From: a virus | Strand: one strand, 5' to 3' | Length of the DNA: 64,000 nt | IMG/VR virus record: IMGVR_UViG_3300050821_017626 | Coordinates: 32,262 to 96,261 of that record | The notes under the pieces: generated by a model | Told to the model about the DNA's origin: nothing | Seen by the model: the letters and a program-made list of their open reading frames with translations, nothing else | Database searches by the model: none | Made by a program: the position numbers and the translations under genes | Shown here: positions 1-64,000 of the stretch, in pieces | How positions within the stretch are numbered: the stretch's first letter is position 1 | Layout of the letters: each line of letters starts with the position of its first letter

Positions 1-81
1 GTGAAGTCGAGATTGTTAATGGTAATAGTCGTGGTCATGATTGGCCCCCTTTGGTTGATTGGTGGCAGCAGTGGGCAGGAT

Positions 82-1407
82 CTAGCGGCCATTAGCATTG
101 AGAAGTTCGGCAATGACATGGGTTATCATGTCTGCTTCTGTGGGACTGGTTTCTCCTGCTTTTTGGATATAGATGAAGGGGATACCATTCCGGTAGATGT
201 TCCTCCCTGGCTCGACAGTGTAGCGGAAATTTAACTTCTCGGTTGCTTCCTTGGCTGTTCGGGAGGTGAAGGGTAGAGTGACACCATTGGCAATGGAATG
301 CCATGCCCATCGGTCGCCGAGCCAAACCTTCTTAATTTGTCCCCCTTTGACTTTTCGTGGCTCTAAGTTGTGATTGATGTTCATATTTATTCCTCGTAAT
401 TACCACAGTGGGCAGTGTTTCCCGCAGTGGGCAGTTCGCTTGTCAGTAGGTCGCGACATGCTTGGTCGGCTTCTCCGTAGTGGAGGAAGGCAGAGTCGCC
501 TTGCATTCCACAGATGGAGGCGAGTTTGTCAACGAAGAGACGGATGATGGGGTGATTGTTGCGCCATTCGGTTCCTTCATTCAGTCGGTTGGCTTCATCG
601 TTGACAGCCTTCACCGCTTCGAGGAAGGAGCGTGCTACTCCCGATAGGTTGCAGGCGTTCTGAACTTGGAGAGCGTCGCTGGCGGCTTGCTGTAGGTTAG
701 TCATGGTTTAGTTCCTCCCGAAGGTTGCGACATTGGATTTCAAGTCGCATGACTTGAAATAGGAGTTCAGCCGTGTTTGTGGGCTGATTGGCGCGGATGG
801 CTGCTTCAATTGAGTCGAGTTCGTGGCGGATGGCTGCTATATTGTCGAGTGACCATTTCTTGTAAAAGATTGCGTTAGGCATGGTTGGCTTCCTGTTGAT
901 CGGGAAGGGCGTAGAAAGATGCCCACACTGTGAGAGCAATAGAACCAAGCGAGGAGTTCGCTATCTGTTCCCTCACGTATTCGTTCCCGTCAGACGTGAG
1001 AGGGTTCTCAAGAAAAAGGTTGCAAGAGTCGCAATGTTGGGGACAGTCCGCTTCTCCCCCGCCGTTAGAGAATGGCCCTTGAGGGAAATCTTCGCTGTCG
1101 TCCATGTTCAGTGGACGAGGGTCTGAACAACGCTCTTCGGTCGCTGCGAGTCCGCAGTCCTCACAAAGTAAGGCAGATTTGTATATGTATGCATTCATGG
1201 AATTTCCTCCAGCCATTCTTCGGAGCGGATGATACGAACTTCACTGTAACGGTTTTCGGAGCGGTATCGTTCAGCTTGTGAGATAACGACCGAGCGGATA
1301 TGGTCGGAATAGATGTTGTTTGTCCAACAGAGAGAGCCATGCTCCCGTACGTCTATCCTCCACCATGTTTGTTTGTCTGGTTTCCAGTTTGGGTTAGGTT
1401 TGGTCAT
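82..1407 (-). other. Run of small, tightly coupled early-type phage ORFs (82-384, 387-704, 697-882, 875-1198 with two CxxC pairs, 1195-1407)
   Basis: Adjacent or overlapping stop/start codons on the minus strand; no recognisable family. Confidence 0.65.
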
Positions 1408-1435
1408 GGTTTGTTAGGTTCCTAATGAATAATGG

Positions 1436-2008
1436 CTAGAGTGGGCAGATCGCTTTTGTTTGCTCTTTGACGCAGTATTCTGCTGCTTCCCTCGCTTGCT
1501 CTTCGCAGTAGGTAAGCCCATAGAAACCCCAACAGGAGTCAAGATGGTTTCCGTTGCTGTCCTCTACGGTGTAGCCGTATACCTCTCCTTGGAGAAACTG
1601 ATTGTAGGTTTCGACTTCGCAACGCAGGACACCTTCGGCGGCTTGCTCCTTCTCCTCTGGCGTCATGGCAGCGTTGACGTATTCCTGTTTGACGACATGG
1701 ATGGGAGCGAAGATGAAACCTACTTGTCCACTGTCCCATGGACAAGAGAAAGGTTTGGTGGAGATGGTCAAGCCACTATGGTCGTACAGGTAAAGGGGGA
1801 GAATGATGGTATCCTGTCCATGGTCGGAGCGAATGGATTCCTCTAGATCCTGCCACGAGGAGAAGTCTCCAGAGGAGTAGCCGTGTTTCTTGTCGCCAAG
1901 TTCGTACCGTTTGTGGAAGCATACCATGGTCCCTAGGTTGTCCCATTCACGAGGGGAGTCGGCGTCAGTGTCCTGTTCAATCTTGATGGTCAAGCCTTTG
2001 TATAGCAT
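1436..2008 (-). CDS. Conserved phage/mobile-element hypothetical protein (YLYDHSG...WDSGQVG family)
   Basis: 190 aa with motifs SPREWDNLG, LYLYDHSG, PWDSGQVG, DSCWGFYG recalled from an uncharacterised phage family. Confidence 0.75.
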   Translation of the reverse strand: MLYKGLTIKIEQDTDADSPREWDNLGTMVCFHKRYELGDKKHGYSSGDFSSWQDLEESIRSDHGQDTIILPLYLYDHSGLTISTKPFSCPWDSGQVGFIFAPIHVVKQEYVNAAMTPEEKEQAAEGVLRCEVETYNQFLQGEVYGYTVEDSNGNHLDSCWGFYGLTYCEEQAREAAEYCVKEQTKAICPL

Positions 2009-2011
2009 GGG

Positions 2012-2458
2012 TTAGTCCTCCTCGGGAGAGAGCAGCGTATCAACAATATCACAGGCAAGGGAGAAGCCGGCATCGGCCGTTACCTCGTCAACATAGAGTC
2101 GATGAGTAGGGGGCAGATCGGTTAGAGTGGGCAGATCGTAAAGACGCCGAAGGAGAGTGGGCAGGGATTCGGGAGAGACGGAACAGCGGATGCCTGTTGC
2201 TAGGACAGCTCCTTCAGGGAATCTACTGCAAGGATCTAGACGGCGCTCTATGGGTTCGTAGGTATCGGTTTCCTGGCGATAGCACGCCTCAAGATGGGAG
2301 TCGATGCCTTGATTGACAGCGGCAATGACGGCCGCAGCGTCGGAACTGACGAGTTCCATGCGGTAGGGCTTGCCTTGCATGGCCGATCTGATCTGTTCGT
2401 AAGTGACGGTGCCATGGTCGTCAATGTAGCCGATTATGTTGGTGTCGGTCATGGTCAT
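2012..2458 (-). CDS. Hypothetical protein
   Basis: 148-aa ORF in the co-oriented early run with a purine-rich RBS. Confidence 0.65.
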   Translation of the reverse strand: MTMTDTNIIGYIDDHGTVTYEQIRSAMQGKPYRMELVSSDAAAVIAAVNQGIDSHLEACYRQETDTYEPIERRLDPCSRFPEGAVLATGIRCSVSPESLPTLLRRLYDLPTLTDLPPTHRLYVDEVTADAGFSLACDIVDTLLSPEED

Positions 2459-2473
2459 GGTCGGTTCCTCTTT

Positions 2474-2668
2474 CTAGCCGTTGTCAGACGACCGATAGTA
2501 GTTTGGGCATGGCCACACCTCTGTGTTCTTTGGCAAGCGGGATATCCCTGCCCATTCTTTGGCGCGTTCCCTTGCTTGTGCCTCCCCTACTGGGGAAGAG
2601 AAGCGGAACGTCATGGCATTCTCTGATTCGGGGAAGCGAACCCACCATAAGACGCAAGTGCCGAACAT
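2474..2668 (-). CDS. Hypothetical protein, paralog of the N-terminal domain of 8843-9184
   Basis: WWVRFP..FRFSSPV..EWAGISRLPKNTEVW; GGAGG RBS before ATG at 2668. Confidence 0.65.
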   Translation of the reverse strand: MFGTCVLWWVRFPESENAMTFRFSSPVGEAQARERAKEWAGISRLPKNTEVWPCPNYYRSSDNG

Positions 2669-2700
2669 AGTTGTGTCCTCCTTTCCGAGTCGTGCGGTGA

Positions 2701-2943
2701 TCAGCCGACCTTTCGCCATGTGAGTGTTGACGCGGCCCGTGCCTCCTCCACTTCTTGACAGCGTAGAAGCTCTTCCTCGGTCGCAAGGCGGGCGACATAG
2801 GCGGTGCGGGGACCATGAGCGCCCGTGAGCATGTGGGCGCGCTTCTCGGCCGTCTCTTGGTCGTACAGATCGGGTGTGGCCATTCGGCGAATGAGCTTGC
2901 CCCCGGAGTAGAACTGCGCTTCAACGACGAAGGTCGGTTTCAT
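2701..2943 (-). CDS. Hypothetical protein (MKPTFVVEAQ...)
   Basis: ATGA overlap with the upstream 49-aa ORF. Confidence 0.6.
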   Translation of the reverse strand: MKPTFVVEAQFYSGGKLIRRMATPDLYDQETAEKRAHMLTGAHGPRTAYVARLATEEELLRCQEVEEARAASTLTWRKVG

Positions 2944-3089
2944 CGAGTCCACCCTTCCCCGGTAGGAGCCCAATCGAGTCCGCCGGTATGGCGGCTGTTG
3001 AGAAGATGGGCCGCTAGGCGAGCGAGCCACGCGAAAGGAAAGCGGTAGATGGGACGGCCGTCGGATGGGCTGAAGACTTCATAGCGCAT
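2940..3089 (-). CDS. Small hypothetical protein, 49 aa (MRYEVFSPSDGRP...), below the ORF-track cutoff
   Basis: GAGGAGG RBS; stop overlaps the next start (ATGA). Confidence 0.65.
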   Translation of the reverse strand: MRYEVFSPSDGRPIYRFPFAWLARLAAHLLNSRHTGGLDWAPTGEGWTR

Positions 3090-3113
3090 GTCAAGATCCT
3101 CCTCTTAGGCGCG

Positions 3114-3443
3114 TTAAGCGAATTGTATAGGGCGGTTTGGAGTGCAAGCTGGACAGAATCCCTCGGAACTCAAGTCGCTTGTGGCAGCGTAGAAGGTGCA
3201 TCCTGCAGCGTTACACTGCAGCAGCAGTTCCCCGTCAACGGCCGCTAGTGCCTCCTCACGGGTGGAGTATACTTCGTCGGTCTCCTCTTGGTCGGAAGAT
3301 TTCCAAACAATCCAACAGTCGTGGAGACCTACCGACATATCTCCTGCTTCGAAGTAAATCTGCGGGTAGCCGTACGGGTAGCATGTGCCGAGTGGGTAGT
3401 AAACGACGTTCTTAACATGTGAAGCGCGAATGAACTTCACCAT
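3114..3443 (-). CDS. Hypothetical protein with C-terminal Cys motifs
   Basis: Start MVKFIR coupled to the upstream stop; CxxxxC and CPAC. Confidence 0.6.
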   Translation of the reverse strand: MVKFIRASHVKNVVYYPLGTCYPYGYPQIYFEAGDMSVGLHDCWIVWKSSDQEETDEVYSTREEALAAVDGELLLQCNAAGCTFYAATSDLSSEGFCPACTPNRPIQFA

Positions 3444-3730
3444 CAGCGAATCTCCACTTGGAACTTGGTCGGGACGGCAAGGAAGCGCTTGTCCCATCGC
3501 TGCATGAAGGCGCGCATTTTGGCAGTAGGGGAGAAGGATGGTCCGGTTCCCCAGTGATTGATTGTGACGGAGCATAGGTCCGGCATGGCGTAAACTCTGG
3601 TTGTCGAGAGGTACTCTCGGATGAGAGCGCAAGCGATGGGACAGTTTGAGGGGGATACACCTCCTTCTTGCTGACGGAGTTCAGTGGCTCGGTCGATATC
3701 CTGCTGGGTGACTGAGATGTTACGCTTCAT
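3443..3730 (-). CDS. Hypothetical protein, CPIAxAL family (paralog of 7321-7587)
   Basis: ISVTQQDI...CPIACAL...FMQRWD...VPTKF. Confidence 0.7.
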   Translation of the reverse strand: MKRNISVTQQDIDRATELRQQEGGVSPSNCPIACALIREYLSTTRVYAMPDLCSVTINHWGTGPSFSPTAKMRAFMQRWDKRFLAVPTKFQVEIR

Positions 3731-3776
3731 GGTCGGTTTCTCCAGTGTGTATAAGTGTGTATAGCAGTGTGTAGGG

Positions 3777-4652
3777 TTACTTGCCTGTGTCGGGTGGGTT
3801 TCCTTTACATCCGCCCGCGTACCACATGGTACGGCCTTCCCAATATGAGCAACGCTCATAAGCTTTTTCTAAAGATTCTTTCAATCCTCTGTTTTCCTCC
3901 TGAAGGGCAAGTACTTGGTCAATCGCCTTGTCGGCCATGGCCTGGTAATGTCTGGCTTGATTTTTTGCATCTTGCAGTTCGAGTCGAATCGTTTCGTTGT
4001 CCTTCATGGTGTCCTCACAAAATCAACAGTATGAATGTGTAACCCGTCCTTTGAACGGATGGGAGTAACCTTCACTTGCCAACGTTGCCCACATTTACAG
4101 GTTCGCTTGACGACTAAAGTAGCTTGTGACATGAGAGGAGTTCCCGGCAGTATCCGATCACAATCGGGACACTTAAAGCATACTTTCGTAGTGGGCATCT
4201 TCAGAGTCCCCTGTATGGGTTTCGAGTGGAAACATTGACAACCAGAGTCTCAGTCTGAGATTCAAAGGTTCTATTCGTTGTATCCTGTGTCCAATGAATT
4301 CCTACCCCCTTTCAAGCCACACAACGTGGCCCGCGAGAAGGTTCCGGCGATGGGCCATCAGCTCTTTGGGGGTGAAGAGGGAGGAAGCAGGTTCCTGGCC
4401 GACGCCAGACCAACAGAGATCCGGTTCGCAGATTTCGCAAGTGGCCTCATCCTCACAGCCGCAGCCGTAGTCACAGGAGAGGCAATGGGAGCGTTCCTCG
4501 GCCATGGCGTCAAGGATTGCGACTTCAAGCTTCGCCTTATGGGTCCGGTTGATTAAGGTATGATCTTCCGGGTAGGCCAGGATAACAGCGACCGACGAGG
4601 GTTCGCAGTCGCGGTGCCAGTAGGAGGCACAGTAGTACGTATAGCGGCCCAT
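3777..4652 (-). other. Small early ORFs 3777-4007 (coiled coil), 4004-4198 (Zn ribbon CPDC/CKCG), 4302-4652 (Cys-rich)
   Basis: Co-oriented ORFs, partly coupled. Confidence 0.6.
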
Positions 4653-4654
4653 GG

Positions 4655-4744
4655 TCAGTTACTCCAAACCGCGTTAGCGGCGAAGGTCGAAAGAAGGTAG
4701 CCGATAAGGAAGCCAGAGAGAACGACGGTGAGATAGCGGAACAT
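4655..4744 (-). CDS. 29-aa hydrophobic single-TM peptide (MFRYLTVVLSGFLIGYLLSTFAANAVWSN)
   Basis: AGAAAGG RBS; stop lies 2 nt before the next ATG (4652). Confidence 0.55.
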   Translation of the reverse strand: MFRYLTVVLSGFLIGYLLSTFAANAVWSN

Positions 4745-4782
4745 GGTTGTGCCTTTCTGCAGTAGGTATCCTGCGACTCGTT

Positions 4783-4835
4783 CCCCTTTCGCCCATCGCT
4801 GGGCTCATCAGTACCCGACTAGCCGGGTAGAGGGG
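4783..4835 (-). ncRNA. Type III hammerhead ribozyme HH1
   Basis: Minus strand reads CCCC-UC^-UACCCGGCUAGUCGGGUA (stem I)-CUGAUGA-GCCCA GCGA UGGGC (stem II)-GAAA-GGGG (stem III). Complete core and three paired stems; cleavage predicted at 4830/4829. Confidence 0.92.
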
Positions 4836-5027
4836 TCACCGCTCCCGTAAGAGCGGTGAGGTGATGTATACATTGACGGTGGAGCCGTATTGGTCGCGAG
4901 TGGGCTCCAATTCAACAGTGACGACTTCAACAGGGTCGACGCGGTGAGGGAACTTGATAACTTCCGAGTCGATCATGGTCCCCAGCCGACCGTCGAAGGT
5001 GATGAGTTTCCCGAATACATACTTCAT
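4836..5027 (-). CDS. 63-aa hypothetical protein (MKYVFGKL...) bracketed by the two hammerheads
   Basis: ATG at 5027 follows AAAGGGG (stem III of HH2); TGA directly abuts HH1. Confidence 0.7.
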   Translation of the reverse strand: MKYVFGKLITFDGRLGTMIDSEVIKFPHRVDPVEVVTVELEPTRDQYGSTVNVYITSPLLRER

Positions 5028-5036
5028 GGTGTCGTT

Positions 5037-5088
5037 CCCCTTTCGGCTGTCGCCAGCCATCATCAGCGAGCGCTATTGCTCGGAGGGG
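5037..5088 (-). ncRNA. Type III hammerhead ribozyme HH2
   Basis: Minus strand reads CCCC-UC^-CGAGC AAUAGC GCUCG (stem I)-CUGAUGA-U-GGCUG GCGA CAGCC (stem II)-GAAA-GGGG; cleavage predicted at 5083/5082. Confidence 0.92.
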
Positions 5089-6060
5089 TTCCGCTGCCTT
5101 CACCGTCTCATCCTGTCGCATTCAGGCGGGATTGTGGCAGCGGGGCCGCTTCTGGCGTGTTGACCGCGTACCACGGCAACCGCCAGGGAAAGCGCGCTAT
5201 GAAGTTCCTCGCTCTGCGTTGTGCAAACTCGGCAGCGAGCGAACGTTGTCAAGGTTCCGACGGCAGGCTCTCATCCTGCGCGCTATGCGGTGCCTTCCTT
5301 ATATAAGGAAGGGCCGCGTTGTTTGGGTTAGCGGCGGTTGCGCCTTCTAGGCAAGCGAACAACTATCTCGCCAGGGAATGCTTCGCCATTGGCTATACGA
5401 TCAGCCAGCAGCATACGCATTCGGCCGATTTCTCCCGCTGTTCCTGATACTTGCCCAACCTTGGGCGCCCAAAGAATAGCTTTCCGCATATCATCCTCTC
5501 TAGCGGCGGCTGATTGTGTAAAACGGGCAGCCAGCGTTAACCCAAACGATGATACCGACGATGCTGGCCAGCAGAAGGCCGGCTTTCGTGACTACTGCGA
5601 ACAGCGTTGCTTCCATTCCTCGTTCCTCCTTGCGTCATAACCGTTATGGTTATCGGTTGGTCGGTCAGGTTTCTTTAGGTCGGTTGGGTGAAGTAATCCT
5701 CTCCGATTGTCCCCGAGGGGAGGGAGAGGAGGAGGTCACTCCATCCTGTGCCTTGCTCTTCGTTATACGCGGGCTTGCAACCGCCGTCGGCCGAGTTAAG
5801 GCGCCTTTAGGCGCTTACATCTTGCTTTCTGCTTTCCGCAGATCGTCCCCCAACGACATGAGTTCGTTGTGTAAGGCAAGATACTCTCCACTCAGGTAAG
5901 GAGTTGCTCGAAGCAACTGGTATACCCGATCAATCTCCGCACATATTCTCTTGAGATCCATCAGTTTCTCCTCGGTCGGTTGGGTGAACTCTGCTGCTCA
6001 CATAGGGATTATTCCGCACATCCCGTGCCATGTGAGATACTATTTTTTGGGTTTCTGCGA

Positions 6061-6480
6061 CCGTGCCTGTACCGTGCCTGTGGCCCAACCCATCTATAGT
6101 ATAGCACAGGGTGACGCTATGGGTCAATATGGGTGACGCGTTGGGTCAGGGTGAGGTGAGGGAGGGGGAGAGCTGGTGGGGGCCAGGATGGGGAGGAGAG
6201 GGGGAGCGGAAGGGATGGAGGCACGATACTGTTCGCAACTTCCGATAATATTTATTACGTTGCGAAGGTTTGATAGTCGCTAGGCACGGACTATCGAACT
6301 ATATGGGTATGACGTCGGAGCGTGACGGTATGATGGCTGTCAAAGAGGGGGCCGATTCACTCTTTTTACGACTGTCACAGGAGGCGCGCGGGTATGTCTA
6401 AGGGGCCATGAAATTTTTTCGAAAAAAGTAAAACCTTACTGGTGTAATTCATAGCTTCTAGGCACGACTGTTGGTATAAT
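6061..6480. promoter_or_regulatory. Non-coding divergence region with repeated AGGCACG motifs, a G-rich tract, hairpins and a dif-like site
   Basis: AGGCACG at 6061 and 6072 (reverse), 6219, 6282, 6460; G-run tract 6130-6220; gene strand switches here. Confidence 0.55.
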
Positions 6481-6664
6481 TGAGGTAACCCGAGATGGGA
6501 GATCCAACTAGATGCTTTCAGAAACCATTGCCCCTCGCAAGATCGTCAGCGAACGACGGAAACAGAGCAAACGTGATTGGTCAAGAGAGAACCTCCGCAG
6601 CCCGAACTGCAACCATTCTATCAAGTGTTATGGCCTTTGTCCACACACCATTACCACCAACCCT

Positions 6665-6693
6665 TGACTTTGGCACATTTCTTGCCTACAATA
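6665..6693 (+). promoter_or_regulatory. Sigma70-type promoter TTGACT-N17-TACAAT
   Basis: Directly upstream of GGAGG RBS and ATG at 6713. Confidence 0.7.
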
Positions 6694-6712
6694 CTTGGGA
6701 GGACATTGGCGT

Positions 6713-7311
6713 ATGAAATGGAAAGGTGACGCCACCGATGATGGCCGGTATGCAATCGACAGCGAACACGTTCATGGAGAACCCAAGGTCTATTACGTCA
6801 TGATCAGGGCAGCTCCTGGACAAGGGCATCGCGGCTCCAGTTGGAAATACGGTCAACTGGGACCATTTTTGACCAAGCGCGAAGCGCGAGCAGCGGCGAA
6901 AGAGTATGACCATTCGATTGTCCTGGAGAAAAATAAGGAGTGACTGAATGCCACCTCATCCGCCACCTCATCCGCGATCCATTGCCTCCATTCGGCTTCG
7001 AGATGGCGAGTGGGCGAAGTGCCACAGCCCATTATGCCATTGTGAGACGTGCAGAAAGGGAACCAGATGAAACATCCCGCCTCATCTGCCTCTGGCGCGG
7101 CTCCCACCTCTGGCACTATGGCAACCCAGAGGGGATCTGCGAGCGCTGCGGCGCCACCCTTAGCAGCAGTTTGATGGTGACATTCCGATCATCCGGTATT
7201 CAAGTTTTCATCAATGATTGGGTCATCTCTATCTGGTGGGAGTATCCAAAAGGGATAGTCATAGGGTACGGGGATGAGCGTAAGCCTCGATTTCAATTCC
7301 CGAGGAGTTAA
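6713..7311 (+). other. Small early ORFs (6713-6943, 6940-7311)
   Basis: RBS-bearing, coupled ORFs downstream of the promoter. Confidence 0.5.
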
Positions 7312-7320
7312 AAACTGAAC

Positions 7321-7587
7321 ATGACGATTCATGTAGAACGAAGCCACATAATGGGTTCCGAGCCTCGCAGCACTACCATGTGTCCCATTGCCCGCGCCCT
7401 ACAAGAACAGATTCCCGGTCAAGGGACTTGGTGCGTGTGGCTGAACAAAGCGGCTCTGTGGCCCGGCAAAAGTTACGATCTGCCTACGACAGCCGTAGAT
7501 TTTATCAAGGATTTACTGGATGGAAAGTCAGTGAAGCCGTTCCTGTTCACCCTGGAAGAATCCCATTATGCGTACGATCACAGATAA
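7321..7587 (+). CDS. Hypothetical protein, CPIAxAL family
   Basis: IHVERSHI...CPIARAL...LP...FIKDLLDGKSVKPFLFTL. Confidence 0.7.
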   Translation: MTIHVERSHIMGSEPRSTTMCPIARALQEQIPGQGTWCVWLNKAALWPGKSYDLPTTAVDFIKDLLDGKSVKPFLFTLEESHYAYDHR

Positions 7588-8067
7588 AGAGATAAACAGC
7601 GATACTCCTCCTCCCGACTTTGGGCCACGACGGTGTATCGTCTGTGGTTGTCGTTTCTGGTGTTGCGACGACAAACCGAACTGCCCGCTCTGTGGAGGAT
7701 TCGCCCAAGACGAAGAATTTCTAGCGTGCAGGCGGCAGCAGCACAGGCTAGAGGAGCACAATTAATGGCAGGGGAAAGAACAATGGAACTAAACGAAGAG
7801 GACATTTACAGCGAGATCATCCTCGAAGAAGAGCAGCGACACATGTATGTCACTGCCACTCGTTGGGGATTGGAGTTCTACTGCAAAGAGTTTATCGAGG
7901 ATGAAGTAGCCTGGTACTCCCTCTCTTGGGCCGAGGTTCCCGCCTTTATGGCCCACCTGCAGAAGATTGTTGAAAAGTGGCAACCTAAAGAAGAAACCGG
8001 TCTCTCCAAGGCTATCCACAAAGCGCGCGGTGGGGATGCCCCCACGCCAAGGCAGGGGTTTGCGTAA
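7568..8067 (+). other. Small ORFs 7568-7765 (Zn ribbon CIVCG/CPLCG) and 7765-8067
   Basis: Coupled ORFs. Confidence 0.55.
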
Positions 8068-8163
8068 TGTTCGTCGGCAACAGGCAATACAAGAGTTTGT
8101 GGGCCTAGAACGGATGGGAGATGGCCCTGACGAGCGTATTTTTAATTTGGAAGGAAAGAAGCC

Positions 8164-8415
8164 ATGAACGGTATCAGAAAAGAAGTAACTGCATTTGCCC
8201 AAATAATGGAGGAGATGCTTCAACAAAACGACTATAAAGGTGGATGGTCTAAATGTAACCCACAGTGGCTTCTGATGCGGTTGCAACAAGAAGTTGAGGA
8301 GTTAGACGCAGAACTTTCCGTTACTCCTTTTAACCAGGAAAACATTCGCAAGGAAGCGGCTGACGTTGCGAATTTTGCTATGATGGTAGTTGATGTTTGT
8401 GGAGGGCTTGAATGA
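8164..8415 (+). CDS. MazG-like all-alpha NTP pyrophosphatase-fold protein
   Basis: KGGW...QEVEEL...KEAADVANFAMM (ExxE...ExxD pattern). Confidence 0.7.
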   Translation: MNGIRKEVTAFAQIMEEMLQQNDYKGGWSKCNPQWLLMRLQQEVEELDAELSVTPFNQENIRKEAADVANFAMMVVDVCGGLE

Positions 8416-8619
8416 ACTTTCACCGCTACTACGTCATCGACTTATGGAACGCCAGCAAACTCACTTGGGAGCGCCGAAGAGACGGCTTTGAATTCGCCTC
8501 TAAACCTGAAGCTGAAGATTACATCAAATGTTACAATCTACAGTGTAAATGGCGCATCCTGGAGATCACCATCAAGGATCTGACAGTATGACCCACCTTC
8601 TATGGTCCCACCACAGCAA

Positions 8620-8850
8620 CTATTCGCGCTCAAAAGCCTCTCTTATCTCCCGAACAATGCCATCTCTCACATGCAACTCCACCTCACTTTTAATATCCAT
8701 CACCTCAAGGTCAGAAATTGCGAACGGCACAGTCCTATCGCCTTTCACGCACCGAAACTCATGAAAGTATCTGTCTTTGCGCCAACGATACTGGACCTCA
8801 TCATACCCCTGGCAGCGCAACGTATCCAACAGACGCCCTATGTCAAGCAT
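8620..8850 (-). CDS. Hypothetical protein
   Basis: Coupled to 8843-9184. Confidence 0.55.
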   Translation of the reverse strand: MLDIGRLLDTLRCQGYDEVQYRWRKDRYFHEFRCVKGDRTVPFAISDLEVMDIKSEVELHVRDGIVREIREAFERE

Positions 8851-9184
8851 CCTTGCCCTTCTCCAGAATCTGCCTCACTCGCTCGTGTGAGATACCCAGG
8901 CGCGCTCCGATGGCTCGCAGCGTCAGTCCCTCCTCTTTGGCGGCACGTATCTGTTCATTCCTATCCGGCCCGCGATCAAGTTTTCCGGTGAACGCCTCTT
9001 GCCAATCAGACTCTGTGCCCGTCCAGCAGCGTGTCTGGGCGGGCAGTTGCTCCAATCCAAAATGCTCCCGCATCGCCTGCTCGAATTGGCGGCGTGTCAC
9101 CGGTTGATAGAACCGAAACGGCCCAGCGTTCCGCGCGGCACCAGGAAACCGGAGAAACCAAATATTACTCATCTCATTTTTCAT
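8843..9184 (-). CDS. HTH DNA-binding protein (sigma region-4-like C-terminus)
   Basis: EGLTLRAIGARLGISHERVRQIL. Confidence 0.75.
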   Translation of the reverse strand: MKNEMSNIWFLRFPGAARNAGPFRFYQPVTRRQFEQAMREHFGLEQLPAQTRCWTGTESDWQEAFTGKLDRGPDRNEQIRAAKEEGLTLRAIGARLGISHERVRQILEKGKDA

Positions 9185-9393
9185 TTCTGTCTCCTCTTGA
9201 TCTCTTCCGCTAACCTGCCAACCAGCGACACCTGTTCTTCATAGAGCCGGTCCATCTCCTCCTCATTCTTGCCTTCGTAGTTCACCAGCTCGCTCAACAA
9301 CCACACTGCTTCGTCGAACGTCTTCTTGAGGGTGGCCTCATCGCATTTGCGTATCCAGTTGTCTTCCATCTGCGTGACCAGCCGATCAATCAT
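9181..9393 (-). CDS. Hypothetical protein
   Basis: First gene after a minus-strand promoter; GGGAGAG RBS. Confidence 0.6.
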   Translation of the reverse strand: MIDRLVTQMEDNWIRKCDEATLKKTFDEAVWLLSELVNYEGKNEEEMDRLYEEQVSLVGRLAEEIKRRQK

Positions 9394-9411
9394 GGCTCTC
9401 TCCCTCTTCTG

Positions 9412-9513
9412 AGTATACCGTTGGACAGCCTTCCGGTCAAGCCCTGTATCGCGACAACTATCGCGACAAACTGTCGCGATTCCCTAGCCTTTTGGCCTCG
9501 TTCTTGCTATACT
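9412..9513. promoter_or_regulatory. Back-to-back promoters with triple ATCGCGACA operator-like repeat
   Basis: Minus TTGACC-N17-TATACT; plus TAGCCT-N17-TATACT; repeats at 9448, 9460 and inverted at 9472. Confidence 0.65.
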
Positions 9514-9517
9514 GAGG

Positions 9518-10332
9518 GTGGAGGGACCCATGCCAAACAAAGAACCCCGCCGCGTCTTGGATCTCCCACTCTGGGATGGCCCGCCAGACACGCTGCCTTG
9601 CGGCTGCAGTTGCGAACTGACCTTGGGTGACAAGCACGGGCCTGTGTTTTGGAATCATTGGAATAAGGTTTGCCAATGCCACAAGTGTGGTCAGGTATAT
9701 ACTCCCTTCGCACCGCAAAAGGTCGAAGCCGATGAAGACTAACTATCGGGGCTTCACCATAAACGTCGAGCGCGAAAAATGTCTGGCTGGGCATTCAATG
9801 CTCTATTGGACGGTCATCCGAGAGGCGGATGGGTGGTTCTTCGAAGACAACTTTGCCGACACTGAAGATACCGCCCAAACGATTACTCAAGCAATGAAGC
9901 ATCGCATCGATGACTACTTCCTCCATCCAGAGGATTACGAGGACTGCCCTGTCTGCGATCAGCCGCACCCATGTGAGTGTGGTATCAACGACGAAGATGA
10001 TGAGAATGAATGAAACCCGACGGCTGGAGTAAAAACAGTTGATCTACATATTCTTCGGGGGCGAATATGAGCAACGCTGGCCCGTAGCCGTGTTCGAAGC
10101 GCCGGAAGGCGTTCACGTCGACTACGCAGCCTTCCTTCATGCACTTGGCGTTCCTCCCTTCCCCATCTGGAAGGGGGACGTGAAGCAATGGGACCTCGAA
10201 CGAACACGATGGAATTTGGACCGAGATAGGGTTTTCGCTCTCAAAGGAATTACCGATGCAGAAAGCGCCCATCGCCAGTGGTTGGAGAACCACCCGCAGG
10301 TGAAGTCCCTGCCTTTTGAGTCCTGGGACTAA
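9518..10332 (+). other. Small ORFs 9518-9742 (Zn ribbon), about 9732-10013, 10039-10332
   Basis: Co-oriented ORFs after the plus-strand promoter. Confidence 0.55.
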
Positions 10333-10361
10333 TGTGATAGAATATATTTGGAGGAAACACA

Positions 10362-10541
10362 ATGAAATTTGCCGATGATTTTCTTACATCGAAAACAACC
10401 ATTACTGCTTTCGTAACCATCATCACCTCGATCTTTGCGGCTTACCACCATCAGATAACCTGGCACGAAGCGCTGCTCACCGTTGCTGCAGCCGCCCAGA
10501 CCGCCTTCCTTCGGGATGCTTTCGTAAAATCCGCGAAGTGA
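10362..10541 (+). CDS. Small membrane protein, holin-like (59 aa, below the ORF-track cutoff)
   Basis: GGAGG RBS; MKFADDFLTSKTTITAFVTIITSIFAAYHHQITWHEALLTVAAAAQTAFLRD has two hydrophobic segments. Confidence 0.5.
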   Translation: MKFADDFLTSKTTITAFVTIITSIFAAYHHQITWHEALLTVAAAAQTAFLRDAFVKSAK

Positions 10542-11356
10542 GGCGCTCGTTCCGCGCCAGGAATGACCGGCGCAAAGAACTCATCGCCCAGTTCCTTGCA
10601 GATGGCCTCACCTTGGCCGAAGAGGAAGAGTTGTTCCAACTGCAGGAGTGGCTCTACACCTGGATCGACCCTCGGTATCCGCTCCCCAAGAAGGTTTACA
10701 ACGTGATGGCGGAGCGGTATCGGGACCTTGCTCGGGGGTGAAAGGATCGCCCAGGTATCTCCCCAGGGGAGGCAAATCTTCCTGAGCTAGATACCTGGTG
10801 ACCCGGCTTCGATGCCGGCACCTCCATCTCCATTCCCAAGAGAGGAAGTGATGGACAGCCAACCAATCTTCCAACGCCTCAACATCCTTCTCTCCGAAGC
10901 CTCGGATCAGATCGACGCCATCCTCGGTGGTCAGGACGACCCGAAGCGGGCGCTGCAATTGGCCGAGGAGATTGAGGTTCAAGTGACAGTCTTTCTCGCC
11001 CTCACCCGGAGTCGGACGGCTGCACTGAGACGAGAAAGCAGCGCTGGTTCTTAGCCAGCGCTGCTTTCTCAATCTGATCGGAAGGCGTTCAAAGTCAACA
11101 CTCCATCTTCCGTCAGGATCTCGCACCTCGGGATCATTTCTCCTTTCACCAGCGCCAAGACTCGTACGGGCCTCCCCGTCTCCTTGTGGATGCGCATGGC
11201 TCGCTCGATGCCGGATGCCCACCCCTCACGCGCCGTGATCCGGTTCCAAGTAACCGAACGCTCCCCTATCAACTCGATCTGACCGATTACGTTCGTGTCA
11301 TGGTCGATTCCCCCCGCTCGAAGTTGTTGACTCTTGATAGACTTGGGGTATAATAA

Positions 11357-11438
11357 GGACGCCCCCCGAGGCGACGCGCCGGGGAGAAGGCCCTTGGAAG
11401 CGGTTCTCTAAGGCGGTCGGTCTTCCTCGGGGGCGTCC
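11357..11438 (+). ncRNA. Candidate structured small RNA (about 82-nt rod hairpin) with its own promoter
   Basis: GGACGCCCCCCGAGG pairs with CCTCGGGGGCGTCC; inner stems CGAC/GTCG, CGCC/GGCG, GAGAA/TTCTC; TTGACT-N16-TATAAT at 11327-11354. Confidence 0.6.
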
Positions 11439-11471
11439 CTTTGCACTCTACCGCGATGCTTCCAAAGAGTC

Positions 11472-11509
11472 AAGAAAGAAGCCGGCCTCCTGACGTATCG
11501 GAGGCCGGC
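11472..11509 (-). terminator. Intrinsic terminator on the minus strand, downstream of dut
   Basis: GCCGGCCTCC/GGAGGCCGGC stem followed on the minus strand by TTCTTTCTT. Confidence 0.6.
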
Positions 11510-11761
11510 CATACGAGCGAGCGCACAAAAAATTCTTCTTGACAACTTTGAAGCAATCGGAGTAGACTGAGCCTCAGGCCAACCCAGGCCACATTGACCT
11601 TTGAGGCTCGATGCCCTACACCATCACCGTGCGGCTTTGCACGCCGCGCCGACGGAGCATTTATATTTGGCTGCACCGGGGTCCATTGCCCGTCCCTTTA
11701 CTAACGGTTTCTTCTCGCCTTGCCTATCAGCGCCGGCAAGAAGCGCTGCGCCGGATATGCC

Positions 11762-12208
11762 TCAGCGGCCGGTGCTACCAAACCCCTGGGCTCCACGCTT
11801 TGAGAATGGTAGTTCGTCTACCTCTCGAAACGAGATCGTCGGGTAGGAAAGAATGAGGAGTTGGCCGATCCGATCCCCTCTCTCTACCGAGAAAGGCTTC
11901 TCACCCCGGTTTTCCAAGAGGGCAAAACACTCCCCCCGGTAGTCCGAATCGACGAGCCCCGGAGAGTTGACAATGCTAACTTGACAACTTGCAGCAAGCC
12001 CCGAACGGGCGCAGAAAAGGCCAACGTTACCATCTGGAACGGCAATGCAAAATCCCGTAGGAATCTTTGTCGATTCTCCAGGAGCCAACCACCAGACAGC
12101 GCTTTCAGGAATAGCTGCCCGCATATCCAGCCCCGCTGCGCCATCGGTGGCATAGGATGGAAGAGGAAGTCCAACTGCGTGCGGTAGGCGTTTGATGAGC
12201 AGTTCCAT
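11762..12208 (-). CDS. dut: dUTP diphosphatase
   Basis: Five dUTPase motifs: AAGLD, ARSGL, GLVDSDYRGE, RIGQL, RGAQGFGSTG. Confidence 0.97.
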   Translation of the reverse strand: MELLIKRLPHAVGLPLPSYATDGAAGLDMRAAIPESAVWWLAPGESTKIPTGFCIAVPDGNVGLFCARSGLAASCQVSIVNSPGLVDSDYRGECFALLENRGEKPFSVERGDRIGQLLILSYPTISFREVDELPFSKRGAQGFGSTGR

Positions 12209-12847
12209 CAGTACCCCACAGCCGAATTGACAGAATTGACGTACTCGGGATCGCTCGTAAGAACCACGAACGCCCCCGCCTCGTCATTATCGAGTACCAC
12301 ATCAGCCAGAATAGTCTCATCTTCATTGAGCAGGTCGAGATAGACGTGAAGATCATCCTCCAGCAGTGCCAGACTGGCCTTCAAGTCACCAACAGTCAAA
12401 TATTTCATCAGCCTCTGTCCCTTCGAATCAAGCAGTTGTTGCAAACAACATACAATTCCAGATCGTTCAATCGCTGCCATCCCGTAAAATATTGTTCACC
12501 ACAGCGCAAACAAAGGATCAGGTTGGTTTCAGCTCTGGGGCTGGAGAACTTCTTCCAGAAGGTGCCACAGCGATCTTCCACAAGGTCCGAACAACTCATA
12601 ATGTCGTCGCCAGGGGCCAAGAGCAGGTAGCCGTTCACTCCTTCACCTCAAACTCCGACACGACATTCTCGGTTCGATCATAAACCCGAGCGAATCGATA
12701 CATACCTTCGCAGAGAATATTATTCGCCACACGCTCGGCGTCTTCTGCAGAGGCGAAGAGAAAAGGAGAGTGGGTAGTCTTGGTTCCGGGTGCAGGAAAC
12801 GGGTTCCAGGTCTCTCCGTCCATCGAAAGCCAGATTGTGTAATTCAA
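12208..12847 (-). other. Small ORFs 12208-12408 (LTVGDLKA family), 12408-12638, 12635-12847
   Basis: Coupled ORFs between the sigma factor and dut. Confidence 0.6.
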
Positions 12848-13362
12848 GGATTCACCCCCAGAGCGGCACGCAACTTCCGCGTTGCCTTGTAGACCACGTT
12901 GTAAACCCGCTTGCGCGTCACTCCTTCTGCAGTCGCCACCTCTTCTCCCGACATTCCTTCCAGGTAGATGAGTCGCATCATTTTCTGCTCGAACGGGTTG
13001 AGGGCCGACTGCAGGACCTGGTTCCAGCCTATTCGATCAACCAGTTCGCTGGAGAAGTCAGCCATCCGAGGCTCACCAACCTCCCCACAGAGGGATTCGA
13101 TCTGAACAACCTCAGCGCTGCGCTTCTGGCGCGATTTGTGGCGCCAGAAGTTTTTGATGGATGAGCCCGCACCTACATAAGCCACCGACTTCAACTGCTT
13201 GCCGGACTGTTTCTCTTCCGCGACTGACTGGAAAGCGCCGAGCAGCGCCTCTCCGATGAGGTCGTCGTAATCCGGGTGGTCGCCCCACCCTTTCAGGTGT
13301 GAAAGGGCGAGGCGCACGTATTCTTCCTGTTCCGGGGTAAGACCTACGGCACGGTAGCCCAT
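12844..13362 (-). CDS. Phage sigma-70-family (ECF-like) RNA polymerase sigma factor
   Basis: Region 2 DDLIGEALLG; region 4 LNPFEQKMMRLIYLEGMSGEEVA..EGVTRKRVYNVVYKATRKLR. Confidence 0.85.
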   Translation of the reverse strand: MGYRAVGLTPEQEEYVRLALSHLKGWGDHPDYDDLIGEALLGAFQSVAEEKQSGKQLKSVAYVGAGSSIKNFWRHKSRQKRSAEVVQIESLCGEVGEPRMADFSSELVDRIGWNQVLQSALNPFEQKMMRLIYLEGMSGEEVATAEGVTRKRVYNVVYKATRKLRAALGVNP

Positions 13363-13913
13363 CAGGACTTAGGAACAATGGAGAGGCCACCGTTGTTCGT
13401 CCAGGCCAGGAGCAGCCCCTTCGCAGAGACCACCTGCACGGCGGGAATGTGGGGCTGCGCCGCTACATGGGGAAGCACGATGGTTAGCCCTGTATCCGAC
13501 CAGCGGGTCACGGGCACGCCAATCGTGGTGTCATCGATCACTGACCCCATCGCGTCCCCAAAGCCAGTCCCTACCATCACGACCGTATCTCCCTCGCTGG
13601 CGCGAGTGATCCAGTTGTGATTCAGATCCTGATAGCCTTGGATGATCCCGGCGACCGGAGCAGTTCCCGTGATTACTGGGACAGAGGGAGCAGGGGGAAT
13701 TCCACTCCCGGTCACGACAACAGGAGTGAATGTCAAGGTTCCGGTCACGGTGTAGGCCACGCCTCCCACAGTGACGCTCTGGCTCACCTGAACCTGAATG
13801 GGGCTCGGAGGCGGAGGAGTAACCTGAATCGTCAGGGGGACCGGAATCGGGGCCGCAAAGACCAGGGCACAACTCACGAGAGACAGGAAAAAGCAGTTCA
13901 AAATGTGTTTCAC
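13362..13913 (-). CDS. Exported protein with IPT/TIG-like domain
   Basis: GTG start and signal peptide (KHILNCFFLSLVSCALVFA); GDTVVMVGTGFG...VTRWSDTGLTIVLP. Confidence 0.65.
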   Translation of the reverse strand: MKHILNCFFLSLVSCALVFAAPIPVPLTIQVTPPPPSPIQVQVSQSVTVGGVAYTVTGTLTFTPVVVTGSGIPPAPSVPVITGTAPVAGIIQGYQDLNHNWITRASEGDTVVMVGTGFGDAMGSVIDDTTIGVPVTRWSDTGLTIVLPHVAAQPHIPAVQVVSAKGLLLAWTNNGGLSIVPKS

Positions 13914-14112
13914 GGTATCGTTCCTTTGTTGTAAACGTCTTGTGATAGTCGTTCGAAATAGAGAGGATGAGCCAGTCGTAGGTAGGTTCTCCCTACTCGA
14001 TAGTGGATGGCAAACAGGAAATTGTAGACGGGAGTTGGCCAGCAATCCAGGTCGAGAATCCAGTTGATGAAACCAACTGCAGAACTGGTAAGGGTGATAG
14101 CAGCGTGTTTCA

Positions 14113-14352
14113 TTACTCCCATTTCTGAAATACATCGCGGCCACGCACACTATTCTGCAGTTGTTCCCGCGCTGCGGCCTCGCGCTCGCGGCGGCGGTTT
14201 TCGGGCCAAGTCACAACGGCCCAGTAGACAACGAACAAAACAAGAACTGAAATCAGAAATAGGGCGAATTCCGTAGTTTGTATCACCAGGTGGTCAAGTC
14301 GGGTCTGTGCCAGGTAAGGGGTTGAAAACGCTTGTTGGATACGGGTCAGCAT
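14113..14352 (-). CDS. Small single-TM membrane protein
   Basis: FALFLISVLVLFVVYWAVV followed by a basic tail; GAGGAG RBS. Confidence 0.55.
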   Translation of the reverse strand: MLTRIQQAFSTPYLAQTRLDHLVIQTTEFALFLISVLVLFVVYWAVVTWPENRRREREAAAREQLQNSVRGRDVFQKWE

Positions 14353-15046
14353 GGTTCTCCTCAAAGGAAAGAGCGCCACTCTGGCGCCCTCAGTAGTCAG
14401 TATACGCCCTTGTCCTGCGCTTTGTTAACCCCTTATTCACCCTTGACATAGGTAATTGTCTTCCGGGATTGCCTCCACGTCCTGCTGCTCCATCAATCGC
14501 GTCCGCTTGCTGATCTCATAGCGATTGCCCTGCGCGGCCCACTGCGCCGTACGGGCCTGAACAAGGGAACTGTCGAGGGTTATGAAGCCTCCGACCTTCC
14601 TGTCTCCCTTGAAAAACTCCACCACATATTCTTCTTGCATCATGCTTCCTTCTTCAAAATGATCCGTCGCTTGTTGGATTGAACAACTTCCCAACAGTCG
14701 GCTCCCAGGACGTTGAGGGCGGTACATAGGTCATCAATACCACAGACACTCACCCCAGTCTCGTCATACCAGCCGACCTCATCCTCGCGGCAGAGGACCT
14801 TGTAGCACCAGCGCGGCATCTAGGGCCTCCCTTGCAGCCGGCGTCCTTGCCGACGAGGAACTGACGGAATCTGTCTACTGCAGGAACCGGGTGTTGCTGC
14901 ACGTCGCACTAACCCAGGTTTGCTCACCAAGATAGGGGCTCGATGTTCCATTGTGTCTTCGCCCAAGGCGCGCTCGTTCCAAGCTTTGCAGATTGCCCGT
15001 GAGTAGGCTAAGAAAATCTCATTTATCTCGTGTTGTATTGGATTGA

Positions 15047-15283
15047 TCATGGCCGACCCTTCATCGCCGCGTCCCGGTAGGTATCGGCTGCCTTGCGACC
15101 TCGCTTTTTGGCCCTGATCGAGCCCGATCCAGGCGGCATCGCGCCATCACTCCCCGGAGCTGCGCCGGTCTTTGCCGACAACTCCGTTCCTGGCTGCCAG
15201 GAGCCAGCAGGCCCATCTTGGTCCAAGACGTTAACACATTCGGTGAGACCGGACCAGTCTACCGCGAAATCAAACTCTTCCAT
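15047..15283 (-). CDS. Small acidic-leader/LxQ/basic-tail protein (putative capsid internal protein)
   Basis: MEEFDF...VLDQ|DGPAG...KKRGRK. Confidence 0.65.
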   Translation of the reverse strand: MEEFDFAVDWSGLTECVNVLDQDGPAGSWQPGTELSAKTGAAPGSDGAMPPGSGSIRAKKRGRKAADTYRDAAMKGRP

Positions 15284-15284
15284 G

Positions 15285-15551
15285 TTATCCCTCCGCCGGA
15301 AGCCGCTTTTGACGGATCACCTTGAAACCGTGACCCTGTTCGCGGAACCAGAAGATATCGTTCACCGCGTTGTGTATCTCGTAGATAAGCACCCCGCGTT
15401 CTACAGGCGTGAGGGCCATGGCGCGATCACATGCCATCCAGGAATCGAGGTAGCGATTGAGCACCCCGTCCAACGCCTGGCCGCTGTCCCACAAATCCCG
15501 GAACAGGGGGTCCTCCGCCCGCATCTCCTCCAGGTGTTCTTGAAAGGTCAA
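15285..15551 (-). CDS. Hypothetical protein
   Basis: ORF within the operon; GGAGG upstream. Confidence 0.6.
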   Translation of the reverse strand: MTFQEHLEEMRAEDPLFRDLWDSGQALDGVLNRYLDSWMACDRAMALTPVERGVLIYEIHNAVNDIFWFREQGHGFKVIRQKRLPAEG

Positions 15552-15555
15552 GTCG

Positions 15556-15771
15556 CTACGCCTCCTTCAGCCGGCTAGGCTTCTTCGCATCCTTGAGGGC
15601 CAGAGCCCCTTTCTTGCGCAATTTGGTGGCCGGCGGGTTGTATTGCTCTCCGCTGGTTCGAGTTACCATGCGCCCCATCGTGGGAGAGATTGGATTTCCG
15701 CCGCCTGGGATGGAATCAGGAAAGACGTTATCCTGGTACAGGTCTTCGAAGGAGGGCCACTCGAACATCAC
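15556..15771 (-). CDS. Small acidic-leader/LxQ/basic-tail protein
   Basis: FEWPSFEDLYQ|DN...KLRKKG. Confidence 0.65.
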   Translation of the reverse strand: MMFEWPSFEDLYQDNVFPDSIPGGGNPISPTMGRMVTRTSGEQYNPPATKLRKKGALALKDAKKPSRLKEA

Positions 15772-16043
15772 TCTTCCTCCTGAAAATGGGTAGCATTCGG
15801 ATGATGCTCGTGCTTATGTAGAGTCGGCATCGGCGGCATCATCTTGGCTTTACGCTCCAAATGCTTGCGCATTGCCTTTCCACCGCGAACGTGGAAGTTT
15901 CCAGGGCTGCCGTAAGGGATGCCCGTGAGGCCATCGCGATTGAAACCCTGGTCGCCCCCAGCTTCGGTGCGCTTTTTCCCGTTGGCCTGATAAAGGTCGG
16001 CTAGGTCGTCGGTGCCAATCTCAAAATCGGTTCCAAGTTCCAA
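15768..16043 (-). CDS. Small acidic-leader/LxQ/basic-tail protein
   Basis: Probable TTG start; DFEIGTDDLADLYQ|ANGKKR...RKHLERKAK. Confidence 0.6.
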   Translation of the reverse strand: MELGTDFEIGTDDLADLYQANGKKRTEAGGDQGFNRDGLTGIPYGSPGNFHVRGGKAMRKHLERKAKMMPPMPTLHKHEHHPNATHFQEEE

Positions 16044-16236
16044 TTTGGACCTTCTTTCGCGGCAGTTTGGCCGTCTTCTTCGCATCCACCCGGAGATCAA
16101 CTGCAGTTGGTGACAGGCGCGGGCGTCCTTTGGCCCAGGCAGGAAAGGCGAATCCGGCATCTGAGTAGTTGCGCAGCCGGTCTAATTGGTCGGTGTCCTG
16201 CTGCAGGCAAGGCATACCAAGTTCGAACTCTTCCAT
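16021..16236 (-). CDS. Small acidic-leader/LxQ/basic-tail protein
   Basis: MEEFELGMPCLQQ|DT...KKTAKLPRKK. Confidence 0.65.
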   Translation of the reverse strand: MEEFELGMPCLQQDTDQLDRLRNYSDAGFAFPAWAKGRPRLSPTAVDLRVDAKKTAKLPRKKVQIGTWNRF

Positions 16237-16415
16237 TAGTCTACCCTCTCGGCCACTTCTTCGACGTGAATGATGTCGTTTATCTTCAGGATGTGATCGG
16301 TTCCCGTGCGATCTCTAATTACTAACCATTGGCCGTAGCGACCTTGGATACTTCCTTGCAGTGGCTCGGAATTGGTCAGGGAGAGCCAGACGAGGGTAGA
16401 AGGAATTAACTTCAT
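16236..16415 (-). CDS. Sm/Hfq-like fold small protein
   Basis: LVWLSLTNSEPLQGSIQG...WLVI...HILKINDIIHV resembles Hfq VSIYLVNGIKLQGQI...VYKHAISTV. Confidence 0.5.
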   Translation of the reverse strand: MKLIPSTLVWLSLTNSEPLQGSIQGRYGQWLVIRDRTGTDHILKINDIIHVEEVAERVD

Positions 16416-16813
16416 GAGTGGTTCTTGGCATCCCAAGCAGACATCATTCCGTCACCGATCTTAGATAGATTCTCTCGAACGAACTGCCGGAACTCATCGC
16501 GGCTTCCATCTCTGCCCAATAGGCCCTGCGCCAGTGCAAGAACATGAATGGCGATAGCGTCACGATTTTTCTGGTCTGCAGATTGCCACACAGCGAGTCC
16601 GTTACCGAGTGCCTCCAGGTCCGTTTGTGCCTTACTGCCCGTTAACTTCTCCGCTACCCGATTGGCCAATTCTTCTTGTGCTTTGTCAGTGAGAACTGCA
16701 TAGACAGTTGATCCTATTGATGCGTTTATTCCACCCAATCTGGGGGCTGGGAGCGTATTAACATCCTCGAAATAAACCGAGCCACCGGAGAATTCGAAAT
16801 TGTTACCTGCCAC
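16412..16813 (-). CDS. Hypothetical protein
   Basis: 133-aa ORF coupled within the operon. Confidence 0.6.
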   Translation of the reverse strand: MAGNNFEFSGGSVYFEDVNTLPAPRLGGINASIGSTVYAVLTDKAQEELANRVAEKLTGSKAQTDLEALGNGLAVWQSADQKNRDAIAIHVLALAQGLLGRDGSRDEFRQFVRENLSKIGDGMMSAWDAKNHS

Positions 16814-16816
16814 AAT

Positions 16817-17032
16817 TTATCCTTTCGATGCAGAATTCTGCGGTACCTGTAACTTACCCTTACGCTTCTTGCGGCCGTTGTAGGAAGGGATTGAACCACC
16901 TGCACCAGGAGCAATGCCAGTGCCTGCTGCAGAGACTGAGGTTACCCCGCTTGCGCCCGTAGGCCCCGCACCTGTTCCGGCACCATCCTGGGACAGATTG
17001 GGCATCACAAGTTCGAAATCATCGAGCGGCAT
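16817..17032 (-). CDS. Small acidic-leader/LxQ/basic-tail protein
   Basis: MPLDDFELVMPNLSQ|DGAG...GRKKRKGK. Confidence 0.65.
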   Translation of the reverse strand: MPLDDFELVMPNLSQDGAGTGAGPTGASGVTSVSAAGTGIAPGAGGSIPSYNGRKKRKGKLQVPQNSASKG

Positions 17033-17201
17033 TTTTCTTCCTCTTTTTCTTTACTTTGGACATCTTTGCTAGATCATCAGTGCTTAAGCCGTTGCTTGGT
17101 AGTTTTCCCCCATCAGCAAAAGCTCCCGCTCCCCCCAGCGGCGGAGGAAGGTTGTTGGCGTCGCTCTGGTAGAGGTTAGTGTAGTCAGGGTACTCCATCA
17201 C
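17019..17201 (-). CDS. Small acidic-leader/LxQ/basic-tail protein
   Basis: MEYPDYTNLYQ|SD...KVKKKRKK. Confidence 0.65.
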   Translation of the reverse strand: MMEYPDYTNLYQSDANNLPPPLGGAGAFADGGKLPSNGLSTDDLAKMSKVKKKRKKNAAR

Positions 17202-17300
17202 TTGCTGCTCCCGCCCGGTGTGCCGAAAATCTTAGTGAAAATAAATAATAAGAAATAGACGATGTAGCCGCCGATGGTCGCCAGGATACGCATATCACTT

Positions 17301-17728
17301 CTAACCTTTCTGACCATTATTTTCTTCGCCGCCAAAGCATGGATCTTGGCGATGGCAAGGAACTGCTGTTTGGTCGCCGCAACGGAGACACTCTAGGTAC
17401 CACTCTGCGGGGTGGTGTTCCCACCACTGGCCCCACTTGAGTTGCCAATCACAGCCGACCCACCGGCAGAGAAAACGCCACATCAGATCGCCCTCTCCAA
17501 TCGGATTTTCAGATCCGGTATTTCTCCGTCGATTGCTTTCTTCAGGTTCTCAAGGTAATCCAGCCGACATTGAACCGCCTGGGCTTCGGAGTGAAACGCG
17601 TTTATGCGTATCTTAACTCCGAACGGCCCTGTGTCATCATAGACCATGAACCAGCCATTGCGACCGGGTACTGCATCTACCTCATAGATACGTGGCCCAT
17701 CGACGAGCCATAGTCGTTCCTTGCTCAC
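17301..17728 (-). other. Small ORFs 17301-17483 (Cys/Trp-rich) and 17483-17728
   Basis: Coupled ORFs. Confidence 0.55.
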
Positions 17729-17913
17729 TTGCGTGTATTGAGCGGGTCAGAAAGGTCGACAGCGCGCATTCCGAACTTGGTTACCGCTGGCTTTTTGTCC
17801 TTATTCTTCGTTCCCTTCGCCACTGTTTTCAGGGGCTTATCCTCTTTCGAAGGAGGGCCATCGTTGAAATCGTCGTCCTGCGCGGCGTAAATGTCCTTGA
17901 TTCCAATTTCCAT
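17725..17913 (-). CDS. Small acidic-leader/xxQ/basic-tail protein
   Basis: MEIGIKDIYAAQ|DDD...KGTKNKDKK. Confidence 0.6.
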   Translation of the reverse strand: MEIGIKDIYAAQDDDFNDGPPSKEDKPLKTVAKGTKNKDKKPAVTKFGMRAVDLSDPLNTRK

Positions 17914-17914
17914 A

Positions 17915-18244
17915 TCACTTATCCTCCCTTGAAGTGTTCGGCTGACCAGTCATCAAACTGCGGAGCGGCTTGGGCTCCATCGGATCGTTCTTCTTCTTTC
18001 GAGCCTTACCCCGGCCTTTGATAAAGCCCTCTACCTGCCCGTCCGCATTGCCACTGGGGCCTAGCGTCCCTAAGTATGGCAGGTTCGCATCCCCTTTCGG
18101 TTCTTGCTGATCCAGCCATGGTTTGTATTCTTCCAGGTCAATCATACCCACCAAGCGCTTTCTTCGGGGTCCCACATAGGACGCCCTTTTTCGCATGGCT
18201 CGTTCCAAAAGTCCCAATGGCTTTTTAGAAATCGGAATAGCCAT
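17915..18244 (-). CDS. Small LxQ/basic-tail protein, first gene of the operon
   Basis: IDLEEYKPWLDQ|QE...KGRGKARKKK. Confidence 0.6.
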   Translation of the reverse strand: MAIPISKKPLGLLERAMRKRASYVGPRRKRLVGMIDLEEYKPWLDQQEPKGDANLPYLGTLGPSGNADGQVEGFIKGRGKARKKKNDPMEPKPLRSLMTGQPNTSREDK

Positions 18245-18268
18245 CTCATAGTTTATGTCCCTCGTTAT

Positions 18269-18288
18269 ATTGTACCCTTTTTCGGCAA
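18269..18288 (-). promoter_or_regulatory. Short-spaced promoter TTGCCG-N8-TACAAT
   Basis: Same architecture as the sites at 25836, 36994 and 54793. Confidence 0.5.
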
Positions 18289-18508
18289 CGAGAGCAAAGC
18301 CAAGCGCCCTTCAAATCCATTCTAAAGACCATGTGAACTTTTTTCTTGCACTGGTCGCATTTTATGTCAGGTAAAGAACTTTCGGATCTTGTGACGCCAC
18401 TTCCAGCCATTGTGCTCCCACTCATCGTACAGCCACACTACAACGAACAAAAGCCCCACCACAAAGAGTATGGAGAGGCAGAGGCCAACTGCAAGTCCGA
18501 GGACGACC

Positions 18509-18907
18509 TCAAGGGTTTTCAGGAAGAGCATCGGGTTCTTCGACTGCAATGGGATAAGACTTGTCTTCGAACCAATCCGACGGATAGCGCTGGCGGAAAT
18601 CACTCGCGTGGGAAAGCAAGTGCTGGGCCACGCCCTCGGCGATGGGAACTTCCAGGAGGTATTCTGGGGAGAGGGTCTTGTCGGGGAGGATCACCTGCAG
18701 GGAGACATGGGGCGTTCCGGTCTCGGGGCAGTAGCGCTGCCGCGTCAGGTAGGTAAAGGTCGGTCCCTGGTTGGGCAACTGCGCGGCGAGCGCAGCAGCC
18801 TCGGCCTGGCGCTTGCGCATTTCTAGCAGTTGGGTCAACGTGGTTTCCTCTTCAGGGGTGATGCTCATGAAGAGATCACGAAGGGCGGTCATGCGGTCGG
18901 CATCCAT
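18509..18907 (-). CDS. Hypothetical protein
   Basis: AAAGGAG RBS before MDADRM. Confidence 0.6.
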   Translation of the reverse strand: MDADRMTALRDLFMSITPEEETTLTQLLEMRKRQAEAAALAAQLPNQGPTFTYLTRQRYCPETGTPHVSLQVILPDKTLSPEYLLEVPIAEGVAQHLLSHASDFRQRYPSDWFEDKSYPIAVEEPDALPENP

Positions 18908-19039
18908 GAAAGCTTGGGCTCCTTTCGAAACGGAAAATATACAGGGCATTATACCGTCCAAAGGCAAGGTTTGGCAACGTGTTTTTGCATATAGAATACG
19001 CGCACGCACGCATGTCAGGTGAGGGAGAAAATACACCTA

Positions 19040-19560
19040 CACTCTCGTTGAAAAATAGAGGACCAGTTTTGGTAGCATAAGCCATCTACGCTGATTATCT
19101 TACCAACGTATAAGGATACGCCTCACGCCTGAAAAACTCACTTTTAAAGGCGTCATTGTCGTAGTTGTAATAATATCGTCTGACATAACACTTTTACGAT
19201 ATGGGGTATGTTACAGTTGTAAGAGAGTAAAAACAGGTGATTCGGGAAAACACGGTATTACTGAGTAAATACAACTATCGTTTTAGGCACGGATTATGCC
19301 TAAAACGTTAAGAGTAAATAACCACAAAACTGACATTTTCTGATTCCGCTTTGGGAGGACCTGTTTTCACGGATTTTCTCAATTTTGTGGTTAAAGGGAA
19401 CTAACGGCCGTGCCTGAAGTGGGTTGTAACGATTGGGGATAGACACAAAATTGAGGTGCATGTTGATTCCCACAGCATAGCGGGATGTTTTCTCTTCGCC
19501 TAGCATGCGCGCATACGCGCGAGGGTTGCCAACCGCTCTGCAGTTGGCTACAATGCGGAT
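19040..19560. other. AT-rich non-coding divergence region with hairpins (candidate origin or control region)
   Basis: No credible ORF; CGTTTTAGGCA/TGCCTAAAACG inverted repeat at 19279-19307; AGGCACG motifs. Confidence 0.45.
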
Positions 19561-20291
19561 ATGACCCACCAAGAATTGATCGACGAACTCATGGCGCTCC
19601 CCGACCGGATCTATGTCGAGGAGCAGCGACTGATTGGAATGCAGCACCAGCAGGAGGAGCAACGGTTCCTAATTAAGAACCGGGAGGCGGATCTGTTGGG
19701 ACAGGAATACGGCCCGATCACAGGCAAGAATGAAGCCGTGCGCTCGGCGCAGCTCCACCTGCACACAGCGCCGGAGCGGGTGCAACTGCTGGAGATGGAG
19801 AGTGTCAGCCGTCGGCAGTTGGCACTGGTGGAGAAGTTGCGCAATCTTTTGGTTGCTTGTGAGGCGGCGGCGAGGTTGATGGCGGGCTAATGGCAAGGCA
19901 CGAGACTGAAATCGTTCGATCAGGGAGCTTGCAAGCTTGTATCGATTTGCAATTGGCTCCAATCATTCGATGGCTGTGGGGTCGGGGTATAAAAACCCTG
20001 CAATGTTGCCAGGGAGATGTTGGAAAGTCTGCCTATATTGTCTTCAAGACTTGCCGAGACCTGGAGATGTTCCTAGAAGCACTGCTTGGGGATAAAAGTG
20101 ATCGCGATTTTACAGATAGGGTTCTTCCCAATGATTGGGTTGGCAACGAGAACCTGACCTTCAAAAGCGAAACTAAGAAATGGAGATACGATATGAAATG
20201 CAACTTCGGGGCTTGTGATATTAGATTTTGCGCTGGCGTTTATTTCCCACCAGAAGATATTCCTGAGGTGATGGAAAGGTTGATGGCTTAA
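19561..20291 (+). other. Conserved phage hypothetical proteins 19561-19890 (GKNExxR coiled coil) and 19890-20291 (IDxxLAPII...TLQCCQG)
   Basis: Coupled TAATG junctions; motifs recalled from uncharacterised phage families. Confidence 0.7.
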
Positions 20292-20620
20292 TGGGGCACA
20301 TCGCAGTTGATCTTGACGGAACCCTAGCTTACTACGAGTCAGGCTACGCTACCCAGGGCACCATTGGCCGTCCGATTCCGTCCATGTTGGCACGGGTGAA
20401 GAGGTGGCTTGCCGAAGGTCGGGAGGTGAAGATATTCACGGCCCGTGTCTCACACGGAGACGAAAGCATTCGTCAAGAGATCGAGGATTGGTGCCAGCAG
20501 CATATCGGTCGGGTGATTCCGATTACTTGCTGCAAAGATTATCAGACCATTGAAATTTGGGATGATCGCGCGGTACAGGTCGGGATGAATACAGGTGCAA
20601 GGGTGGACGGGAAGGAATGA
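20291..20620 (+). CDS. HAD-superfamily phosphatase (polynucleotide kinase-phosphatase-like)
   Basis: DLDGTL, IFTAR, K, WDDRAV motifs. Confidence 0.85.
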   Translation: MGHIAVDLDGTLAYYESGYATQGTIGRPIPSMLARVKRWLAEGREVKIFTARVSHGDESIRQEIEDWCQQHIGRVIPITCCKDYQTIEIWDDRAVQVGMNTGARVDGKE

Positions 20621-21058
20621 CCGAAGCCGAATGCCTGGAACTGGTCTACCGACTGATTGCAGACAGCACAGATGGGATGACCGAGGAAGAAATTCAACGG
20701 ATCGTTGACTGGGTGCATATTGTTCGTTCCGACAGTATGGTGTTGAAGTTGTTTTATGCGGGTAAGGTTCGATTGTATTGGCCTGATGGTGGGGAATTGA
20801 TGATTGGGCTGCGGGAGAAAGCGTGATGGAATGCGCCAACTGCGGCGGCATAATCCAGTCTGTGGATGACGTAGAGTTTCATAAAGGCCGCTGTCTTGAT
20901 TATCTGTATGTGCCCGCCGAAGATTTGGCGGACGTTCTCAAAGTGATTGGGCAAGCGTTAAGCGTCACAGCGCATAGCCCGGCAAAATGTGGAAATCGAG
21001 TGTGGGAGAGGCTTAACCGGTGGTGCGCGGTGAGGAAAGCAACCCGGAAATGACGGAG

Positions 21059-21079
21059 TTGACAGGGCAGGTGTATAAT
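21059..21079 (+). promoter_or_regulatory. Short-spaced promoter TTGACA-N9-TATAAT
   Basis: Upstream of 21137-21517. Confidence 0.5.
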
Positions 21080-21136
21080 AGTAGAGACCAATTTTGATTT
21101 TTCAGCAACTGCTATCATACAAGGGAGACCACCGCC

Positions 21137-21517
21137 ATGTTTGATTGTCCGAACATGTATTCCGGCAAGCCGATGGGCGACTACATGGATACGGCCGAGA
21201 CGATTCCGGGTGTCTCGGTTCCGCCTGCGCCGATGTCGCACCCGGAGTATGGCCATGCGCCCGGTCCCTGGCCGGAGCAGATGGGGGTAATGGGCGGCGG
21301 TGGCTGGGCGGACGAGGTGCTGCCGAAGGGACCGGAGCACGGCAAGGGCCTCTGGATGGCCCCTATCGGTGTTGATGGAGAGCATTTTAACGAGGAGATC
21401 CCGGTCGAGAAGCCTTACTTTGGAACCGAGTACGTCGGAACTGATGGTATTCTTAAAACGGTGATGGATTGGGATGATCGCTATCTGGAACATCGCCGGA
21501 TGACGGATACTCACTAG
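21137..21517 (+). CDS. Pro/Gly-rich hypothetical protein, possibly virion-associated
   Basis: GGGAG RBS; 126 aa. Confidence 0.65.
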   Translation: MFDCPNMYSGKPMGDYMDTAETIPGVSVPPAPMSHPEYGHAPGPWPEQMGVMGGGGWADEVLPKGPEHGKGLWMAPIGVDGEHFNEEIPVEKPYFGTEYVGTDGILKTVMDWDDRYLEHRRMTDTH

Positions 21518-21746
21518 CGAAGATACGGGAGGTTCACATGAGTTGCCTATCCGTCATCGCTGTCTTCGTATTGTTCCTGTGGCTCCTCGGCTTTTCATTC
21601 CACCTGGGAAGTTTGATCCATTTGCTTCTTTTTGTGGCATTGGTCGTTTTTGTTGCGGATATTTTGCGTAGTGGGAGCCGGTAGGAGATTTTCGCGCAGC
21701 AGGGGGTTGGAGCTTGGGCGCCTGAGGGTTCAGGCGCCCATTTTTT

Positions 21747-22010
21747 CTACGAAGCCACTTCTTCAGACAGCCCCTCGTTCTCCTCTTCCTCTGTTGGACT
21801 GGGATGGAACTCAAATCGAGCTGCGACTTCGGGATCTTCGGTGATGAGCAGGGCGTAGTCGTCAGCGGTGCCGGTGCAGTCGGCTAGGTATATACCAGCC
21901 TTTTTCATCTCTTCCAGTTGGTCGGCGCCTCGGCGTAGACCGTTGATCATGTCGTCGATGGATTCAGCATCGGACGTAATCCATTTATTCCTCCAAGTCA
22001 TTTCCCACAT
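21747..22010 (-). CDS. Hypothetical protein
   Basis: AAAGGAG RBS; WRNKWITSDAESIDDM. Confidence 0.65.
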   Translation of the reverse strand: MWEMTWRNKWITSDAESIDDMINGLRRGADQLEEMKKAGIYLADCTGTADDYALLITEDPEVAARFEFHPSPTEEEENEGLSEEVAS

Positions 22011-22067
22011 TGGTTTCTCCTTTCGAAAGTAGATATCCAGTGTTTACGATGCAAGATGTGTGCCAAT

Positions 22068-22970
22068 CTATAGGTCCCACACCTGCGTTACGTCTTTTAG
22101 TTTGCGGAGAGTGTCCTGAGTGTACTTCATGAATTCTTGATCTAGGTTCAATTTGGATCGGCCAGGGTTGATTGGAAACTGAAGGCGGTATGTCAGCCAA
22201 TCAAGGGCAACGTCTACTTGCTGTTGTTTTTCAATCAGGTATGGGCGCATAGCTTTTAGCATGTAGTAGCTACTTTCAATTGAAGCAATACAGGCTTGGT
22301 GCATGGGTTTGTGGTTTTCGGTCTTTGTTTTATGATTGGTGTTCCTAGTTATGCTTCCGCCAAACGCGGCAGTATAGTCTTCTAGGATTGGGAGACAAGC
22401 AGAACTTACTTGAATTAACAGTCGCAGGCTATTCTTCCCGCGCTGATAATCGGTGGTCACCGACCCCTCGCCGTCGTAATGTCCTGCGAAATACTGGTTT
22501 GTGCAAGGATTAATGGTCTTTCCTTCAAAACGGCCGCTAGTTTTGTCTCCGTTGAGTGCTATTAATGTAGAATAAGTTTTTTGCGCGACATCTGGGTTCA
22601 TTGGGATGTTGTTAGCGGATACGGGCCATTGTAAGCGATAGTATAGGTAACGGAGGGCTGTTTCAATCTGATCCAGTTTCTCAAACGCGTACGGTTTTAT
22701 GGTTTCAAGAAAGCGCTTTGTTTCCAACAAACCTTGCGATGACCACTGGTGGGCAAGTGTTCTGTTCTGTTCCTTGTCTTTTTCCGTATGGTTTACTTTC
22801 GTTATGCATCCTCCAAAAGCGTCCTTGTAGATTGAAATATTGGGGAGACAGACGCCAGGGACAGCGCAGCAAAGAAATAATGTCTTTTTATTTGGTCTCA
22901 ATCTACAGCTTATACTACCTTCCGCATCAAAATGGCCCGCAAAGTACTTGGCACTAGGAGTTTGTGACAT
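22068..22970 (-). mobile_element. Free-standing double-motif LAGLIDADG homing endonuclease
   Basis: YFAGHFDAEGSI and YFAGHYDGEGSV, each followed by FGG and LxxIxPY-type segments; AT-richer than flanks. Confidence 0.9.
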
Positions 22971-23065
22971 CTGTTTCCCTCTCCACGATCTAACTTGTGC
23001 CGTTATTGGCTACACTCATAGTAGCATAAACCGTGCCAAATAAAGGGTTTGGAGCTATATTACTG

Positions 23066-24841
23066 ATGGCAAAACCAAATACGAATCCGGGAACAGATAT
23101 CTCCCCCATCCCTAGCCAAACTCCGTTGCCAACCATTGGTTTCATCAGGAAGCTTACGCAACGCATTACTACCATACTGCTTGGCCGGGACATAACCACG
23201 TATCCACAGGTCCTTGGGAACACATCTGAGACTGGCGCTTCCGACGCAAGCTACCAAAGCTTCACGAACCCTTTCTGGAGAATTAACTACGAAAGGCGTT
23301 CCATAGCCATGGATTTGAGGGATCAAGACATGAACGACCCTCTTATTTCCACGGCGCTAGATGTGATTGCGGACTGCGCCACAGGCATGGAAAATCCTGC
23401 AGAAGACGCCTTCATGTGGCAGTTCGATCAGAACAACCCTGCTGCCGAGAAAATTCTGCAAGAGATGAAGATACGCACGGATTTGGGGCATGAATGTTGG
23501 CGTATCGTTCGTGGGTTTGTCCGTGACGGGGAAGAGTTTCGTGAGGTCGTGGCGGATGAATCCTATACCATACGTCGCTTTAAGTTCCTCCCCAATTATC
23601 AAGTGACCCCTTCTCTTGACCCTTACGGCAATAAAAGTCCGGGGTGGGAGCAACGCTTAGACGGTGCGAATTTCGGGCGCCCTATTCTGTTTGCCGAATG
23701 GCAGATATGCCCTTTCATCTATGGAGCCCGACGAGGGTACTACGGAACGGGCTTGATGATGCCAGCCCGAAGGACCTGGAAACGCCTTACCAAGATGGAA
23801 GACGGTATGGCGATGGCTCGTATGATACGGGCTTATGATCGTCTTGTTCACCATATTCCTGTCAAAGAGGAGTGGGACGAGCGGCGGCAACTCGATAAGG
23901 TGCGCAATTACTATCAATCTATACTCCGTAGGCGCGGCATTGATCAGGACAACAACCTATTCTGGCGTGAGAATCCCTATCAGGTAGAAACGGACTTCTT
24001 TCTTCCGCAGGACGGCAGCGAGAGAGCCAAGATAGAGATTCTTGAGTCGAAGAACAATCAGTTGATGAATATCGACGACGTTCTTTATCATCAAGCGTTA
24101 TTGTTGGCTAGAACAAAGGTGCCCGCAAAGTATCTCAATTTGGTACGTAAGTCAGGCGCCCTCATCGATGCCAACCTTTCCGCTGAGGACATTCAGTTCG
24201 CTCGCACCCTTCGCCAAGTGCAGGCCGTCCTCCGCCAAGGACTTCTTCGTCTAGCCCACTACGCACTTGCGTTTCAGGGTTATGATGCTGACGCCATCGG
24301 AGTAGGGGTGATTCTTCCAAAGATTTCAACGGAAGATCAACTCCGCGACGCTAAAATTCAGTTCACCGCCTCGCAAGCAGCTCTTACCTTTTCACAGGTA
24401 CTTCCCCACGGCCTGCCACCCGACCTGATTGCTAACAAGTACATGTCGCTCGGCCCCGACGACAAAAAGATCCTCGCCGAATGGATCGCCGCCGGAGACG
24501 AGACCCATGCCGAACTCCATCGCCAGATGGGCATCATCATCCCTGATAGCAAAATTCCAGGCGCCCCTGGAGCCCAGAACTTCAAACCCTTCGCCAAACC
24601 CGGCATGGCCGGCGATGATGGGGGCGACGACGAGGATGGAGATGGCGGAGACGATGCTACCCAGAGCCAGGTAACCCTGGATCAGGTGGCGCAATCGCTG
24701 ACCAATCTGCAACTTCTGGCGCAGCAGGAGATGGAGAAGCGGGGCAGCCGGTTCAAAGTAGGTCGTGCCGAGCGTCTCGACAACACCCGGCGGATTCTCC
24801 AAGAAATCATGGATGAGGGCCATGCTGGCAGCACTCTCTAA
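23066..24841 (+). CDS. Portal protein (T4 gp20-like)
   Basis: DPLISTALDVIAD, YYGTG, WKRLTKMEDGM..AR..RA.DR, TDFFLP, EDIQFARTL match T4-type portal motifs. Confidence 0.88.
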   Translation: MAKPNTNPGTDISPIPSQTPLPTIGFIRKLTQRITTILLGRDITTYPQVLGNTSETGASDASYQSFTNPFWRINYERRSIAMDLRDQDMNDPLISTALDVIADCATGMENPAEDAFMWQFDQNNPAAEKILQEMKIRTDLGHECWRIVRGFVRDGEEFREVVADESYTIRRFKFLPNYQVTPSLDPYGNKSPGWEQRLDGANFGRPILFAEWQICPFIYGARRGYYGTGLMMPARRTWKRLTKMEDGMAMARMIRAYDRLVHHIPVKEEWDERRQLDKVRNYYQSILRRRGIDQDNNLFWRENPYQVETDFFLPQDGSERAKIEILESKNNQLMNIDDVLYHQALLLARTKVPAKYLNLVRKSGALIDANLSAEDIQFARTLRQVQAVLRQGLLRLAHYALAFQGYDADAIGVGVILPKISTEDQLRDAKIQFTASQAALTFSQVLPHGLPPDLIANKYMSLGPDDKKILAEWIAAGDETHAELHRQMGIIIPDSKIPGAPGAQNFKPFAKPGMAGDDGGDDEDGDGGDDATQSQVTLDQVAQSLTNLQLLAQQEMEKRGSRFKVGRAERLDNTRRILQEIMDEGHAGSTL

Positions 24842-25826
24842 TCGCCAACTCACTCTGCTCTATCAGCAACTCGACCTAACGCGCCGCCAATACCACCTTC
24901 TGCTGCAGTCGCGTCCACCGCGAAACAAGAGACGGGAACGCGGAGCCTGGGTTAGGCCAGGCTTGAGTGAGAGTGCCCTGGCCCTGGAGACGCGCCTCCT
25001 GAAGAGCTACAACAATCTTGGCAGCGATCTGCTGAAGTCGCTCTCCGGTCCGATGGATGATATATCCTCGGGCCGGATGCTCCAGGCCAAGAAGATCGGC
25101 ACCCATCGCCAGGAAGAGGAAGACGCCCTGAAGTTCTTCGGGGTGGATGAGGACGAGATCGACCAGCCGGTGGACAAGAACCGTCTCCCGGCTCTTCTCG
25201 CGCTCCTTGCCCTCTGGAAGACACGCCACTTGGCGATCAGTGATGCGGCCATCTCGGAGGAGTTTCAGCGAGGGCGAACTAAGGCGCTGGCCGCTGCAAA
25301 GCGGCCCAACGCTTCCTCGCAGCCGGACACGGCCGCGCTGGAACATGCGGTTCTGGCGAAGTTCGAGGGCGATATCGACCGGCTGGAGGCTGGGCTTCGA
25401 GATGGGACTGTAAGGTCGTATGGCATTCAGTGGATCTTGGAAAACAGCGCAAGTATCGGCCAGGCGGCTGCCTATACGAGGAGGCTCCTAGACGCCGAAT
25501 CCTTCCGCGTTTCGATGCTGGCCGAAGCGGCTACCTGGGATGCGTTTCGCAGTGGGGAAAGAGCTGGCGCTGTGGAGGCGTCAAGAAGCATCCTCGCTGC
25601 GCTCGGCCACCCTTTTCCGCAGTTGGCCACCGATTTGACGGACGATGAAAAAGAAGAACTGCCGCGCTACGCATGGTCTGGGCCACAGGATTCAGTAACC
25701 TGCGGGCCTTGCAGCGGTCATGCCGGAATTGTAGTTTACGCTCTTTCTCTCGATGCTCTTCCTGACCCAACCTCAATATGTGATTACGGTCGTAATTGTA
25801 GACATTCATGGGAGATTGTCTCCTGA
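24822..25826 (+). CDS. Head morphogenesis / minor capsid protein (Mu gpF/SPP1 gp7-like)
   Basis: Follows the portal; C-terminal DSVTCGPC...C..GRNCRH. Confidence 0.65.
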   Translation: MLAALSNRQLTLLYQQLDLTRRQYHLLLQSRPPRNKRRERGAWVRPGLSESALALETRLLKSYNNLGSDLLKSLSGPMDDISSGRMLQAKKIGTHRQEEEDALKFFGVDEDEIDQPVDKNRLPALLALLALWKTRHLAISDAAISEEFQRGRTKALAAAKRPNASSQPDTAALEHAVLAKFEGDIDRLEAGLRDGTVRSYGIQWILENSASIGQAAAYTRRLLDAESFRVSMLAEAATWDAFRSGERAGAVEASRSILAALGHPFPQLATDLTDDEKEELPRYAWSGPQDSVTCGPCSGHAGIVVYALSLDALPDPTSICDYGRNCRHSWEIVS

Positions 25827-25835
25827 AATGCTCTG

Positions 25836-25863
25836 TTGTCACCACTCGGTATAATAAATAGGG
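25836..25863 (+). promoter_or_regulatory. Late-type promoter TTGTCA-N8-TATAATAAATAGGG
   Basis: 17-mer CGGTATAATAAATAGGG is identical to 54804-54820. Confidence 0.65.
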
Positions 25864-25920
25864 AGCCCTGTTTCCCCTCCTTTTTCCCCGCCTCACCCTG
25901 CCGCACGAGGGCCTTTTCCG

Positions 25921-28905
25921 ATGCCTCTCCCCGAGAGAACCGTAAAAATAGTCGATGCTAGTGGCAACGACATTAATTCACTGAATCCGCTTCCCACAAC
26001 GGGCGGAGGCGGCGGTGGTGGTGGCACGTCTCAGGCGGACAACAGCACCTTTACTGAAGGGACTACAAGCGTCACCCCGATTGCCGGTGAATACAATACC
26101 TCGGCAGGCGCGGCCACCTCGGGAAAAGCGGCAGCGGTTCAGATCACCCAGAATCGTGGCCTCCACATCAATCTCCGCAACGCGGCCGGGACGGAAATTG
26201 GCACGGTGGCCAACCCAGTGCAGGTGGCCGGAATCAGTGGCGGCGGGTCCTCTTCGGTTTTTGCCTCTCAGGTGGGAACCTGGAATGTTGGCATCACGGG
26301 CACAGCAGCCGTTACCCAGTCGGGAGGCTGGACGGTCTCCGCCAACCAGGGAACCGCAGCCGCTAAGTCTTCCGCGTGGCCGTTTATCCTTACCGACAGC
26401 GTTCAGAATCAGGCGGGTATCACTGCAGCCGGGGCGCTCAAGGTCGACGGCAGCGCTGTTACGCAGCCGGTATCAGGGACGGTGACAGCCAACGCTGGCA
26501 GCGGAACTTTCACTGTTGGTGGAACGGTGACGGCAAATGCGGGTTCAGGCACTTTCGCCATTCAGGCCACTGCTGGGGCGCCTGCCTCCGCGCAGCTTTC
26601 TGATGGTGCTGCCTTCTATGTTGCCGCAAAAACGGGACAACTCCCGACCGCTTTGACGGGCAGCGGCAATTTGAAGGTATCGCTGGCAGAAAGCACGGCA
26701 ACGCAAGCCGTTAGCGGGACCATCACGGCTAACCAGGGAACGGCGGGTGGATCTTCCTGGCCGGTAGCCTTGCCGGGCACCGTTTCTGCGGTCAACTCCA
26801 CGACCGTTACTCTCCCTAGCAGCAGCGTTTTTACCGGAACGTCCGAAGACATTTCCGGCTTTGCCTCTGTGGCCGTTTCGGTATTTACCGACCAGAACAG
26901 TGCGGCCGGCGGTCTTTCCCCACAGTTCTCCTCAGATGGCACCCACTGGGATTTCGCTGGCTCCCACACGATCTCTTCTTCGATTGGACAGGTATTTACC
27001 TGGCCGGCACAGGCTCGTTTCTGGCGAATTGTCTACACGAATGGAGCACAAACGCAAGGAACGTTCCGCCTGCAGACGGTTTATCATCCTGTTGAGATCA
27101 GTCCGGCTACCCGCTACACTTTGCAGGATGGGGATGCTAACGTTAGCACCATGCGGTTCGGTGCCAACCTTTGTGCCCTGAACACTTCGTCACAGTGGGA
27201 TCGGATGCGGGGGTCGGTTACAGGAGGCTTGTGGGTTCAGGGTCCGGCGGTAACCGGAGCGCCGGTTGCTGGGAACCCAGTCTATGTGGGTGGTAAGGAT
27301 GGGAGTGGAAACCTACAACCGTTCACCATTGCCAACAGTCGCCTCGACGTAAACGTTGGTAAAATTCCCGGCACCATTTCCGCAGTCAACTCCTCGACGG
27401 CAACCTTGACCTCCGGCTCCGCTTTTACTGGCACTTCGGAAGATGTGTCGGGATATGGGTCGATCACGATCAACGTTTTCGCGGATCAATCCTCGGCCGC
27501 AGGTGGTCTCTCTCTACAGTTTTCTTCAGACGGGACCCATTGGGATGTCTCAATGGGCCTTACTGTAACTTTGAATGTGGGAGCGTCCTACACTGTTGCT
27601 CCCGAGGCTCAGTTCTTTAGGGTTGTATATACGAACGGCGGCACCAACCAGGGAACATTCCGGCTGCAGACGGTTTACCACCAGACAACGGCTCAGCAGT
27701 ATACATTCTTCCAAGATGTAAACGCCTCCATAAACCCCACTGCAGCGGGTCAGCGAGTGATGGCTGATCTTCTTATTCAAGATCCCGTGGGCGGGGTGAC
27801 GAACCGGGCGCGAGCGGCGATTGCGTTGGTAGCGGGCGTGGGTGGTGGAGCGCACCTGGGGCAGGCAGCGGCTCTTTACGATATCAGTTCCACTAAATTT
27901 TGGCCGATGGAGAATACTCCTTCGGTGACGGCTACAACGGGGCAGAACCTGCTGGGCGTCGGGCCTTGCCTTTGGGATCTTGTGGGCACCACGAACTTCG
28001 TCAAGCAGGCCGGTGATGGTTCCGGGAGGACCATGGTGGTGGGGCCGGCGGCTATCGGCGCGGCGGCAGCAGCGAACCCGGTTCTTCCAGGCATAACTGA
28101 TGCCAGCGGCAACGTGCAGTATGTCAAGCAGACTACGGCAGTTACCGGGACGACGGGTTTGGGGCTGGCGGCGGCGGGACCGTGCCTTTGGGATCTTGTG
28201 GGCACCACGAGCTTTGTGAAGCAGGCGGGAGATGGGTCGGGCCGGGCAATGGTAGTTGGTGCGGCAGCGGCGGGTTCAGCGGTGGCAGGGAACCCGGTGC
28301 TCCTGGCCGGCAGTGATAATACCAACGCTCAAACTCTGTCCACGACAACCACTTCTGGCGCAGCTATCCCCAACAACGGCAAGGGCATCTTGGCGACTGC
28401 CTTGTGCAGCTTTCATAGCTCCAGCACCTATTTCCCAGCGGGCGATTTCCAGGCAGATGGAAACAACTCACAGGGGATGATCGGGGCGCAGCCTCTCATT
28501 TATAATGGCGTCAACTGGGATCGGCCCCGGAACAACGTCGATGTTACTCTGCTGGCCTCCGCCGCGCGCACTACCACGCAGACGAGCGCGGATATCGTGG
28601 CCTATAATTGCCAGGCCATTATCTTGACTCTTGATGTCACCGCTACGGGTGGCACGATAAGTTTGACACCGACGATCAATTATAAAGACCCCGCAAGCGG
28701 GAAGTACATTCAATTGCTGGCCGGAACCACCGTGGCGGCAACAGGAACGACAACGTATGTGATCGATCCGAGGTTGGTGAGCGGAACCCCTCCCTGGACG
28801 AAGACGGTTCCTTCGGCGTTAGGTAGGATCTTCCAGGTGGTAATTACGGTTGGAAATGCGAATTCACAGACCTACAGCGTAGGTTATACGCTGGTGCCCA
28901 CATAA
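25921..28905 (+). CDS. Large Gly/Thr/Ser/Ala-rich virion structural (fibre/decoration) protein with internal repeats
   Basis: Two copies of an approximately 105-aa domain (SAVNS..T.TL...FTGTSED...QFSSDGTHWD...FRLQTVYH) and two of GPCLWDLVGTT.FVKQAGDGSGR. Confidence 0.7.
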   Translation: MPLPERTVKIVDASGNDINSLNPLPTTGGGGGGGGTSQADNSTFTEGTTSVTPIAGEYNTSAGAATSGKAAAVQITQNRGLHINLRNAAGTEIGTVANPVQVAGISGGGSSSVFASQVGTWNVGITGTAAVTQSGGWTVSANQGTAAAKSSAWPFILTDSVQNQAGITAAGALKVDGSAVTQPVSGTVTANAGSGTFTVGGTVTANAGSGTFAIQATAGAPASAQLSDGAAFYVAAKTGQLPTALTGSGNLKVSLAESTATQAVSGTITANQGTAGGSSWPVALPGTVSAVNSTTVTLPSSSVFTGTSEDISGFASVAVSVFTDQNSAAGGLSPQFSSDGTHWDFAGSHTISSSIGQVFTWPAQARFWRIVYTNGAQTQGTFRLQTVYHPVEISPATRYTLQDGDANVSTMRFGANLCALNTSSQWDRMRGSVTGGLWVQGPAVTGAPVAGNPVYVGGKDGSGNLQPFTIANSRLDVNVGKIPGTISAVNSSTATLTSGSAFTGTSEDVSGYGSITINVFADQSSAAGGLSLQFSSDGTHWDVSMGLTVTLNVGASYTVAPEAQFFRVVYTNGGTNQGTFRLQTVYHQTTAQQYTFFQDVNASINPTAAGQRVMADLLIQDPVGGVTNRARAAIALVAGVGGGAHLGQAAALYDISSTKFWPMENTPSVTATTGQNLLGVGPCLWDLVGTTNFVKQAGDGSGRTMVVGPAAIGAAAAANPVLPGITDASGNVQYVKQTTAVTGTTGLGLAAAGPCLWDLVGTTSFVKQAGDGSGRAMVVGAAAAGSAVAGNPVLLAGSDNTNAQTLSTTTTSGAAIPNNGKGILATALCSFHSSSTYFPAGDFQADGNNSQGMIGAQPLIYNGVNWDRPRNNVDVTLLASAARTTTQTSADIVAYNCQAIILTLDVTATGGTISLTPTINYKDPASGKYIQLLAGTTVAATGTTTYVIDPRLVSGTPPWTKTVPSALGRIFQVVITVGNANSQTYSVGYTLVPT

Positions 28906-28921
28906 GGAGCAAAGATACACA

Positions 28922-29896
28922 ATGCAAGACGCAAACACTTACATCCATCTCACGCCTGCGAGCACTACGGTTAACGCGAAGATTGGGCCAGGCGCACTGC
29001 ACACGGTCTCGATTAACGAGGTCGGTACCTCTATCGTGACGATGTACGATGGCGTAGATGGCTCGGGAACGATCATCGCTAAGCTCGATCCAGGTGAGAA
29101 GAGGACATATATTTACGACGTAGGGTTTACGGTCGGCCTCTCTGTGGTCGTGGGTGCCGGTGCTGGCACTCTGGATGCGACTGTAAGTTTTCGCTAGGAG
29201 ATACTATGCCCAGCAAAATCCTCCATGCCACCAAAGACAGGTCGGGCTACCACTTCCTGGTCCACCTCGACACCGCCATGACCGTGGGCTCGCACGAGGC
29301 GCACGAGTTGTCGCTGCCCGAAGGCGCGCCGCACCCGCATTTCGTCAGGAAGTGGGACTTCGGCAATCTGACGCCGGGCGTCCACGTGCAGTATGGCAAG
29401 GACATGACCGAGAAGGAGTACCTGGCCTCGATCAAGGAGCACCTGGCCGAGCAGGTGGCTCTGGAACTGGAGGGCATCCGCTTCTATCAGCCTGCGGCCC
29501 CGAAACATGAGAAGGTGGAAGAACTCCACGGATTGGAGATTTAAGATGGCCTTAACAGACTACCAAGCGGAAGCGTTACTCACGTCCACTCCCTTCCTGC
29601 AGCGTGTGGCGCTCAATCTCGGCATCATCTGCCAGAACATCGAGAGCGAATCGGCGGGAACGGCGCTCCACGCGCAGCGCGTGCGATTGGCGAACCAGAT
29701 CATCACCGGAACCGGGGGCAACCCTGCGTCGGCCCCCATCGTGGCTGAGTTCGCGGAGCAGGTTCTTACGCAGCTCAACCTCTCGACCACGAGTCTGGTC
29801 ACCGTCAATGGGGTCGCCAATGCTGATGTGGACACCACCGACGCAAGTTTGCAAACTGTAATATCTAGCATTTACAACGATTTTATCTCTAGCTGA
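28922..29896 (+). other. Three small putative structural genes (28922-29197, 29206-29544, 29546-29896)
   Basis: Tightly packed in the late operon; GGAG RBSs. Confidence 0.7.
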
Positions 29897-30010
29897 GATC
29901 GATTGTCCCGACTTGAAAGCCAGCGAGACCGGCAAGGGCCTCGCTGGCGGGCACGCGCATTTCGATCCTGCGCGTGCCAATCATACCACAGTTGCTTCTA
30001 AACTTTCAAG

Positions 30011-30454
30011 ATGAATCTGCAACCTCACGACCTCCATCTCGTCTTCAATCCCAAGACGAACCATCTGGCCATCTGGGACGCCAACCACCATCAGGTGCTA
30101 GCATGCGAGGCGCACAACCGAACGGTGGCTGATGGGCAGTTGGGTCATTTTGGCAATTGTCCCGCTGGGGAGTTCTTGCTAGGAGAACCAATAGTCAAGA
30201 ATACGGTTCCTTTTGGGCCTTTCTTTATTCCAGTCCTTGACTATCTCAACCACCATACGATGCGAGACTTTCATCGGGAAGGGATTGGTATCCATGGGGG
30301 CGGAAGCGGGCTGCCCCATCCCTTCATGGGGCGACAAGGCTGGGTCGAGACCGAGGGCTGCATCCGGGTTCAAAACGTAGACTTAGGATCAATTGTAACG
30401 TTGGTCAGAATAGCGCAGAAGAAAACCGGAAAGTGTTACTTGACGGTTATTTGA
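30011..30454 (+). CDS. L,D-transpeptidase (YkuD) family protein, candidate lysis enzyme
   Basis: CPAGEF...FGPFFI...IGIHGGG...TEGCIRV with catalytic His and Cys. Confidence 0.85.
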   Translation: MNLQPHDLHLVFNPKTNHLAIWDANHHQVLACEAHNRTVADGQLGHFGNCPAGEFLLGEPIVKNTVPFGPFFIPVLDYLNHHTMRDFHREGIGIHGGGSGLPHPFMGRQGWVETEGCIRVQNVDLGSIVTLVRIAQKKTGKCYLTVI

Positions 30455-30484
30455 TGGGCACTTGATTCTGGAGGCTAAACCACC

Positions 30485-30922
30485 GTGTCTTTATTTGACG
30501 GTCTGATCAAAGATGTTCTCCCTTCCCTGGAAAAGGATGCCGCCGGTTCCTTGCTGAAGAACCTGGAATCCGTTGGCGAGGGGATTGCTCTGCACCGCGT
30601 GTCCGCCGAGGTTGCTCACATCGTGTTGAAATCGATTGACGGTGTAGTCGCGGCTGCGGTGAAAACTCTTTCTGCCGAAGAGGCAACGAAGATCGGTGAT
30701 GCCTATCTGGCCGAGATCGACACGCAGGTCATCAACCTGGGTGAAGCGCTGGCGCATTACATTCCGCTCCAGGCCGAGGTGGAGTTTGCTAAGCGAATCC
30801 ATGGCAACAATTCGGCCGAGGCGAATGCAGCGCGAGCGGCCCGGCAGGTGGGGATAGACCTTATTCGGAAAGACATAGATCAGGCGTTCGGAGAACTTAT
30901 TGGTAAACATTCGTCCGCCTGA
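30485..30922 (+). CDS. Helical hypothetical protein, possibly lysis-associated
   Basis: GGAGG RBS; its 3' end is duplicated at 36931-36966. Confidence 0.7.
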   Translation: MSLFDGLIKDVLPSLEKDAAGSLLKNLESVGEGIALHRVSAEVAHIVLKSIDGVVAAAVKTLSAEEATKIGDAYLAEIDTQVINLGEALAHYIPLQAEVEFAKRIHGNNSAEANAARAARQVGIDLIRKDIDQAFGELIGKHSSA

Positions 30923-30967
30923 GATGAGCCCCGTTGAGCGTTCGTTGAATGACACAGGAGATCCGCC

Positions 30968-31951
30968 GTGAACCTGCAATTGCATAAGGGAACTACTAGC
31001 AAGATCAGAAGGTTTTTTATCAAGAATAGCTCGGTCACGACGGGAGCAGGGCTCACGGGTCTCGTTTATAACAGTTCTAACCTGATTGCGTATTACATCC
31101 GTGAAGGAGACGCCACGGCAACGGCGATCACTCTTGCAGCCGGCACGGTTGGCACCTGGAGCAGCGGCGGCTTCAAGGAGGTGGATGCAACCCATCTTCC
31201 CGGCGTTTACGAATTGGGGCTGCCGGATGCGGCGCTGCTGACCGGAGCAAATAGCGTTTTAGTGATGCTCTCGGGCGCGACGAACATGACGCCCGCATGG
31301 GAAGAGATCCAGTTGACGGATACGGACGTGAACGACGCGCAGCATTTCGGGTTAACGGGTCTGCCGAGCCTGGGCACGGACAGCCGCGTCCTCGTCTCTG
31401 GGGATGCTCATACGGCCGGGGTTTCGGTGACAGTGGGGATCAACAACGACAAACTGAATTACGGCCTCTCGATGCTGGAAAGCCTGGTGGTGCAGAGCGG
31501 CATGGCGCAGGGCGCGACTGCCACAACGCTGACCTTGGGAGGCCATCCGAGCGCGATCAACGATGAATACAAGCGGAACGTGGTCCGCATTTATTCCGGC
31601 ACCGGAGCTGGACAAGCGCGCACCTTTACGGCCTATGATGGTTCGACCGGCACTGGCACCGTGAATAGTCCGTGGGTGACCGTTCCCGATACCACTTCGA
31701 TCTACGCGGTTATGGCGTTCGATACCGGGGCGCTGGATCTCACCGCCACGGCTTTTGGCGAGCCGACGACGGCACCTCCGGTCAACGCTTCCCTGAAAGA
31801 CAAGATTGGCTGGCTGTATACGCTGGCGCGCAATAAGGTGACCCAGACTTCCCAACTGCAGTCGGTGCGCAACGATGCCGATACGACGAGCATCTCCACG
31901 GCAGCGGTGGGCGATGATAATACAACGTTTACGCGCAATCGCTGGAGTTAG
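30968..31951 (+). CDS. Conserved phage structural protein
   Basis: TTGAGLTGLVYNS...SSGGFKEVDAT..PGVYEL motif recalled from uncharacterised virion proteins. Confidence 0.7.
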   Translation: MNLQLHKGTTSKIRRFFIKNSSVTTGAGLTGLVYNSSNLIAYYIREGDATATAITLAAGTVGTWSSGGFKEVDATHLPGVYELGLPDAALLTGANSVLVMLSGATNMTPAWEEIQLTDTDVNDAQHFGLTGLPSLGTDSRVLVSGDAHTAGVSVTVGINNDKLNYGLSMLESLVVQSGMAQGATATTLTLGGHPSAINDEYKRNVVRIYSGTGAGQARTFTAYDGSTGTGTVNSPWVTVPDTTSIYAVMAFDTGALDLTATAFGEPTTAPPVNASLKDKIGWLYTLARNKVTQTSQLQSVRNDADTTSISTAAVGDDNTTFTRNRWS

Positions 31952-31953
31952 CG

Positions 31954-32301
31954 ATGTTGAACAATCGCAACAACCGGGCCAGCGCCGTGCAGGTAGGACT
32001 TCCCTACCGCATGGCGCTGCCGTTTCCCGCCGGGGTAATCAACCGCACCCAGCGACAATTTCTCGGCAGCGCCTACGCAGGGATCGTGGTGACCGCTACT
32101 CCCTTTGTGGCCCGCGACGAGCGGTTGAGCACCTTGCAGTTGACCCTTCCTTACCGCATGGTTCTCCCTTTTCCCTCGGGGACGATTGCGGCTCCACAGC
32201 GCCAATGCCTGGGGGCTGCTATTTCTATGATCCCCACTCCTCCGCCGATCACCCCGCCACTTGGACCGCTCGTCAACTATAAGGCGACGGTCGATGGCTG
32301 A
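31954..32301 (+). CDS. Small structural protein with a duplicated LPYRMxLPFPxG..I...QRQ.LG unit
   Basis: Internal repeat visible in the translation. Confidence 0.65.
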   Translation: MLNNRNNRASAVQVGLPYRMALPFPAGVINRTQRQFLGSAYAGIVVTATPFVARDERLSTLQLTLPYRMVLPFPSGTIAAPQRQCLGAAISMIPTPPPITPPLGPLVNYKATVDG

Positions 32302-32677
32302 TTTCACTGATTTTAGTATTACCCTTACCAGGGGAGACACCCGCCGGTTCCGCTTCACGGTCAAAGATCCCTCGACCGGGGCCTTGGCGGATATCACGAC
32401 GTGGCAAAAATTCTGGGTGACCGCTCGCTACAATACCTGGGACAGCAACGCCGCGCCGGTCTTTGTGCTAACCAGTGACAGCCAGGGATTGGCGCTGATT
32501 GATCCGGTGAACGGCCTGGTCGAGGGCACGCTTTCCCCCACTCATACTGCCGGGCTCACTTCACAGGAGTGGATCTTATACGGAGATATTCAGGGTAAAG
32601 ATGGCGCCGGCAATATCTGGACTATTTCCAGGGGCCACTTTATCGTTTTGCCGGATGTGACTTTCGTTACCAGTTGA
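32294..32677 (+). CDS. BppU-N-like Ig-fold structural protein
   Basis: LTRGDT..F.FTVKD...DIT...G.V...LSP..TA.L...YGDIQ...G.F.V.PDVT. Confidence 0.65.
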   Translation: MADFTDFSITLTRGDTRRFRFTVKDPSTGALADITTWQKFWVTARYNTWDSNAAPVFVLTSDSQGLALIDPVNGLVEGTLSPTHTAGLTSQEWILYGDIQGKDGAGNIWTISRGHFIVLPDVTFVTS

Positions 32678-32688
32678 GGGTGATACGG

Positions 32689-35600
32689 ATGGTTTCAAAG
32701 ATCAGGGCATTGTTGGTCATCATTCTTTTGACGTTTTTTGTCAGCGGCGCAGCCGGGGCTTATACGCCCTTTTATGAGATGACAGCCCCCACGCGGCTGG
32801 GTTCGATGACCAGTCTTCTGGGGGGCCATGTCGATACCGGGACGGGGGCCTTTTGCTATCGGAATCATCTTTCCACCGTTTTGGGATACATCAATCTCAA
32901 CTCGGATATCATTTTCAATTCTCAAGACCGCAGCGCCGGGCCTTTTGGTATCGGGACCTCTACCAGCTATGATTGGTTTGTGGTTAAGTCCGTGCTCTGG
33001 CCGGGGCAGCCGTGGGTCTTGATTGGTCCTGGAAACCGTCACTTCATTTTCGACCAGGGAGGGAGCGGCAACTTTGTTGATCCTCGGGACGCCCAATTTC
33101 TGGGGGCTTCGCTTTCTTTCAACGGTCCCCCCTCCGGTAGATTGTGTACCCTGACTTTCAAGAACTGGGAGCGTTGGGAGTTTGATCTTTCGGGGGGCCT
33201 AGTCACAATCCACACCCATTGGACGGATTATGGCTGGAACACGATAAACATCACCCGCAACGCAAACGGTTTTCCCGTCGACATCACCCAATCGACCAGC
33301 CCCACCTGGCGAGGGATCGAATATACCTATGGGGGCTCGCCGCTCACGTGTACCAACGTCACGAACTGGTATAATTGGGTCTCGAACGCCAGCCCTGGAA
33401 TTACCAGGCCATGGAACTTCACTTATAGTGGGGGCAATACCCAGATTGCGACGATTTCTGATCCGGCTAATCGGATCTCGCGCCTCAATTGGACTGGCTA
33501 TACTCGCTCCGACGGAGCGCTGCTGCCCCTCATCAGCAGCATGGTGGATAACCGGGGCAACACTGCGGTATCGATTACCTATGATTCCTCAGGGAGAGTG
33601 ACGAATACCACCCTTCCAGTGAGTGGCTCGCTGGCTTTCAGTTATTCCGCTCCGCTTGGCAGTGATGGCTATACCCAAATTGTTCAGGCGAACGGCGACA
33701 CCAAACGAAATAACTTTCAATGGTTAACGGCACATCACGGCTATTTGATTACTTCCACGACGGATGTCACGCTGGGTGAAACGACGACGATTGAGCACAG
33801 TGCTGTTTCGAGCGTTTATCCGACGATCACGACTTATCTCCCCTCGGCGGTGGTTGATTATTTAGGACATCGCTCCACCGTGTCCTGGGATACAAAGCTC
33901 GGCAATCTGTTATCGATGACTTATCCGGCCCCCACGGGAGGCACGGCGACCCTAAGTTATCAGTATGATGCGGTCTACAATGAAGTTGCCGTTAGTACTG
34001 ATCCACTCGGAAATCGGTCCACCAGAGTTATTAATCCGCATACGGGCGACGTGACCAGCACGACCGACCCGTTGGGGAATGTGACCTCCCATACGTATAA
34101 TTCAGCGGGAGCCTGCTTGTCAACCACGGACCCCTTGGGCTATACAACCTCCTATAGTTTTGATACAAACGGGGTCCTCGTCTCTACTGTCGACGCGCTG
34201 AATCATACCACTTCCTACACGCGGGATGTTCTCGGTCAGTTGACGAATACCACTGATGCTTTGGGGCGCATGATATCCTTTGTCTATAATCCGTCGGGGA
34301 CGATCCAGAGTAAGACGGCCTTGTATGGCCCTAACCCAATCACTGAGTCCTCCACGTACGATGCCAACGATAATCGGATCTCGTCAACGAGCCCCAACGG
34401 CACGGTTTGGTCTTATTCCTACGATTCTGCCAACCGAATGGTCCAGTCCACTGACCCTCTGGGGAATAGCAAGCACTGGATATATAACCCCGATAACACA
34501 CAAGCAAGTTATCAGGACGCTATTGGTCAGCGGTTCGAGAACACTTACGATAGTGCGGGGAGATTGACGCTACAAAACTTTAAATTGGGTAATGGGAGTA
34601 TTGAGTCGAGTATCACCTATACCTATGACCCCACAACCCATTTGGTGAGTAGTTACACAGATAGCGCGATTGGTTCGCCCACCAGCCTGACCAGAGATAG
34701 CTTCCTTGAAAACACCAGTGTCGTGCAGCCGTATGGCACCATTGGTCAGACGTACGATATCCTGGGAAGAGCGTTAACGAAGACGGTAACGGGACAGGCG
34801 GGAGTTACCTATCATTATAACTCGCTCGGGCAGATGGATACGGAGACCCAAAACGGACAGACAACCACCTTTTTATACGACAAGGTAGGACGACTGATTC
34901 AGCAGAATTTCCCCAATGGGGTCATCAACAAGCGAACCCTCGATGGCAATGGGAGGGTTATCCGGGCGACTTCCACCAGTGGTGCTTCGACGATTAGCGA
35001 TACGGTCTACACCAGAGACGCGGCGGGAAACATTAGTACCTCCCAAGAAAACGGCGGGGCGGTTTTCGCTTATTCGTATGACTATGCTAACCGGCTAACG
35101 CAGATATCCCAGGTTGGCGATTCTCGGGGGGATGGATATCCAAGTTATGGCTTTCAGTATGACGTAGTAGGCAACAAGGTGAAGGATTTCAGTAATCCTC
35201 CCGGAGTTCAATACAGCAGCAATCTCTATTCTTACGATTCCGCGAATAATCTGGTCGCCATTAACGGTTTCGGCGTTTATAATGATGCGAACGGGAATCC
35301 CTATCAAGCGCAGAATAGATTTGGTGGTAGTTTTATCGCTAATTACACCTGGGATGTCAGGGGAAGACTGGTTGCCTTTAGCTATGGTTCCCAGGTTTAT
35401 AGCTTCAAATATTTTTCCAGCGACATCCCTGCACAACAAGTAATAAACGGGACAACGACCAATTTTGTGAGAACGGGCAGTGATATTTTAGCGGACATTA
35501 CCAACGGGATCACAACGACCACTCTCAACAGCCCGGTTTTTGGTCAGCCGCTGAACCGGGGCGGCATGTGGCAGTCGACCAATGGAACGGGAAGCACGAA

Positions 35601-36531
35601 GGCGACAACGAATGGCAGTGGGTCAGTTGTCAATACTTATACCTATACTCCTACGGGGGTGTCTACCCAGTTAGGAAATGGTTCTGGAACGCCCTTTCAG
35701 TTCAATCGAACCTACAATACCGGCGCGACTGGAGTCTATCAGTCTGGGTCAAGAATCTACGATCCAACCACTGGCAACCTTTTGGGGAGGCCAGGTGGTG
35801 TTCCCCATTCCCAGGGAACGCCTTCTGTTCCCAACCCAATGGCGAGCGTCCAAGGATGGAACCCGCCTAGTCGAAAATTGGTAAATCGCGTCCTGGGAAT
35901 GATAGGCTCAACGGTACTTTTAGGAGCAGCCGGAGATTTCCCAGAAGTTAACTCCGTAGGCGGAGTGAATGCGCCTGACATAACTATCGCTCCCTCAAGA
36001 GCGCCAACGACTGTCAGTGTAGCTGGCCGTAGTGTAACTTTACCTCCATCCAATAGAACTATCCTGCCATTGCCGGCGCCGCCGCCCCCTCCTGCCGGTC
36101 CTCACTATGGGTTGGGATTGAGCAATGCAGGGGTGGATGCGATGGAGCATGGGTGGGGTGGACTGGATGATTTCCGGGCACAAGTGGGCGGATGGTCGCC
36201 CGGCAGCCGGGGAGGACCGTGGACGATCCCGACGAATTTGGCTGGCGCAGGAAAGATTAGCTTTGAACTGGCGGGTCTTAACTGGCAGACGGCGGTCTTA
36301 GCGGATGAAGATATAATGTTTTCCAATAATGTGACGAATGTTGAGTTCCAGATGTCTATTTCCCCTTCCATGTGGGATCGGGTTGAGTGGTACCTTTATG
36401 GGGTCAGAGTTGATAATCCGTTTGCGATGAGCCCTATTCCCACGTCACAAGCAACTCCTCCCCCCGGATATGCCGGTGGACCGGGAAGTGATCCGTGGGG
36501 CAACTATCCGAGCGGGCCAGGAACCGAGTGA
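32689..36531 (+). CDS. RHS/YD-repeat protein with signal peptide and putative C-terminal toxin-like domain
   Basis: N-terminal hydrophobic signal; DUF6531-like VDTGTG...GPFG; many TDPLG..T.Y.YD repeats; core end TGVYQSGSRIYDPTTG; Pro linker then C-terminal domain. Confidence 0.9.
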   Translation: MVSKIRALLVIILLTFFVSGAAGAYTPFYEMTAPTRLGSMTSLLGGHVDTGTGAFCYRNHLSTVLGYINLNSDIIFNSQDRSAGPFGIGTSTSYDWFVVKSVLWPGQPWVLIGPGNRHFIFDQGGSGNFVDPRDAQFLGASLSFNGPPSGRLCTLTFKNWERWEFDLSGGLVTIHTHWTDYGWNTINITRNANGFPVDITQSTSPTWRGIEYTYGGSPLTCTNVTNWYNWVSNASPGITRPWNFTYSGGNTQIATISDPANRISRLNWTGYTRSDGALLPLISSMVDNRGNTAVSITYDSSGRVTNTTLPVSGSLAFSYSAPLGSDGYTQIVQANGDTKRNNFQWLTAHHGYLITSTTDVTLGETTTIEHSAVSSVYPTITTYLPSAVVDYLGHRSTVSWDTKLGNLLSMTYPAPTGGTATLSYQYDAVYNEVAVSTDPLGNRSTRVINPHTGDVTSTTDPLGNVTSHTYNSAGACLSTTDPLGYTTSYSFDTNGVLVSTVDALNHTTSYTRDVLGQLTNTTDALGRMISFVYNPSGTIQSKTALYGPNPITESSTYDANDNRISSTSPNGTVWSYSYDSANRMVQSTDPLGNSKHWIYNPDNTQASYQDAIGQRFENTYDSAGRLTLQNFKLGNGSIESSITYTYDPTTHLVSSYTDSAIGSPTSLTRDSFLENTSVVQPYGTIGQTYDILGRALTKTVTGQAGVTYHYNSLGQMDTETQNGQTTTFLYDKVGRLIQQNFPNGVINKRTLDGNGRVIRATSTSGASTISDTVYTRDAAGNISTSQENGGAVFAYSYDYANRLTQISQVGDSRGDGYPSYGFQYDVVGNKVKDFSNPPGVQYSSNLYSYDSANNLVAINGFGVYNDANGNPYQAQNRFGGSFIANYTWDVRGRLVAFSYGSQVYSFKYFSSDIPAQQVINGTTTNFVRTGSDILADITNGITTTTLNSPVFGQPLNRGGMWQSTNGTGSTKATTNGSGSVVNTYTYTPTGVSTQLGNGSGTPFQFNRTYNTGATGVYQSGSRIYDPTTGNLLGRPGGVPHSQGTPSVPNPMASVQGWNPPSRKLVNRVLGMIGSTVLLGAAGDFPEVNSVGGVNAPDITIAPSRAPTTVSVAGRSVTLPPSNRTILPLPAPPPPPAGPHYGLGLSNAGVDAMEHGWGGLDDFRAQVGGWSPGSRGGPWTIPTNLAGAGKISFELAGLNWQTAVLADEDIMFSNNVTNVEFQMSISPSMWDRVEWYLYGVRVDNPFAMSPIPTSQATPPPGYAGGPGSDPWGNYPSGPGTE

Positions 36532-36580
36532 CGAAGGAAGATTGTTTCTTACCGGAGAACCTCCTGAATGGAGGTATGTC

Positions 36581-36883
36581 ATGACTATCGAAACGATTGG
36601 AGACCTGAAAGCGGCGCTGGCAGCATTCCCGGATGACTGGGAGGTGTTGATCCTCAATTTGAACACGCCCATCGGGCACCACATCTACACCTTGGGGGAA
36701 CTGAGGCAAGCCCATGTGGATGCACCCATAGTGCTGCTTCCTGTGGGGCCGGAACTGCAGGAAAGCATGCAGCGGGACCTGGATATTTATGATCGGGCCG
36801 TGAAGCATGGAATGTGCAGCCCAGAAGAGGCGTTCGATATGAAGCGACGGATCAGGGCAGGAGAGTTCCACAGAGAACGGTAA
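36581..36883 (+). CDS. Hypothetical protein (TIGDLKAAL family) in the position an immunity gene would occupy
   Basis: GGAGG RBS; N-terminus resembles 12208-12408. Confidence 0.6.
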   Translation: MTIETIGDLKAALAAFPDDWEVLILNLNTPIGHHIYTLGELRQAHVDAPIVLLPVGPELQESMQRDLDIYDRAVKHGMCSPEEAFDMKRRIRAGEFHRER

Positions 36884-36930
36884 GCAACGGCGAGGGTTGG
36901 CGCCATTTCTTTGCGCCAGCCCTCGATAAT

Positions 36931-36966
36931 AGATGTAGACCAGGCGTTTGGAGAACTTATTGGAAA
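36931..36966 (+). repeat. Diverged direct repeat of 30871-30906 (relic gene end)
   Basis: 31/36 identity; encodes DVDQAFGELIGK versus DIDQAFGELIGK. Confidence 0.8.
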
Positions 36967-36993
36967 GAATGCGCAGTCCCTAATAACTGGCCA

Positions 36994-37013
36994 TTGACAG
37001 ATCGGTATATAAT
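36994..37013 (+). promoter_or_regulatory. Short-spaced promoter TTGACA-N8-TATAAT
   Basis: Upstream of the ndk-capsid operon. Confidence 0.6.
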
Positions 37014-37061
37014 ATTAGTAGGGCTAATAGACTGATTTCCCCGTTTTCCCGAGACACCCCC

Positions 37062-37544
37062 ATGGCTATTGAGCGCTCTTTCAATTTAATCAAGCCCTTG
37101 GGGGTCGAGCGCAACCTTGTAGGCTACATCATCAAGAAGTTTTCCATGAAGGGCCTGCAGTTGACGGGCCTGAAAATGGTGCAGCCAACGCGGGAAATTG
37201 TCGCCCAGAACTACATCGATAACAAGGACGAGCCTTTTTACAACGATCTGGTGGATTACGTCTCCAGCGGCCCCGTGGTGTGCATGATCTGGACCGGGGA
37301 GAATGCGGTCGAGTCGGCCCGCCAGGTAGTTGGCGACAAGAATCCCCTGAAGAGTGATGTTGGCTCCATTCGTGGCTCCGTGGATAATAGCGCCGTCAAG
37401 AATGTTATTCACGGCGCTAGGACGCCGGAGGAAGCGGAGCGAGAAATATTGCTCTGGTTTGGGTCAGTTGGTCCACCCCCGCTTTACGAAGCAATGCCTG
37501 CTGCAGTCGCTGAAGCTTTCCCGCAGTCGATTAAACCTTCTTGA
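37062..37544 (+). CDS. ndk: Nucleoside diphosphate kinase
   Basis: ERSFNLIKP, PFY, SGPVV, SIRG, NVIHG (catalytic His), EREI..WF. Confidence 0.96.
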   Translation: MAIERSFNLIKPLGVERNLVGYIIKKFSMKGLQLTGLKMVQPTREIVAQNYIDNKDEPFYNDLVDYVSSGPVVCMIWTGENAVESARQVVGDKNPLKSDVGSIRGSVDNSAVKNVIHGARTPEEAEREILLWFGSVGPPPLYEAMPAAVAEAFPQSIKPS

Positions 37545-37553
37545 GGTGTCCCC

Positions 37554-37820
37554 ATGGCAGACGATTTTGGTATGTCGGTTAACCCGGTGCTGGCGATGAG
37601 TATGCCTTCGGAGACTACCCCGAATGACGGATTCGTGAGCAACATTGGTCCCGAAAATCCATGCTACGGCCCTACGGCGCGTCAACCGGAGCACCTCGGG
37701 GAGCCCTTTATTGGCGCTTCCGGTCTGCCAATCCCGCCGTCGCTTCCTATCCACGCAGTTGATCCGTTTCGGTTGACGCATGGGGCGCCGGATTACGATA
37801 TTCATTGGGATCGTGGCTAA
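37554..37820 (+). CDS. Pro-rich hypothetical protein
   Basis: GAGG RBS; lies between ndk and the capsid polyprotein. Confidence 0.65.
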   Translation: MADDFGMSVNPVLAMSMPSETTPNDGFVSNIGPENPCYGPTARQPEHLGEPFIGASGLPIPPSLPIHAVDPFRLTHGAPDYDIHWDRG

Positions 37821-37824
37821 TCGA

Positions 37825-40800
37825 ATGCCCTATTCCTCGAAAAGTGAATTACCGGCTGCCGTAAAGCGCTTGCCAGGTCATGGCCAGCGCGTTTTCAAAT
37901 CGGCGTTTAATGCGGCGCACCGCCAATACTCGGGTGATGAAACGACGGCCTTCAAAGTTGCCTGGGCAGCGGTGAAGCACAAATACAAAAAGTCCGGCAA
38001 TGAATGGGTTGCCAAACAGGACGCTGGAGGAAGAACGGTGCATCAACTTCTTGCTGATCTAAAGACGTTTTATATGCGAGCCTTGGATCAGGCGGAAGTC
38101 GGTGACATGGTGCGGATCAAGGGTGCCATGGATCTGATCGACCAGGTAGCCCTCAATCCCGACAAACACGAGCCGCAGAACGATTTCCAGCAACTGCAGC
38201 AACTGCAAGGGAAGTGTGTTCTGGCACTTGGGTTCGATCTGACCCAGCACATGGGGTATACGCCGACTGTTCCTCACGAGCATGATTTCGCTGGCAGCCT
38301 CAATCACCGTATCCGCTGTGTTTGTAAAGCCGCCAAAGAGCAGATCCCGGAGTATCTTGGTCCTTGGGGTTTCGTCCTGGCCGTCTACCCCGATCACATT
38401 GTTACCTGCGCCGAGGACGACTATCTGGAAGGTTCAGATAAAGACTATTGGTGCGTGGAGTATGAGTTTGACGAGGATTGCGGCGAGGTAACTTTCGGCG
38501 ATGCGGAGCCAGTTGACGTGGCTACGATTGTCGTCAACAAGGGCGAGATGTCCGCGATGGATGGAGATGACGACGATACCCAGAGCCAGGATGCCCTTGG
38601 CCAAATGGAAGGCAAGGATGGTTCTGGCGAATACGGAAACACCAAGCCGAGCAAGGGGGAGTCCAACAAATCAGACGGCGATGGCCAGGATTTCAAAACT
38701 GACAATGGCCAGAAGTTTGGCAAGGCTGCCTACCTGATTATCGGCGATCCGAAATCCCCCTCTACCTGGAAGGTGCGCGTGGAAGAGACACCGGGCCATA
38801 TCACCGTTCCGCAGTTGGGCCGCGCTTATGCCGCGCTCACCAAGGGGTTTCGGGGTAACACGGTTCAAGCGGGGTCTGACGCGAAAACTGCTGCGCTTGC
38901 GAAGCTCAAGGGCCTCAACAAGACCCACGGCGGCGAGTGGCCGGGAGAGCAGGATCAGGGGGACATCCCTGATTGGCTGGCGCAGGGTAAGGACCCGCCG
39001 GGCGGCGATACGGAGCTTGTGCAGACGAACTCGGTGCAACTGCAGTGGGATGGGGAGAAGCATGAGACGGGCGTGATGCGGGTTAGTGGTGTGGCGACCC
39101 GCGCCAACGTGGTCAACTCCAAGAATGAGGTTTATCCGCTCGACGTTTGGCAGGACAACCTTCCTCGGCTGCAGCGGCTGGCGCAGGGCGGTAAACTCGT
39201 GGGCGAGTGCCAGCACCCTGCAGACGGCCGGGCTTCTCTTGATCGCACCTGTATCAAGTACGAAAAGTTGTGGTTGGACGGGAACGACCTGAAGTTCGAA
39301 GGGCTCATTCTTCCCACTGAGCCGCACGGCAAGAATATTCAACTCTTAATCCAGAACAACGTGGCGGTAGACCTTTCCAGCCGGGGGCGCGGCACCCTGA
39401 AGCAGGGGGATTGGGAAGGCGTGACGGGCGTTAGTATCGTACAGCGCGGATTTCGATGTGACGCTTTTGATCCTGTGGTAGCCGGGGCTTCTCCTGGCTC
39501 CCAAATAACCGACTGGCAGATGCAGTCAGCGGACCACAACGATACGGAGGAAGACGTGGAAACGAAGGAGCTATTGGAGAAAATCGCAGCCTCCATGGAA
39601 ACAGTGGGATCGCTGGCTGCGACGGTCGCGAAGCAGGGTGAGATTCTTGCGGAGTTGGGCAAGACGAAGGAAGTGACGCAGGACAAGAACACTGAGCCGA
39701 CGGCGGATGAGGTTCGGGCACAGAAGTTGAATGCCTCGCTCAACAAGATGGCGACCCGCCAGCGCATCGAGGATCTGACGCAGGAAATCAAGGAGCGGCG
39801 CAAGTGGGGCCAGCAGTGGGTGAACAAGTATCGCCAACTGATCGAGAACGCCAAGCCGGAGACGGAGGAGGCGGTGGATCAGGCGGCAAGCCGCGCGGAA
39901 GAGATTGTCGAAGGGATTCTCGATCAGGCGCCCCATTTCCCTGGCAACGGGTTTACCGTGCAGGCGGACAAGGGCGAGCGAGGCTTCCGCAATGGCTCGG
40001 AGTTGCTGGACGATCTGGTCAAGGACTTGCCCGACACAGAACTGGCGCAGAGCCATCCTGATACGGTGTTCCGGCGCCGGGACGAGCAGGGTAATCCGAT
40101 CTTCCCTGGCCATTTCCGCACGCCGCGCCGGCAGATGCGCAAGTGGATGGAGAATATCGCTCGCCATCAGGACGCGAACTTCAACGGGCCGGGCGCGTTG
40201 AAGGAGCTGGTGCTGCTCTCGCAGGGTTACGATCCGAGCTGCACCGCTGATCAGGTGCTCTTCCAGGATTGTTCCGCAGCCGGGTCGACGACCGTGGGGA
40301 ACAGCGGCGCACCGCAGTCGGCCATCTTTATCTTCCCGCTGGTGCGGCGGGTCTTCCCGCAGTTGATTGCCACGGAGCTGGCCTCGGTGCAGCCGATGGA
40401 CCGGCCGGATGGCAAAATCTTCTTCCTCGACTCTTACCGGCAGAGCCCTGGCGTTGACTCAAAGGACAGTGCGGGCGCGACGGTGAGCGGGGAGATGCGG
40501 ATCGACCGGTCGGACTCGTTCAGTTCGAGCTACTCGAATAACCCTGGTGAGTGCCAGGCAGTCAACACCATTCAGCTTCGGTTGTCCTCGATCTCGGTGA
40601 CGGCGGATAACAAGAAGTTGCAGGCGGTGTGGACGATTGAGGAACTGCAGGACCTTCGGGCTTACCATGGGCTGGATGCTTCGCTGGAGTTGGTGGGTTC
40701 GCTCTCGCGCGAGATTGCGCTGGAGTGGAATGAGACGGTGCTCAACGAGCTTACTACTGGCGCTACCGGAGCAAATCTAACGTTTGGAACGACCAATCCT

Positions 40801-41289
40801 ACTGGCTACACGCAGAAGGAATGGGACGAGTACCTTTCGAGGATGCTCGACTCCGCAAGCGCACAGGTGTTCAAGAAGCGCCATGGTGATATTACTCATA
40901 TTGTGGCAGGGCCGGATGCTTGGGTAAAACTCGCAGCGACCTTCCGGGTGGGCACCCATCCGAGGGACGGAGCCAATCCTGAGCAGTATGCAGGGCTGAC
41001 TTTGACGCCGTTCATGCAGGGAACTTTGTCGAATGTCAAGACTTACAAGACAAGTTTCTGGTCTGGGGTCAACACCAATACGATTATGGTATTGCGCAGA
41101 GGGGCTGATTGGTCCGATACCCCTTATGTCTGGGCGCCTTATCTTGATTACGTTTCGCCCGTTCTGACTCTCCCGAATACATTCAACCAGAATCAGGGCA
41201 TTATGAGCCGGGTCGCTCACAAGGTTGTCGTTTCGGAAGCGATTGCCAACATCTCAATCCAGCAAGGGGTGACTGGAGTTCCTTTGTAG
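37825..41289 (+). CDS. Capsid polyprotein: ChaB domain, linker domains, T4 gp21-like prohead protease (about 39067-39525), scaffold, T4 gp23-like major capsid protein (about 40267-41289)
   Basis: ChaB PYSS.SELP..V..LP.H.Q..F..AFNAA...AWAAVK..YKK; protease GECQHP, SSRGRG, FDPV; capsid LVRRVFPQLIA.EL.SVQPM..PDG, KLQAVWT.E..QDL.AYHGLDA..EL, YVWAPY. Confidence 0.92.
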   Translation: MPYSSKSELPAAVKRLPGHGQRVFKSAFNAAHRQYSGDETTAFKVAWAAVKHKYKKSGNEWVAKQDAGGRTVHQLLADLKTFYMRALDQAEVGDMVRIKGAMDLIDQVALNPDKHEPQNDFQQLQQLQGKCVLALGFDLTQHMGYTPTVPHEHDFAGSLNHRIRCVCKAAKEQIPEYLGPWGFVLAVYPDHIVTCAEDDYLEGSDKDYWCVEYEFDEDCGEVTFGDAEPVDVATIVVNKGEMSAMDGDDDDTQSQDALGQMEGKDGSGEYGNTKPSKGESNKSDGDGQDFKTDNGQKFGKAAYLIIGDPKSPSTWKVRVEETPGHITVPQLGRAYAALTKGFRGNTVQAGSDAKTAALAKLKGLNKTHGGEWPGEQDQGDIPDWLAQGKDPPGGDTELVQTNSVQLQWDGEKHETGVMRVSGVATRANVVNSKNEVYPLDVWQDNLPRLQRLAQGGKLVGECQHPADGRASLDRTCIKYEKLWLDGNDLKFEGLILPTEPHGKNIQLLIQNNVAVDLSSRGRGTLKQGDWEGVTGVSIVQRGFRCDAFDPVVAGASPGSQITDWQMQSADHNDTEEDVETKELLEKIAASMETVGSLAATVAKQGEILAELGKTKEVTQDKNTEPTADEVRAQKLNASLNKMATRQRIEDLTQEIKERRKWGQQWVNKYRQLIENAKPETEEAVDQAASRAEEIVEGILDQAPHFPGNGFTVQADKGERGFRNGSELLDDLVKDLPDTELAQSHPDTVFRRRDEQGNPIFPGHFRTPRRQMRKWMENIARHQDANFNGPGALKELVLLSQGYDPSCTADQVLFQDCSAAGSTTVGNSGAPQSAIFIFPLVRRVFPQLIATELASVQPMDRPDGKIFFLDSYRQSPGVDSKDSAGATVSGEMRIDRSDSFSSSYSNNPGECQAVNTIQLRLSSISVTADNKKLQAVWTIEELQDLRAYHGLDASLELVGSLSREIALEWNETVLNELTTGATGANLTFGTTNPTGYTQKEWDEYLSRMLDSASAQVFKKRHGDITHIVAGPDAWVKLAATFRVGTHPRDGANPEQYAGLTLTPFMQGTLSNVKTYKTSFWSGVNTNTIMVLRRGADWSDTPYVWAPYLDYVSPVLTLPNTFNQNQGIMSRVAHKVVVSEAIANISIQQGVTGVPL

Positions 41290-41372
41290 GATTGGTCTGA
41301 ATGTTGCATACAGGGTAGTAGTTGGGTATAGTTGAAACCAACTACTGCTCTGTGCGCAACAGGAGGATCAAG

Positions 41373-42182
41373 TTGACGACCTTAACAAAGAAGTGTCCAT
41401 CGTGTATAGTAAAGTCGGCAAACGAGTTCTACTCTGATAACAGTAAGCCAGATGGGCTTTCTGCTTACTGCAAAGCCTGTCGTGAAAAGACAAGACGAGA
41501 AAAGCGGATTGCCAAACAATTAGCTAATCCAAAGCCTCCAAGAATTACAGAGTGGCCACCTGAAACTTTGAAGGTCTGCACCTTCAAAGAGGGTTGTGTC
41601 AAGCCAATATCAGAGTTCTATAAGGCAAAGGCTGGCAAGTACGGCGTCCATAGTTATTGCAAGGAGTGCGCAGGCGAGTTTCAGCGACTAAACATAGCAA
41701 AGAGAGTGGAGAAGTATAAGCCAGTAACTGAAGGGCACAAGTATTGCGCTGGATGCAAACAAGATCATTCAGTTTCAGATTTTACTCCCCAGAAGGGAAG
41801 CCCCAGTGGGTTGCACCATTACTGTAGGGTCTGTCAGGCAAAAAAACGGCAGGAAATGAGATATGAAGTACTGTGCCATTACTCCGACGCAGACTATCCT
41901 CGGTGTGAGTGCTGTCACGAAACCATACTTGAATTTCTGTCGATAGATCACATTCATGGTGGCGGGGGCAAGGAACGCAAACAGATACGTGGTACCAATT
42001 ATTATGGCTGGCTAAGGAGTCACGGGCTTCCCGCCGGCATGCGCGTTTTGTGTCATAACTGCAACCAGTCCTTTGGATTCTATGGATATTGCCCTCACCA
42101 ACGAGAGGAAACACATCTTTGTCTCACGAATACGTCCGCAATACATCCACCATCAAGCAATGCCTTGGTCACTTCGCCCTAG
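41373..42182 (+). mobile_element. HNH homing endonuclease with repeated Cys-ribbon domains
   Basis: Three KxCxxC...F...CKxC units; LSIDHIHGGG...LCHNCN. Confidence 0.85.
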
Positions 42183-42605
42183 AACCCGGCGAATTCAAAC
42201 CCGCCCCTGCGGAGGTCATCACTGCCCTCCGCAGCGGCCCCATCAAAGATCTTATAGTTCTCGATCAGAACTCCGATAACTGGCTCTTCAAGACCACCGA
42301 TCATCTGCCTTTCTCGCCCCGCTACCGTTGACCTTATGTTCAATCGATGCGATTTTAAACTACTTCTCGCAATTCAAGAAAGGTTGTCCCTCATGCCTAC
42401 CCGTGCCGATTTCGACGCCGCTATCGCGGCTCTCAAGCAGGCAGTGGCCGATGCCACGACCCGCGTGACCAACGATATTCAGACCCTCCGCAATGAGTTG
42501 GCCAACGGCGTGTTGGTGACGGACGCGGATCTCGCCTCCATTCAGGCCGATACCACAGCGATTGGTGAGATTGATCCCGCACCCGCGCCCGCTCCGGCCG
42601 CGTAG
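42119..42605 (+). other. Two small post-capsid genes (about 42119-42331 and 42336-42605)
   Basis: ORFs within the late operon. Confidence 0.55.
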
Positions 42606-42670
42606 CGTTTGCCTGAATAGTGCTATTTTCTTGTACAAGAAAAGTCCTCTTTCCCCGCAAATGATCTCCG

Positions 42671-43432
42671 ATGACAAATGCTCAGATCATCGCCAGTGTG
42701 CAATCGATGGGGTACCCTCCTACCCTGCTTTCGTCAACGGAGATCACCGAGGGGATCAACCGGGCATTGCTGGATCTTCAGTATGAATATCCGCTCCAGA
42801 CAGCGGGAATGTTCAAAACTGTTGCCTTTCAACAGAATTACGACCTTTTTAACCCGGTTCAAGACCTCACCAAGTCGCAAGGCGTTCTCCCTGGCGGCAT
42901 CCGCGTGCTGGAAATCGTCTGGTCTCCGGTCTCAACCGGCCAGTCGCTCGACGTATTTGGCATCGCGCCCTTTCTCCAGGGCCTGACGATTGCCCCCGGT
43001 GAGATCACCACCTACTCTTTCCAGACACCTACTGACTTCTGGATGTGGGACCTGAACTGGAATGAGTTCGTGAAGCGCTTCGGTCCGCAAGGATTCGAGC
43101 ACGTCAATAGCGCGCCCGGCTCACCGATCCGCATGTATCCGGTGCCGCGCGATAATGGTTTGTTCGTCTTCGTGCAGTATACCAAGTATCGCACCCTGGA
43201 CGCGTTGCAGAACGAAGACGAAGCCTGGTTTCTGAAGTTCGTCGAAGCGCAGTGTTGCTACACCCTGCACCGGAAGATGAATAACGTGGCCGGCACCCGC
43301 ATTGGGGATCTAGGCCACGACGGGAAGAGCGCCCTCTACTGGAAAGTGGAGGGAGACCGGCTGCTGAAGTATGCCTGGGACATGTTCCACCGCCGCCGCT
43401 ACGAGACCATCGGCGTAGCCCAGAGGTACTAG
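42671..43432 (+). CDS. Putative head-tail adaptor (neck) protein
   Basis: Position after the capsid gene; IRMYPVP motif. Confidence 0.6.
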   Translation: MTNAQIIASVQSMGYPPTLLSSTEITEGINRALLDLQYEYPLQTAGMFKTVAFQQNYDLFNPVQDLTKSQGVLPGGIRVLEIVWSPVSTGQSLDVFGIAPFLQGLTIAPGEITTYSFQTPTDFWMWDLNWNEFVKRFGPQGFEHVNSAPGSPIRMYPVPRDNGLFVFVQYTKYRTLDALQNEDEAWFLKFVEAQCCYTLHRKMNNVAGTRIGDLGHDGKSALYWKVEGDRLLKYAWDMFHRRRYETIGVAQRY

Positions 43433-43433
43433 G

Positions 43434-43838
43434 ATGCCTGTTGGCGATACCGCTGGCCAAATCTATGCGGACCTGGTGTTCACCGAGTGGCCAGGGTTGG
43501 GGCCGGATCGCACGGCCACCACCTTCGACCTCTGGCGCCGCACGACGGCGGGCGCAGTCAACGATCTCGGGGTTCCGAACGATCCGTTCACGAAGATCCA
43601 GAGCAACCAGCCCTGCACCATTGTTGGTTTCAAGCGCGACAAAGAAGGGGCCTTCGAGATCAAGCCGCAGGGCAAGGTCGAGTACATCATTGAGGAGATG
43701 CACACCACGCTTCTCGACGTGCGGGCTGGCGATAACGTCTTCATCTACCTGGACAGCCGCTACTACAATGTCGAGCGCGCCTCCCTGATGGGGACCGTTA
43801 CGAAACTCGTGTTGGACCACGCTTCGGAACAACTGTAG
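43434..43838 (+). CDS. Putative head closure protein
   Basis: Position, size, DVRAGD...YYNV motif. Confidence 0.6.
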   Translation: MPVGDTAGQIYADLVFTEWPGLGPDRTATTFDLWRRTTAGAVNDLGVPNDPFTKIQSNQPCTIVGFKRDKEGAFEIKPQGKVEYIIEEMHTTLLDVRAGDNVFIYLDSRYYNVERASLMGTVTKLVLDHASEQL

Positions 43839-43849
43839 CGGAGACGACG

Positions 43850-44365
43850 ATGCCCGATCTGGCCACGGCGGTTCGCACTCACCTGAGCCAGACAAAAGTG
43901 GTCCTTGCAGTAGCCCTCGATAAGTCGTGTGAGTTGCTCCTGGATGAGATGAAGTTGCTCACAGCGCGGATCGATCACGACTTGAATCAACTGCGAGAGA
44001 TGGGCCATCCTTACCGCGTGACGGCAGAGCAGGGCTTCCCCCATCCTGATTGGATCGTTCACAATCAGTCAGCCGGGTTGCAGGAGGGGCTGAAGAAAAT
44101 TCCGGCAACGGTTCTCGGGAATCAGATCGAAGCCGAAATCATCTCGGAGGCTTACTATACCTGGTTCCTCTTGCTCGGGACGCGCTATATGAGACCGAGA
44201 GATTTTGTGAGCGCTGCCATCATCAACCGGGAGAAAGAAGTCGAAGCCCTGATCGAGCGTGCCTGGTTTGCGGTTCACGATGGGGCGAACCAGCCGGGGA
44301 ATTCGGTGTCTGTTAACTTGATTTTGCACGACCTGTATCCCGCACAGCTTCCTGACAGAGTATGA
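43850..44365 (+). CDS. HK97 gp10-like tail completion protein
   Basis: AYYTWFLLLGTRYMRPRDF. Confidence 0.75.
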   Translation: MPDLATAVRTHLSQTKVVLAVALDKSCELLLDEMKLLTARIDHDLNQLREMGHPYRVTAEQGFPHPDWIVHNQSAGLQEGLKKIPATVLGNQIEAEIISEAYYTWFLLLGTRYMRPRDFVSAAIINREKEVEALIERAWFAVHDGANQPGNSVSVNLILHDLYPAQLPDRV

Positions 44366-44805
44366 GCCTCCCGCTTCGATCACTGGCAGCCATTCGTTCT
44401 CGGTTGCTGACCGACCCTAATCTGGCTGCCATCGTCGGCACGCGGATCTCACTGGCCTACATCTTCGATCAGGCGGAGACCGTTTATCCCTGCATCACGA
44501 TTGCGCAGATGGATGGCAACAATCCTCCCTGGCTGAATGTACCGGGTGGCACCATTTACGGCGGAGTGACCCTGGTTGAGGGTCAGGTGATGGTAGAGAG
44601 TTTCAGCAAAACGGCGGTCGATCAGGTTTCCTTGATTGATGACTATGTTTTTGCCCTGCTTCACAAACAAGAATCGTTGACGAGCGGCGGTGGCGCTTGC
44701 TTCAAAGAGATCCGGCGTACGTGGAATAAGAGTGGGGAGTGGGACGGGAGTTCCAACTTCTGGAGAACGGCTTCCCGATTTACCGTAAAGGTCGTGTTGA
44801 GCTAG
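44362..44805 (+). CDS. Tail terminator protein (DUF3168-like)
   Basis: AIRSRL..DPNLAAIVGTRI...YPCITI. Confidence 0.75.
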   Translation: MSLPLRSLAAIRSRLLTDPNLAAIVGTRISLAYIFDQAETVYPCITIAQMDGNNPPWLNVPGGTIYGGVTLVEGQVMVESFSKTAVDQVSLIDDYVFALLHKQESLTSGGGACFKEIRRTWNKSGEWDGSSNFWRTASRFTVKVVLS

Positions 44806-44821
44806 ACGCAAGGAGAAGAAA

Positions 44822-45430
44822 GTGGCACGTATCAATACCGAGAAAATTACTCTCGGGCTCGGAGTTCTTGAACTTGGCGTCTTCTCGAACGGCGCCTTCG
44901 TTTCGTATGCCGATGCCGGTGCTATCAAGGCCACGGGTACCGTTACTTGGATGCGAGAAACGCTTCCTTTTGAGACGGGCCGACCCCTGCAGATCGTCAA
45001 GCGGGACACGGTTCGCGAGCACGCGATGTTTCAGTTTGAGCTGGCTGAAGTGTCGGTGGCGAACATCAAGGCATCGATTGGTTACTTCTCTGTAAGCTCC
45101 TCGGTCGTTCCTACTTTTGTGGATGGCACGAGCGTTGCCCCCACCGGTGACCTGACCAGCAGCGTTTCTGCGGTTGGTCCGAGCGATGTAATAGGGTTTG
45201 GCGGGCTCTGCGACCTGAATCTAGTAAGCTTACGTTTTACACACCTAAAAGCATGCTCCACGGGTAGGCGGCAAATTGTAGAAATTTACAAGGCTCGTCC
45301 CACCGGAACTCTGGCTTTGCCATTTCGTGAGACAGACTGGAATCAATACACCATTCAATGGGAAGCAGAGCCCGACCTGACGAAGCCGGCGGGTCAGCAA
45401 CTGATGCAATTCATAGACGAGAGACCTTGA
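44822..45430 (+). CDS. Major tail tube protein
   Basis: Lies between terminator and chaperone; ITLGLG..., VEIYKA...L.LPF. Confidence 0.75.
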   Translation: MARINTEKITLGLGVLELGVFSNGAFVSYADAGAIKATGTVTWMRETLPFETGRPLQIVKRDTVREHAMFQFELAEVSVANIKASIGYFSVSSSVVPTFVDGTSVAPTGDLTSSVSAVGPSDVIGFGGLCDLNLVSLRFTHLKACSTGRRQIVEIYKARPTGTLALPFRETDWNQYTIQWEAEPDLTKPAGQQLMQFIDERP

Positions 45431-45473
45431 CGACAGTCGTAATAACCAGTGGTATGGAACTGAGGGCTGGCTT

Positions 45474-46757
45474 TCATTTGCCAGCCCTCTTTTTTCCAGA
45501 GGGTGTGAATAGGGCTTCTTCCGGCGACCATCCTAGTTCAACGATGCGCCTCCTAACGGTGCCGACATCTATCCCAACTTTTTCGGCCCAGTCATTCAGG
45601 CAGAGTGTAGTTTCTCCAATAGTTATGAGGTGATTTCTTCTTGTGTTCCTGTTTTGAACAGCCTTCGTAACCCATCGTACGTTATCGGGATAGTATCCTC
45701 TTTCGTTGTCGATGCGATCCAACGAGTGGGCTGGCGATGGCCGCTTTCCGACATCCCTTTTGAAGGCTTCGAAAGATGAGATCCATTCAGGGTATATCGT
45801 CAATCCTCGCCCTCCATAGTGTTGATAGGATCGATCCTGAGGATTTAAACACCTGCCCTTGATATTTTGCCAAGCCTGATATTCTGCCGTTTTTGTCTTG
45901 GATGTGCCTTCTGTCTCGGCTTTCGCTTTGTGTACTGGCGTAAATATGGCTTCTTCCTCGGTCCACCCTAATTTGTGAATTCGTGTCGAGATAGTGCCCT
46001 GTTTAATACCTACAAGGAGCGCCCAGTCTGTAAGATAGTGGGTTTCCCCATCGATGGTGATCTTTCGGTTCCCTCTTTGGTTTCTTTGTTGCTCGACCTC
46101 TGTTGCCCAGTGACAGTTGCCGGGAAAGTATCCCAAGTCGTTGTTAATACGGTCCAAAGTATATTCGAGAGAGGGTCTTGGACCAACGTCGTTTAAGAAC
46201 GTCTCGAAAGAATCGATCCATTGTTGGCACATGGTAATGCCTCGGCCTCCGTAATCCTTATATTGCGGATTGTTGGGGTTTGAGCAGCGTTGCATTATCC
46301 CCTTCCAGATGCGATATTCGCTTCTCATCTTGCCACGCTGCGAGGCTCCATGCCTCCAGTTTTTGGCAGCGACCATTTCAGATTTCATGCAACCACAAGA
46401 CGAGGTTGTGCCGTGAACTAAATTGTAGACGCTGACTGTTGCCTTGTTCCCACAGTCGCAGACACAATCCACCTTGTTGTTTCCGGGAACGGGTTCAGTT
46501 AACAGGGTCAATCTTCCATACTTTTGTCCCACTTCGACAAAAACCGTTCTCTTGAGACATCCGCAGGACTTTACCCTTCCCTTCAAGAGGTCGCATTCTT
46601 GAGTAATCTTTGTGTTCCCGCAGTCGCAGAGACATTTGACTTCCGAGCGAGTGTTTTTCGGATGGCCAACGACCGTTAGTAACCCGAAGCGTTCGCCTAC
46701 GGGGAGAAGATACGTCTCCTCTTCGGCCGACCCATGTTGTTGTGTTGCCTGTTTCAT
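45474..46757 (-). mobile_element. HNH homing endonuclease with duplicated domains, antisense to the tail operon
   Basis: Two GRLT...C.CDCG...SCGC units and two YGGRG...LDRI(N/D)N..GY.P.N..W units. Confidence 0.88.
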
Positions 46758-46889
46758 AACCTTATCGTAGCACTTTTTGTGCCAAAAGCAGCAGTATTAC
46801 ACAGTTAATTTATTGCCATCCAAAGAATCGTTTTGTATAATTGGAGAAGAAGTCACTCGTCAACTACCCACAAGGAGTTTTCATCTAGC

Positions 46890-47339
46890 ATGTCCGACGA
46901 ACTAAATCTCGATCTCGTTGAATCTGTCCCTGTCACTCTCGGTGGCAAGAACTATGTGATCACGCAGCAGTCTCGCCCCCAGATCGAACGAATCCTTCGC
47001 ATTGTCAACTCCGAAGTTGCCGAAGCGCCCGTCGCTGCAGCGGCCGAAGGTGAGAAAGAAGCAACCCTCACCGACATTCTATTTCGCAACTTCGACGCGG
47101 CTCTTCCTGCCTTTGCTATGATTCTTGGCTACGAGGATCTCTCCTCGCCGGCTGGCGAGGAAATGCTGGTACACCTGAAGCAGCACTTACGTCCGGCGGG
47201 AGCTATCAAGGTGTTCAATCGCTGGTATGAGGTGAACGACATCCGTAGTTTTTTTCTTCGAGGGGGCCGGCTTCTGCTTTTACCGGAAATTGTCAAGGCA
47301 ATCGAAGCGAAGGAAGATCAACTGACGGAGCCGATCTAG
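46890..47339 (+). CDS. Tail assembly chaperone (gpG-like)
   Basis: Precedes the tape measure; AAGGAG RBS; slippery T-TTT-TTT at 47249-47255. Confidence 0.8.
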   Translation: MSDELNLDLVESVPVTLGGKNYVITQQSRPQIERILRIVNSEVAEAPVAAAAEGEKEATLTDILFRNFDAALPAFAMILGYEDLSSPAGEEMLVHLKQHLRPAGAIKVFNRWYEVNDIRSFFLRGGRLLLLPEIVKAIEAKEDQLTEPI

Positions 47340-47653
47340 GAGACGACCCTGATTTCGACCTCAACTACTACGATCTTGTTGAAGAGGCGGCGGCTGAATG
47401 GGGCCGGTCGCCTGCGGAGGTGGTACGCATGCCGTGGGTTCACTTGAAACGCTGGTGGGAAATCCTGCAAAAACGCAAGCGCCGCGATCTCAAACTACAG
47501 GCGCAGTTGCACAGTCTGGGGATGGCCTCGCAGATGGGGGCTATGTGGGGCGGTGGCTCTGCAGCCGATATTGAGGAGCCGAGCGAGAGCCAGATTGATA
47601 ATCTGTCCGAGATGGGCTTCAACGTTCAAGTTCGTCATGTCGGGGGAGAGTAA
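47249..47653 (+). CDS. -1 frameshift extension of the tail chaperone (gpGT-like)
   Basis: The -1 frame opens right after TAG 47246-47248 at the T7 run and reads to 47653; WGRSPAEVVRMPW. Confidence 0.8.
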   Translation, partial: FFSSRGPASAFTGNCQGNRSEGRSTDGADLGDDPDFDLNYYDLVEEAAAEWGRSPAEVVRMPWVHLKRWWEILQKRKRRDLKLQAQLHSLGMASQMGAMWGGGSAADIEEPSESQIDNLSEMGFNVQVRHVGGE

Positions 47654-47659
47654 CGTTCG

Positions 47660-50600
47660 ATGGCCTTTGCCGAGTTAGTCTCACTGGCCCGCGTAGACCT
47701 GCGGGAATACGAAAAGGGCCTCAACGAGATGGTGCGTCGTTGGAAGGAGACCAACGAGCAGATAGCGCGGCAATCGGTCCAAATACGATCATTGGCAAGT
47801 GGAGGTACTGGCAGGTCTGGCTCCAGTGGACGAACTGTTGCTGATGAGGCCATTGCGGAAAGCAAAAGAGTTAAGCAGGCGCAGATTGCTGATGCGCAAA
47901 CAGTTATCAATTTTCAGAATGCCGAGACCAAGAATTTCTTGGAGAACGAGAAGAAGAAGGAAAAGGCTCGTTTAGATCGAGAAAAACTCCAGCGTCAGGC
48001 TGACGAAGCTGACGCCAAAACTGTCCTTTTCTTCCAAAACGAGAAGACCAAGAATTTCTTGGAGAACGAGAAGAAGAAGGAAAAGGCACTAAAAGAAACT
48101 CAAAAAGAGCAGGTCGAGGCTGCAGCACATCTATTTAGAGGGGCAACAACCCCCGGAGGAGTGGGTGGGAGCCGAGGCGCTTTTATTGAACCCGCCGCCC
48201 TGCGCGGTCTTGACGAAGCACAGCAAAAATGGCTGAAAGCACAGCAGGAGATTGCTAAATCAGATTCTCTTGTTAAGCAGTTTGGTTACAAGTTACATGA
48301 AATAGGTGGCAACGTTCTGGAGTCCATGGTCACTGGTTTCAAGCAAATTGCCGCCACCGTCGGAATTACCGCAGGCGCTGGGATTGTCGGAGGTGTTGCT
48401 CTTCTCACCCAAAAAGGCTTCGAACTCAATCGCCTCTGGGATGTCAACAAACTGGCCATTGCCGATGTCTTGAGCCTGACGACGAAGCTTACGGACACCC
48501 AAGGCCGCTCGGTATCCGCCACCAAGGAGATCAGTTACAACCTCGCGACCTCCGAGCACCTGATGAACCAACTGCGGGAAGCATCGTTCAAGACGCTCAT
48601 TCCTGCTGAGCAGTTGGAATCGATCTTCCGCCGTGTTACTGGAGCCGCCACCACGGGCGGTGTGGCTCTAGGCGGGCAGGTGGCGCTCGTCTCCAAGATC
48701 GCCAATCTTGCTGCGGCGTTGGGCGCAACCAACGAGACACAGATTGCCCAGGAAGAGTTGGGGCTGTTTACTGGGGTGAGGGTGAGGCAGACCCGCATCG
48801 GCCGGGCGCTTGGCATCAGCAATGAGGATATTCAGAAGGCGCAGCAAGCGGGAAAACTGCAAGAGTACCTGAATGCGCGACTGCGGGAGGGGGACAAGTA
48901 CGCGGAGAAGTTCGGCCAGACCTATCAGGCAGCCATCACCAACCTGATCAGCAAGTCTAACGAATTTATTCGTCTGGGAACGCACAACTCGGTTCAAAGC
49001 ATCACCGATGCCATTGTCAAACTGAACAACTATCTCACCGAGGATCGGATTAAGAAATGGGCGAAGTCCTTCTCGGAAGGGATTGACTACATTCGGGGAG
49101 CGCTCAGTGATTTTGGGAAAAGCGATGCGTTTGGCTACCTCAAGTTTTTGGCTAGTTCCGTTGCCAATGCGGGTAAGTTCTATGCTGAACCCCTCACTCG
49201 CGACATTCAATCCGCCAAAGCTGAAGCGGATATTGCCCGAAAAGTAGCCAACGAGACACCCGAGCAACGGCGGCTGCGCACAGCCATGGGTGAAGTGATG
49301 CGGCGGGGCACCGCCCTGAATCAGTTCCAGACGGCCGCAGCCGGTCAGGCATTCCATCGCGGCGAACAGTTGGGAGTGGGACGGGGTTTATCTCATCCCG
49401 AGTATACCGGAGATGAGTTGCGCCAGATTCGCACGCTTCAAAACGCGCTGGCTATTGCGACTAATGAGGAGAAGGCAGCCCAGGAAGCCCTCACCATTTC
49501 GCATATTCAGAATGAATTGAAGCGCGGCGGCGCCAGTCGGGACCGAATCATTCGCACCTCGAATGCAAATCAGGTGGCGAACGAGAAAGCGAAGAAGGCA
49601 GCCGAGAACGAGCGCCTCTTCATCGCCCGCGAGTACGCGAAGCTTCAGGATGACAAGATCCAGAAGATTCAGGAAGAAGCAGAAGCGGAAGTCCAGAATG
49701 TGCAGAAGCACGTCAAGGAAGAACAGAAACGGGTCGGGCTGATCCGAGCCATCTGGGAGCATGCCCACACCAGAGCCAAGGATATTTTGCAAGAGCAAGC
49801 CAAAACGGAGCGAGAGGTTATCCAGGATCGTCTCCAGGGGCTTCACAATGAATATCGAGAACGCGCCGACCTGATCAAAAGCGCGCAAACCCTGGAAAAG
49901 CAGACCGCGCATCAAATGATCGAGTTGCGCAAAGAGCGAGAGAAAGCAATCCGCGATGAGACGCGCGCCATTGAAGATCAGGCTGTTGCGGAGCGACGTT
50001 TGGGGGTTGCCGGAACGGAGTCTCACAACCTGGTTTTACAGCGGCGCATTACCGGGCTCCTTACTCGCAACATTGCCACCTCCCGGAGCACGAATGTTGC
50101 GACGGGAGAATCGACTAATTTTTCCAATGGGAGAAATAGTGTCTTAGATCAACTGTCTCGGATCTTTGCCCAGCAAGAGGGTCCCGCTAACTTCAACGCG
50201 CAGGGAGAGTTCATCCTGCCACAGACTCACCGGGAGGAGAGTGAGGATGCACTGCGGCGGGGGAAGGCACGGGCTGCCGTTACGGTTCAAGACATCGCGA
50301 AGCAATTCATTGCCGGCGGCGATGTTGGAGGCGTTGAAGGTCAGTTATCAAAACTGGGGATTGATTTAAGAAGCCCAGGCGGAGCCTCTTTGCTCAAATC
50401 GCTGCGGGGGATGAGAACGGATGTTCTGGAAAGCAAAGCAGCGGAGGGCGGAATCCAGGACACTCTGGCGGAGACTGCGGTCACTCGGGGGCGGGAGGAT
50501 GCTCGCCAGCGCGTTACCGATGCAGGTCAGCAGATCAACGAAGTCAACCAGAAGATTGTTGAACTACAGAAGAGTTATACTGACACGATCAAAGAATTGA

Positions 50601-50914
50601 ACGAAAAGTTCCGCAACGCTGTCCGAACCACGACTGAGAGCTTGATCAAAGCCAGCGAAGCGGCGCGCAAATTCTTTGAGGATCTCACGGGCGGGGTTCA
50701 CGTAGCAGCTCCCGACCGACGGTTCCTCCAGCAACTAACGAATGTGACCCCGCAGCGCGCGGCGGCTCTGGCTCGTCAGGAGTTCGCTCCGGCGCAGAAT
50801 GTTATCTTCGCTGCCGGCTCCATCAACATCTCGGGGGTCAAGGATCTGGATATGAACCATGTGGCCGACCAACTGCAGAAGGCGTTGAGGATGGCGACGC
50901 CGCCGCGCAGATGA
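47660..50914 (+). CDS. Tape measure protein
   Basis: 1084 aa, helical/coiled-coil, directly after the chaperone pair. Confidence 0.88.
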   Translation: MAFAELVSLARVDLREYEKGLNEMVRRWKETNEQIARQSVQIRSLASGGTGRSGSSGRTVADEAIAESKRVKQAQIADAQTVINFQNAETKNFLENEKKKEKARLDREKLQRQADEADAKTVLFFQNEKTKNFLENEKKKEKALKETQKEQVEAAAHLFRGATTPGGVGGSRGAFIEPAALRGLDEAQQKWLKAQQEIAKSDSLVKQFGYKLHEIGGNVLESMVTGFKQIAATVGITAGAGIVGGVALLTQKGFELNRLWDVNKLAIADVLSLTTKLTDTQGRSVSATKEISYNLATSEHLMNQLREASFKTLIPAEQLESIFRRVTGAATTGGVALGGQVALVSKIANLAAALGATNETQIAQEELGLFTGVRVRQTRIGRALGISNEDIQKAQQAGKLQEYLNARLREGDKYAEKFGQTYQAAITNLISKSNEFIRLGTHNSVQSITDAIVKLNNYLTEDRIKKWAKSFSEGIDYIRGALSDFGKSDAFGYLKFLASSVANAGKFYAEPLTRDIQSAKAEADIARKVANETPEQRRLRTAMGEVMRRGTALNQFQTAAAGQAFHRGEQLGVGRGLSHPEYTGDELRQIRTLQNALAIATNEEKAAQEALTISHIQNELKRGGASRDRIIRTSNANQVANEKAKKAAENERLFIAREYAKLQDDKIQKIQEEAEAEVQNVQKHVKEEQKRVGLIRAIWEHAHTRAKDILQEQAKTEREVIQDRLQGLHNEYRERADLIKSAQTLEKQTAHQMIELRKEREKAIRDETRAIEDQAVAERRLGVAGTESHNLVLQRRITGLLTRNIATSRSTNVATGESTNFSNGRNSVLDQLSRIFAQQEGPANFNAQGEFILPQTHREESEDALRRGKARAAVTVQDIAKQFIAGGDVGGVEGQLSKLGIDLRSPGGASLLKSLRGMRTDVLESKAAEGGIQDTLAETAVTRGREDARQRVTDAGQQINEVNQKIVELQKSYTDTIKELNEKFRNAVRTTTESLIKASEAARKFFEDLTGGVHVAAPDRRFLQQLTNVTPQRAAALARQEFAPAQNVIFAAGSINISGVKDLDMNHVADQLQKALRMATPPRR
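47925..48087 (+). repeat. 43-bp exact repeat with 120-bp period in the tape measure gene
   Basis: AGACCAAGAATTTCTTGGAGAACGAGAAGAAGAAGGAAAAGGC at 47925 and 48045. Confidence 0.9.
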
Positions 50915-50928
50915 TAGGGAGGTGAAAC

Positions 50929-51363
50929 ATGAGCGCTCCGCTCGGCCTGTCAGCAGTTAGTATCGCAGACTACCCTAGCCTGCTGAACAATGTTGTGCTC
51001 GACGTAGACCCTAACGTCTACAACCCTTTCGAGGTTCCTCTTCGTGGGTCCTCCACCAAGGTTCTCGACGGAACAGTCGTTCATCAACTGTTTGGGCTCA
51101 ATCCCTCCGACTGGACAATCCAACTCAGCGGCTACATCACGAGTTACCAGACCGTGCAGGCCCTTTGGACCAAGTATCGCCAGGGCGGCGGGGGCCAGAC
51201 GTTTCAGATGACGGACTGGGTTCCCAACAAGTTTCAAGTGATCTGGACGCCAGGGGTACAGGCGTTCAAACCGGTGCCGGTGATTGGGGATAATCAGGCG
51301 CATACCTATACGATGAGTTTGACGGTCATCAGTGTCATAGAATTCTTCGGCGGCGCCTATTAA
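50929..51363 (+). CDS. Putative distal tail (Dit-like) protein
   Basis: Immediately after the tape measure; 144 aa. Confidence 0.55.
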   Translation: MSAPLGLSAVSIADYPSLLNNVVLDVDPNVYNPFEVPLRGSSTKVLDGTVVHQLFGLNPSDWTIQLSGYITSYQTVQALWTKYRQGGGGQTFQMTDWVPNKFQVIWTPGVQAFKPVPVIGDNQAHTYTMSLTVISVIEFFGGAY

Positions 51364-51457
51364 GACGTTGGAAATGAGTTGCCACCGCACAATATGTTGG
51401 CTACAATACTTAAGAGCCGACATATTGAGACGCCCAAGTTAGGTTGGAGAAAGCTCA

Positions 51458-52333
51458 TTGAAGGATTTCTTTTGGGTAACAGGAGGCGGTTTGGGAGACT
51501 GTCTCCACGACTACCTCCATAATTCCGTTCCCACGCTATTCAAAACTCTCTGTGAAGATTACTTCGCCAAGATCAAAGTCATCGCCGTTTGCCACAACGA
51601 TGGGGTGGCTGATCTTTGGCGATATTCCCCCCACATCTACCAGGTTGAGATTGAGCCGTGGAAGCCACCCAACCGCGAGGATGAGTTCCGCTTCAATAAC
51701 CCAATCGGGACCTTCCTCCCGCTCAACAACCCGCAGTATCTTTACCGGGAGGTGGATGTCAACAGCGCGGTCAAAGTTCGGCCCGAGATTTATTTGAACC
51801 AGCAGGAGCGTTCTTATCTCCACGAACTGTGCGCTGTGCGACCCCTCATTGTTCTGCAGCCGTTCGCCGGCCTCTCGGATCGGGATGGATTTGATTCATC
51901 GGCGCTTAAGCGTCTGATTCATTGCTTGGCTGACCTGGAGCCCAACTGCAGGGTGTGTGTGGTCGGCAAGAATCACGAGCGGAACCATAAGTATACCCGC
52001 GAGGAGGTGGGCTTCTCCCATCCCAATCTCGTTGACCTGATTGACCGAACGGGCATTCGCTTCAACTATCACCTTGTCAAGAATTGCGATTCTTACGCAG
52101 GATCGCATAGTAACCTGATTCGCGTTGCTTGGGATCATCGAAAGCGGAATGCGTGCATCCTTCCCTGGCCTCTAATGGAGCGGCATCTGAACGAGATCGA
52201 TCCGAAGTATACCTATGGCTGGCGCTACCCGGAAAGCGCCAAATTCACTTTCCCTATGGCCGCTCCCGGCGCCGAGCGAGAGTTTGATAAGCTCGACTGC
52301 GAGGGACTGGCGCACTTTCTTTTAAACAAGTGA
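51458..52333 (+). CDS. GT-B glycosyltransferase (GT9-like)
   Basis: GGGLGD; IVLQPFA; DLIDRT...LVKNCD.Y.G. Confidence 0.7.
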   Translation: MKDFFWVTGGGLGDCLHDYLHNSVPTLFKTLCEDYFAKIKVIAVCHNDGVADLWRYSPHIYQVEIEPWKPPNREDEFRFNNPIGTFLPLNNPQYLYREVDVNSAVKVRPEIYLNQQERSYLHELCAVRPLIVLQPFAGLSDRDGFDSSALKRLIHCLADLEPNCRVCVVGKNHERNHKYTREEVGFSHPNLVDLIDRTGIRFNYHLVKNCDSYAGSHSNLIRVAWDHRKRNACILPWPLMERHLNEIDPKYTYGWRYPESAKFTFPMAAPGAEREFDKLDCEGLAHFLLNK

Positions 52334-53178
52334 TGATTCATCCTCCTGTCAGTTCTATTCATTGTAACGATACCACCGCAGATGGCACATCATCTTGGGT
52401 GAGCAACTTCATTCCCAAGATGCCTCCCAGAGTCGATCAACCTAACTGCCCCGCCTGCCTTGGCACTTGGACCTATACTTACCCAGGCAACGAGTTTGGG
52501 GGCTGCAACTCTTGCAAGACCATCTATGCGCTGGACCGGACCACCACGGCACAGTATGATAGTGAATACGTATCGTCACGTTACGATAAGTACCCCACCA
52601 CTCATAAGATGAGCGCGCTGCGCGAGGAGGTGCTTTACACAGTACTGCGGCTGCACGAGATCCTGCCGAGCGGCATAGCCCTTTTGAATACGGGGCCATT
52701 GTTGGATGTCGGCTATGGCAATGGAGATTTTATCCGGCACTGTTCTACCAAAGGATGGACAGTCTTTGGCAACGATGTGAATCCCACCGAATACAAAGGG
52801 GTCACGCGAGTTGAATTGCCCAATCAGCGATTCTGGCCGCGTCGCTATCGGGTAGTGACCTTCTTCGATGCATTGGAGCATTTCGAGAACTTGGAAGAGG
52901 CTCGGTGGGTTTCACATCACACGGATTGGATTCTGGTTTCTTTCCCGCAGGTTCCTAGCGACTTTCCTTACCAGAAAGACAAGTGGAAGCATTACCGCAA
53001 AGGGGAACATCACCTGTACTTCCAACCGAAGTCAATGGAGCACATCTTTACCCATGATGGGGTGAAGGCGGAGATTGCCTATTGTGGGAACCCGGAAGAT
53101 TCGATTCGAGGGACGCTCCCGGATGGCAAGCCGAATATCTGCACGGTGGCCCTGCGATGCTTTAAGGAGAAGAATTAG
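52330..53178 (+). CDS. Class I SAM-dependent methyltransferase with N-terminal Zn ribbon
   Basis: CPAC/CNSC; LLDVGYGNG; TFFDALEH; GEHHLYF. Confidence 0.88.
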   Translation: MMIHPPVSSIHCNDTTADGTSSWVSNFIPKMPPRVDQPNCPACLGTWTYTYPGNEFGGCNSCKTIYALDRTTTAQYDSEYVSSRYDKYPTTHKMSALREEVLYTVLRLHEILPSGIALLNTGPLLDVGYGNGDFIRHCSTKGWTVFGNDVNPTEYKGVTRVELPNQRFWPRRYRVVTFFDALEHFENLEEARWVSHHTDWILVSFPQVPSDFPYQKDKWKHYRKGEHHLYFQPKSMEHIFTHDGVKAEIAYCGNPEDSIRGTLPDGKPNICTVALRCFKEKN

Positions 53179-53816
53179 TGCTGCAAGAGGCGAAAATCTT
53201 TGACCCCAGTGACCGGTATCTGATTGATCGAAACATCATTGACGATATCGCTCTTCCTGTGGGAGATGTCTACGGCGACGATGTGTTCTCGGAATACTTA
53301 GCGGATTTCGCCGGCATCGCGAAGGTCTATAAACCGAAGCGCATCTTTGAGGTCGGGACACGATACGGGTACATCGGAATCTGCATGCTTTTAGGAGCCC
53401 ACAACAATCCTGGCTCCCCGAAACCGGAATATCTGGGAATTGACGATGAAAGCTATCATTTCGGCTCTTGCGACCGGGCTAACCAGAATTTTGCCAAGGT
53501 TGTTCCGTGGGCTAGTGCGAAGTGCATTAAGTTTAACTCTTTCTATGGTTTGCCAGAGGGCATTGGGACATTTGATGTCTGTCACGTTGATGGCAACCAC
53601 GACCAACACGGCGTGCTAAATGATGCCACGCGTTGTTGGCCTCTGCTCAATCGGGGTGGTCTCATGCTGTTTGACGATGCGACCGAGGGCGGGCCAGTCT
53701 ATCAGGGCATTATGGAGTTCCTGGTGCGGTTTGAGAATAGCCCCGAGGTGGTGGAGTTTCAGTATTACCCGCAGAACTTGAGACAGCATTTTTATCTTCG
53801 CAAGCAATCCGAGTAA
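53178..53816 (+). CDS. SAM-dependent methyltransferase (Methyltransf_24-like)
   Basis: FEVGTRYG; FDVCHVDGNH...D...L..GG..LFDD. Confidence 0.85.
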   Translation: MLQEAKIFDPSDRYLIDRNIIDDIALPVGDVYGDDVFSEYLADFAGIAKVYKPKRIFEVGTRYGYIGICMLLGAHNNPGSPKPEYLGIDDESYHFGSCDRANQNFAKVVPWASAKCIKFNSFYGLPEGIGTFDVCHVDGNHDQHGVLNDATRCWPLLNRGGLMLFDDATEGGPVYQGIMEFLVRFENSPEVVEFQYYPQNLRQHFYLRKQSE

Positions 53817-54811
53817 TGTTGGGCAAGAAGCCATATCGAGTCTGTGTCCTGAGGCAGCTTGGGGGCTGTGGGGACGCAATCATGCTAAGCCCGGTGTTTC
53901 GTGGTTTGAAGGAGAAATACGGGAAACACTGCCAAGTAACAGTTGCGACAACTTGGGCCTATGGGGCTGGCGCGCTTCCTGATCTATGGAGAAACAACGA
54001 ATTCGTGGACTCTATTACGCGTGTAGAACCGACGGAGTATGCCCCCGAAATGCTTCGCTCCAACCGATGGGAGTTCTCGTGCGTACCTAATGATTGGATT
54101 CCCGAGTGTGTTCGCAATTCTGATGAGACAATAGAACTGAATGTGATATGTTCGATAGTCGAAACAGCCGAGATGATGACGGCTGCCGGTGTTCAAACTC
54201 ACAGGACTGACATCTGGGCCAATCATGCCCAGGTCAACCCCTCCTCCAAGAAACCCATCCTGAACCTCACCAAAGACGAACTCGCCGAAGGCAAGGAGTG
54301 GTGCGACAAGAATCTTGGCGAAGGCAAGCGCGTAGGCGTTGTTCTGCGCACCATGGCCCCCGAGCGCAACTGGCCTTGGACTAGTGCGTTCACCCTGCAG
54401 TTGCATCGCCAGGGTTACAAGGTCGTGACTCTCGATACGATGAACAAAATCAATGATGAGATGCCGGCCGTTATCGGCAAGCGCATCCGTCCCGTAGCAG
54501 CCATCATCGCCCACCTTGACGCCGTGGTAACGCCGGATACGGGCCTGCTGCACGTCGCTGGCGCAGTTGGCACGCCGATCCTTGGCTTGTTCGGCTCAAC
54601 CCATGGCGGAGTGCGTATGACGCATTACGCAGGATCATACACTGCACCGGAGCGGATCGTCCCTTGTGCCCCGTGCTTCTACAAATACGGCTGTAAGCTT
54701 GACAAGAATCCGAAGAACCACCTTGCGTGCATGAAAAAGCTCAGTGTGCCCCTCATCGAACACGAGCTAGAGAAACTCCTCGACAAATACGGTGGCCAGC
54801 GAGCGGTATAA
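53816..54811 (+). CDS. Glycosyltransferase family 9 (heptosyltransferase-like)
   Basis: GGCGDAIM; RNWP; VVTPDTGLLHVAGAVGTP..GLFGST; CAPC. Confidence 0.92.
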   Translation: MLGKKPYRVCVLRQLGGCGDAIMLSPVFRGLKEKYGKHCQVTVATTWAYGAGALPDLWRNNEFVDSITRVEPTEYAPEMLRSNRWEFSCVPNDWIPECVRNSDETIELNVICSIVETAEMMTAAGVQTHRTDIWANHAQVNPSSKKPILNLTKDELAEGKEWCDKNLGEGKRVGVVLRTMAPERNWPWTSAFTLQLHRQGYKVVTLDTMNKINDEMPAVIGKRIRPVAAIIAHLDAVVTPDTGLLHVAGAVGTPILGLFGSTHGGVRMTHYAGSYTAPERIVPCAPCFYKYGCKLDKNPKNHLACMKKLSVPLIEHELEKLLDKYGGQRAV

Positions 54812-54820
54812 TAAATAGGG
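54793..54820 (+). promoter_or_regulatory. Late-type promoter TGGCCA-N8-TATAATAAATAGGG
   Basis: Shares the 17-mer with 25847-25863. Confidence 0.6.
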
Positions 54821-54832
54821 GACCTACCTTCG

Positions 54833-55204
54833 ATGAGCGCACAACTCCGCGTCCTCGCGGCTGATCAATCAACTATCATCACGAGCGCCAACCTTGGCAA
54901 CATTTTGACGCCGGGTAGTTCATCGAACGTCAAGTTCTACCTCCAGAATTTCGGCGACCAGACCTGCAACAATGTCACTGTAAGCATTGGCTCCATTGCC
55001 GCGAATGATGGCAGCCTTTACGCTTTCATTGCAGCCGATATCAGTGGAGCGCCTGATACCTTTGGGCCGGGGCCGCTGGTGGTAGGAAACGTGGGGGTAC
55101 TGGCCTCCGTGCCCTTCTGGTCGAAGGTGATCACGATGCAGGGGCTGGACCCGTCAAACAACCCGAGAAGGTACGCCCTGGTATGTCAGGGAACAAGCAC
55201 GTAG
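54833..55204 (+). CDS. Putative tail structural protein
   Basis: Beta-rich, 123 aa, in the tail-tip region. Confidence 0.6.
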   Translation: MSAQLRVLAADQSTIITSANLGNILTPGSSSNVKFYLQNFGDQTCNNVTVSIGSIAANDGSLYAFIAADISGAPDTFGPGPLVVGNVGVLASVPFWSKVITMQGLDPSNNPRRYALVCQGTST

Positions 55205-55222
55205 ATAGGGAGAACTTAGAGT

Positions 55223-55816
55223 ATGGCCGCAGGATTCGAGTGGTGTCAATCAACAGGCGCGGGCAATACTGTTTCCACGCTTGGCAGCTCGGGGAATTTG
55301 TTTAATTGGAAGTCAATAGACGACGCCACTGCAGCCGACTATAATTCTCATCCTATTACAGCCGGTCAAGACAGTTTCGAGGTATTTCTGCGCGCGCACA
55401 TGATCGGAACGTTTAACCGTGTAAGTGGCTTCAGGTTCTGGCTGTCGACTCCCTTCAGCCCCGCCACGGGCCTCCAGATCATGTTCACGGGGACGCAACA
55501 AATCTACTTGCAACCAGCCAGCGGGACTTCCTCGCTGGCCACCAGTTCTATCCCCACTGCCGATCCAGGCTCAACCAATGTGAGCATCGGAGGCAACCTT
55601 TCGGGCAGCCTCGTGGCCAGCGGCTACAGCGATTATATCGTAACCCAACTGCAGACGACAACTCTTGCTGCCGCTGGAGATACCAGTCTAAGCGTGATGA
55701 CATTAAGTTATGTCGAGAATCTCAGGTGCGCCGTACGAGGCCCAAGGCGGGCACACAGGAACATTCAACGATTGTATCACCGCGACAGTGAGGACGTTCG
55801 CAATGTCCGCTGGTGA
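55223..55816 (+). CDS. Tail structural protein; natural end probably ...TLSYVEN, extended by an insertion
   Basis: NWKSIDD...PITAG..SF...YIVTQLQTT..AAAGDT...TLSYVEN, followed by an abrupt compositional change. Confidence 0.75.
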   Translation: MAAGFEWCQSTGAGNTVSTLGSSGNLFNWKSIDDATAADYNSHPITAGQDSFEVFLRAHMIGTFNRVSGFRFWLSTPFSPATGLQIMFTGTQQIYLQPASGTSSLATSSIPTADPGSTNVSIGGNLSGSLVASGYSDYIVTQLQTTTLAAAGDTSLSVMTLSYVENLRCAVRGPRRAHRNIQRLYHRDSEDVRNVRW

Positions 55817-56100
55817 TTGGACGAATGGCTCAAACCCCATACAGGTGAGTCTGAATGAGCGCCCAGACACCAGCCAGGGCAGAGAGGCCCAGAACGACCC
55901 AGAGAAGCGGTAAGTGGCTCCGCTCTTCCGAGGCAACCTCTGTCTCCGGCTTCCTTCGCAACAGTGAAGCGACAATGACCAGTGCCCAGAAGGCGAACCA
56001 GGCGAGCGGCCCCAAGGGGCAAGCGATCACGGCCAGAATCAACCATACCAGTATCATTCCCATTAGCCTTTCTGCCGCTATTATCGGCAAGATCGACGCC
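55718..56100 (-). pseudogene. Foreign 383-bp fragment of a membrane-protein (flippase/LPG-synthase-TM-like) gene
   Basis: Antisense, no RBS, one apparent frameshift at the C-run 55835-55838; LPIIAAERL...VPVCPP..SYGAPE. Confidence 0.5.
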
Positions 56101-56115
56101 AACTAGAGAGGGTTC

Positions 56116-56820
56116 ATGCAATCAACCGTTAACCAAGCCTTCCTGCAGTCGGAGCGCCACTTTCAGACCGGGCTCTTCTGCTGCACCGTTACCAAGCAGA
56201 TGGATAAGTGTGTTCGCGTTAAACTCGGTGAACTCCCGCTTCCTGATGGGAAACTCGTAGAGATCCACGGCAACTTCAGCGAGACGGGTCTGCAAGCCCT
56301 GATGCAGGATCTGCAGTCGGCACCCGAGGCTTTGACGCTTCCCACCCCCGCACAAACGCGGGAAGGGAGTTCTTATCAGTGGGGCGTACGCTACCGCGAC
56401 GGCCAGCATCTGCAGCAGTATCCGGCCGAAGGGGGAGAAACACCGTTCTCGGCCGTGCATCTCCCGAATGTTTCCGAATTCTGGATCATCCCTCACTTCG
56501 ATCCTGATGGATTGCCCTGGTATGGCCTGATTGAAGGCCACGGGTTCGTTGTTGCAAAGCGATATCAACTCAATGAACCGCAACCGTTGACCCGATTCGG
56601 CGTCAATGGTGTGGAAGAACTGCTCCCGTTTCCTACTGACCCTTATGAGATCCAATACTATCGTAAAGTAACGCTGACGTTTGGCCAGTACTCAGCCGGT
56701 AAGGACAGCGATACGCACATAGTTCAGGTTTTGGGATGGAGGCTTGGAGAAGAAATTTTTACCATTTGTATCGAGGATAGTGGGGATTGGCAGGTTTGGG
56801 AGAATACTATTGGTACATAA
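56116..56820 (+). CDS. Hypothetical protein
   Basis: GAGGG RBS; 234 aa. Confidence 0.7.
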   Translation: MQSTVNQAFLQSERHFQTGLFCCTVTKQMDKCVRVKLGELPLPDGKLVEIHGNFSETGLQALMQDLQSAPEALTLPTPAQTREGSSYQWGVRYRDGQHLQQYPAEGGETPFSAVHLPNVSEFWIIPHFDPDGLPWYGLIEGHGFVVAKRYQLNEPQPLTRFGVNGVEELLPFPTDPYEIQYYRKVTLTFGQYSAGKDSDTHIVQVLGWRLGEEIFTICIEDSGDWQVWENTIGT

Positions 56821-56841
56821 CTTGCATTGACAGTGTTTGCT

Positions 56842-57897
56842 ATGGATGACAAGGAAGAAAAATTAAAGAAACGACGAGAGATACAAAAGAGGTATCGCGA
56901 TAATAACAAAGAGAAAGTTAGAGCTTCCAACAAGAAATACAGGGATAATAACAAAGAAAAGATAAACGCTTCTGCTAGAGAATACAGACGTAAAAACATA
57001 GAGAAAGTACGTTCTTATAACTATCAGTATGTCAAGCAATGGAAATTACTCAACCCTGACAAAGTTAAGGCGTCACGGATGCGAGAAAAGGAAGCCATTT
57101 CCAAAACTCCCGAGATCCTAAAACAAAGAAAACAAGATTATTATAAAAGGCACAGGGAAGAAATTCTTCTGAAGCAAAAACTTGCCAACGCTGGTAATGA
57201 ACGGCGCTCTCTAAATAGCCGAAAACAAAGATTGAAGATCGAATTTGGGTTATCTTTGTCGGATTACGAAGATTTACACGAATCACAAAATGGCGTATGT
57301 GCCATCTGTAGTCAACCAGAGACGGCAATGTATTATGGTGGAAAAAGTAAACTGGTAGCCAGCAGAGTTAAACAATTGGCGGTGGATCACGATCATGCGA
57401 CCGGAGCCGTACGGGGCCTACTTTGTTATAGATGTAATCGTGCTGTTGGATTGTTTCGCGACGACATCCAGTTGGTCATGCGAGCCCTAGAATACTTAAG
57501 CCGCACCTCTGGTGGTGTTTTAATTCCAGATGGGGTTAAAGTGTCACAGGAAACTAGAAATAGAATACTGCGCAACGTAGGTGAGAACTGGGCTTACAAT
57601 ATTAAGAAAAAATATAACATCACTGTCGATCAGTATCTAGGTTTGTATCAACTTCAAAACAGTGGATGTGGTATTTGCAACGTTCCAACATCAAACCACA
57701 AGAATAAAAGCGAAGGAGTGCTCGTTGTCGATCACAATCATTCCAGTGGCACGGTCAGAGGGCTCCTTTGTCGACTTTGTAACTTAGGTTTGGCTTTTTT
57801 TGACGACGAGATTCTAAAACTAGAAAAATGCCTTGAATATCTTAGAAGGTATAGAAAGCAGCAGAATGAAGTCGAGGATAGAGCCGAATCGCTCTGA
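56842..57897 (+). mobile_element. Endonuclease VII-family homing endonuclease with two EndoVII domains
   Basis: Q.G.CAIC...LAVDHDH.TG.VRGLLC..CN and CGIC...VVDHNH.SG.VRGLLC.LCN; AT-rich. Confidence 0.9.
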
Positions 57898-57931
57898 GGT
57901 GTTTATAACTATCCGAATTACTAAAAGGAAC

Positions 57932-57967
57932 CAACTGCGGCGAGGCTTGGCTTTGCCGCAGTTGTTG
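57932..57967 (+). terminator. Hairpin/terminator after the EndoVII gene
   Basis: CAACTGCGGCGAGG / CTTTGCCGCAGTTG stem. Confidence 0.5.
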
Positions 57968-57980
57968 CATAGGTGGCTAG

Positions 57981-58949
57981 ATGGCATCAGAATCGTACGG
58001 TAATGCGCTTTCCACTACGATCAACCAGGGCGGCGGCATCGCATCGGGTGACACCACGGTTACAGTAACCAGCACCCTTAACTGGCCACAACCACAGTTC
58101 AGAATCCTGATTGAATCGGAGATCATCCTTGTCACCGGGGTTAGCAGCAACACCTTCACGATTGTTCGCGGTCAGGAAGGGACAACTGCAGCAGCGCACG
58201 CAAACGGAATTGCTGTGACACAGGTCCTTACAGTCGGTGGTTTATTCGGCCTGGTCGGCGATGCCATCCTTTCCAGCAGTTATGCCGCCCTTCCTTCTTC
58301 CTCTCTCCTGGGCCGTCTCTATTTGCCTACCGATGGCATCTCTCTCCTGCGAGACACCAGCAGTTCCTGGAATCCGTGGGGCCGGGTGACCGAGTTGACC
58401 GCGCCTCCTCTTGCCAGCACGTTAACGGCTGTCAACGTAACGACGGCTACTTTGGTTGACAATGCCGGTTCTCTTTTCCTCAATGCTCCCAGTATCGGCG
58501 CATCTCACGCGGAGCTTTGGGTGAAGACATTGGCGGCTGGCGCTTATACCTGGATCGTCCATTTGGAGAGTTGGATTCATTCTTCGACCTTTACTTCTTG
58601 TGGGTTGGCCCTGCGCGACAGCGGGGGAGGAAAACTTCTCACTCTCGAACAAAGCATCTTTAGCGGCTCTTTGACCTTGCGAGTCGTGCAATGGACCGAT
58701 GCAAACACTCGTGGTTCCGATGCCTTCAACAACACGCTTCTCGGTAAAACATACACTTGGTTTAAGATCCACGATGATGGGACCACCAATCGAACCTATT
58801 CCGTGTCCCACGATGGCATCAACTGGCTTGACGTTTTCACGGAAGGCAGAACCACATTTTTAGGGGTGGCTCCTAATCAGGCCGGCGTATTCGCTTGCGC
58901 TAACGGGCTGCCGGTAGCAGTGGGTGTTTATTCCTGGAATGGGGTGTGA
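57981..58949 (+). CDS. Tail fibre/receptor-binding-type protein
   Basis: N-terminal ILIESEIILVT...TIVRGQEGTTAAAH.NG..V module, then a beta-sandwich-like C-terminus (YSVSHDGINW). Confidence 0.7.
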   Translation: MASESYGNALSTTINQGGGIASGDTTVTVTSTLNWPQPQFRILIESEIILVTGVSSNTFTIVRGQEGTTAAAHANGIAVTQVLTVGGLFGLVGDAILSSSYAALPSSSLLGRLYLPTDGISLLRDTSSSWNPWGRVTELTAPPLASTLTAVNVTTATLVDNAGSLFLNAPSIGASHAELWVKTLAAGAYTWIVHLESWIHSSTFTSCGLALRDSGGGKLLTLEQSIFSGSLTLRVVQWTDANTRGSDAFNNTLLGKTYTWFKIHDDGTTNRTYSVSHDGINWLDVFTEGRTTFLGVAPNQAGVFACANGLPVAVGVYSWNGV

Positions 58950-58958
58950 GGCTAGACT

Positions 58959-59621
58959 GTGGCCTTTACCGCCCGTCTTGGCACTGCGAATAGTCAACTC
59001 TCCCACATAGAGCTTGGTGCGGGTGATAGTGGCGGCGCTACGCTTCGGACGATCAGCGCCAAAGCCAACATCCTCAATACAACCAAGCAGACGATCTCGG
59101 CCAAGGCGAACCTGCAGAGTCCGCGCTTCACGATTTCGGCGAAAGCGAACATCTACAACGCCACCTCGCGGACGATCTCGGCTAAAGCGCGCCTGCTGCC
59201 TGGCCCCGGCAATCAACAGAGCATTTCCGCCAAGGCGCGGATAACGGCGGGTGGTGTCAAAACCATCTCGGCCAAGGCCAACCTTGTGCCAGGGCCAAAG
59301 ACGATCTCGGCCAAGGCGAACATCCTGGCTTTGGTTACGACCTCGCTGGAGGTCGACTACAAGATCGCTGTATCGACTACCGCGACGCTGGTGGTCAACT
59401 TTACGGCAGGCGTCCCGTTCCCGACCTTCCAGACGATCAGCGCCAAGGCCAATATCGTTCTGCCAATCTCTACCGGGTTGAGCGTGTCCTACAGCGTGAA
59501 CTACCAGATGCCTACCGGACCAGTGACGAGGCCGACCCAGCGTTCGTATATAAGATCCGTGCGCACCATCAGTGCCAAGGCGTCCATTCTCTCGCACCGG
59601 GGGCCGCAGATTTTCGAGTAG
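58959..59621 (+). CDS. Tail protein with nine TISAKA(N/R/S) repeats
   Basis: Repeats visible in the translation. Confidence 0.75.
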   Translation: MAFTARLGTANSQLSHIELGAGDSGGATLRTISAKANILNTTKQTISAKANLQSPRFTISAKANIYNATSRTISAKARLLPGPGNQQSISAKARITAGGVKTISAKANLVPGPKTISAKANILALVTTSLEVDYKIAVSTTATLVVNFTAGVPFPTFQTISAKANIVLPISTGLSVSYSVNYQMPTGPVTRPTQRSYIRSVRTISAKASILSHRGPQIFE

Positions 59622-59683
59622 TTATACACAGTTATAACGAGTTATATATAGATTTGTGTATAACTCGTTATAACTGTGTATAA
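59622..59683 (+). repeat. 29-bp AT-rich inverted repeat (hairpin, GATT loop)
   Basis: Three mismatches, all U-G pairs on the + strand transcript. Confidence 0.85.
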
Positions 59684-59714
59684 ATGAACACAAAATCGGC
59701 ATATCCATTTCAAT

Positions 59715-62675
59715 ATGTCCAATTACGGCTTCATTTTAGACACATCTAATCAGCGCCTGACCCAGTGGGATCATACCACTGGCGCTTTCGTGCGTGACAT
59801 CGGCCAATACAATTCCTCCTTTTCCCCCTTCTTCAACACGAATTTTGATTCGGTCACAGGGCTCCCTCTCTCCTTCGCCCTCGGCCCCACCGATTTCGTC
59901 CTCCCCTGCGGCCTGACCAGCGATGCGGCCAGTGTCTACGCGCTGGATGTGATGACCTGCCGGGTACTGCGCTTCGATGCTGCAACCGGAGGCGTGGTCC
60001 AGACCTTCGGGGGCAAGCGCGGCATCGGTGCGGGCCGTATTACCCCTGATTCTACCAAGCGCAGTATCCTTGCAGTCGCCAACAGCACCGTCTGGCTGAC
60101 CGATAATGCCGGCGGCTTCGTCAGTCAGTTCAGCCCCACCGGGGTTTTCCAGAACGACTACTCGATTGCGACCTGGGCGACTGCAGCGGGGTTTGGCAGC
60201 GTCGATCAGGTCACGGGGATTGCCTGGGACCTCATTCGCGGCCACTATTGGGCGCTGGGCCAGGACAGCGCCAACTGCTACCTGATCCGGGTCAGCAGCT
60301 CGGGGGTGGCTCAGTCTACGGGGAACTTCAACCTCACCACGCGACTCTCGATCCCTGGCCACAGCGGGACGAACGCCGGCCGCATTCTCACGCGCGGGCT
60401 GAAGTTCTTCGGCGGCTATCTCTACTTCTGGTCGCAGAGCAAGGTCTATCGGTTCGACCCGCTCAACCCTGACGGGGATCTGACGCTCTACACGGATGCC
60501 AACGGGGCAATCGCTCCTGGTTGGATCGATGCCACCGGTAGCACGCTGGCGGTCACCTCCACGGCTGCCGCCAACAACGCCAACTGCCTGCAGGTGCTTA
60601 CCCTGCCAGGCGGCAGCATCAGCCGCTCCTATGCCCCTGCATCCATTCCTGCCAGTGGGGCCACGGATCATGTCTCGCTGCCGTGGGACAACGCTATCGT
60701 CCCTTACGCCGAGGACACGAACACTCGCGCGGCAACGACGATCTCGGCCAAGGCGCGAGTGAGTGGGACCACCCGACAAAGCATCCAGGCGAAGGCGAAC
60801 CTATCCGGGAAGACAACTCACACGATTTCCGCCAAGGCGCGGATCACCCTTGGCACCCAACAGCAACTGCAAGCGCTGGCGCGGGTTGATCTGCCCGCAG
60901 GTGATGGCGACTCCAGCATCTATGACTGGGAGATCGCCGATAGCTTCGGGAACTTCTCGCGTGGTTTTACCATCAACTACCGCAAGTCGATCCCAGTCCA
61001 ATGCGGCTTCCAGGTTGATCTCTGGGCGGGCTACGACTATAACCGACTGCACTTGATGACTGGAGAGGTTGACACCGTTACCCGCGTCAAGGGGCCTGAT
61101 ACAGTCAATTATCAGGCTTCCGGTCGGGATCAGGGAGCGCGTGGCCTGGAGTCGATTCGCATTACCCGGCCTTGGGTTTCGCGACCTCCGAACAATTTGC
61201 CGCTGGCTTCGCAGATCATCAAGGATAGCGCCGCACTCATTGGTCTGCAGGTGGGAGCCCTGGAGTTTCCTGACTATCCGCTCTGGAACACTTACACGGT
61301 TTACGGAAAGAATATTCTGGAAATTTGCACGGAGTTGCTGCAGCCGTGGAATTTGTTTGCGCGGGTAGAGTATGTGCCGGTTGTGCGTAATAAGGTACTC
61401 TCGATCCTAAAAGTGGACTGGCTCAATGTGCCCACTGGTGGCTACCAGATCCGGCAACAACACTGGAATCAGATCAGTCGCCATCAGGAACTGTATTTGA
61501 ACGCGCCGCGCCTGAATGAAGTCAAGAACCTCATCGTGCGGGGCGCGGCTTATAGGGCGCCGGCCACGAACCTGGGAATACAGACGCGGGTTGAGTATAG
61601 CCGAGCCACGGCGGGGCAGGATGTGACGACCGCCTTTCTGGGGGAGATTGGCAAGCCGGGGGATGCGCCGACCGCTACCAAGTCGGGTGTGGAACCGCCC
61701 ATGGTCATCACGGAAACGGTGGTGGTTGAGACCCTGTTCTGTGATAAATTGATGACGCGGGATGAGAAGATTTATTCGAATTCCCATGAATTGGTGGCAG
61801 GGGTGACGGAGGAGTCGACTTCGGGGCTGTTGCTGATCGCACGAACCCAGGAACAATATTATTATATCGATCCTTACGTCAATCAGCAGGGACAGATTAT
61901 TGCTGGTAACGTGAATTCAATTTATCAGGCCACGGTTGTCGGGCCTGGGCAGAATTCTCTTCTATGGATAATCGATTCCACTCATTCAGGGATTGTGGAT
62001 GTTACTACAGGCGGCCAGACTACCCACTTTTTTCAAGAGGATGCAAGAACAAAGACGGAATATTTCTACGACGTGAATCAGCAAGTCCAGCAAGAAACCC
62101 AGACTCATCATAAATTTGACACGACGACGAATCAATGGGTTTTGGATTCTTTGACAAGTCGAACGCATTCACAAGTAACTGGTGGCGCAATAAGGACCAA
62201 TTTCTCCACATTTGTCTTTGACAATTCAATTTTCAAGTTGAGCACCCGAGATTTTCAGGTTGTAGGAGGTGCCCGGCCAGACCCGAACGCACCGCAACCG
62301 CGAGGCTGTCTTGTGTCTCATCAAGTGCAAAGTCCTATGGGGGTAATAGATAGCCAGGGCCATGTTGTGGACTATGGGTCTGCTTATTACAACTGGCAAA
62401 CAGAACTTCCGTATATAGGCCAGAGAGAATCGGATGCGGTTCTTGCTAACGCCTTGGCGGAGCAAGCCTTTCAATTACAAGGATATCGGTGGGAAGAGGT
62501 ATCAATTGTCAGCGTTCTAAACCCTAACTTAAGGTCTCACGAGCCTGTTTCCGTGGAGGTCGAGCCAGGACTCTTCCATGACTACTGGTTGAGCGAGGTC
62601 CAACACAGGTTCACCGTTGACCGAGCAGAGACAATGATTAAGGCGAAACGCTTAACCCTTGAAGATGTACCGTAA
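59715..62675 (+). CDS. Large tail-tip protein: beta-propeller (NHL-like) N-terminus, TISAKA linker, hub-like C-terminus
   Basis: LPCGL...VYALD..RVLRFD repeats; four SAKA-type repeats; C-terminal NPNL...V.V...YWL.EVQHRF. Confidence 0.7.
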   Translation: MSNYGFILDTSNQRLTQWDHTTGAFVRDIGQYNSSFSPFFNTNFDSVTGLPLSFALGPTDFVLPCGLTSDAASVYALDVMTCRVLRFDAATGGVVQTFGGKRGIGAGRITPDSTKRSILAVANSTVWLTDNAGGFVSQFSPTGVFQNDYSIATWATAAGFGSVDQVTGIAWDLIRGHYWALGQDSANCYLIRVSSSGVAQSTGNFNLTTRLSIPGHSGTNAGRILTRGLKFFGGYLYFWSQSKVYRFDPLNPDGDLTLYTDANGAIAPGWIDATGSTLAVTSTAAANNANCLQVLTLPGGSISRSYAPASIPASGATDHVSLPWDNAIVPYAEDTNTRAATTISAKARVSGTTRQSIQAKANLSGKTTHTISAKARITLGTQQQLQALARVDLPAGDGDSSIYDWEIADSFGNFSRGFTINYRKSIPVQCGFQVDLWAGYDYNRLHLMTGEVDTVTRVKGPDTVNYQASGRDQGARGLESIRITRPWVSRPPNNLPLASQIIKDSAALIGLQVGALEFPDYPLWNTYTVYGKNILEICTELLQPWNLFARVEYVPVVRNKVLSILKVDWLNVPTGGYQIRQQHWNQISRHQELYLNAPRLNEVKNLIVRGAAYRAPATNLGIQTRVEYSRATAGQDVTTAFLGEIGKPGDAPTATKSGVEPPMVITETVVVETLFCDKLMTRDEKIYSNSHELVAGVTEESTSGLLLIARTQEQYYYIDPYVNQQGQIIAGNVNSIYQATVVGPGQNSLLWIIDSTHSGIVDVTTGGQTTHFFQEDARTKTEYFYDVNQQVQQETQTHHKFDTTTNQWVLDSLTSRTHSQVTGGAIRTNFSTFVFDNSIFKLSTRDFQVVGGARPDPNAPQPRGCLVSHQVQSPMGVIDSQGHVVDYGSAYYNWQTELPYIGQRESDAVLANALAEQAFQLQGYRWEEVSIVSVLNPNLRSHEPVSVEVEPGLFHDYWLSEVQHRFTVDRAETMIKAKRLTLEDVP

Positions 62676-62717
62676 ACGCGATTGACCCACAGCAGTAAAA
62701 CTAGGTATGATAAGAGC

Positions 62718-63380
62718 ATGAGTTCTATTATTGATTTGACGGGTCGAAGATTTGGACGTTTGGTTGTAATTTCTAAAATAGGCTACTCAAGCGGACATCT
62801 TCATTGGTTATGTATTTGCGATTGTAAAAATGAACATAAAGCAGATCATTATAGCCTTACTGATGGAGATACAAAATCTTGCGGATGCCTTAGAACCGAA
62901 TTGATAGTAGCAAGAAGTAAAAAACATGGCCATGCGGGCAGAGGCGGTCGTTCCTCGGAGCATGCTTCATGGACAAGTATGCTAAACAGATGTACCAATA
63001 AATCAACACCCGATTATAAGGAATATGGGGAGAGAGGCATTGATGTTTGTGACAGATGGCTTAAATTTGAAAATTTTATAGAAGATATGGGATATAAGCC
63101 ATCTTTGAAACATAGCTTGGATAGAATTGACAACAACAAGGGTTACTATCCTGAGAATTGTCGATGGGCTACTGCCAAAGAACAAGCCAATAATCGTAGA
63201 TCCAATGTGTCCCTAACATTTGATGGCAAAACAATGTCTTTTAACCAATGGTCAGAAAGGACAGGTCTTCCAGCTAGGATTATTTACCGTCGAGTAAAAT
63301 TTTATGGATGGCCAGCACACAAAGCCCTAACGACACCTGTTGAAATACACAATAGAAATGCCTCTCTGGGATCTTCTTAA
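62718..63380 (+). mobile_element. HNH homing endonuclease
   Basis: DLTGRRFGRL...C.CDC...KSCGC; YGERGI...LDRIDNNKGY.P.NCRWAT. Confidence 0.9.
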
Positions 63381-63600
63381 TACAGCCCAACGCCAGAACG
63401 GCTCCCTCGATCAACACCTTACCTACGGCCTAATCATTGGCCTAGATACGGGGCTTTACTTGACCACAATTCAAAATCAATCTTACCACTGTGAGAGCTT
63501 AATCAACCAGAGATTATTGCCTGGTGATCGTGTCTATGTCATTCTTGGACGGGGTAACCCACGAATTATCGGTTTGATGGGGAAAGATGCTGGCATTTAA
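63358..63600 (+). CDS. Small tail/baseplate-associated protein (OB-fold-like)
   Basis: MPLWDLL...LLPGDRVYV...PRIIG. Confidence 0.55.
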   Translation: MPLWDLLNTAQRQNGSLDQHLTYGLIIGLDTGLYLTTIQNQSYHCESLINQRLLPGDRVYVILGRGNPRIIGLMGKDAGI

Positions 63601-64000
63601 TGAGCATTTGGGACCTCCTCGCCCCCCAGCAGAATCAAGAGCATTGGGGCAAAACCCGCCTCGTACCAGCACAGCCTACCGACACCATCTCCGGCGCCAT
63701 CTGGCTTGGAGCCGACCTAGGCTACGTCGAATTCAGCGGAGTTACCCCCCGAGCCGGTGACCTGGTGCTCATCCTCGGCCAGCCCGGTCGCCGCCTCTGT
63801 ATGCTCAACTCCCCTCTGGAGCCAATGCGCACCCCCACCTTCAGTTCCGGCTGCGTCTGCCGCTGCCCCCCAGAAGGCGGCGTAGTATTCTATTTAGCCT
63901 ATCCTGGGCGCGTTGCCAACGCTCTGGTCCTTGATGCCTCGACCGGCGCCCTACTACAGGTAGTAGGGCAACAAGAATTGGGATACGGTGTCTCGCTCAT
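63600..64000 (+). CDS. Tail-associated protein, truncated by the window end
   Basis: TAATG coupling; MSIWDLLAPQQ...RAGDLVLI; open to the window end. Confidence 0.6.
   Translation, partial: MSIWDLLAPQQNQEHWGKTRLVPAQPTDTISGAIWLGADLGYVEFSGVTPRAGDLVLILGQPGRRLCMLNSPLEPMRTPTFSSGCVCRCPPEGGVVFYLAYPGRVANALVLDASTGALLQVVGQQELGYGVSL

Follow-up and report, generated by a model that had tools for sequence, protein, structure and literature searches.

The locus described here raises the question of why a virus would place two self-cleaving hammerhead motifs on either side of a single small open reading frame, and what would become of the RNA lying between them. The stretch of DNA analysed, referred to below as the window, is 64,000 nucleotides long and corresponds to bases 32262-96261 of a 96,261-bp IMG/VR viral contig with an estimated completeness of 79%. 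The contig carries genes for a portal protein, a prohead protease, a major capsid protein and an HNH endonuclease, and the capsid and protease share approximately 27% identity with those of jumbo and T4-like phages. No relatives of the phage were returned by blastn against GenBank phages, and no portal-related loci were found in the collections searched. Small ORFs on the minus strand densely fill the left 22 kb of the window. Elsewhere, at 37780-41289 on the plus strand, a single 1169-aa ORF has two matches, to a head maturation protease over residues 424-627 and to a major head protein over residues 833-1149, as though protease and capsid were fused or a frameshift or stop had gone unrecognised. 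At 59613-59694 a long hairpin or palindrome, with sub-threshold matches to several microRNA-precursor families on both strands (36 bits at most), just precedes a 986-aa ORF starting at 59715.

The two motifs at issue, listed in the order in which they would be transcribed, are the following:

5088-5037, minus strand: HH2, of type III, in which A9 is followed by one extra U, predicted to cut between 5083 and 5082.
4835-4783, minus strand: HH1, a fully canonical type III hammerhead, predicted to cut between 4830 and 4829.

Direct reading gave CCCC-U-C^UACCCG-GCUAGU-CGGGUA-CUGAUGA-GCCCA-GCGA-UGGGC-GAA-A-GGGG for HH1 and CCCC-U-C^CGAGC-AAUAGC-GCUCG-CUGAUGA-U-GGCUG-GCGA-CAGCC-GAA-A-GGGG for HH2, with the caret at the predicted cut. 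The core (C3 U4 G5 A6 N7 G8 A9, followed by G12 A13 A14) is exact in HH1 and the same in HH2 save for an inserted U between A9 and G10.1, which is the sole departure from the canonical form and may slow HH2. HH1 is canonical at all defining positions (C3-A9, G10.1-C11.1, G12A13A14, A15.1-U16.1 and C17), and the A15.1-U16.1 pair, C17 and the G10.1-C11.1 pair are present in both motifs. Each is built of three helices of 5-7, 5 and 5 bp; loops close stems I and II, and stem III is left open. The stem III of HH2 is identical to that of HH1. Its stem I (CGAGC/GCUCG) and stem II (GGCUG/CAGCC) are its own. Although the stems differ, UAG is retained in loop I of both motifs and GCGA in loop II, the two loops between which a tertiary contact would be needed for fast cleavage at cellular Mg2+. 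The first base of HH1 directly follows the TGA of a 63-aa ORF, HH2 ends 9 nt before the ATG of the same ORF, and the predicted cuts lie 253 nt apart.

A structural descriptor applied to both strands of the whole 96,261-bp contig gave exactly two matches, HH1 and HH2. When the whole contig was shuffled 1500 times with a first-order Markov model, no matches were obtained at 5 bp or more per helix and five at 4 bp or more. The three-way junction was both the minimum-energy and the centroid fold of each motif, alone as well as with its native flanks. A scan of the contig for type II hammerheads gave only weak 3-bp matches, which we rejected as chance. An earlier reading, made from the letters alone and referred to here as the sequence-only reading, had described two complete minus-strand hammerhead cores precisely flanking one small ORF, with HH2 as its leader. 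The direct reading, the descriptor, the shuffles and the folds bear out this description, and the cuts, the 253-nt product and the ORF limits that it had given are all correct.

One check proposed in that reading, a search with the Rfam hammerhead models in Infernal, failed to match either motif. No ribozyme was found with Rfam at gathering scores, and RF00008, whose gathering score is 48.5 bits, gave no match at E<=10 for the whole contig or for shorter inputs. The weak Hammerhead_II alignment obtained (15 bits) was discarded, since it draws the upstream hairpin wrongly into the motif. RF00008, even at E<=10, gave no match on the textbook type III motifs of comparison loci from phage-like contigs (L008, L015, L031 and L039), and Rfam was without a match in seven loci, besides the present one, that have canonical type III motifs. 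The Rfam type III model thus appears to be blind to this phage subfamily, and its silence is not evidence against the motifs. Annotation pipelines that rely on RF00008 will miss these hammerheads. Because RF00008 gives no match, the hammerhead call rests on the descriptor, on a covariance model of our own and on covariation.

The covariance model was built from eight type III motifs. It scored HH1 at 66.8 bits and HH2 at 53.8 bits, with the rest of the contig at 13.6 bits or below, and it found 54 hammerheads in 88 sources. The alignment used for covariation was fitted to this model, MAFFT having misaligned HH1 against HH2. Across the 54 hammerheads 96.5% of cells were paired, and changes on both sides of a pair were seen in 234 cells compared to 59 in shuffles, with 14 of the 16 pairs showing them. 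The covariation score was 0.742, as against 0.168 for shuffled and 0.05-0.12 for slid controls. Such strong covariation, with stems changed yet paired and loops kept, is what selection on the fold would produce, and the suggestion that the differing but paired stems I and II of HH1 and HH2 reflect selection on structure is upheld on this wider set. Judged on their sequences, HH1 and HH2 are very probably genuine ribozymes.

The hammerheads lie within what is likely a single early transcript, whose remaining features, from 5' to 3', are these:

6127-6098, minus strand: sigma-70-like promoter, TTGACC-18 nt-TATACT, TG-extended, recognised by consensus match only.
5961-5815, minus strand: the unit's first gene, an orphan ORF of 48 aa with GAGGAG as its Shine-Dalgarno, ending 12 nt before the twister match.
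5802-5750, minus strand: probable type-P1 twister (RF03160, 37.5 bits), with an inferred cut between U5798 and A5797.
5616-5500, minus strand: 38-aa hydrophobic peptide ORF, an orphan, in the twister-to-HH2 segment.
5489-5328, minus strand: 53-aa orphan ORF, in the same segment.
5335-5089, minus strand: structured 247-nt stretch without a convincing ORF, directly upstream of HH2.
5027-4836, minus strand: 63-aa orphan ORF including its TGA stop, with a coding signal in its codon usage.
4859-4836, minus strand: predicted 10-bp hairpin with a UACG tetraloop, spanning the last codons and stop of the 63-aa ORF and abutting HH1 without a gap.
4744-4655, minus strand: 29-aa hydrophobic peptide ORF, an orphan, downstream of HH1 on the same transcript.
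4652-4302, minus strand: 116-aa Cys-rich orphan ORF, also downstream of HH1 on the same transcript.

The promoter at 6127-6098 is the likely start of a transcript carrying all three ribozymes, and no terminator-like sites were found on the minus strand between it (6098) and position 3000. The 63-aa frame had the best codon-usage score of the six frames (0.166 bits/codon compared to a training mean of 0.149, with a GC3 of 0.70), a score equal to that of the long structural genes. When searched among 5.8 billion proteins the ORF retrieved only itself, with no related loci. Pfam and PHROG gave no match to it, the ESM Atlas gave chance-level matches at 0.85, and ten neighbouring ORFs were also without a Pfam or PHROGs match. 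Very small hydrophobic peptides (29 and 38 aa) adjoin the ribozymes, and small membrane peptides also flank the hammerheads of L166, a locus considered below. The stretch at 5335-5089 has a minimum free energy of -107.9 kcal/mol (z -4.47), with none of 200 shuffles as stable. Within it lie the repeat CAGGATGAGA, present twice, and a perfect palindrome of 20 nt, CCTTCCTTATATAAGGAAGG. A compound hairpin is predicted at 5143-5091, ending 2 nt before HH2. The stretch, unmatched by any Rfam family, may represent another structured RNA carried by the fragment that runs from the twister to HH2.

The RF03160 match at 5802-5750 had an E value of 3e-6 locally and of 1.5e-4 for the whole window against all families, and falls short of the gathering score, 67.2 bits. 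It retains the conserved UAA, GCC and CAAGCC and lacks the optional P3 stem. The pseudoknot partners CCC/GGG appear to be replaced by UGC/GCA, which could still pair. The match sits directly after the 48-aa ORF. It shares strand and transcript with HH2, which lies approximately 700 nt further downstream, and it probably belongs to the same ribozyme cluster as HH1 and HH2. Association of twisters with hammerheads near phage genes is known (Rfam RF03160; review PMC6765202), and the present case resembles it in that the twister-like motif shares strand and transcript with the hammerheads. It differs in its sub-gathering score and in the absence of the optional P3, which leave its activity less certain than that of the hammerheads.

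Two features at the edges of the hammerheads bear on what the cuts might do. The hairpin at 4859-4836 would, from its predicted fold, be the last structure at the 3' end of the RNA that is released. Of the 45 type III hammerheads in loci L008-L122 and the window, 25 have a hairpin (6 bp or more) whose last base lies 0-1 nt ahead of the motif, compared to 4-6% at control positions chosen at random or upstream of gene starts, and the abutting hairpins often carry UUCG, UACG or GNRA tetraloops. On the other side of the ribozyme, the 3' strand of the HH2 stem III, AGGGG, occupies 5041-5037 and has a predicted duplex of -7.8 kcal/mol with an E. coli-type anti-Shine-Dalgarno sequence, comparable to those of neighbouring genes. 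A start codon lies within 9 nt of the end of 9 of 13 GGGG-type hammerheads but only 5 of 34 other type III hammerheads (Fisher p 6e-4, with some of the loci near-duplicates). The AGGGG of HH2 is better explained, on this sequence evidence, as doubling as the Shine-Dalgarno of the 63-aa ORF. The argument covers HH2 only, since the GGGG of HH1 is followed by no ATG nearer than 38 nt. Both the abutting hairpin and a ribosome-binding site within stem III are seen again in contigs that are unrelated, and neither was found described in the literature searched, PMC3088659 included. If confirmed, the combination would mean that phage hammerheads make stable 3' ends without terminating transcription and tie translation to cleavage.

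We then asked how common such a layout is. A search of viral contigs in which only stem II was fixed (CUGAUGAGCCC...GGGCGAAA) matched at least 120 stretches, from which 80 loci were taken. These comparison loci were gathered by sequence pattern with near-duplicates included, so that the counts are partly non-independent: the 80 loci, from at least 120 matching stretches, held 144 hammerheads, among which 73 pairs were neighbours on the same strand, spaced 639 nt apart at the median. Of the adjacent pairs in this same sample (80 of at least 120 matches), 18 of 73 were no more than 400 nt apart, and most of these enclosed a single ORF of 63-102 aa. A metagenome search with the same stem III as at this locus gave 38 matches, about nine of them real hammerheads, and a stricter CCCC/GGGG pattern gave no match in metagenomes. 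In viral contigs three matches to the CCCC/GGGG stem III pattern were read as chance, two lying in coding sequence and one lacking a paired stem II.

Three of the comparison loci, L031 (a metagenome contig), L015 and L166 (a Planctomycetaceae MAG contig), hold cassettes of the same anatomy. In each the order is a hairpin, a type III hammerhead, GGGG, 6-7 nt (5-9 nt in the anatomy at large), an ATG opening an ORF of 72-75 aa, a second hairpin, a second type III hammerhead and the next ATG, with the hammerheads spaced 302-314 nt apart. L031:826-1232 (plus strand) and L166:2866-3258 (minus strand) are homologous across the entire cassette. Their cargo proteins share 51% identity, and between the almost identical ribozymes there is one compensatory change in stem I. 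The ORF has diverged in its middle, its ends and the ribozymes being near-identical. In at least one lineage, therefore, cassettes of a ribozyme, an ORF and a second ribozyme are conserved, with the ribozymes more constrained than the cargo. The search of related phages for such cassettes that the sequence-only reading had called for thus succeeded in part, with parallel cassettes in L031, L015 and L166 but no close relative of the phage itself. The 63-aa ORF was also compared with the L166/L031 cargo and at an E value of 7.8 was judged unrelated. The 3' flank of the L166 cassette, GGGGAACGACGATG, resembles that of HH2, GGGGAACGACACCATG, a possible hint at the host.

The best-supported explanation, which the sequence-only reading had offered as its second option, is a cassette for processing early polycistronic mRNA. 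The layout is common in phage contigs and matches that described by Perreault et al. [quoted passage not shown] Later reviews favour mRNA processing while still calling the function open (PMC6765202). With moderate confidence, and from the arrangement of the motifs, we consider it probable that the hammerheads and the probable twister cut the early transcript into discrete pieces with protected ends and with the ribosome-binding site unmasked at HH2. Transcription would start near 6090 and, because no U-tracts follow the hairpins, would read through them, with the ribozymes folding and cutting as the transcript is made. Four pieces would be expected: one with the promoter, the 48-aa ORF and the twister; one with the 38-aa and 53-aa ORFs and the 247-nt stretch, extending to HH2; one with the 63-aa ORF, extending to HH1; and one with the 29-aa and 116-aa ORFs and onward. 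At each hammerhead cut the upstream RNA would end in a stable tetraloop hairpin and CCCCUC with a 2',3'-cyclic phosphate, which should slow 3' exonucleases, and the downstream RNA would begin with a 5'-OH and a compact ribozyme fold, which should make it a poor substrate for 5'-end-dependent decay. Cutting by HH2 would also remove the pairing strand of AGGGG, freeing the Shine-Dalgarno 9 nt before the 63-aa ATG and allowing this gene to be translated independently of its upstream context. The net product would be a 253-nt single-gene message with defined ends. Against the unmasking, folding predicts that the 3' tail of the released RNA pairs with AGGGG once more, which would hide the Shine-Dalgarno again.

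That predicted re-pairing is also where a different outcome would begin, the retrozyme-like, protein-coding circular RNA proposed in the sequence-only reading. Here the CCCCUC>p tail would pair with the AGGGG of HH2 and be joined to it, by reverse ligation or by host RtcB, to give an exonuclease-resistant coding circle with the predicted junction ...GGUGACCCCUC joined to CGAGCAAUAG... The end chemistry of hammerheads suits RtcB. The stem III strands of HH1 and HH2 are identical, a nicked hammerhead with adjoining ends reappears in both the minimum-energy and the centroid fold of the 253-nt product, and L031, L166 and L015 have the same compatible stem III geometry. The claim that end-joining through the shared stem III would rebuild a hammerhead accordingly holds as a prediction for this RNA, but the compatibility is not general: the pairs in L053 and L056, 307-309 nt apart with one ORF each, match at only 2 of the 5 bp of stem III, and therefore the general function of such pairs cannot depend on rebuilding the ribozyme. 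The ends of the 253-nt RNA re-pair because paralogous type III ribozymes share stem III, and the shared GGGG is explained by its Shine-Dalgarno role together with duplication of a hairpin-ribozyme-AACGA unit. In a circle or nicked circle, moreover, the Shine-Dalgarno would stay inside stem III. RtcB, RNA_ligase (Rnl-type) and RVT_1 were not found on the contig (79% complete), and Perreault et al. searched for circular or spliced products of tandem sets and detected none (PMC3088659). With the features of retrozymes absent as well, the circular RNA is unsupported, and we regard both the circle and its predicted junction as improbable, allowing from the folds that some minor ligated fraction of the released RNA may form. 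We think it very improbable that in a subset of phages matched hammerhead pairs circularise the excised mRNA in a Tornado-like manner, with the hairpin-hammerhead-SD-ATG arrangement acting as a cleavage-gated translation switch.

The duplication just mentioned, of the hairpin-ribozyme-AACGA unit on either side of the 63-aa ORF, would also be expected if the hairpin-hammerhead units served as module boundaries that mark or move cassettes of accessory genes, as recombination linkers in moron-like fashion, with cleavage secondary. The genes carried between hammerheads in different contigs are unrelated orphans, the identity of flanked genes was not constant in the survey of Perreault et al. (PMC3088659), and the near-identical ribozymes and ORF ends of L031 and L166 around a diverged ORF middle would fit such exchange. 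The covariation, however, shows selection on the catalytic fold and not merely on the sequence of a recombination site, and the cores are intact. We consider this account unlikely, and it is compatible with processing. A further alternative is regulated or partial cleavage, in which at least one ribozyme would be deliberately slow or condition-dependent and the timing or dose of early genes would depend on how much of the RNA is cut. Regulated cleavage of phage hammerheads was raised by the same authors (PMC3088659). The inserted U after A9 of HH2 is consistent with it, as is the directly upstream 247-nt region (z -4.47), which could compete with or assist ribozyme folding. We nonetheless hold it to be improbable, since no ligand-binding or alternative fold was identified, HH2 is intact in its native-context minimum-energy fold, and HH1 is fully canonical. 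Processing of the early transcript remains the reading we prefer.

Set beside known systems, the locus most resembles the prophage clusters of Perreault et al. from 2011 (PMC3088659), in which same-strand hammerheads within 1-2 kb flank small genes of varying identity; here two same-strand hammerheads, spaced by 253 nt, enclose one ORF of a viral contig. As read from the sequence, it differs from that description in that both hammerheads are type III, stem III doubles as a Shine-Dalgarno and a hairpin abuts each ribozyme. With plant and animal retrozymes and viroid-like circular RNAs (PMC4918200, PMC7761336) it has in common a short unit flanked by type III hammerheads and a predicted released RNA with 5'-OH and 2',3'-cyclic phosphate ends that could rebuild the ribozyme. 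Unlike retrozymes, the cassette has no long terminal direct repeats, the similarity of its ends being limited to the ribozyme, part of the hairpin and AACGA, approximately 70 nt. Its interior is a coding ORF, whereas that of retrozymes is non-coding with primer-binding and polypurine tracts, and it is single-copy in a contig of phage DNA that has no reverse transcriptase. The cassette is not a member of a retrozyme or viroid-like RNA family.

Engineered ribozyme insulators and RBS-masking switches in bacteria include the RiboJ-type insulators and hammerhead aptazymes. The arrangement at HH2 resembles these in having a self-cleaving ribozyme directly 5' of a ribosome-binding site, where cleavage sets the 5' end and can expose the site. 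Unlike them, it is natural and recurs in several metagenomic contigs, and its effect on translation is predicted. Twister expression platforms have also been used as engineered switches (PMC5052635). The function of self-cleaving ribozymes carried by phage and bacterial genomes has yet to be settled (PMC6765202, PMC6155905). Tandem hammerheads laid out in this way have been on record for phages since 2011, and no new kind of element is added here; the abutting hairpin and the ribosome-binding site within stem III are modest additions to the known layout. What the locus offers is a compact test case: one promoter lies ahead of three ribozymes, which represent two classes and span no more than 1.1 kb, and the predicted product carries a single gene and is of defined size.

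Follow-up and report, generated by a model that had tools for sequence, protein, structure and literature searches.

The internal proteins of phage T4 are small, basic and otherwise unrelated polypeptides that have in common an N-terminal propeptide of 10-19 residues ending in the motif of the head protease (PMC9026906, PMC3012670). That protease, gp21, belongs to family S77, all characterised members of which cut after Glu (PMC9026906, PMC10052503). In a 64-kb stretch of phage DNA (64,000 nucleotides, hereafter the window) taken from a 96-kb record, we find a locus that can be compared with both of these systems. It resembles T4 with its gp21-processed proteins IPI, IPII and IPIII, which bear a capsid targeting sequence (CTS), in having a T4-type head module, in encoding small, basic, unrelated proteins with a common putative propeptide that ends in the presumed protease motif (9-22 residues here), and in that the set is clustered, lineage-specific and non-conserved. 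The two systems differ in the P1 residue, which is Gln here whereas gp21 has Glu in its motif (L/I)-x-Glu, and in the leader, which is strongly acidic here and without sequence similarity to the CTS. The presumed cargo here has a Lys/Arg box and is, by prediction, fully disordered, and there are eight paralogues rather than three. With the S77 proteases T4 gp21, phiKZ gp175 and SPN3US gp245, the predicted protease shares the catalytic His and Ser, a C-terminal site of the self-cleavage type, and sites at the N-terminus of the capsid protein, but Gln occupies the homologous substrate sites in its whole clade and its domain is fused to ChaB, a scaffold and the capsid protein. The novelty of the locus lies in its Gln variant and its protamine-like cargo.

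A cluster of eight three-part proteins

Eight small, tightly spaced genes are read from the open reading frames of the window on the minus strand, between 15047 and 18145 or 18244 depending on the start of the last member (Table 1; arrows in the motifs mark cut positions, predicted for this phage). Gene borders within the cluster adjoin or overlap by 1-23 nt, and an SD-like sequence lies 5-12 nt upstream of the start in 8/8 members. The precursors are 59-91 aa long (6.5-10 kDa), and when all eight are aligned the invariant columns are Met1 and a Gln only. With adjusted starts this Gln is residue 11-22; the leader that it closes has a net charge of -1 to -6, one to four aromatic residues and a hydrophobic-x-Gln end. 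The remainder, 48-74 residues in the predicted mature form, has a net charge of +3 to +7 and consists to 38-70% of Gly, Pro, Ser, Thr, Ala and Asn, with merely 9-24% hydrophobic residues; it runs from a Gly/Pro-rich middle segment, predicted to be disordered, to a Lys/Arg box. The codons of the motif differ between members, and the conservation is therefore at the protein level and not that of a DNA repeat. Neither Pfam nor PHROG has a family that matches the eight proteins, GenBank phages gave no match either, and homology to IPI, IPII or IPIII was likewise not found in these three collections.

The initial annotation had listed eight ORFs with a hydrophobic-x-Q site near the N-terminus, and all are present, its positions being the low (stop) ends of minus-strand genes; the order of acidic/aromatic leader, Gln and basic tail that it described is seen in 8/8 once the starts of two genes (at 15768 and 17915) are adjusted. 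For member C a longer frame from ATG 16160 would overlap member D by 140 nt, and TTG 16043 is most likely the start. Member H has two candidate starts, ATG 18145, which makes the Gln residue 13, and ATG 18244, 33 residues further upstream, which gives 109 aa with the Gln at residue 46; the second counts against a role as internal protein, as does member G, the weakest of the eight, in which P3 is Ala and the leader charge is -1.

Table 1. Position, strand and main characters of the features discussed, in window coordinates
Feature	Position	Strand	Characters
Member A	15047..15283	-	78 aa; Gln codon 15218-15220; site VLDQ↓DG
Member B	15556..15768	-	70 aa; Gln codon 15733-15735; site DLYQ↓DN
Member C	15768..16043	-	91 aa from TTG 16043; Gln codon 15987-15989; site DLYQ↓AN
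Member D	16021..16236	-	71 aa; Gln codon 16198-16200; site CLQQ↓DT
Member E	16817..17032	-	71 aa; Gln codon 16988-16990; site NLSQ↓DG; middle Gly/Ala/Thr-rich
Member F	17019..17198	-	59 aa; Gln codon 17166-17168; site NLYQ↓SD; KKKRKK box near C-terminus
Member G	17725..17913	-	62 aa; Gln codon 17878-17880; site YAAQ↓DD
Member H	17915..18145	-	76 aa from ATG 18145; Gln codon 18107-18109; site WLDQ↓QE
Sigma-70-like promoter, operon head	18948..18977	-	TTGCCA-18-TATAAT; 11/12 consensus matches
ChaB - S77 protease - scaffold-like - Gp23 polyprotein	37825..41289	+	1154 residues, one chain
S77 protease domain	39025..39534	+	flanks LVQ↓T (Q415) and QMQ↓S (Q582)
Gln 829, site VLFQ↓D	40264..40266	+	predicted N-terminal maturation site of capsid protein

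To assess the specificity of the arrangement, we used a composite criterion that asks for hydrophobic-x-Q followed by D, S, A or Q among the 26 N-terminal residues, for a leader that is acidic and has an aromatic residue, and for a remainder that is basic. Across the 96-kb record it matches 11 of 786 small ORFs, eight of them in the 3.2-kb cluster and three at internal starts of unrelated genes, whereas shuffled genomes give 3.5 +/- 2.2 matches, scattered. The clustering is far beyond chance. The Glu version of the criterion returns scattered background only, in all genomes examined. A fourteen-column HMM of the leader scores the eight training sequences at 10-16 bits and everything else at 5 bits or less, a circular test, and it fails to pick up the members in the relative G001. 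The motif is short, and position matrices carried from one genome to the other ranked only one true member first in each direction, which was counted against the reading as internal proteins. The motif alone is no detector; the composite criterion is.

The head module and its predicted cleavage sites

The phage, an uncultured one, is T4-like, with a Portal_T4 match at E=1e-19 and with Peptidase_S77 and Gp23 in one ORF, a fusion found in four contigs and many representatives. The S77 domain matches its Pfam profile at 39.8 bits (cut-off 27), and its catalytic His (HP motif) and Ser (SSRG motif), conserved across 23 sequences, can be aligned to PDB 5JBL. Searches of the record for other head proteases, S78 and ClpP, found neither, and S77 is the only such family recognised there. 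The polyprotein is presumed to supply both the activity that cuts and the core on which docking takes place. An earlier observation that hydrophobic-x-Q marks its domain boundaries holds, with sites on both sides of the S77 domain and others at the capsid N-terminus (815 and 829). The N-terminus of T4 gp23* maps without gaps to about residue 822, with LSQ↓G (815) on one side and LFQ↓D (829) on the other; in the G000 copy Glu is absent from this region. In three genomes the head-module protein adjoining the portal has L-x-Q↓S/A directly before a conserved basic start, and the sequence upstream of this site is unconserved.

Three positions that correspond by homology to cleavage sites of T4 gp21 read hydrophobic-x-Gln throughout a monophyletic clade of 20 cluster representatives, whereas T4 and more distant relatives have hydrophobic-x-Glu there. 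In a tree of the capsid core from which the site columns had been excluded, the Gln clade has a support of 95 and shows hydrophobic-x-Q at the capsid site in all of its 20 representatives, the rows outside it having hydrophobic-x-E; the Gln/Glu label changes three times on this tree, against 19.5 times with shuffled labels. The protease ends in hydrophobic-x-Q↓S in 15/15 Gln-type sequences, in ITE↓S in T4 and mostly in hydrophobic-x-E in Glu-type relatives, and L-x-Q↓T/S at its N-terminal junction is a conserved feature of the closest Gln-type sequences. From these comparisons, the head protease of this lineage appears to cut after Gln, and not after Glu as in T4. Among the aligned S77 domains no protease residue could be convincingly tied to the change, a point counted against the internal-protein reading. 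The residue after a conserved Tyr-Pro is Lys, Arg or Gln in 6/6 aligned Glu-type sequences and T4, and mostly Leu, Thr or Ala in Gln-type sequences, but Lys/Arg is kept in two outlying Gln-type sequences and one within the clade, and because of these exceptions the position is a lead only.

Relatives and operon setting

The relative G001, whose MCP is 57% identical, has four further members at the syntenic place, and P1 is Gln in 12/12 paralogues of the two phages as well as in 3/3 orphan orthologues, in which the leader around the Gln drifts. The orthologue of member B (P0009) is 61% identical with LYQ kept, and that of member A (P0010) is 67% identical with LDQ kept and 24 middle residues identical. 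Neither acidic-leader/basic-tail proteins nor clustered leader matches occur in five complete related genomes (G005-G009) or in G002 and G003. The five complete genomes belong to the same Gln-type clade yet lack the family, which counts against the proposed role and indicates that the family is a lineage-restricted add-on rather than a clade-wide system. A search of the records of relatives with the family profile (A1/A4) gave no matches, these proteins being too short and too divergent. Scans of viral contigs with a 133-aa neighbour and with member A revealed no further carrier genome, two metagenome scans added no carrier, the second yielding G001 again, and the N-terminal 4-mers common within each genome were noise only.

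The neighbours of the operon are small non-structural genes, and its strand is not that of the head genes but the opposite one, which also weighs against packaging of its products. An ATG with an SD sequence stands at 18907, downstream of the promoter at the operon head. The promoter class TTGCCA-N17/18-TAnAAT occurs six times in the window against 0.56 expected, and nine times in the record. The initial annotation had ascribed to the operon the promoter type of the structural operon, and the class does stand upstream of the portal gene and two tail-region operons in addition to the eight-gene operon, but it is also found upstream of operons in the non-structural arm. It is a general sigma-70-like class, not a marker of structural genes, and does not discriminate; hence it gives no pointer to late expression, a further point against the internal-protein reading.

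A proposed packaged cargo and its alternatives

We propose that the products of the eight genes are precursors of proteins inside the capsid, analogues of T4 IPI, IPII and IPIII, which the leader would direct there and which would lose it by a cut after Gln, and from comparative sequence evidence we put the probability of this reading at roughly 0.58. The original interpretation as protease-matured capsid cargo is partly supported. The T4-type head module, S77 as the only head-protease family found in the record, the Gln at cleavage-homologous sites and the fit to the description of T4 internal proteins speak in favour; the promoter class has fallen away as an argument. The acidic/aromatic N-terminal leader of 9-22 residues would bring the precursor to the prohead core by docking on its scaffold part, the S77 domain of the capsid polyprotein would cut after the Gln of hydrophobic-x-Gln, and the product, a disordered, Lys/Arg-rich polypeptide of 48-72 residues, would remain with the packaged DNA, which it may neutralise or condense and along with which it may be ejected. 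The acidic tag is most likely a capsid-loading signal removed by the head protease. An anti-defence role of the eight proteins is speculation. In adenovirus, the core proteins pVII and pX/mu are small, basic and DNA-condensing, and their precursors are trimmed by the virion protease adenain; virus, protease fold and motif are unrelated to the phage system, and the parallel is an analogy only. Finely balanced, in our estimate, is the wider scenario in which the S77 protease was retuned from Glu to Gln at P1 across the clade and one sub-lineage, to match, equipped an expanded set of eight protamine-like, disordered internal proteins with a new capsid-targeting leader of acidic character (core LYQ↓D).

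The same evidence for targeting and cutting applies equally to prohead core accessory proteins such as T4 gp67 and gp68, which would be targeted and cut, act in assembly and then be degraded or expelled, and T4 core proteins are likewise small gp21 substrates (PMC9026906). The eight mature parts, however, contain one extra hydrophobic-x-Q site in total, so that their fragmentation is not expected; their strong positive charge suits contact with DNA, and eight dispensable, lineage-restricted paralogues match accessory cargo better than core assembly parts, all of which makes this alternative improbable. Unlikely, too, is that the proteins act inside the cell in host takeover or nucleic-acid binding and are never packaged, the likeness to a protease site being coincidental and the acidic/aromatic N-terminus either a short motif that binds a partner from host or phage or a patch that covers the basic tail in autoinhibition. 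The operon neighbours, a sigma factor and small genes without known function, the host-type promoter and the shortness of the motif all fit such proteins, but it would then be unexplained why the invariant Gln is the very residue found in place of Glu at three homologous protease sites of the clade, and why the motif always has 9-22 residues between it and the start, a spacing like that of T4 propeptides.

One leader common to many precursors with variable cores is also what RiPP-like genes would present, the leader then being a recognition sequence for a modifying enzyme. The record has no radical-SAM gene, the operon neighbours include no recognisable maturase, and the cores are long, basic and disordered with no Cys/Ser/Thr patterning, and we regard this origin as very improbable. 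Short, low-complexity ORFs in a genome of 54% GC could in principle be chance reading frames or an annotation artefact, but an SD site for each gene, tight packing on one strand, orthologues at 61-67% identity with a 24-residue identical block, four paralogues in a second phage and the clustering statistics make this hardly credible, and it was rejected on the SD sites, the orthologue identity and the clustering.

If the internal-protein reading is true, the protease of this lineage would be the first in the S77 (gp21/assemblin-like) family with a specificity for Gln, and its matched, easily recognised tag would reveal proteins loaded into the capsids of uncultured phages. The T4 CTS has already been used for packaging foreign proteins (PMC9026906); the tag described here would be a natural packaging signal orthogonal to it, and the Gln-type tag and protease together a ready-made orthogonal means of loading T4-type capsids with foreign proteins. 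The idea of internal proteins drawn from T4, with its few folded inhibitors, would be widened to take in a battery of disordered polycations. This has a bearing on the way in which the head copes with the charge of DNA and would provide, besides folded internal proteins, a second way to fill a phage head with DNA-bound cargo.

Architecture of the small-protein cluster

The eight ORFs that the initial annotation had assigned to 15047-18288 are all found on the minus strand, each with an SD-like sequence before its start, within a tightly packed string of about 14 small genes in which neighbours abut or overlap. We prefer TTG 16043 as the start of member C (the 15768 gene), since the longer version shares 140 nt with the adjacent gene; for member H (the 17915 gene) there are two candidate starts, ATG 18145 or ATG 18244. 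Met1 and one Gln are the only residues common to the eight aligned members, and the architecture is the same throughout: a leader 11-22 residues long (net charge -1 to -6, 1-4 aromatics) ends in hydrophobic-x-Gln, mostly followed by Asp, and leads into a Gly/Pro/Ser/Ala-rich middle and then a Lys/Arg box. The mature parts, i.e. what follows the Gln, have a net charge of +3 to +7 and just 9-24% hydrophobic residues. Alignment and composition thus bear out the proposed acidic leader, hydrophobic-x-Gln site and basic tail in every member. Member A is predicted to be disordered (ESM Atlas model, mean pLDDT 0.37). No member matched Pfam, PHROG or GenBank phages, and the operon neighbours are without annotation except for a small zinc-ribbon-like protein. 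As to a modifying enzyme that might recognise the shared leader, the record lacks a radical-SAM gene, and none of the operon neighbours is recognisable as a maturase.

A composite criterion, combining motif position, an acidic, aromatic-containing leader and a basic remainder, matches 11 of the record's 786 small ORFs. The 3.2-kb cluster accounts for eight of the matches; the remaining three start inside unrelated genes, e.g. sigma factors. In shuffled genomes the criterion finds 3.5 ± 2.2 matches, scattered rather than clustered, and the clustering in the record exceeds chance by far. Members use different codons for the Leu, Tyr, Gln and Asp of the motif, which argues for selection on the peptide and not for a DNA repeat.

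The promoter class TTGCCA-N17/18-TAnAAT, found before the operon, occurs six times in the window against 0.56 expected, with three more copies in the left arm of the record. The suggestion that the operon carries the structural-operon promoter type holds in part: the class is common to the operon, the portal gene and two tail-region operons, but it also precedes three operons in the non-structural arm, and is therefore uninformative on late expression. The spacer often contains an internal CCAA...TTGG inverted repeat, and two copies stop 4-6 nt short of an ATG (19561, 23066), which suggests leaderless mRNAs. The class has no copy in G001, a related 63-kb contig.

Several further genes were observed on this strand. 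A 133-aa operon gene lacks the N-terminal motif; its product begins with acidic/aromatic residues and contains VWQ↓SAD internally (the arrow marks the predicted cut), which resembles the protease C-terminal site QMQ↓SAD. A 60-aa ORF has a leader-like N-terminus up to LYDQ↓E and a remainder neither basic nor Gly/Pro-rich, and may be a stray leader-bearing protein or a product of chance. A phage sigma-factor gene stands at the far end of the minus-strand gene string that contains the operon.

Features of the window and of related contigs (window coordinates unless stated)
Feature	Position	Strand
60-aa ORF	2701-2883	-
Phage sigma-factor gene	12844-13362	-
Small-protein cluster	18244-15047	-
133-aa operon gene	16412-16813	-
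Promoter before the operon	about 18948-18977	
Other promoter-class copies	19527-19554, 23034-23061, 46814-46841, 51380-51407, 52361-52387	
Portal_T4 gene	23033-24841	
Head-module protein adjoining portal	24762-25823	+
Same, G001	12791-13819	
Same, G005 (related genome)	27062-27874	
994-aa protein	25921-28905	+
RHS-repeat protein	32674-36531	+
Protease-capsid ORF	about 37825-41289	+
HNH endonuclease gene	45474-46757	-
G001 member leaders (locus L004)	1686-1937, 5528-5782, 5784-6017	
G003 ORFs (locus L017)	37826-38676	+

The head protease and its putative cleavage sites

The record (96,261 bp, estimated completeness 79%, the window being its right-hand 64 kb) is a distant T4-like phage, with no cultured phage closer than about 28% identity. 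By domain matches, one ORF joins ChaB, Peptidase_S77 (T4 gp21), a coiled-coil scaffold-like stretch and the Gp23 capsid domain. This fusion recurs in dozens of 50%-identity cluster representatives (P0011-P0090, 800-1225 residues), in lineages with Gln and lineages with Glu at the capsid site alike, and is therefore older and wider than the Gln switch. Among head proteases the S77 domain alone was found, S78 and ClpP being absent from the record; it can be aligned to T4 gp21 (PDB 5JBL) and retains the catalytic His and Ser.

Without gaps in the alignment, the first residue of mature T4 gp23* falls at about polyprotein residue 822, with LSQ↓G (Q815) on one side and LFQ↓D (Q829) on the other, in a region of our record's copy where Glu is absent. 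An exhaustive HMMER search gave 1,656 representatives, and we surveyed this site in the best 150. Hydrophobic-x-Q followed by A/S/D/T, 24-28 residues before a conserved FPL(V/I)RR, stands in every one of the nearest 25 or so, and the farther ones have the T4-type hydrophobic-x-E. When the site columns were left out of a capsid-core tree, 20 representatives formed a clade (support 95) that is Gln-type in 20/20, and the labels require 3 changes versus 19.5 when shuffled, the residual changes being labelling noise on inspection by eye. At the protease C-terminal end, all 15 Gln-type sequences have hydrophobic-x-Q↓S, against ITE↓S in T4 and mostly hydrophobic-x-E in Glu-type relatives, and the N-terminal junction L-(V/T/A)-Q↓(T/S) is conserved in the closest Gln-type sequences. 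The motif noted initially at polyprotein domain boundaries is thus recovered both around the gp23* start and at the protease ends.

The head-module protein adjoining the portal is likely a further substrate: in our record, G001 and G005 its N-terminus is unconserved up to L-x-Q↓(S/A), directly followed by a conserved basic start (RRERGAW-like), and a second site, (M/L)-x-Q↓AKK, is common to our record and G001.

Gln in place of Glu at S77 sites is thus indicated by four separate comparisons, and the substrates strongly suggest a Glu-to-Gln switch in specificity. Alignment comparison could not pin down a protease residue accounting for it. A candidate S1-pocket position is the residue after a conserved Tyr-Pro (or Tyr-Thr) near the protease N-terminus (about 39100-39130), which is Lys/Arg/Gln in T4 and 6/6 aligned Glu-type sequences and mostly Leu/Thr/Ala in the Gln-type clade; the exceptions are outlying Gln-type P0045 and P0054, which keep Lys, and clade member P0018, with Arg. 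The published S77 enzymes of T4, phiKZ and SPN3US all cleave after Glu (PMC9026906, PMC10052503), and no Gln-specific prohead protease came up in a text search of the literature.

The 994-aa protein two genes past the portal has a weak diphtheria toxin C (ADP-ribosyltransferase) match (residues 732-787, E=4e-5, below cut-off) and may be an Alt-like packaged enzyme. The structural module also contains an RHS-repeat protein of 1285 aa with a signal-like N-terminus and, as an opposite-strand insertion, an HNH endonuclease gene.

Relatives and T4 internal proteins

G001, whose capsid polyprotein is 57% identical, has four further minus-strand members, lying 4.7-10.7 kb upstream of the portal gene (4.9-8 kb in the window), with an SD site at every gene and leaders ending LYQ↓D or LY-x-Q↓D. 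Potyvirus NIa (TEV) recognizes E-x-L-Y-x-Q↓S/G, and three G001 leaders, acidic-L-Y-x-Q then D, resemble it; since the protease fold is unrelated, this could be no more than convergence. Three orthologues came from a profile search over 5.8 billion proteins: P0009 (of member B, 61% identical), P0010 (of member A, 67%) and P0006 (of a G001 member); all three keep the Gln. Between member A and P0010 the leader, except LDQ, is the most diverged region, and 24 middle residues are identical, indicating that the mature part is also constrained. Five complete genomes from the same Gln-type clade (capsid identity 46-59%) and the related G002 and G003 contain neither such proteins nor clustered leader matches, and the leader motif alone is too short for detecting members across genomes. 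On these sequence comparisons we regard the family as a lineage-restricted accessory set; such restriction is expected for internal proteins, yet it leaves two genomes as witnesses for the family. G003 is a Glu-type relative whose protease and capsid protein are encoded by separate genes. Two adjoining ORFs past its head genes may be Glu-type counterparts: their leaders, one resembling that of member A, are acidic/aromatic and end in AFE↓S and ILE↓D.

T4 IPI-III are small (about 8, 10 and 20 kDa), basic and dispensable, at about 300 copies each per head. T-even internal proteins vary widely and show little conservation; all they have in common is an N-terminal capsid targeting sequence of 10-19 residues, which docks them on the core until gp21 removes it, and ten of whose residues are enough for packaging foreign proteins (PMC9026906, PMC3012670). 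All sequence-level features of IPI-III recur in the present family with two exceptions: P1 is Gln, and neither leader nor cargo is homologous to T4's. We therefore class it as T4-like in working, but outside the IP families.

The best available reading, with real comparative support, is that the small proteins are internal-protein analogues that would be targeted to the capsid and cleaved after Gln, their cleavage, packaging and function being putative. What is new is the Gln-type site, common to a whole protease/capsid clade, and a cargo predicted to be disordered and polycationic.

Follow-up and report, generated by a model that had tools for sequence, protein, structure and literature searches.

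A phage-borne RHS protein with a predicted signal peptide, a decayed self-cleavage motif and an orphan C-terminal tail

The window analysed here is a stretch of 64,000 nucleotides (positions 32,262 to 96,261) from IMGVR_UViG_3300050821_017626, a 96-kb IMG/VR record belonging to an uncultured phage from soil. It contains a gene for a 1280-aa RHS protein on the + strand (32689–36531). The gene is real, with a frame that stays open across 1280 codons, and the other two frames over its tail are stop-dense. Its ATG at 32689 lies 12 nt past the stop codon of the upstream gene (32675–32677), which is overlapped by the GAGGG of the RHS gene. The portal gene (23033–24841) is found upstream, NDK and a protease-capsid fusion gene follow downstream, and the RHS gene has the same orientation as the head genes and is tightly packed among them, in agreement with the late-gene setting described in an earlier sequence-only reading of this locus. 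A 994-aa protein encoded after the portal is weakly ADP-ribosyltransferase-like and is among the unusual proteins of the neighbourhood. The RHS protein is a singleton whose best homologue is only 28% identical, and it falls into phrog_10385, of unknown function, and into no structural family. The features of the locus are as follows.

32676..32680, + strand: Shine-Dalgarno sequence GAGGG, 8 nt 5' of the ATG at 32689 (sequence reading)
32689..32760, + strand: Sec-type signal peptide, aa 1–24 (hydrophobicity and the (-3,-1) rule by eye)
32821..32982, + strand: DUF6531-like N-terminal segment, aa 45–98 (PF20148, 23.6 bits)
32986..35787, + strand: YD-repeat beta-cocoon shell, ~aa 100–1033 (profile matches, AF2, Foldseek)
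35752..35871, + strand: decayed aspartyl-protease motif, aa 1022–1061 (MAFFT alignment, custom HMM)
35878..35934, + strand: hydrophobic segment, aa 1064–1082, the second most hydrophobic window in the protein
35920..36102, + strand: linker, aa 1078–1138, with the short motif GD-P-VNSVGGV and then a proline run
36103..36438, + strand: orphan C-terminal segment, aa 1139–1250 (no family or homologue; AF2 pLDDT 20–35)
36439..36531, + strand: Gly/Pro-rich tail end, aa 1251–1280, plus stop codon (composition)
36581..36883, + strand: 100-aa orphan ORF behind GGAGG, with borderline similarity to small phage proteins
36891..36925, + strand: G+C-rich hairpin with a perfect 13-bp stem and no T-run, 8 nt past the stop of the 100-aa ORF
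37006..37023, + strand: TATAAT-containing block, ~45 nt 5' of the NDK start, conserved in the related phage L003 (alignment)

The predicted signal peptide consists of an n-region with K4 and R6, an h-region formed by a 12-residue hydrophobic run (ALLVIILLTFFV), and a predicted cut between AGA and YT. The h-region is the most hydrophobic 15-aa window of the protein (Kyte-Doolittle 2.66). These are the features expected from the sequence-only reading, which had also called a signal peptide, and the call is a rule-based reading of the n-, h-, and c-regions by eye. The DUF6531-like segment that follows falls just under the PF20148 cut-off of 24.1 bits, and PF20148 is present in most homologues. 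No cell-wall or surface anchoring domain was found among Pfam domains across the 1280 aa.

The shell, which extends into the C-terminal plug to include its intact first half (aa 984–1033), is matched by PF05593 (RHS_repeat, E 7.8e-36) in five stretches and by TIGR01643 (YD_repeat_2x, E 1.4e-20). An AF2 model of aa 81–1280, built with a 25-sequence alignment, is predicted with confidence over aa 81–1035 (pLDDT 70–94). Foldseek matches this model to whole Rhs cocoons, the best being RhsA (7q97, E 6.6e-48, ~1070 aligned columns, TM 0.58 on the target), as well as to the teneurin-like protein 9ifo and teneurins (E 1e-40 to 1e-32). A closed beta-cocoon is the fold found in the predicted model, and the complete YD-repeat shell claimed from the sequence is borne out by profile and structural matches alike.

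RHS self-cleavage relies on a canonical bipartite motif, DPxG-X18-20-DPxG (PMC8636562, PMC13018210). In the MAFFT alignment the first DPxG is replaced by R1034-P-G-G and, after a spacer of 20 residues, the second by N1058-P-P-S. The arginine of RxRYYDP corresponds to R1022 in SRIYDP, so that the conserved Arg upstream of the first Asp, the role of which is described in PMC13018210, is kept, and the NxYxY segment is absent. TIGR03696 (RHS core) scores 15.5 bits, below its cut-off of 32.5, and covers profile positions 1–44 of 76 only. With a custom core-end HMM, 111 of the 119 nearest homologues reach the end of the motif and the RHS protein matches only positions 1–50. The catalytic aspartates are kept in 114/119 of these homologues at position 52 and in 109/119 at position 79. 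A frameshift behind the odd core end was considered and rejected, as the other two frames contain many stops and nowhere a canonical end. The core end thus lacks the canonical aspartates, as had been noted from the letters alone. In Rhs1, replacing the D of the second motif by N eliminates cleavage and makes the protein less toxic (PMC8636562). At the level of sequence, a non-cleaving RHS cage is supported here by replacement of both catalytic aspartates with retention of the spacing and the upstream Arg, and because the loss is confined to catalytic residues it resembles a specific inactivation more than a general decay.

The tail is 22.7 kDa, with 26.5% Gly+Pro, and is near the upper size of Rhs cargo, which lies below 25 kDa (PMC8636562). 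Its hydrophobic segment is directly 3' of the former cleavage site, and several homologues likewise carry hydrophobic stretches right after DPxG. The linker motif also occurs in a unit that is repeated in a 1881-aa tail-fibre-like protein (E 1e-6 library-wide, 1e-5 pairwise), a match that is short, repeat-amplified and hence weak. Nothing but this repeat motif was returned by phmmer of the tail against 1.84 billion representative proteins. The last 220 aa have no match in Pfam, NCBIfam, PHROGs (E<=10), PDB sequences, or the ESM Atlas, and no paralogues of the tail were found in the phage or its relatives. A single-sequence AF2 prediction of aa 1131–1280 is unusable (pLDDT 34.8).

The sequence-only reading had likened the C-terminal tip to Ntox27. 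This candidate is rejected, as hmmscan of the last 276 and 176 aa against Pfam-A (E<=10) does not return Ntox27 and no toxin family appears in any other search. The conserved residues of Ntox27 are D, E and RxW (PMC3482391); the tail has DRVEW (R-x-x-W) and no RxW in a comparable setting, although motif reading is weak evidence. The earlier reading had itself named a C-terminus free of toxin homology as an outcome that speaks against it, and this is what was found. With it, the toxin branch of that reading loses its only positive evidence.

The 100-aa ORF lies directly 3' of the RHS gene, in the classical position of an immunity gene. It is an orphan that matches PHROG families of unknown function at borderline levels (E 0.011–0.015; phrog_11946, E 0.015). 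Its N-terminus also resembles, over 28 aa, a small ORF of the same phage (window 12208–12408, - strand, E 0.018), and no other paralogues were found in the phage or its relatives. The GC3 of the ORF (0.66) is phage-typical, unlike that of the tail (0.50). The ORF does start at 36581 behind GGAGG, and its earlier description as an ordinary phage gene has only this borderline similarity in its favour. Cluster tables place the 100-aa ORF and DnaN on two contigs and the RHS protein on one, a difference that probably reflects fragmented assembly; an exact-DNA scan of viral contigs found no second contig with the ORF.

The RHS gene and the 100-aa ORF come last in the late transcription unit on the portal side and are followed by the strong hairpin (-31.6 kcal/mol, z -4.1; 0/200 shuffles fold as well), which is the probable end of transcription. 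The TATAAT block probably serves as promoter of the NDK-capsid unit and bounds the cassette downstream. A promoter for the RHS gene itself was sought between 32261 and 32689 and no promoter-like site was found.

A search for relatives in viral contigs gave two loci, one of 4.5 kb, while GTDB genomes gave none and metagenome contigs only short contigs and the same 63-kb record. Synteny rests on this record, L003, the only relative with usable flanks found. In L003, whose capsid fusion is 57% identical, NDK and the 138-aa gene upstream are both retained, but neither the RHS gene nor the 100-aa ORF is present, and its entire 63 kb gives no PF05593 match. Since this one informative relative has neither gene, both are accessory as judged from synteny. 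Phage-borne RHS genes are rare, with 21 of 50,697 phage records matched. No flanking direct repeats were found when insertion scars around the cassette were looked for.

GC3 is 0.59 in the RHS shell and 0.50 in the tail versus 0.58–0.74 in phage genes. Among the genes compared, the tail has the lowest GC3 and the worst codon fit, with GC3 below GC1 and GC2, which would also suit young or decaying sequence. Composition was rejected as proof of a foreign origin, the GC3 values being only suggestive.

Among known systems, the protein is most like Sec-dependent WapA-type RHS toxins (B. subtilis WapA) in its signal peptide, DUF6531-like segment, full YD shell, variable C-terminus, and small downstream ORF. 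Its nearest homologues share the signal-peptide DUF6531-RHS architecture, which many proteins of Chloroflexota, Actinomycetota, and Bacillota have. Unlike these, the phage protein has no N-terminal binding or wall-anchor domains, is among the shortest of the set, and has lost both core aspartates, which show 92–96% retention in the 119 nearest homologues. Its C-terminus also belongs to no toxin family, and it is encoded in a phage head-gene cluster. The best structural matches are T6SS Rhs effectors (RhsA 7q97; Rhs1 D1338N; Tse15 D1369N/D1391N, 8uxt), and the phage protein is in effect a natural version of their engineered double-Asp mutants. However, it has no PAAR, VgrG, or clade domain and is predicted to be exported by Sec. 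Like metazoan teneurins, it appears to combine a YD shell lacking the self-cleavage motif with an attached C-terminal region, but no NHL propeller, FN-plug, or Tox-GHH domain was detected. The DPxG motif is missing in mammalian teneurins, whereas bacterial teneurin-like proteins (PDB 9ifo) keep it and cleave (PMC13018210), and in this they seem to differ from the phage protein.

As variable phage cargo it resembles the RHS/YD proteins of APSE-3 (PMC8579659), Bacillus (PMC9128512), Pseudomonas, and Streptococcus phages, although all are less than 27% identical to it. The APSE toxin comes from a small temperate podovirus, where it sits in a cassette dedicated to toxins, and the Bacillus-phage YD genes follow the tape-measure gene. 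We know of no report of a decayed protease motif in any of these phage-borne proteins. The polymorphic-toxin logic in a head/packaging module near the portal recalls the MuF toxins of temperate phages (PMC5576092). These lack a signal peptide and are believed to travel inside the capsid, whereas the phage RHS protein has a Sec signal and no MuF domain.

The best reading, held tentatively, is an acquired, exported, non-cleaving RHS shell with its tail tethered. The gene would be an accessory acquired horizontally by a possibly temperate phage and located at the 3' end of its portal-side late unit, and its product would be made together with the late genes. This product is a minimal RHS protein, in which a predicted Sec signal peptide and a DUF6531-like segment precede a complete YD beta-cocoon; the plug scaffold is kept, but both catalytic aspartates are gone (DPxG-X20-DPxG to RPGG-X20-NPPS). 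Export via Sec would be followed by folding into a closed shell. Because the protein presumably cannot cut itself, it is proposed that the 22.7-kDa Gly/Pro-rich orphan tail would stay covalently attached to the shell, teneurin-like, and not be freed like Rhs/Tc cargo. The whole would then act outside the cytoplasm as a single uncleaved unit, with binding or masking at the cell envelope, or action as a toxin needing a foreign protease, as candidate roles. A classical RHS toxin function has probably been lost, since both cutting residues are missing and the tail is unlike any known protein. Lysogenic conversion is possible because the phage encodes a large serine recombinase, although the RHS gene lies inside the late structural transcription unit and lacks its own promoter. 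The sequence-only reading had offered either a lysogenic-conversion toxin or a non-cleaving cage used as a surface or virion protein; the non-cleaving cage persists as a reading of the sequence, the toxin branch is left without positive evidence by the lack of homology, and the virion use is unlikely.

It may instead be that the locus is a working polymorphic toxin and immunity cassette, with the tail as a new toxin and the 100-aa ORF as the immunity protein. Another protease would then free the tail, or release would be unnecessary, and the phage would use the cassette against competitors of its host upon lysis or from the lysogen. The succession of RHS gene, small orphan ORF and hairpin is the usual toxin-immunity layout, L003 has neither gene, the tail starts hydrophobic like several canonical homologues, and the large serine recombinase fits the same picture. 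Orphan C-terminal regions are also normal in polymorphic toxins (PMC3482391), and phage-borne RHS toxins exist, such as the APSE-3 YD-repeat toxin (PMC8579659). This explanation is nonetheless rather unlikely. Both catalytic aspartates are gone, and their engineered loss abolishes cleavage and reduces toxicity (PMC8636562); the Gly/Pro-rich tail has no toxin homology and a pLDDT of only 20–35. Furthermore, no own promoter was found, and the supposed immunity ORF has phage-typical GC3, unlike the tail, and borderline similarity to ordinary small phage proteins (phrog_11946) and to an ORF of the same phage.

It may also be that the phage picked up a canonical RHS toxin gene, whose protease and toxin end then degenerated, and now carries it as a useless passenger. 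Its singleton status, the decayed motif, the atypical codon statistics of the tail (GC3 below GC1 and GC2), and the lack of a predicted fold there are consistent with such decay. Against it stand the 1280-codon open frame beside two stop-dense tail frames, the intact and confidently modelled shell, and a loss restricted to the catalytic residues with motif spacing and Arg retained. Phage genomes are usually purged of dead weight, which likewise makes this explanation improbable. The last alternative makes the shell a virion component, as capsid cargo, decoration, or adsorption protein. The co-oriented gene packed among head genes 12 nt past its upstream neighbour, the unusual neighbours including the 994-aa protein, and the tail-fibre-like motif in the linker are in its favour, as are the YD-repeat proteins that some Bacillus phages encode in their tail modules (PMC9128512). 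However, the gene is missing in L003, which retains the flanking genes, and among PHROGs the protein matches phrog_10385 and no structural family. Assembly of tailed-phage virions takes place in the cytoplasm, and a protein with a Sec signal peptide would be taken out of that compartment. This signal peptide and the absence from the related phage make a virion role unlikely, and as a full explanation of the locus it is very improbable.

A further proposal, which is speculative and on balance doubtful, is that the phage has domesticated the RHS cage: with its self-cleaving plug inactivated, the former toxin container would have become a stable scaffold that is exported and displays a new tail. 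If true, this would parallel, in a prokaryotic virus, the transition made by teneurins, and late in infection such a scaffold might mask receptors or cell debris, keep out other phages, or attach to surfaces. As a single sequence from one metagenomic phage, the protein is a lead and not a result. To our knowledge, RHS shells are almost always self-cleaving toxin containers, and the only well-known escape is that of the animal teneurins, which have no DPxG. An exported phage-borne shell with both aspartates replaced would, if true, be a second, independent case of a re-purposed or disarmed cage, and would mean that phages carry such genes within their structural operons.

The source is a linear IMG/VR virus record of 96,261 bp with a CheckV completeness of 79%, of which the window spans bases 32262-96261. 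Every gene from the portal (23033-24841) through past the capsid gene lies on the + strand, including the RHS gene and its downstream neighbours:

32689-36531, + strand: RHS ORF, encoding 1280 aa
36581-36883, + strand: 100-aa ORF behind GGAGG, the first element 3' of the RHS gene
36891-36925, + strand: perfect 13-bp G+C-rich hairpin (-31.6 kcal/mol, z -4.1), after the 100-aa ORF
37062-37544, + strand: nucleoside diphosphate kinase (NDK; E 4e-42), directly 5' of the capsid gene and kept in the related contig L003
37780-41289, + strand: ChaB / S77 protease / Gp23-type capsid fusion of 1169 aa, after NDK

The ATG of the RHS gene stands 8 nt after GAGGG and 12 nt after the stop of the upstream gene, and no promoter-like site was found upstream of it. 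A spacer of 178 bp lies between the hairpin and NDK. A TATAAT-containing block ~45 nt upstream of NDK is conserved in L003, which points to the probable start of a new transcription unit before NDK. The 100-aa ORF has no homologues among 5.8 billion clusters and only borderline PHROGs matches (E 0.011-0.015), to families of unknown function; 28 aa of it resemble a second small ORF of the same phage.

The RHS protein matches RHS_repeat in Pfam (E 7.8e-36) and YD_repeat_2x in NCBIfam (E 1.4e-20), with Pfam DUF6531 just under its cut-off at aa 45-98 (23.6 bits vs. 24.1). A signal peptide was assigned by rule from sequence features, namely a basic n-region (K4 and R6), a 12-residue hydrophobic core, and the site AGA|YT; no other 15-aa window of the protein is as hydrophobic as this region. 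AlphaFold2, given an alignment of 25 sequences, yielded a model of aa 81-1280 that is confident from aa 81 to ~1035 (pLDDT 70-94), falling to 20-30 from there through the C-terminus. Foldseek against the PDB aligned this model to complete Rhs cocoons over ~1000-1100 columns, and on this basis the modelled shell is judged complete. Matches were RhsA 7q97 (E 6.6e-48), Advenella Rhs, Salmonella bongori Rhs, Tse5, and RhsP, as well as the bacterial teneurin-like protein 9ifo (E 1.5e-40), teneurins, and TcB-TcC.

In canonical Rhs, TcC, and bacterial teneurin-like proteins the shell ends in a bipartite DPxG-X18-20-DPxG aspartyl protease with an upstream arginine (PMC8636562; PMC13018210). Replacing D by N in the second motif blocks cleavage and reduces toxicity (PMC8636562), and mammalian teneurins lack the DPxG motif (PMC13018210). 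The core-end profile TIGR03696 scores 15.5 bits against the RHS protein (cut-off 32.5), aligning only profile positions 1-44 of 76. An 84-position core-end HMM was trained on 72 canonical core ends taken from the 119 nearest homologues. Its end is reached by 111 of these 119 (median score 78.8 bits), with Asp at position 52 in 114 and at position 79 in 109, while the match of the RHS protein (aa 984-1033, 13.9 bits) covers no more than positions 1-50. In a MAFFT alignment the first DPxG corresponds to R1034-P-G-G and the second to N1058-P-P-S, with 20 residues in between; the upstream arginine is retained as R1022, and the NxYxY segment is deleted. The degenerate autoprotease proposed in the sequence-only reading is thus borne out, both aspartates being replaced. 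As neither alternative reading frame holds a canonical core end and both are dense with stops, a frameshift artefact was ruled out as the cause. The plug looks like one whose catalytic residues were selectively lost and whose scaffold was kept, and the protein appears to be a natural counterpart of engineered double-Asp mutants.

Past the former cleavage site the tail comprises 219 residues (22.7 kDa, 26.5% Gly+Pro), running from a hydrophobic stretch (aa 1064-1082) through a linker, a proline run, and a ~110-aa segment to a Gly/Pro tail. No relevant match was found in Pfam, NCBIfam, or PHROGs, all at E<=10, or in PDB sequences, nor a usable one in the ESM Atlas. When all 1.84 billion representative proteins were scanned with phmmer, the only hits were the RHS protein itself and a tail-fibre-like repeat protein of 1881 aa, the latter having the short linker motif GD-P-VNSVGGV in common with it (E 1e-6). 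The matching stretch of the linker lies at 35920-36033 (+), after the RHS core; in the 1881-aa metagenomic protein (P0122) the unit containing the motif occurs ~9 times. The defining features of Ntox27 are an alpha+beta fold and a motif of D, E, and RxW (PMC3482391). The tail matches neither the Ntox27 profile nor this motif, and the earlier suggestion of an Ntox27-like tip was rejected.

The RHS gene is accessory, judged against L003, a 63-kb record and the one relative with usable flanks. L003 carries a capsid fusion 57% identical to that of the phage and homologues of the upstream 327-aa and 138-aa genes and NDK, with no RHS gene, no 100-aa ORF, and no RHS repeat in the whole record. The RHS protein is a singleton whose best homologue is 28% identical, and few phage records carry an RHS gene (21 of 50,697 matched). 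GC3 is 0.59 for the shell and 0.50 for the tail, against 0.58-0.74 in the phage genes compared; the shell thus sits near the bottom of this range and the tail under it, which is suggestive only; the 100-aa ORF, at 0.66, is typical.

Several further features were observed in this region. The 327-aa gene (30968-31951, +), 5' of the RHS gene, corresponds to one unit of a 1249-aa L003 protein (3839-7588, +) with ~six copies, so this head-side part of the operon differs strongly in length between relatives. A small ORF (31954-32301, +), overlapping a second ORF in a different frame, holds two diverged 69-nt direct repeats (31966-32034 and 32113-32181, 71% identical) encoding a repeated LPYRM-LPFP motif. 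Two genes past the portal, a 994-aa protein (25921-28905, +) weakly matches Diphtheria_C (ADP-ribosyltransferase) at aa 732-787 (23.7 bits, cut-off 25) and could represent a packaged enzyme resembling Alt or a MuF toxin. Among the head genes, a 147-aa protein without a signal peptide (30011-30454, +) carries a YkuD (L,D-transpeptidase) catalytic domain (24.2 bits, cut-off 23.4). The capsid fusion joins a ChaB domain, a T4-type S77 prohead protease, a linker, and a Gp23-type major capsid protein, and is kept at full length in four further contigs (L002, L003, L006, L008; 48-57% identity). Four HNH / endonuclease VII-type genes are dispersed in the structural region (41322-42182; 45474-46757, -; 56827-57897; 62682-63380), two matching phrog_374 strongly.

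Upstream of the window, the record (G000:C1) encodes a SNF2 helicase and the following:

G000:C1:4588-5469, - strand: sigma-70-family factor
G000:C1:5463-6584, - strand: DnaN clamp
G000:C1:9732-10403, - strand: sigma-70-family factor
G000:C1:13964-15742, + strand: large serine recombinase

This gene set makes a temperate lifestyle possible. Among named proteins, those closest to DnaN come from Terriglobia (Acidobacteriota; 23-28% identity), which hints only weakly at the host.

The sequence-only reading had offered a conversion toxin or a non-cleaving cage serving as a surface or virion protein. Loss of both aspartates speaks for the non-cleaving cage and disfavours a classical self-releasing toxin; a toxin-immunity pair that relies on some other means of release is rather unlikely. 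That the gene is a decaying passenger is improbable, as its 1280-codon frame is intact and its shell is modelled with confidence. A role as a virion part is very improbable given the signal peptide and the absence of the gene from the sister phage. With counter-evidence to virion role, classical toxin, and plain decay alike, we tentatively favour a non-cleaving, exported shell. The phage would have acquired the RHS gene, and its product would be exported via Sec; the shell would stay uncleaved with its orphan tail tethered, and the protein may act either at the envelope or extracellularly.
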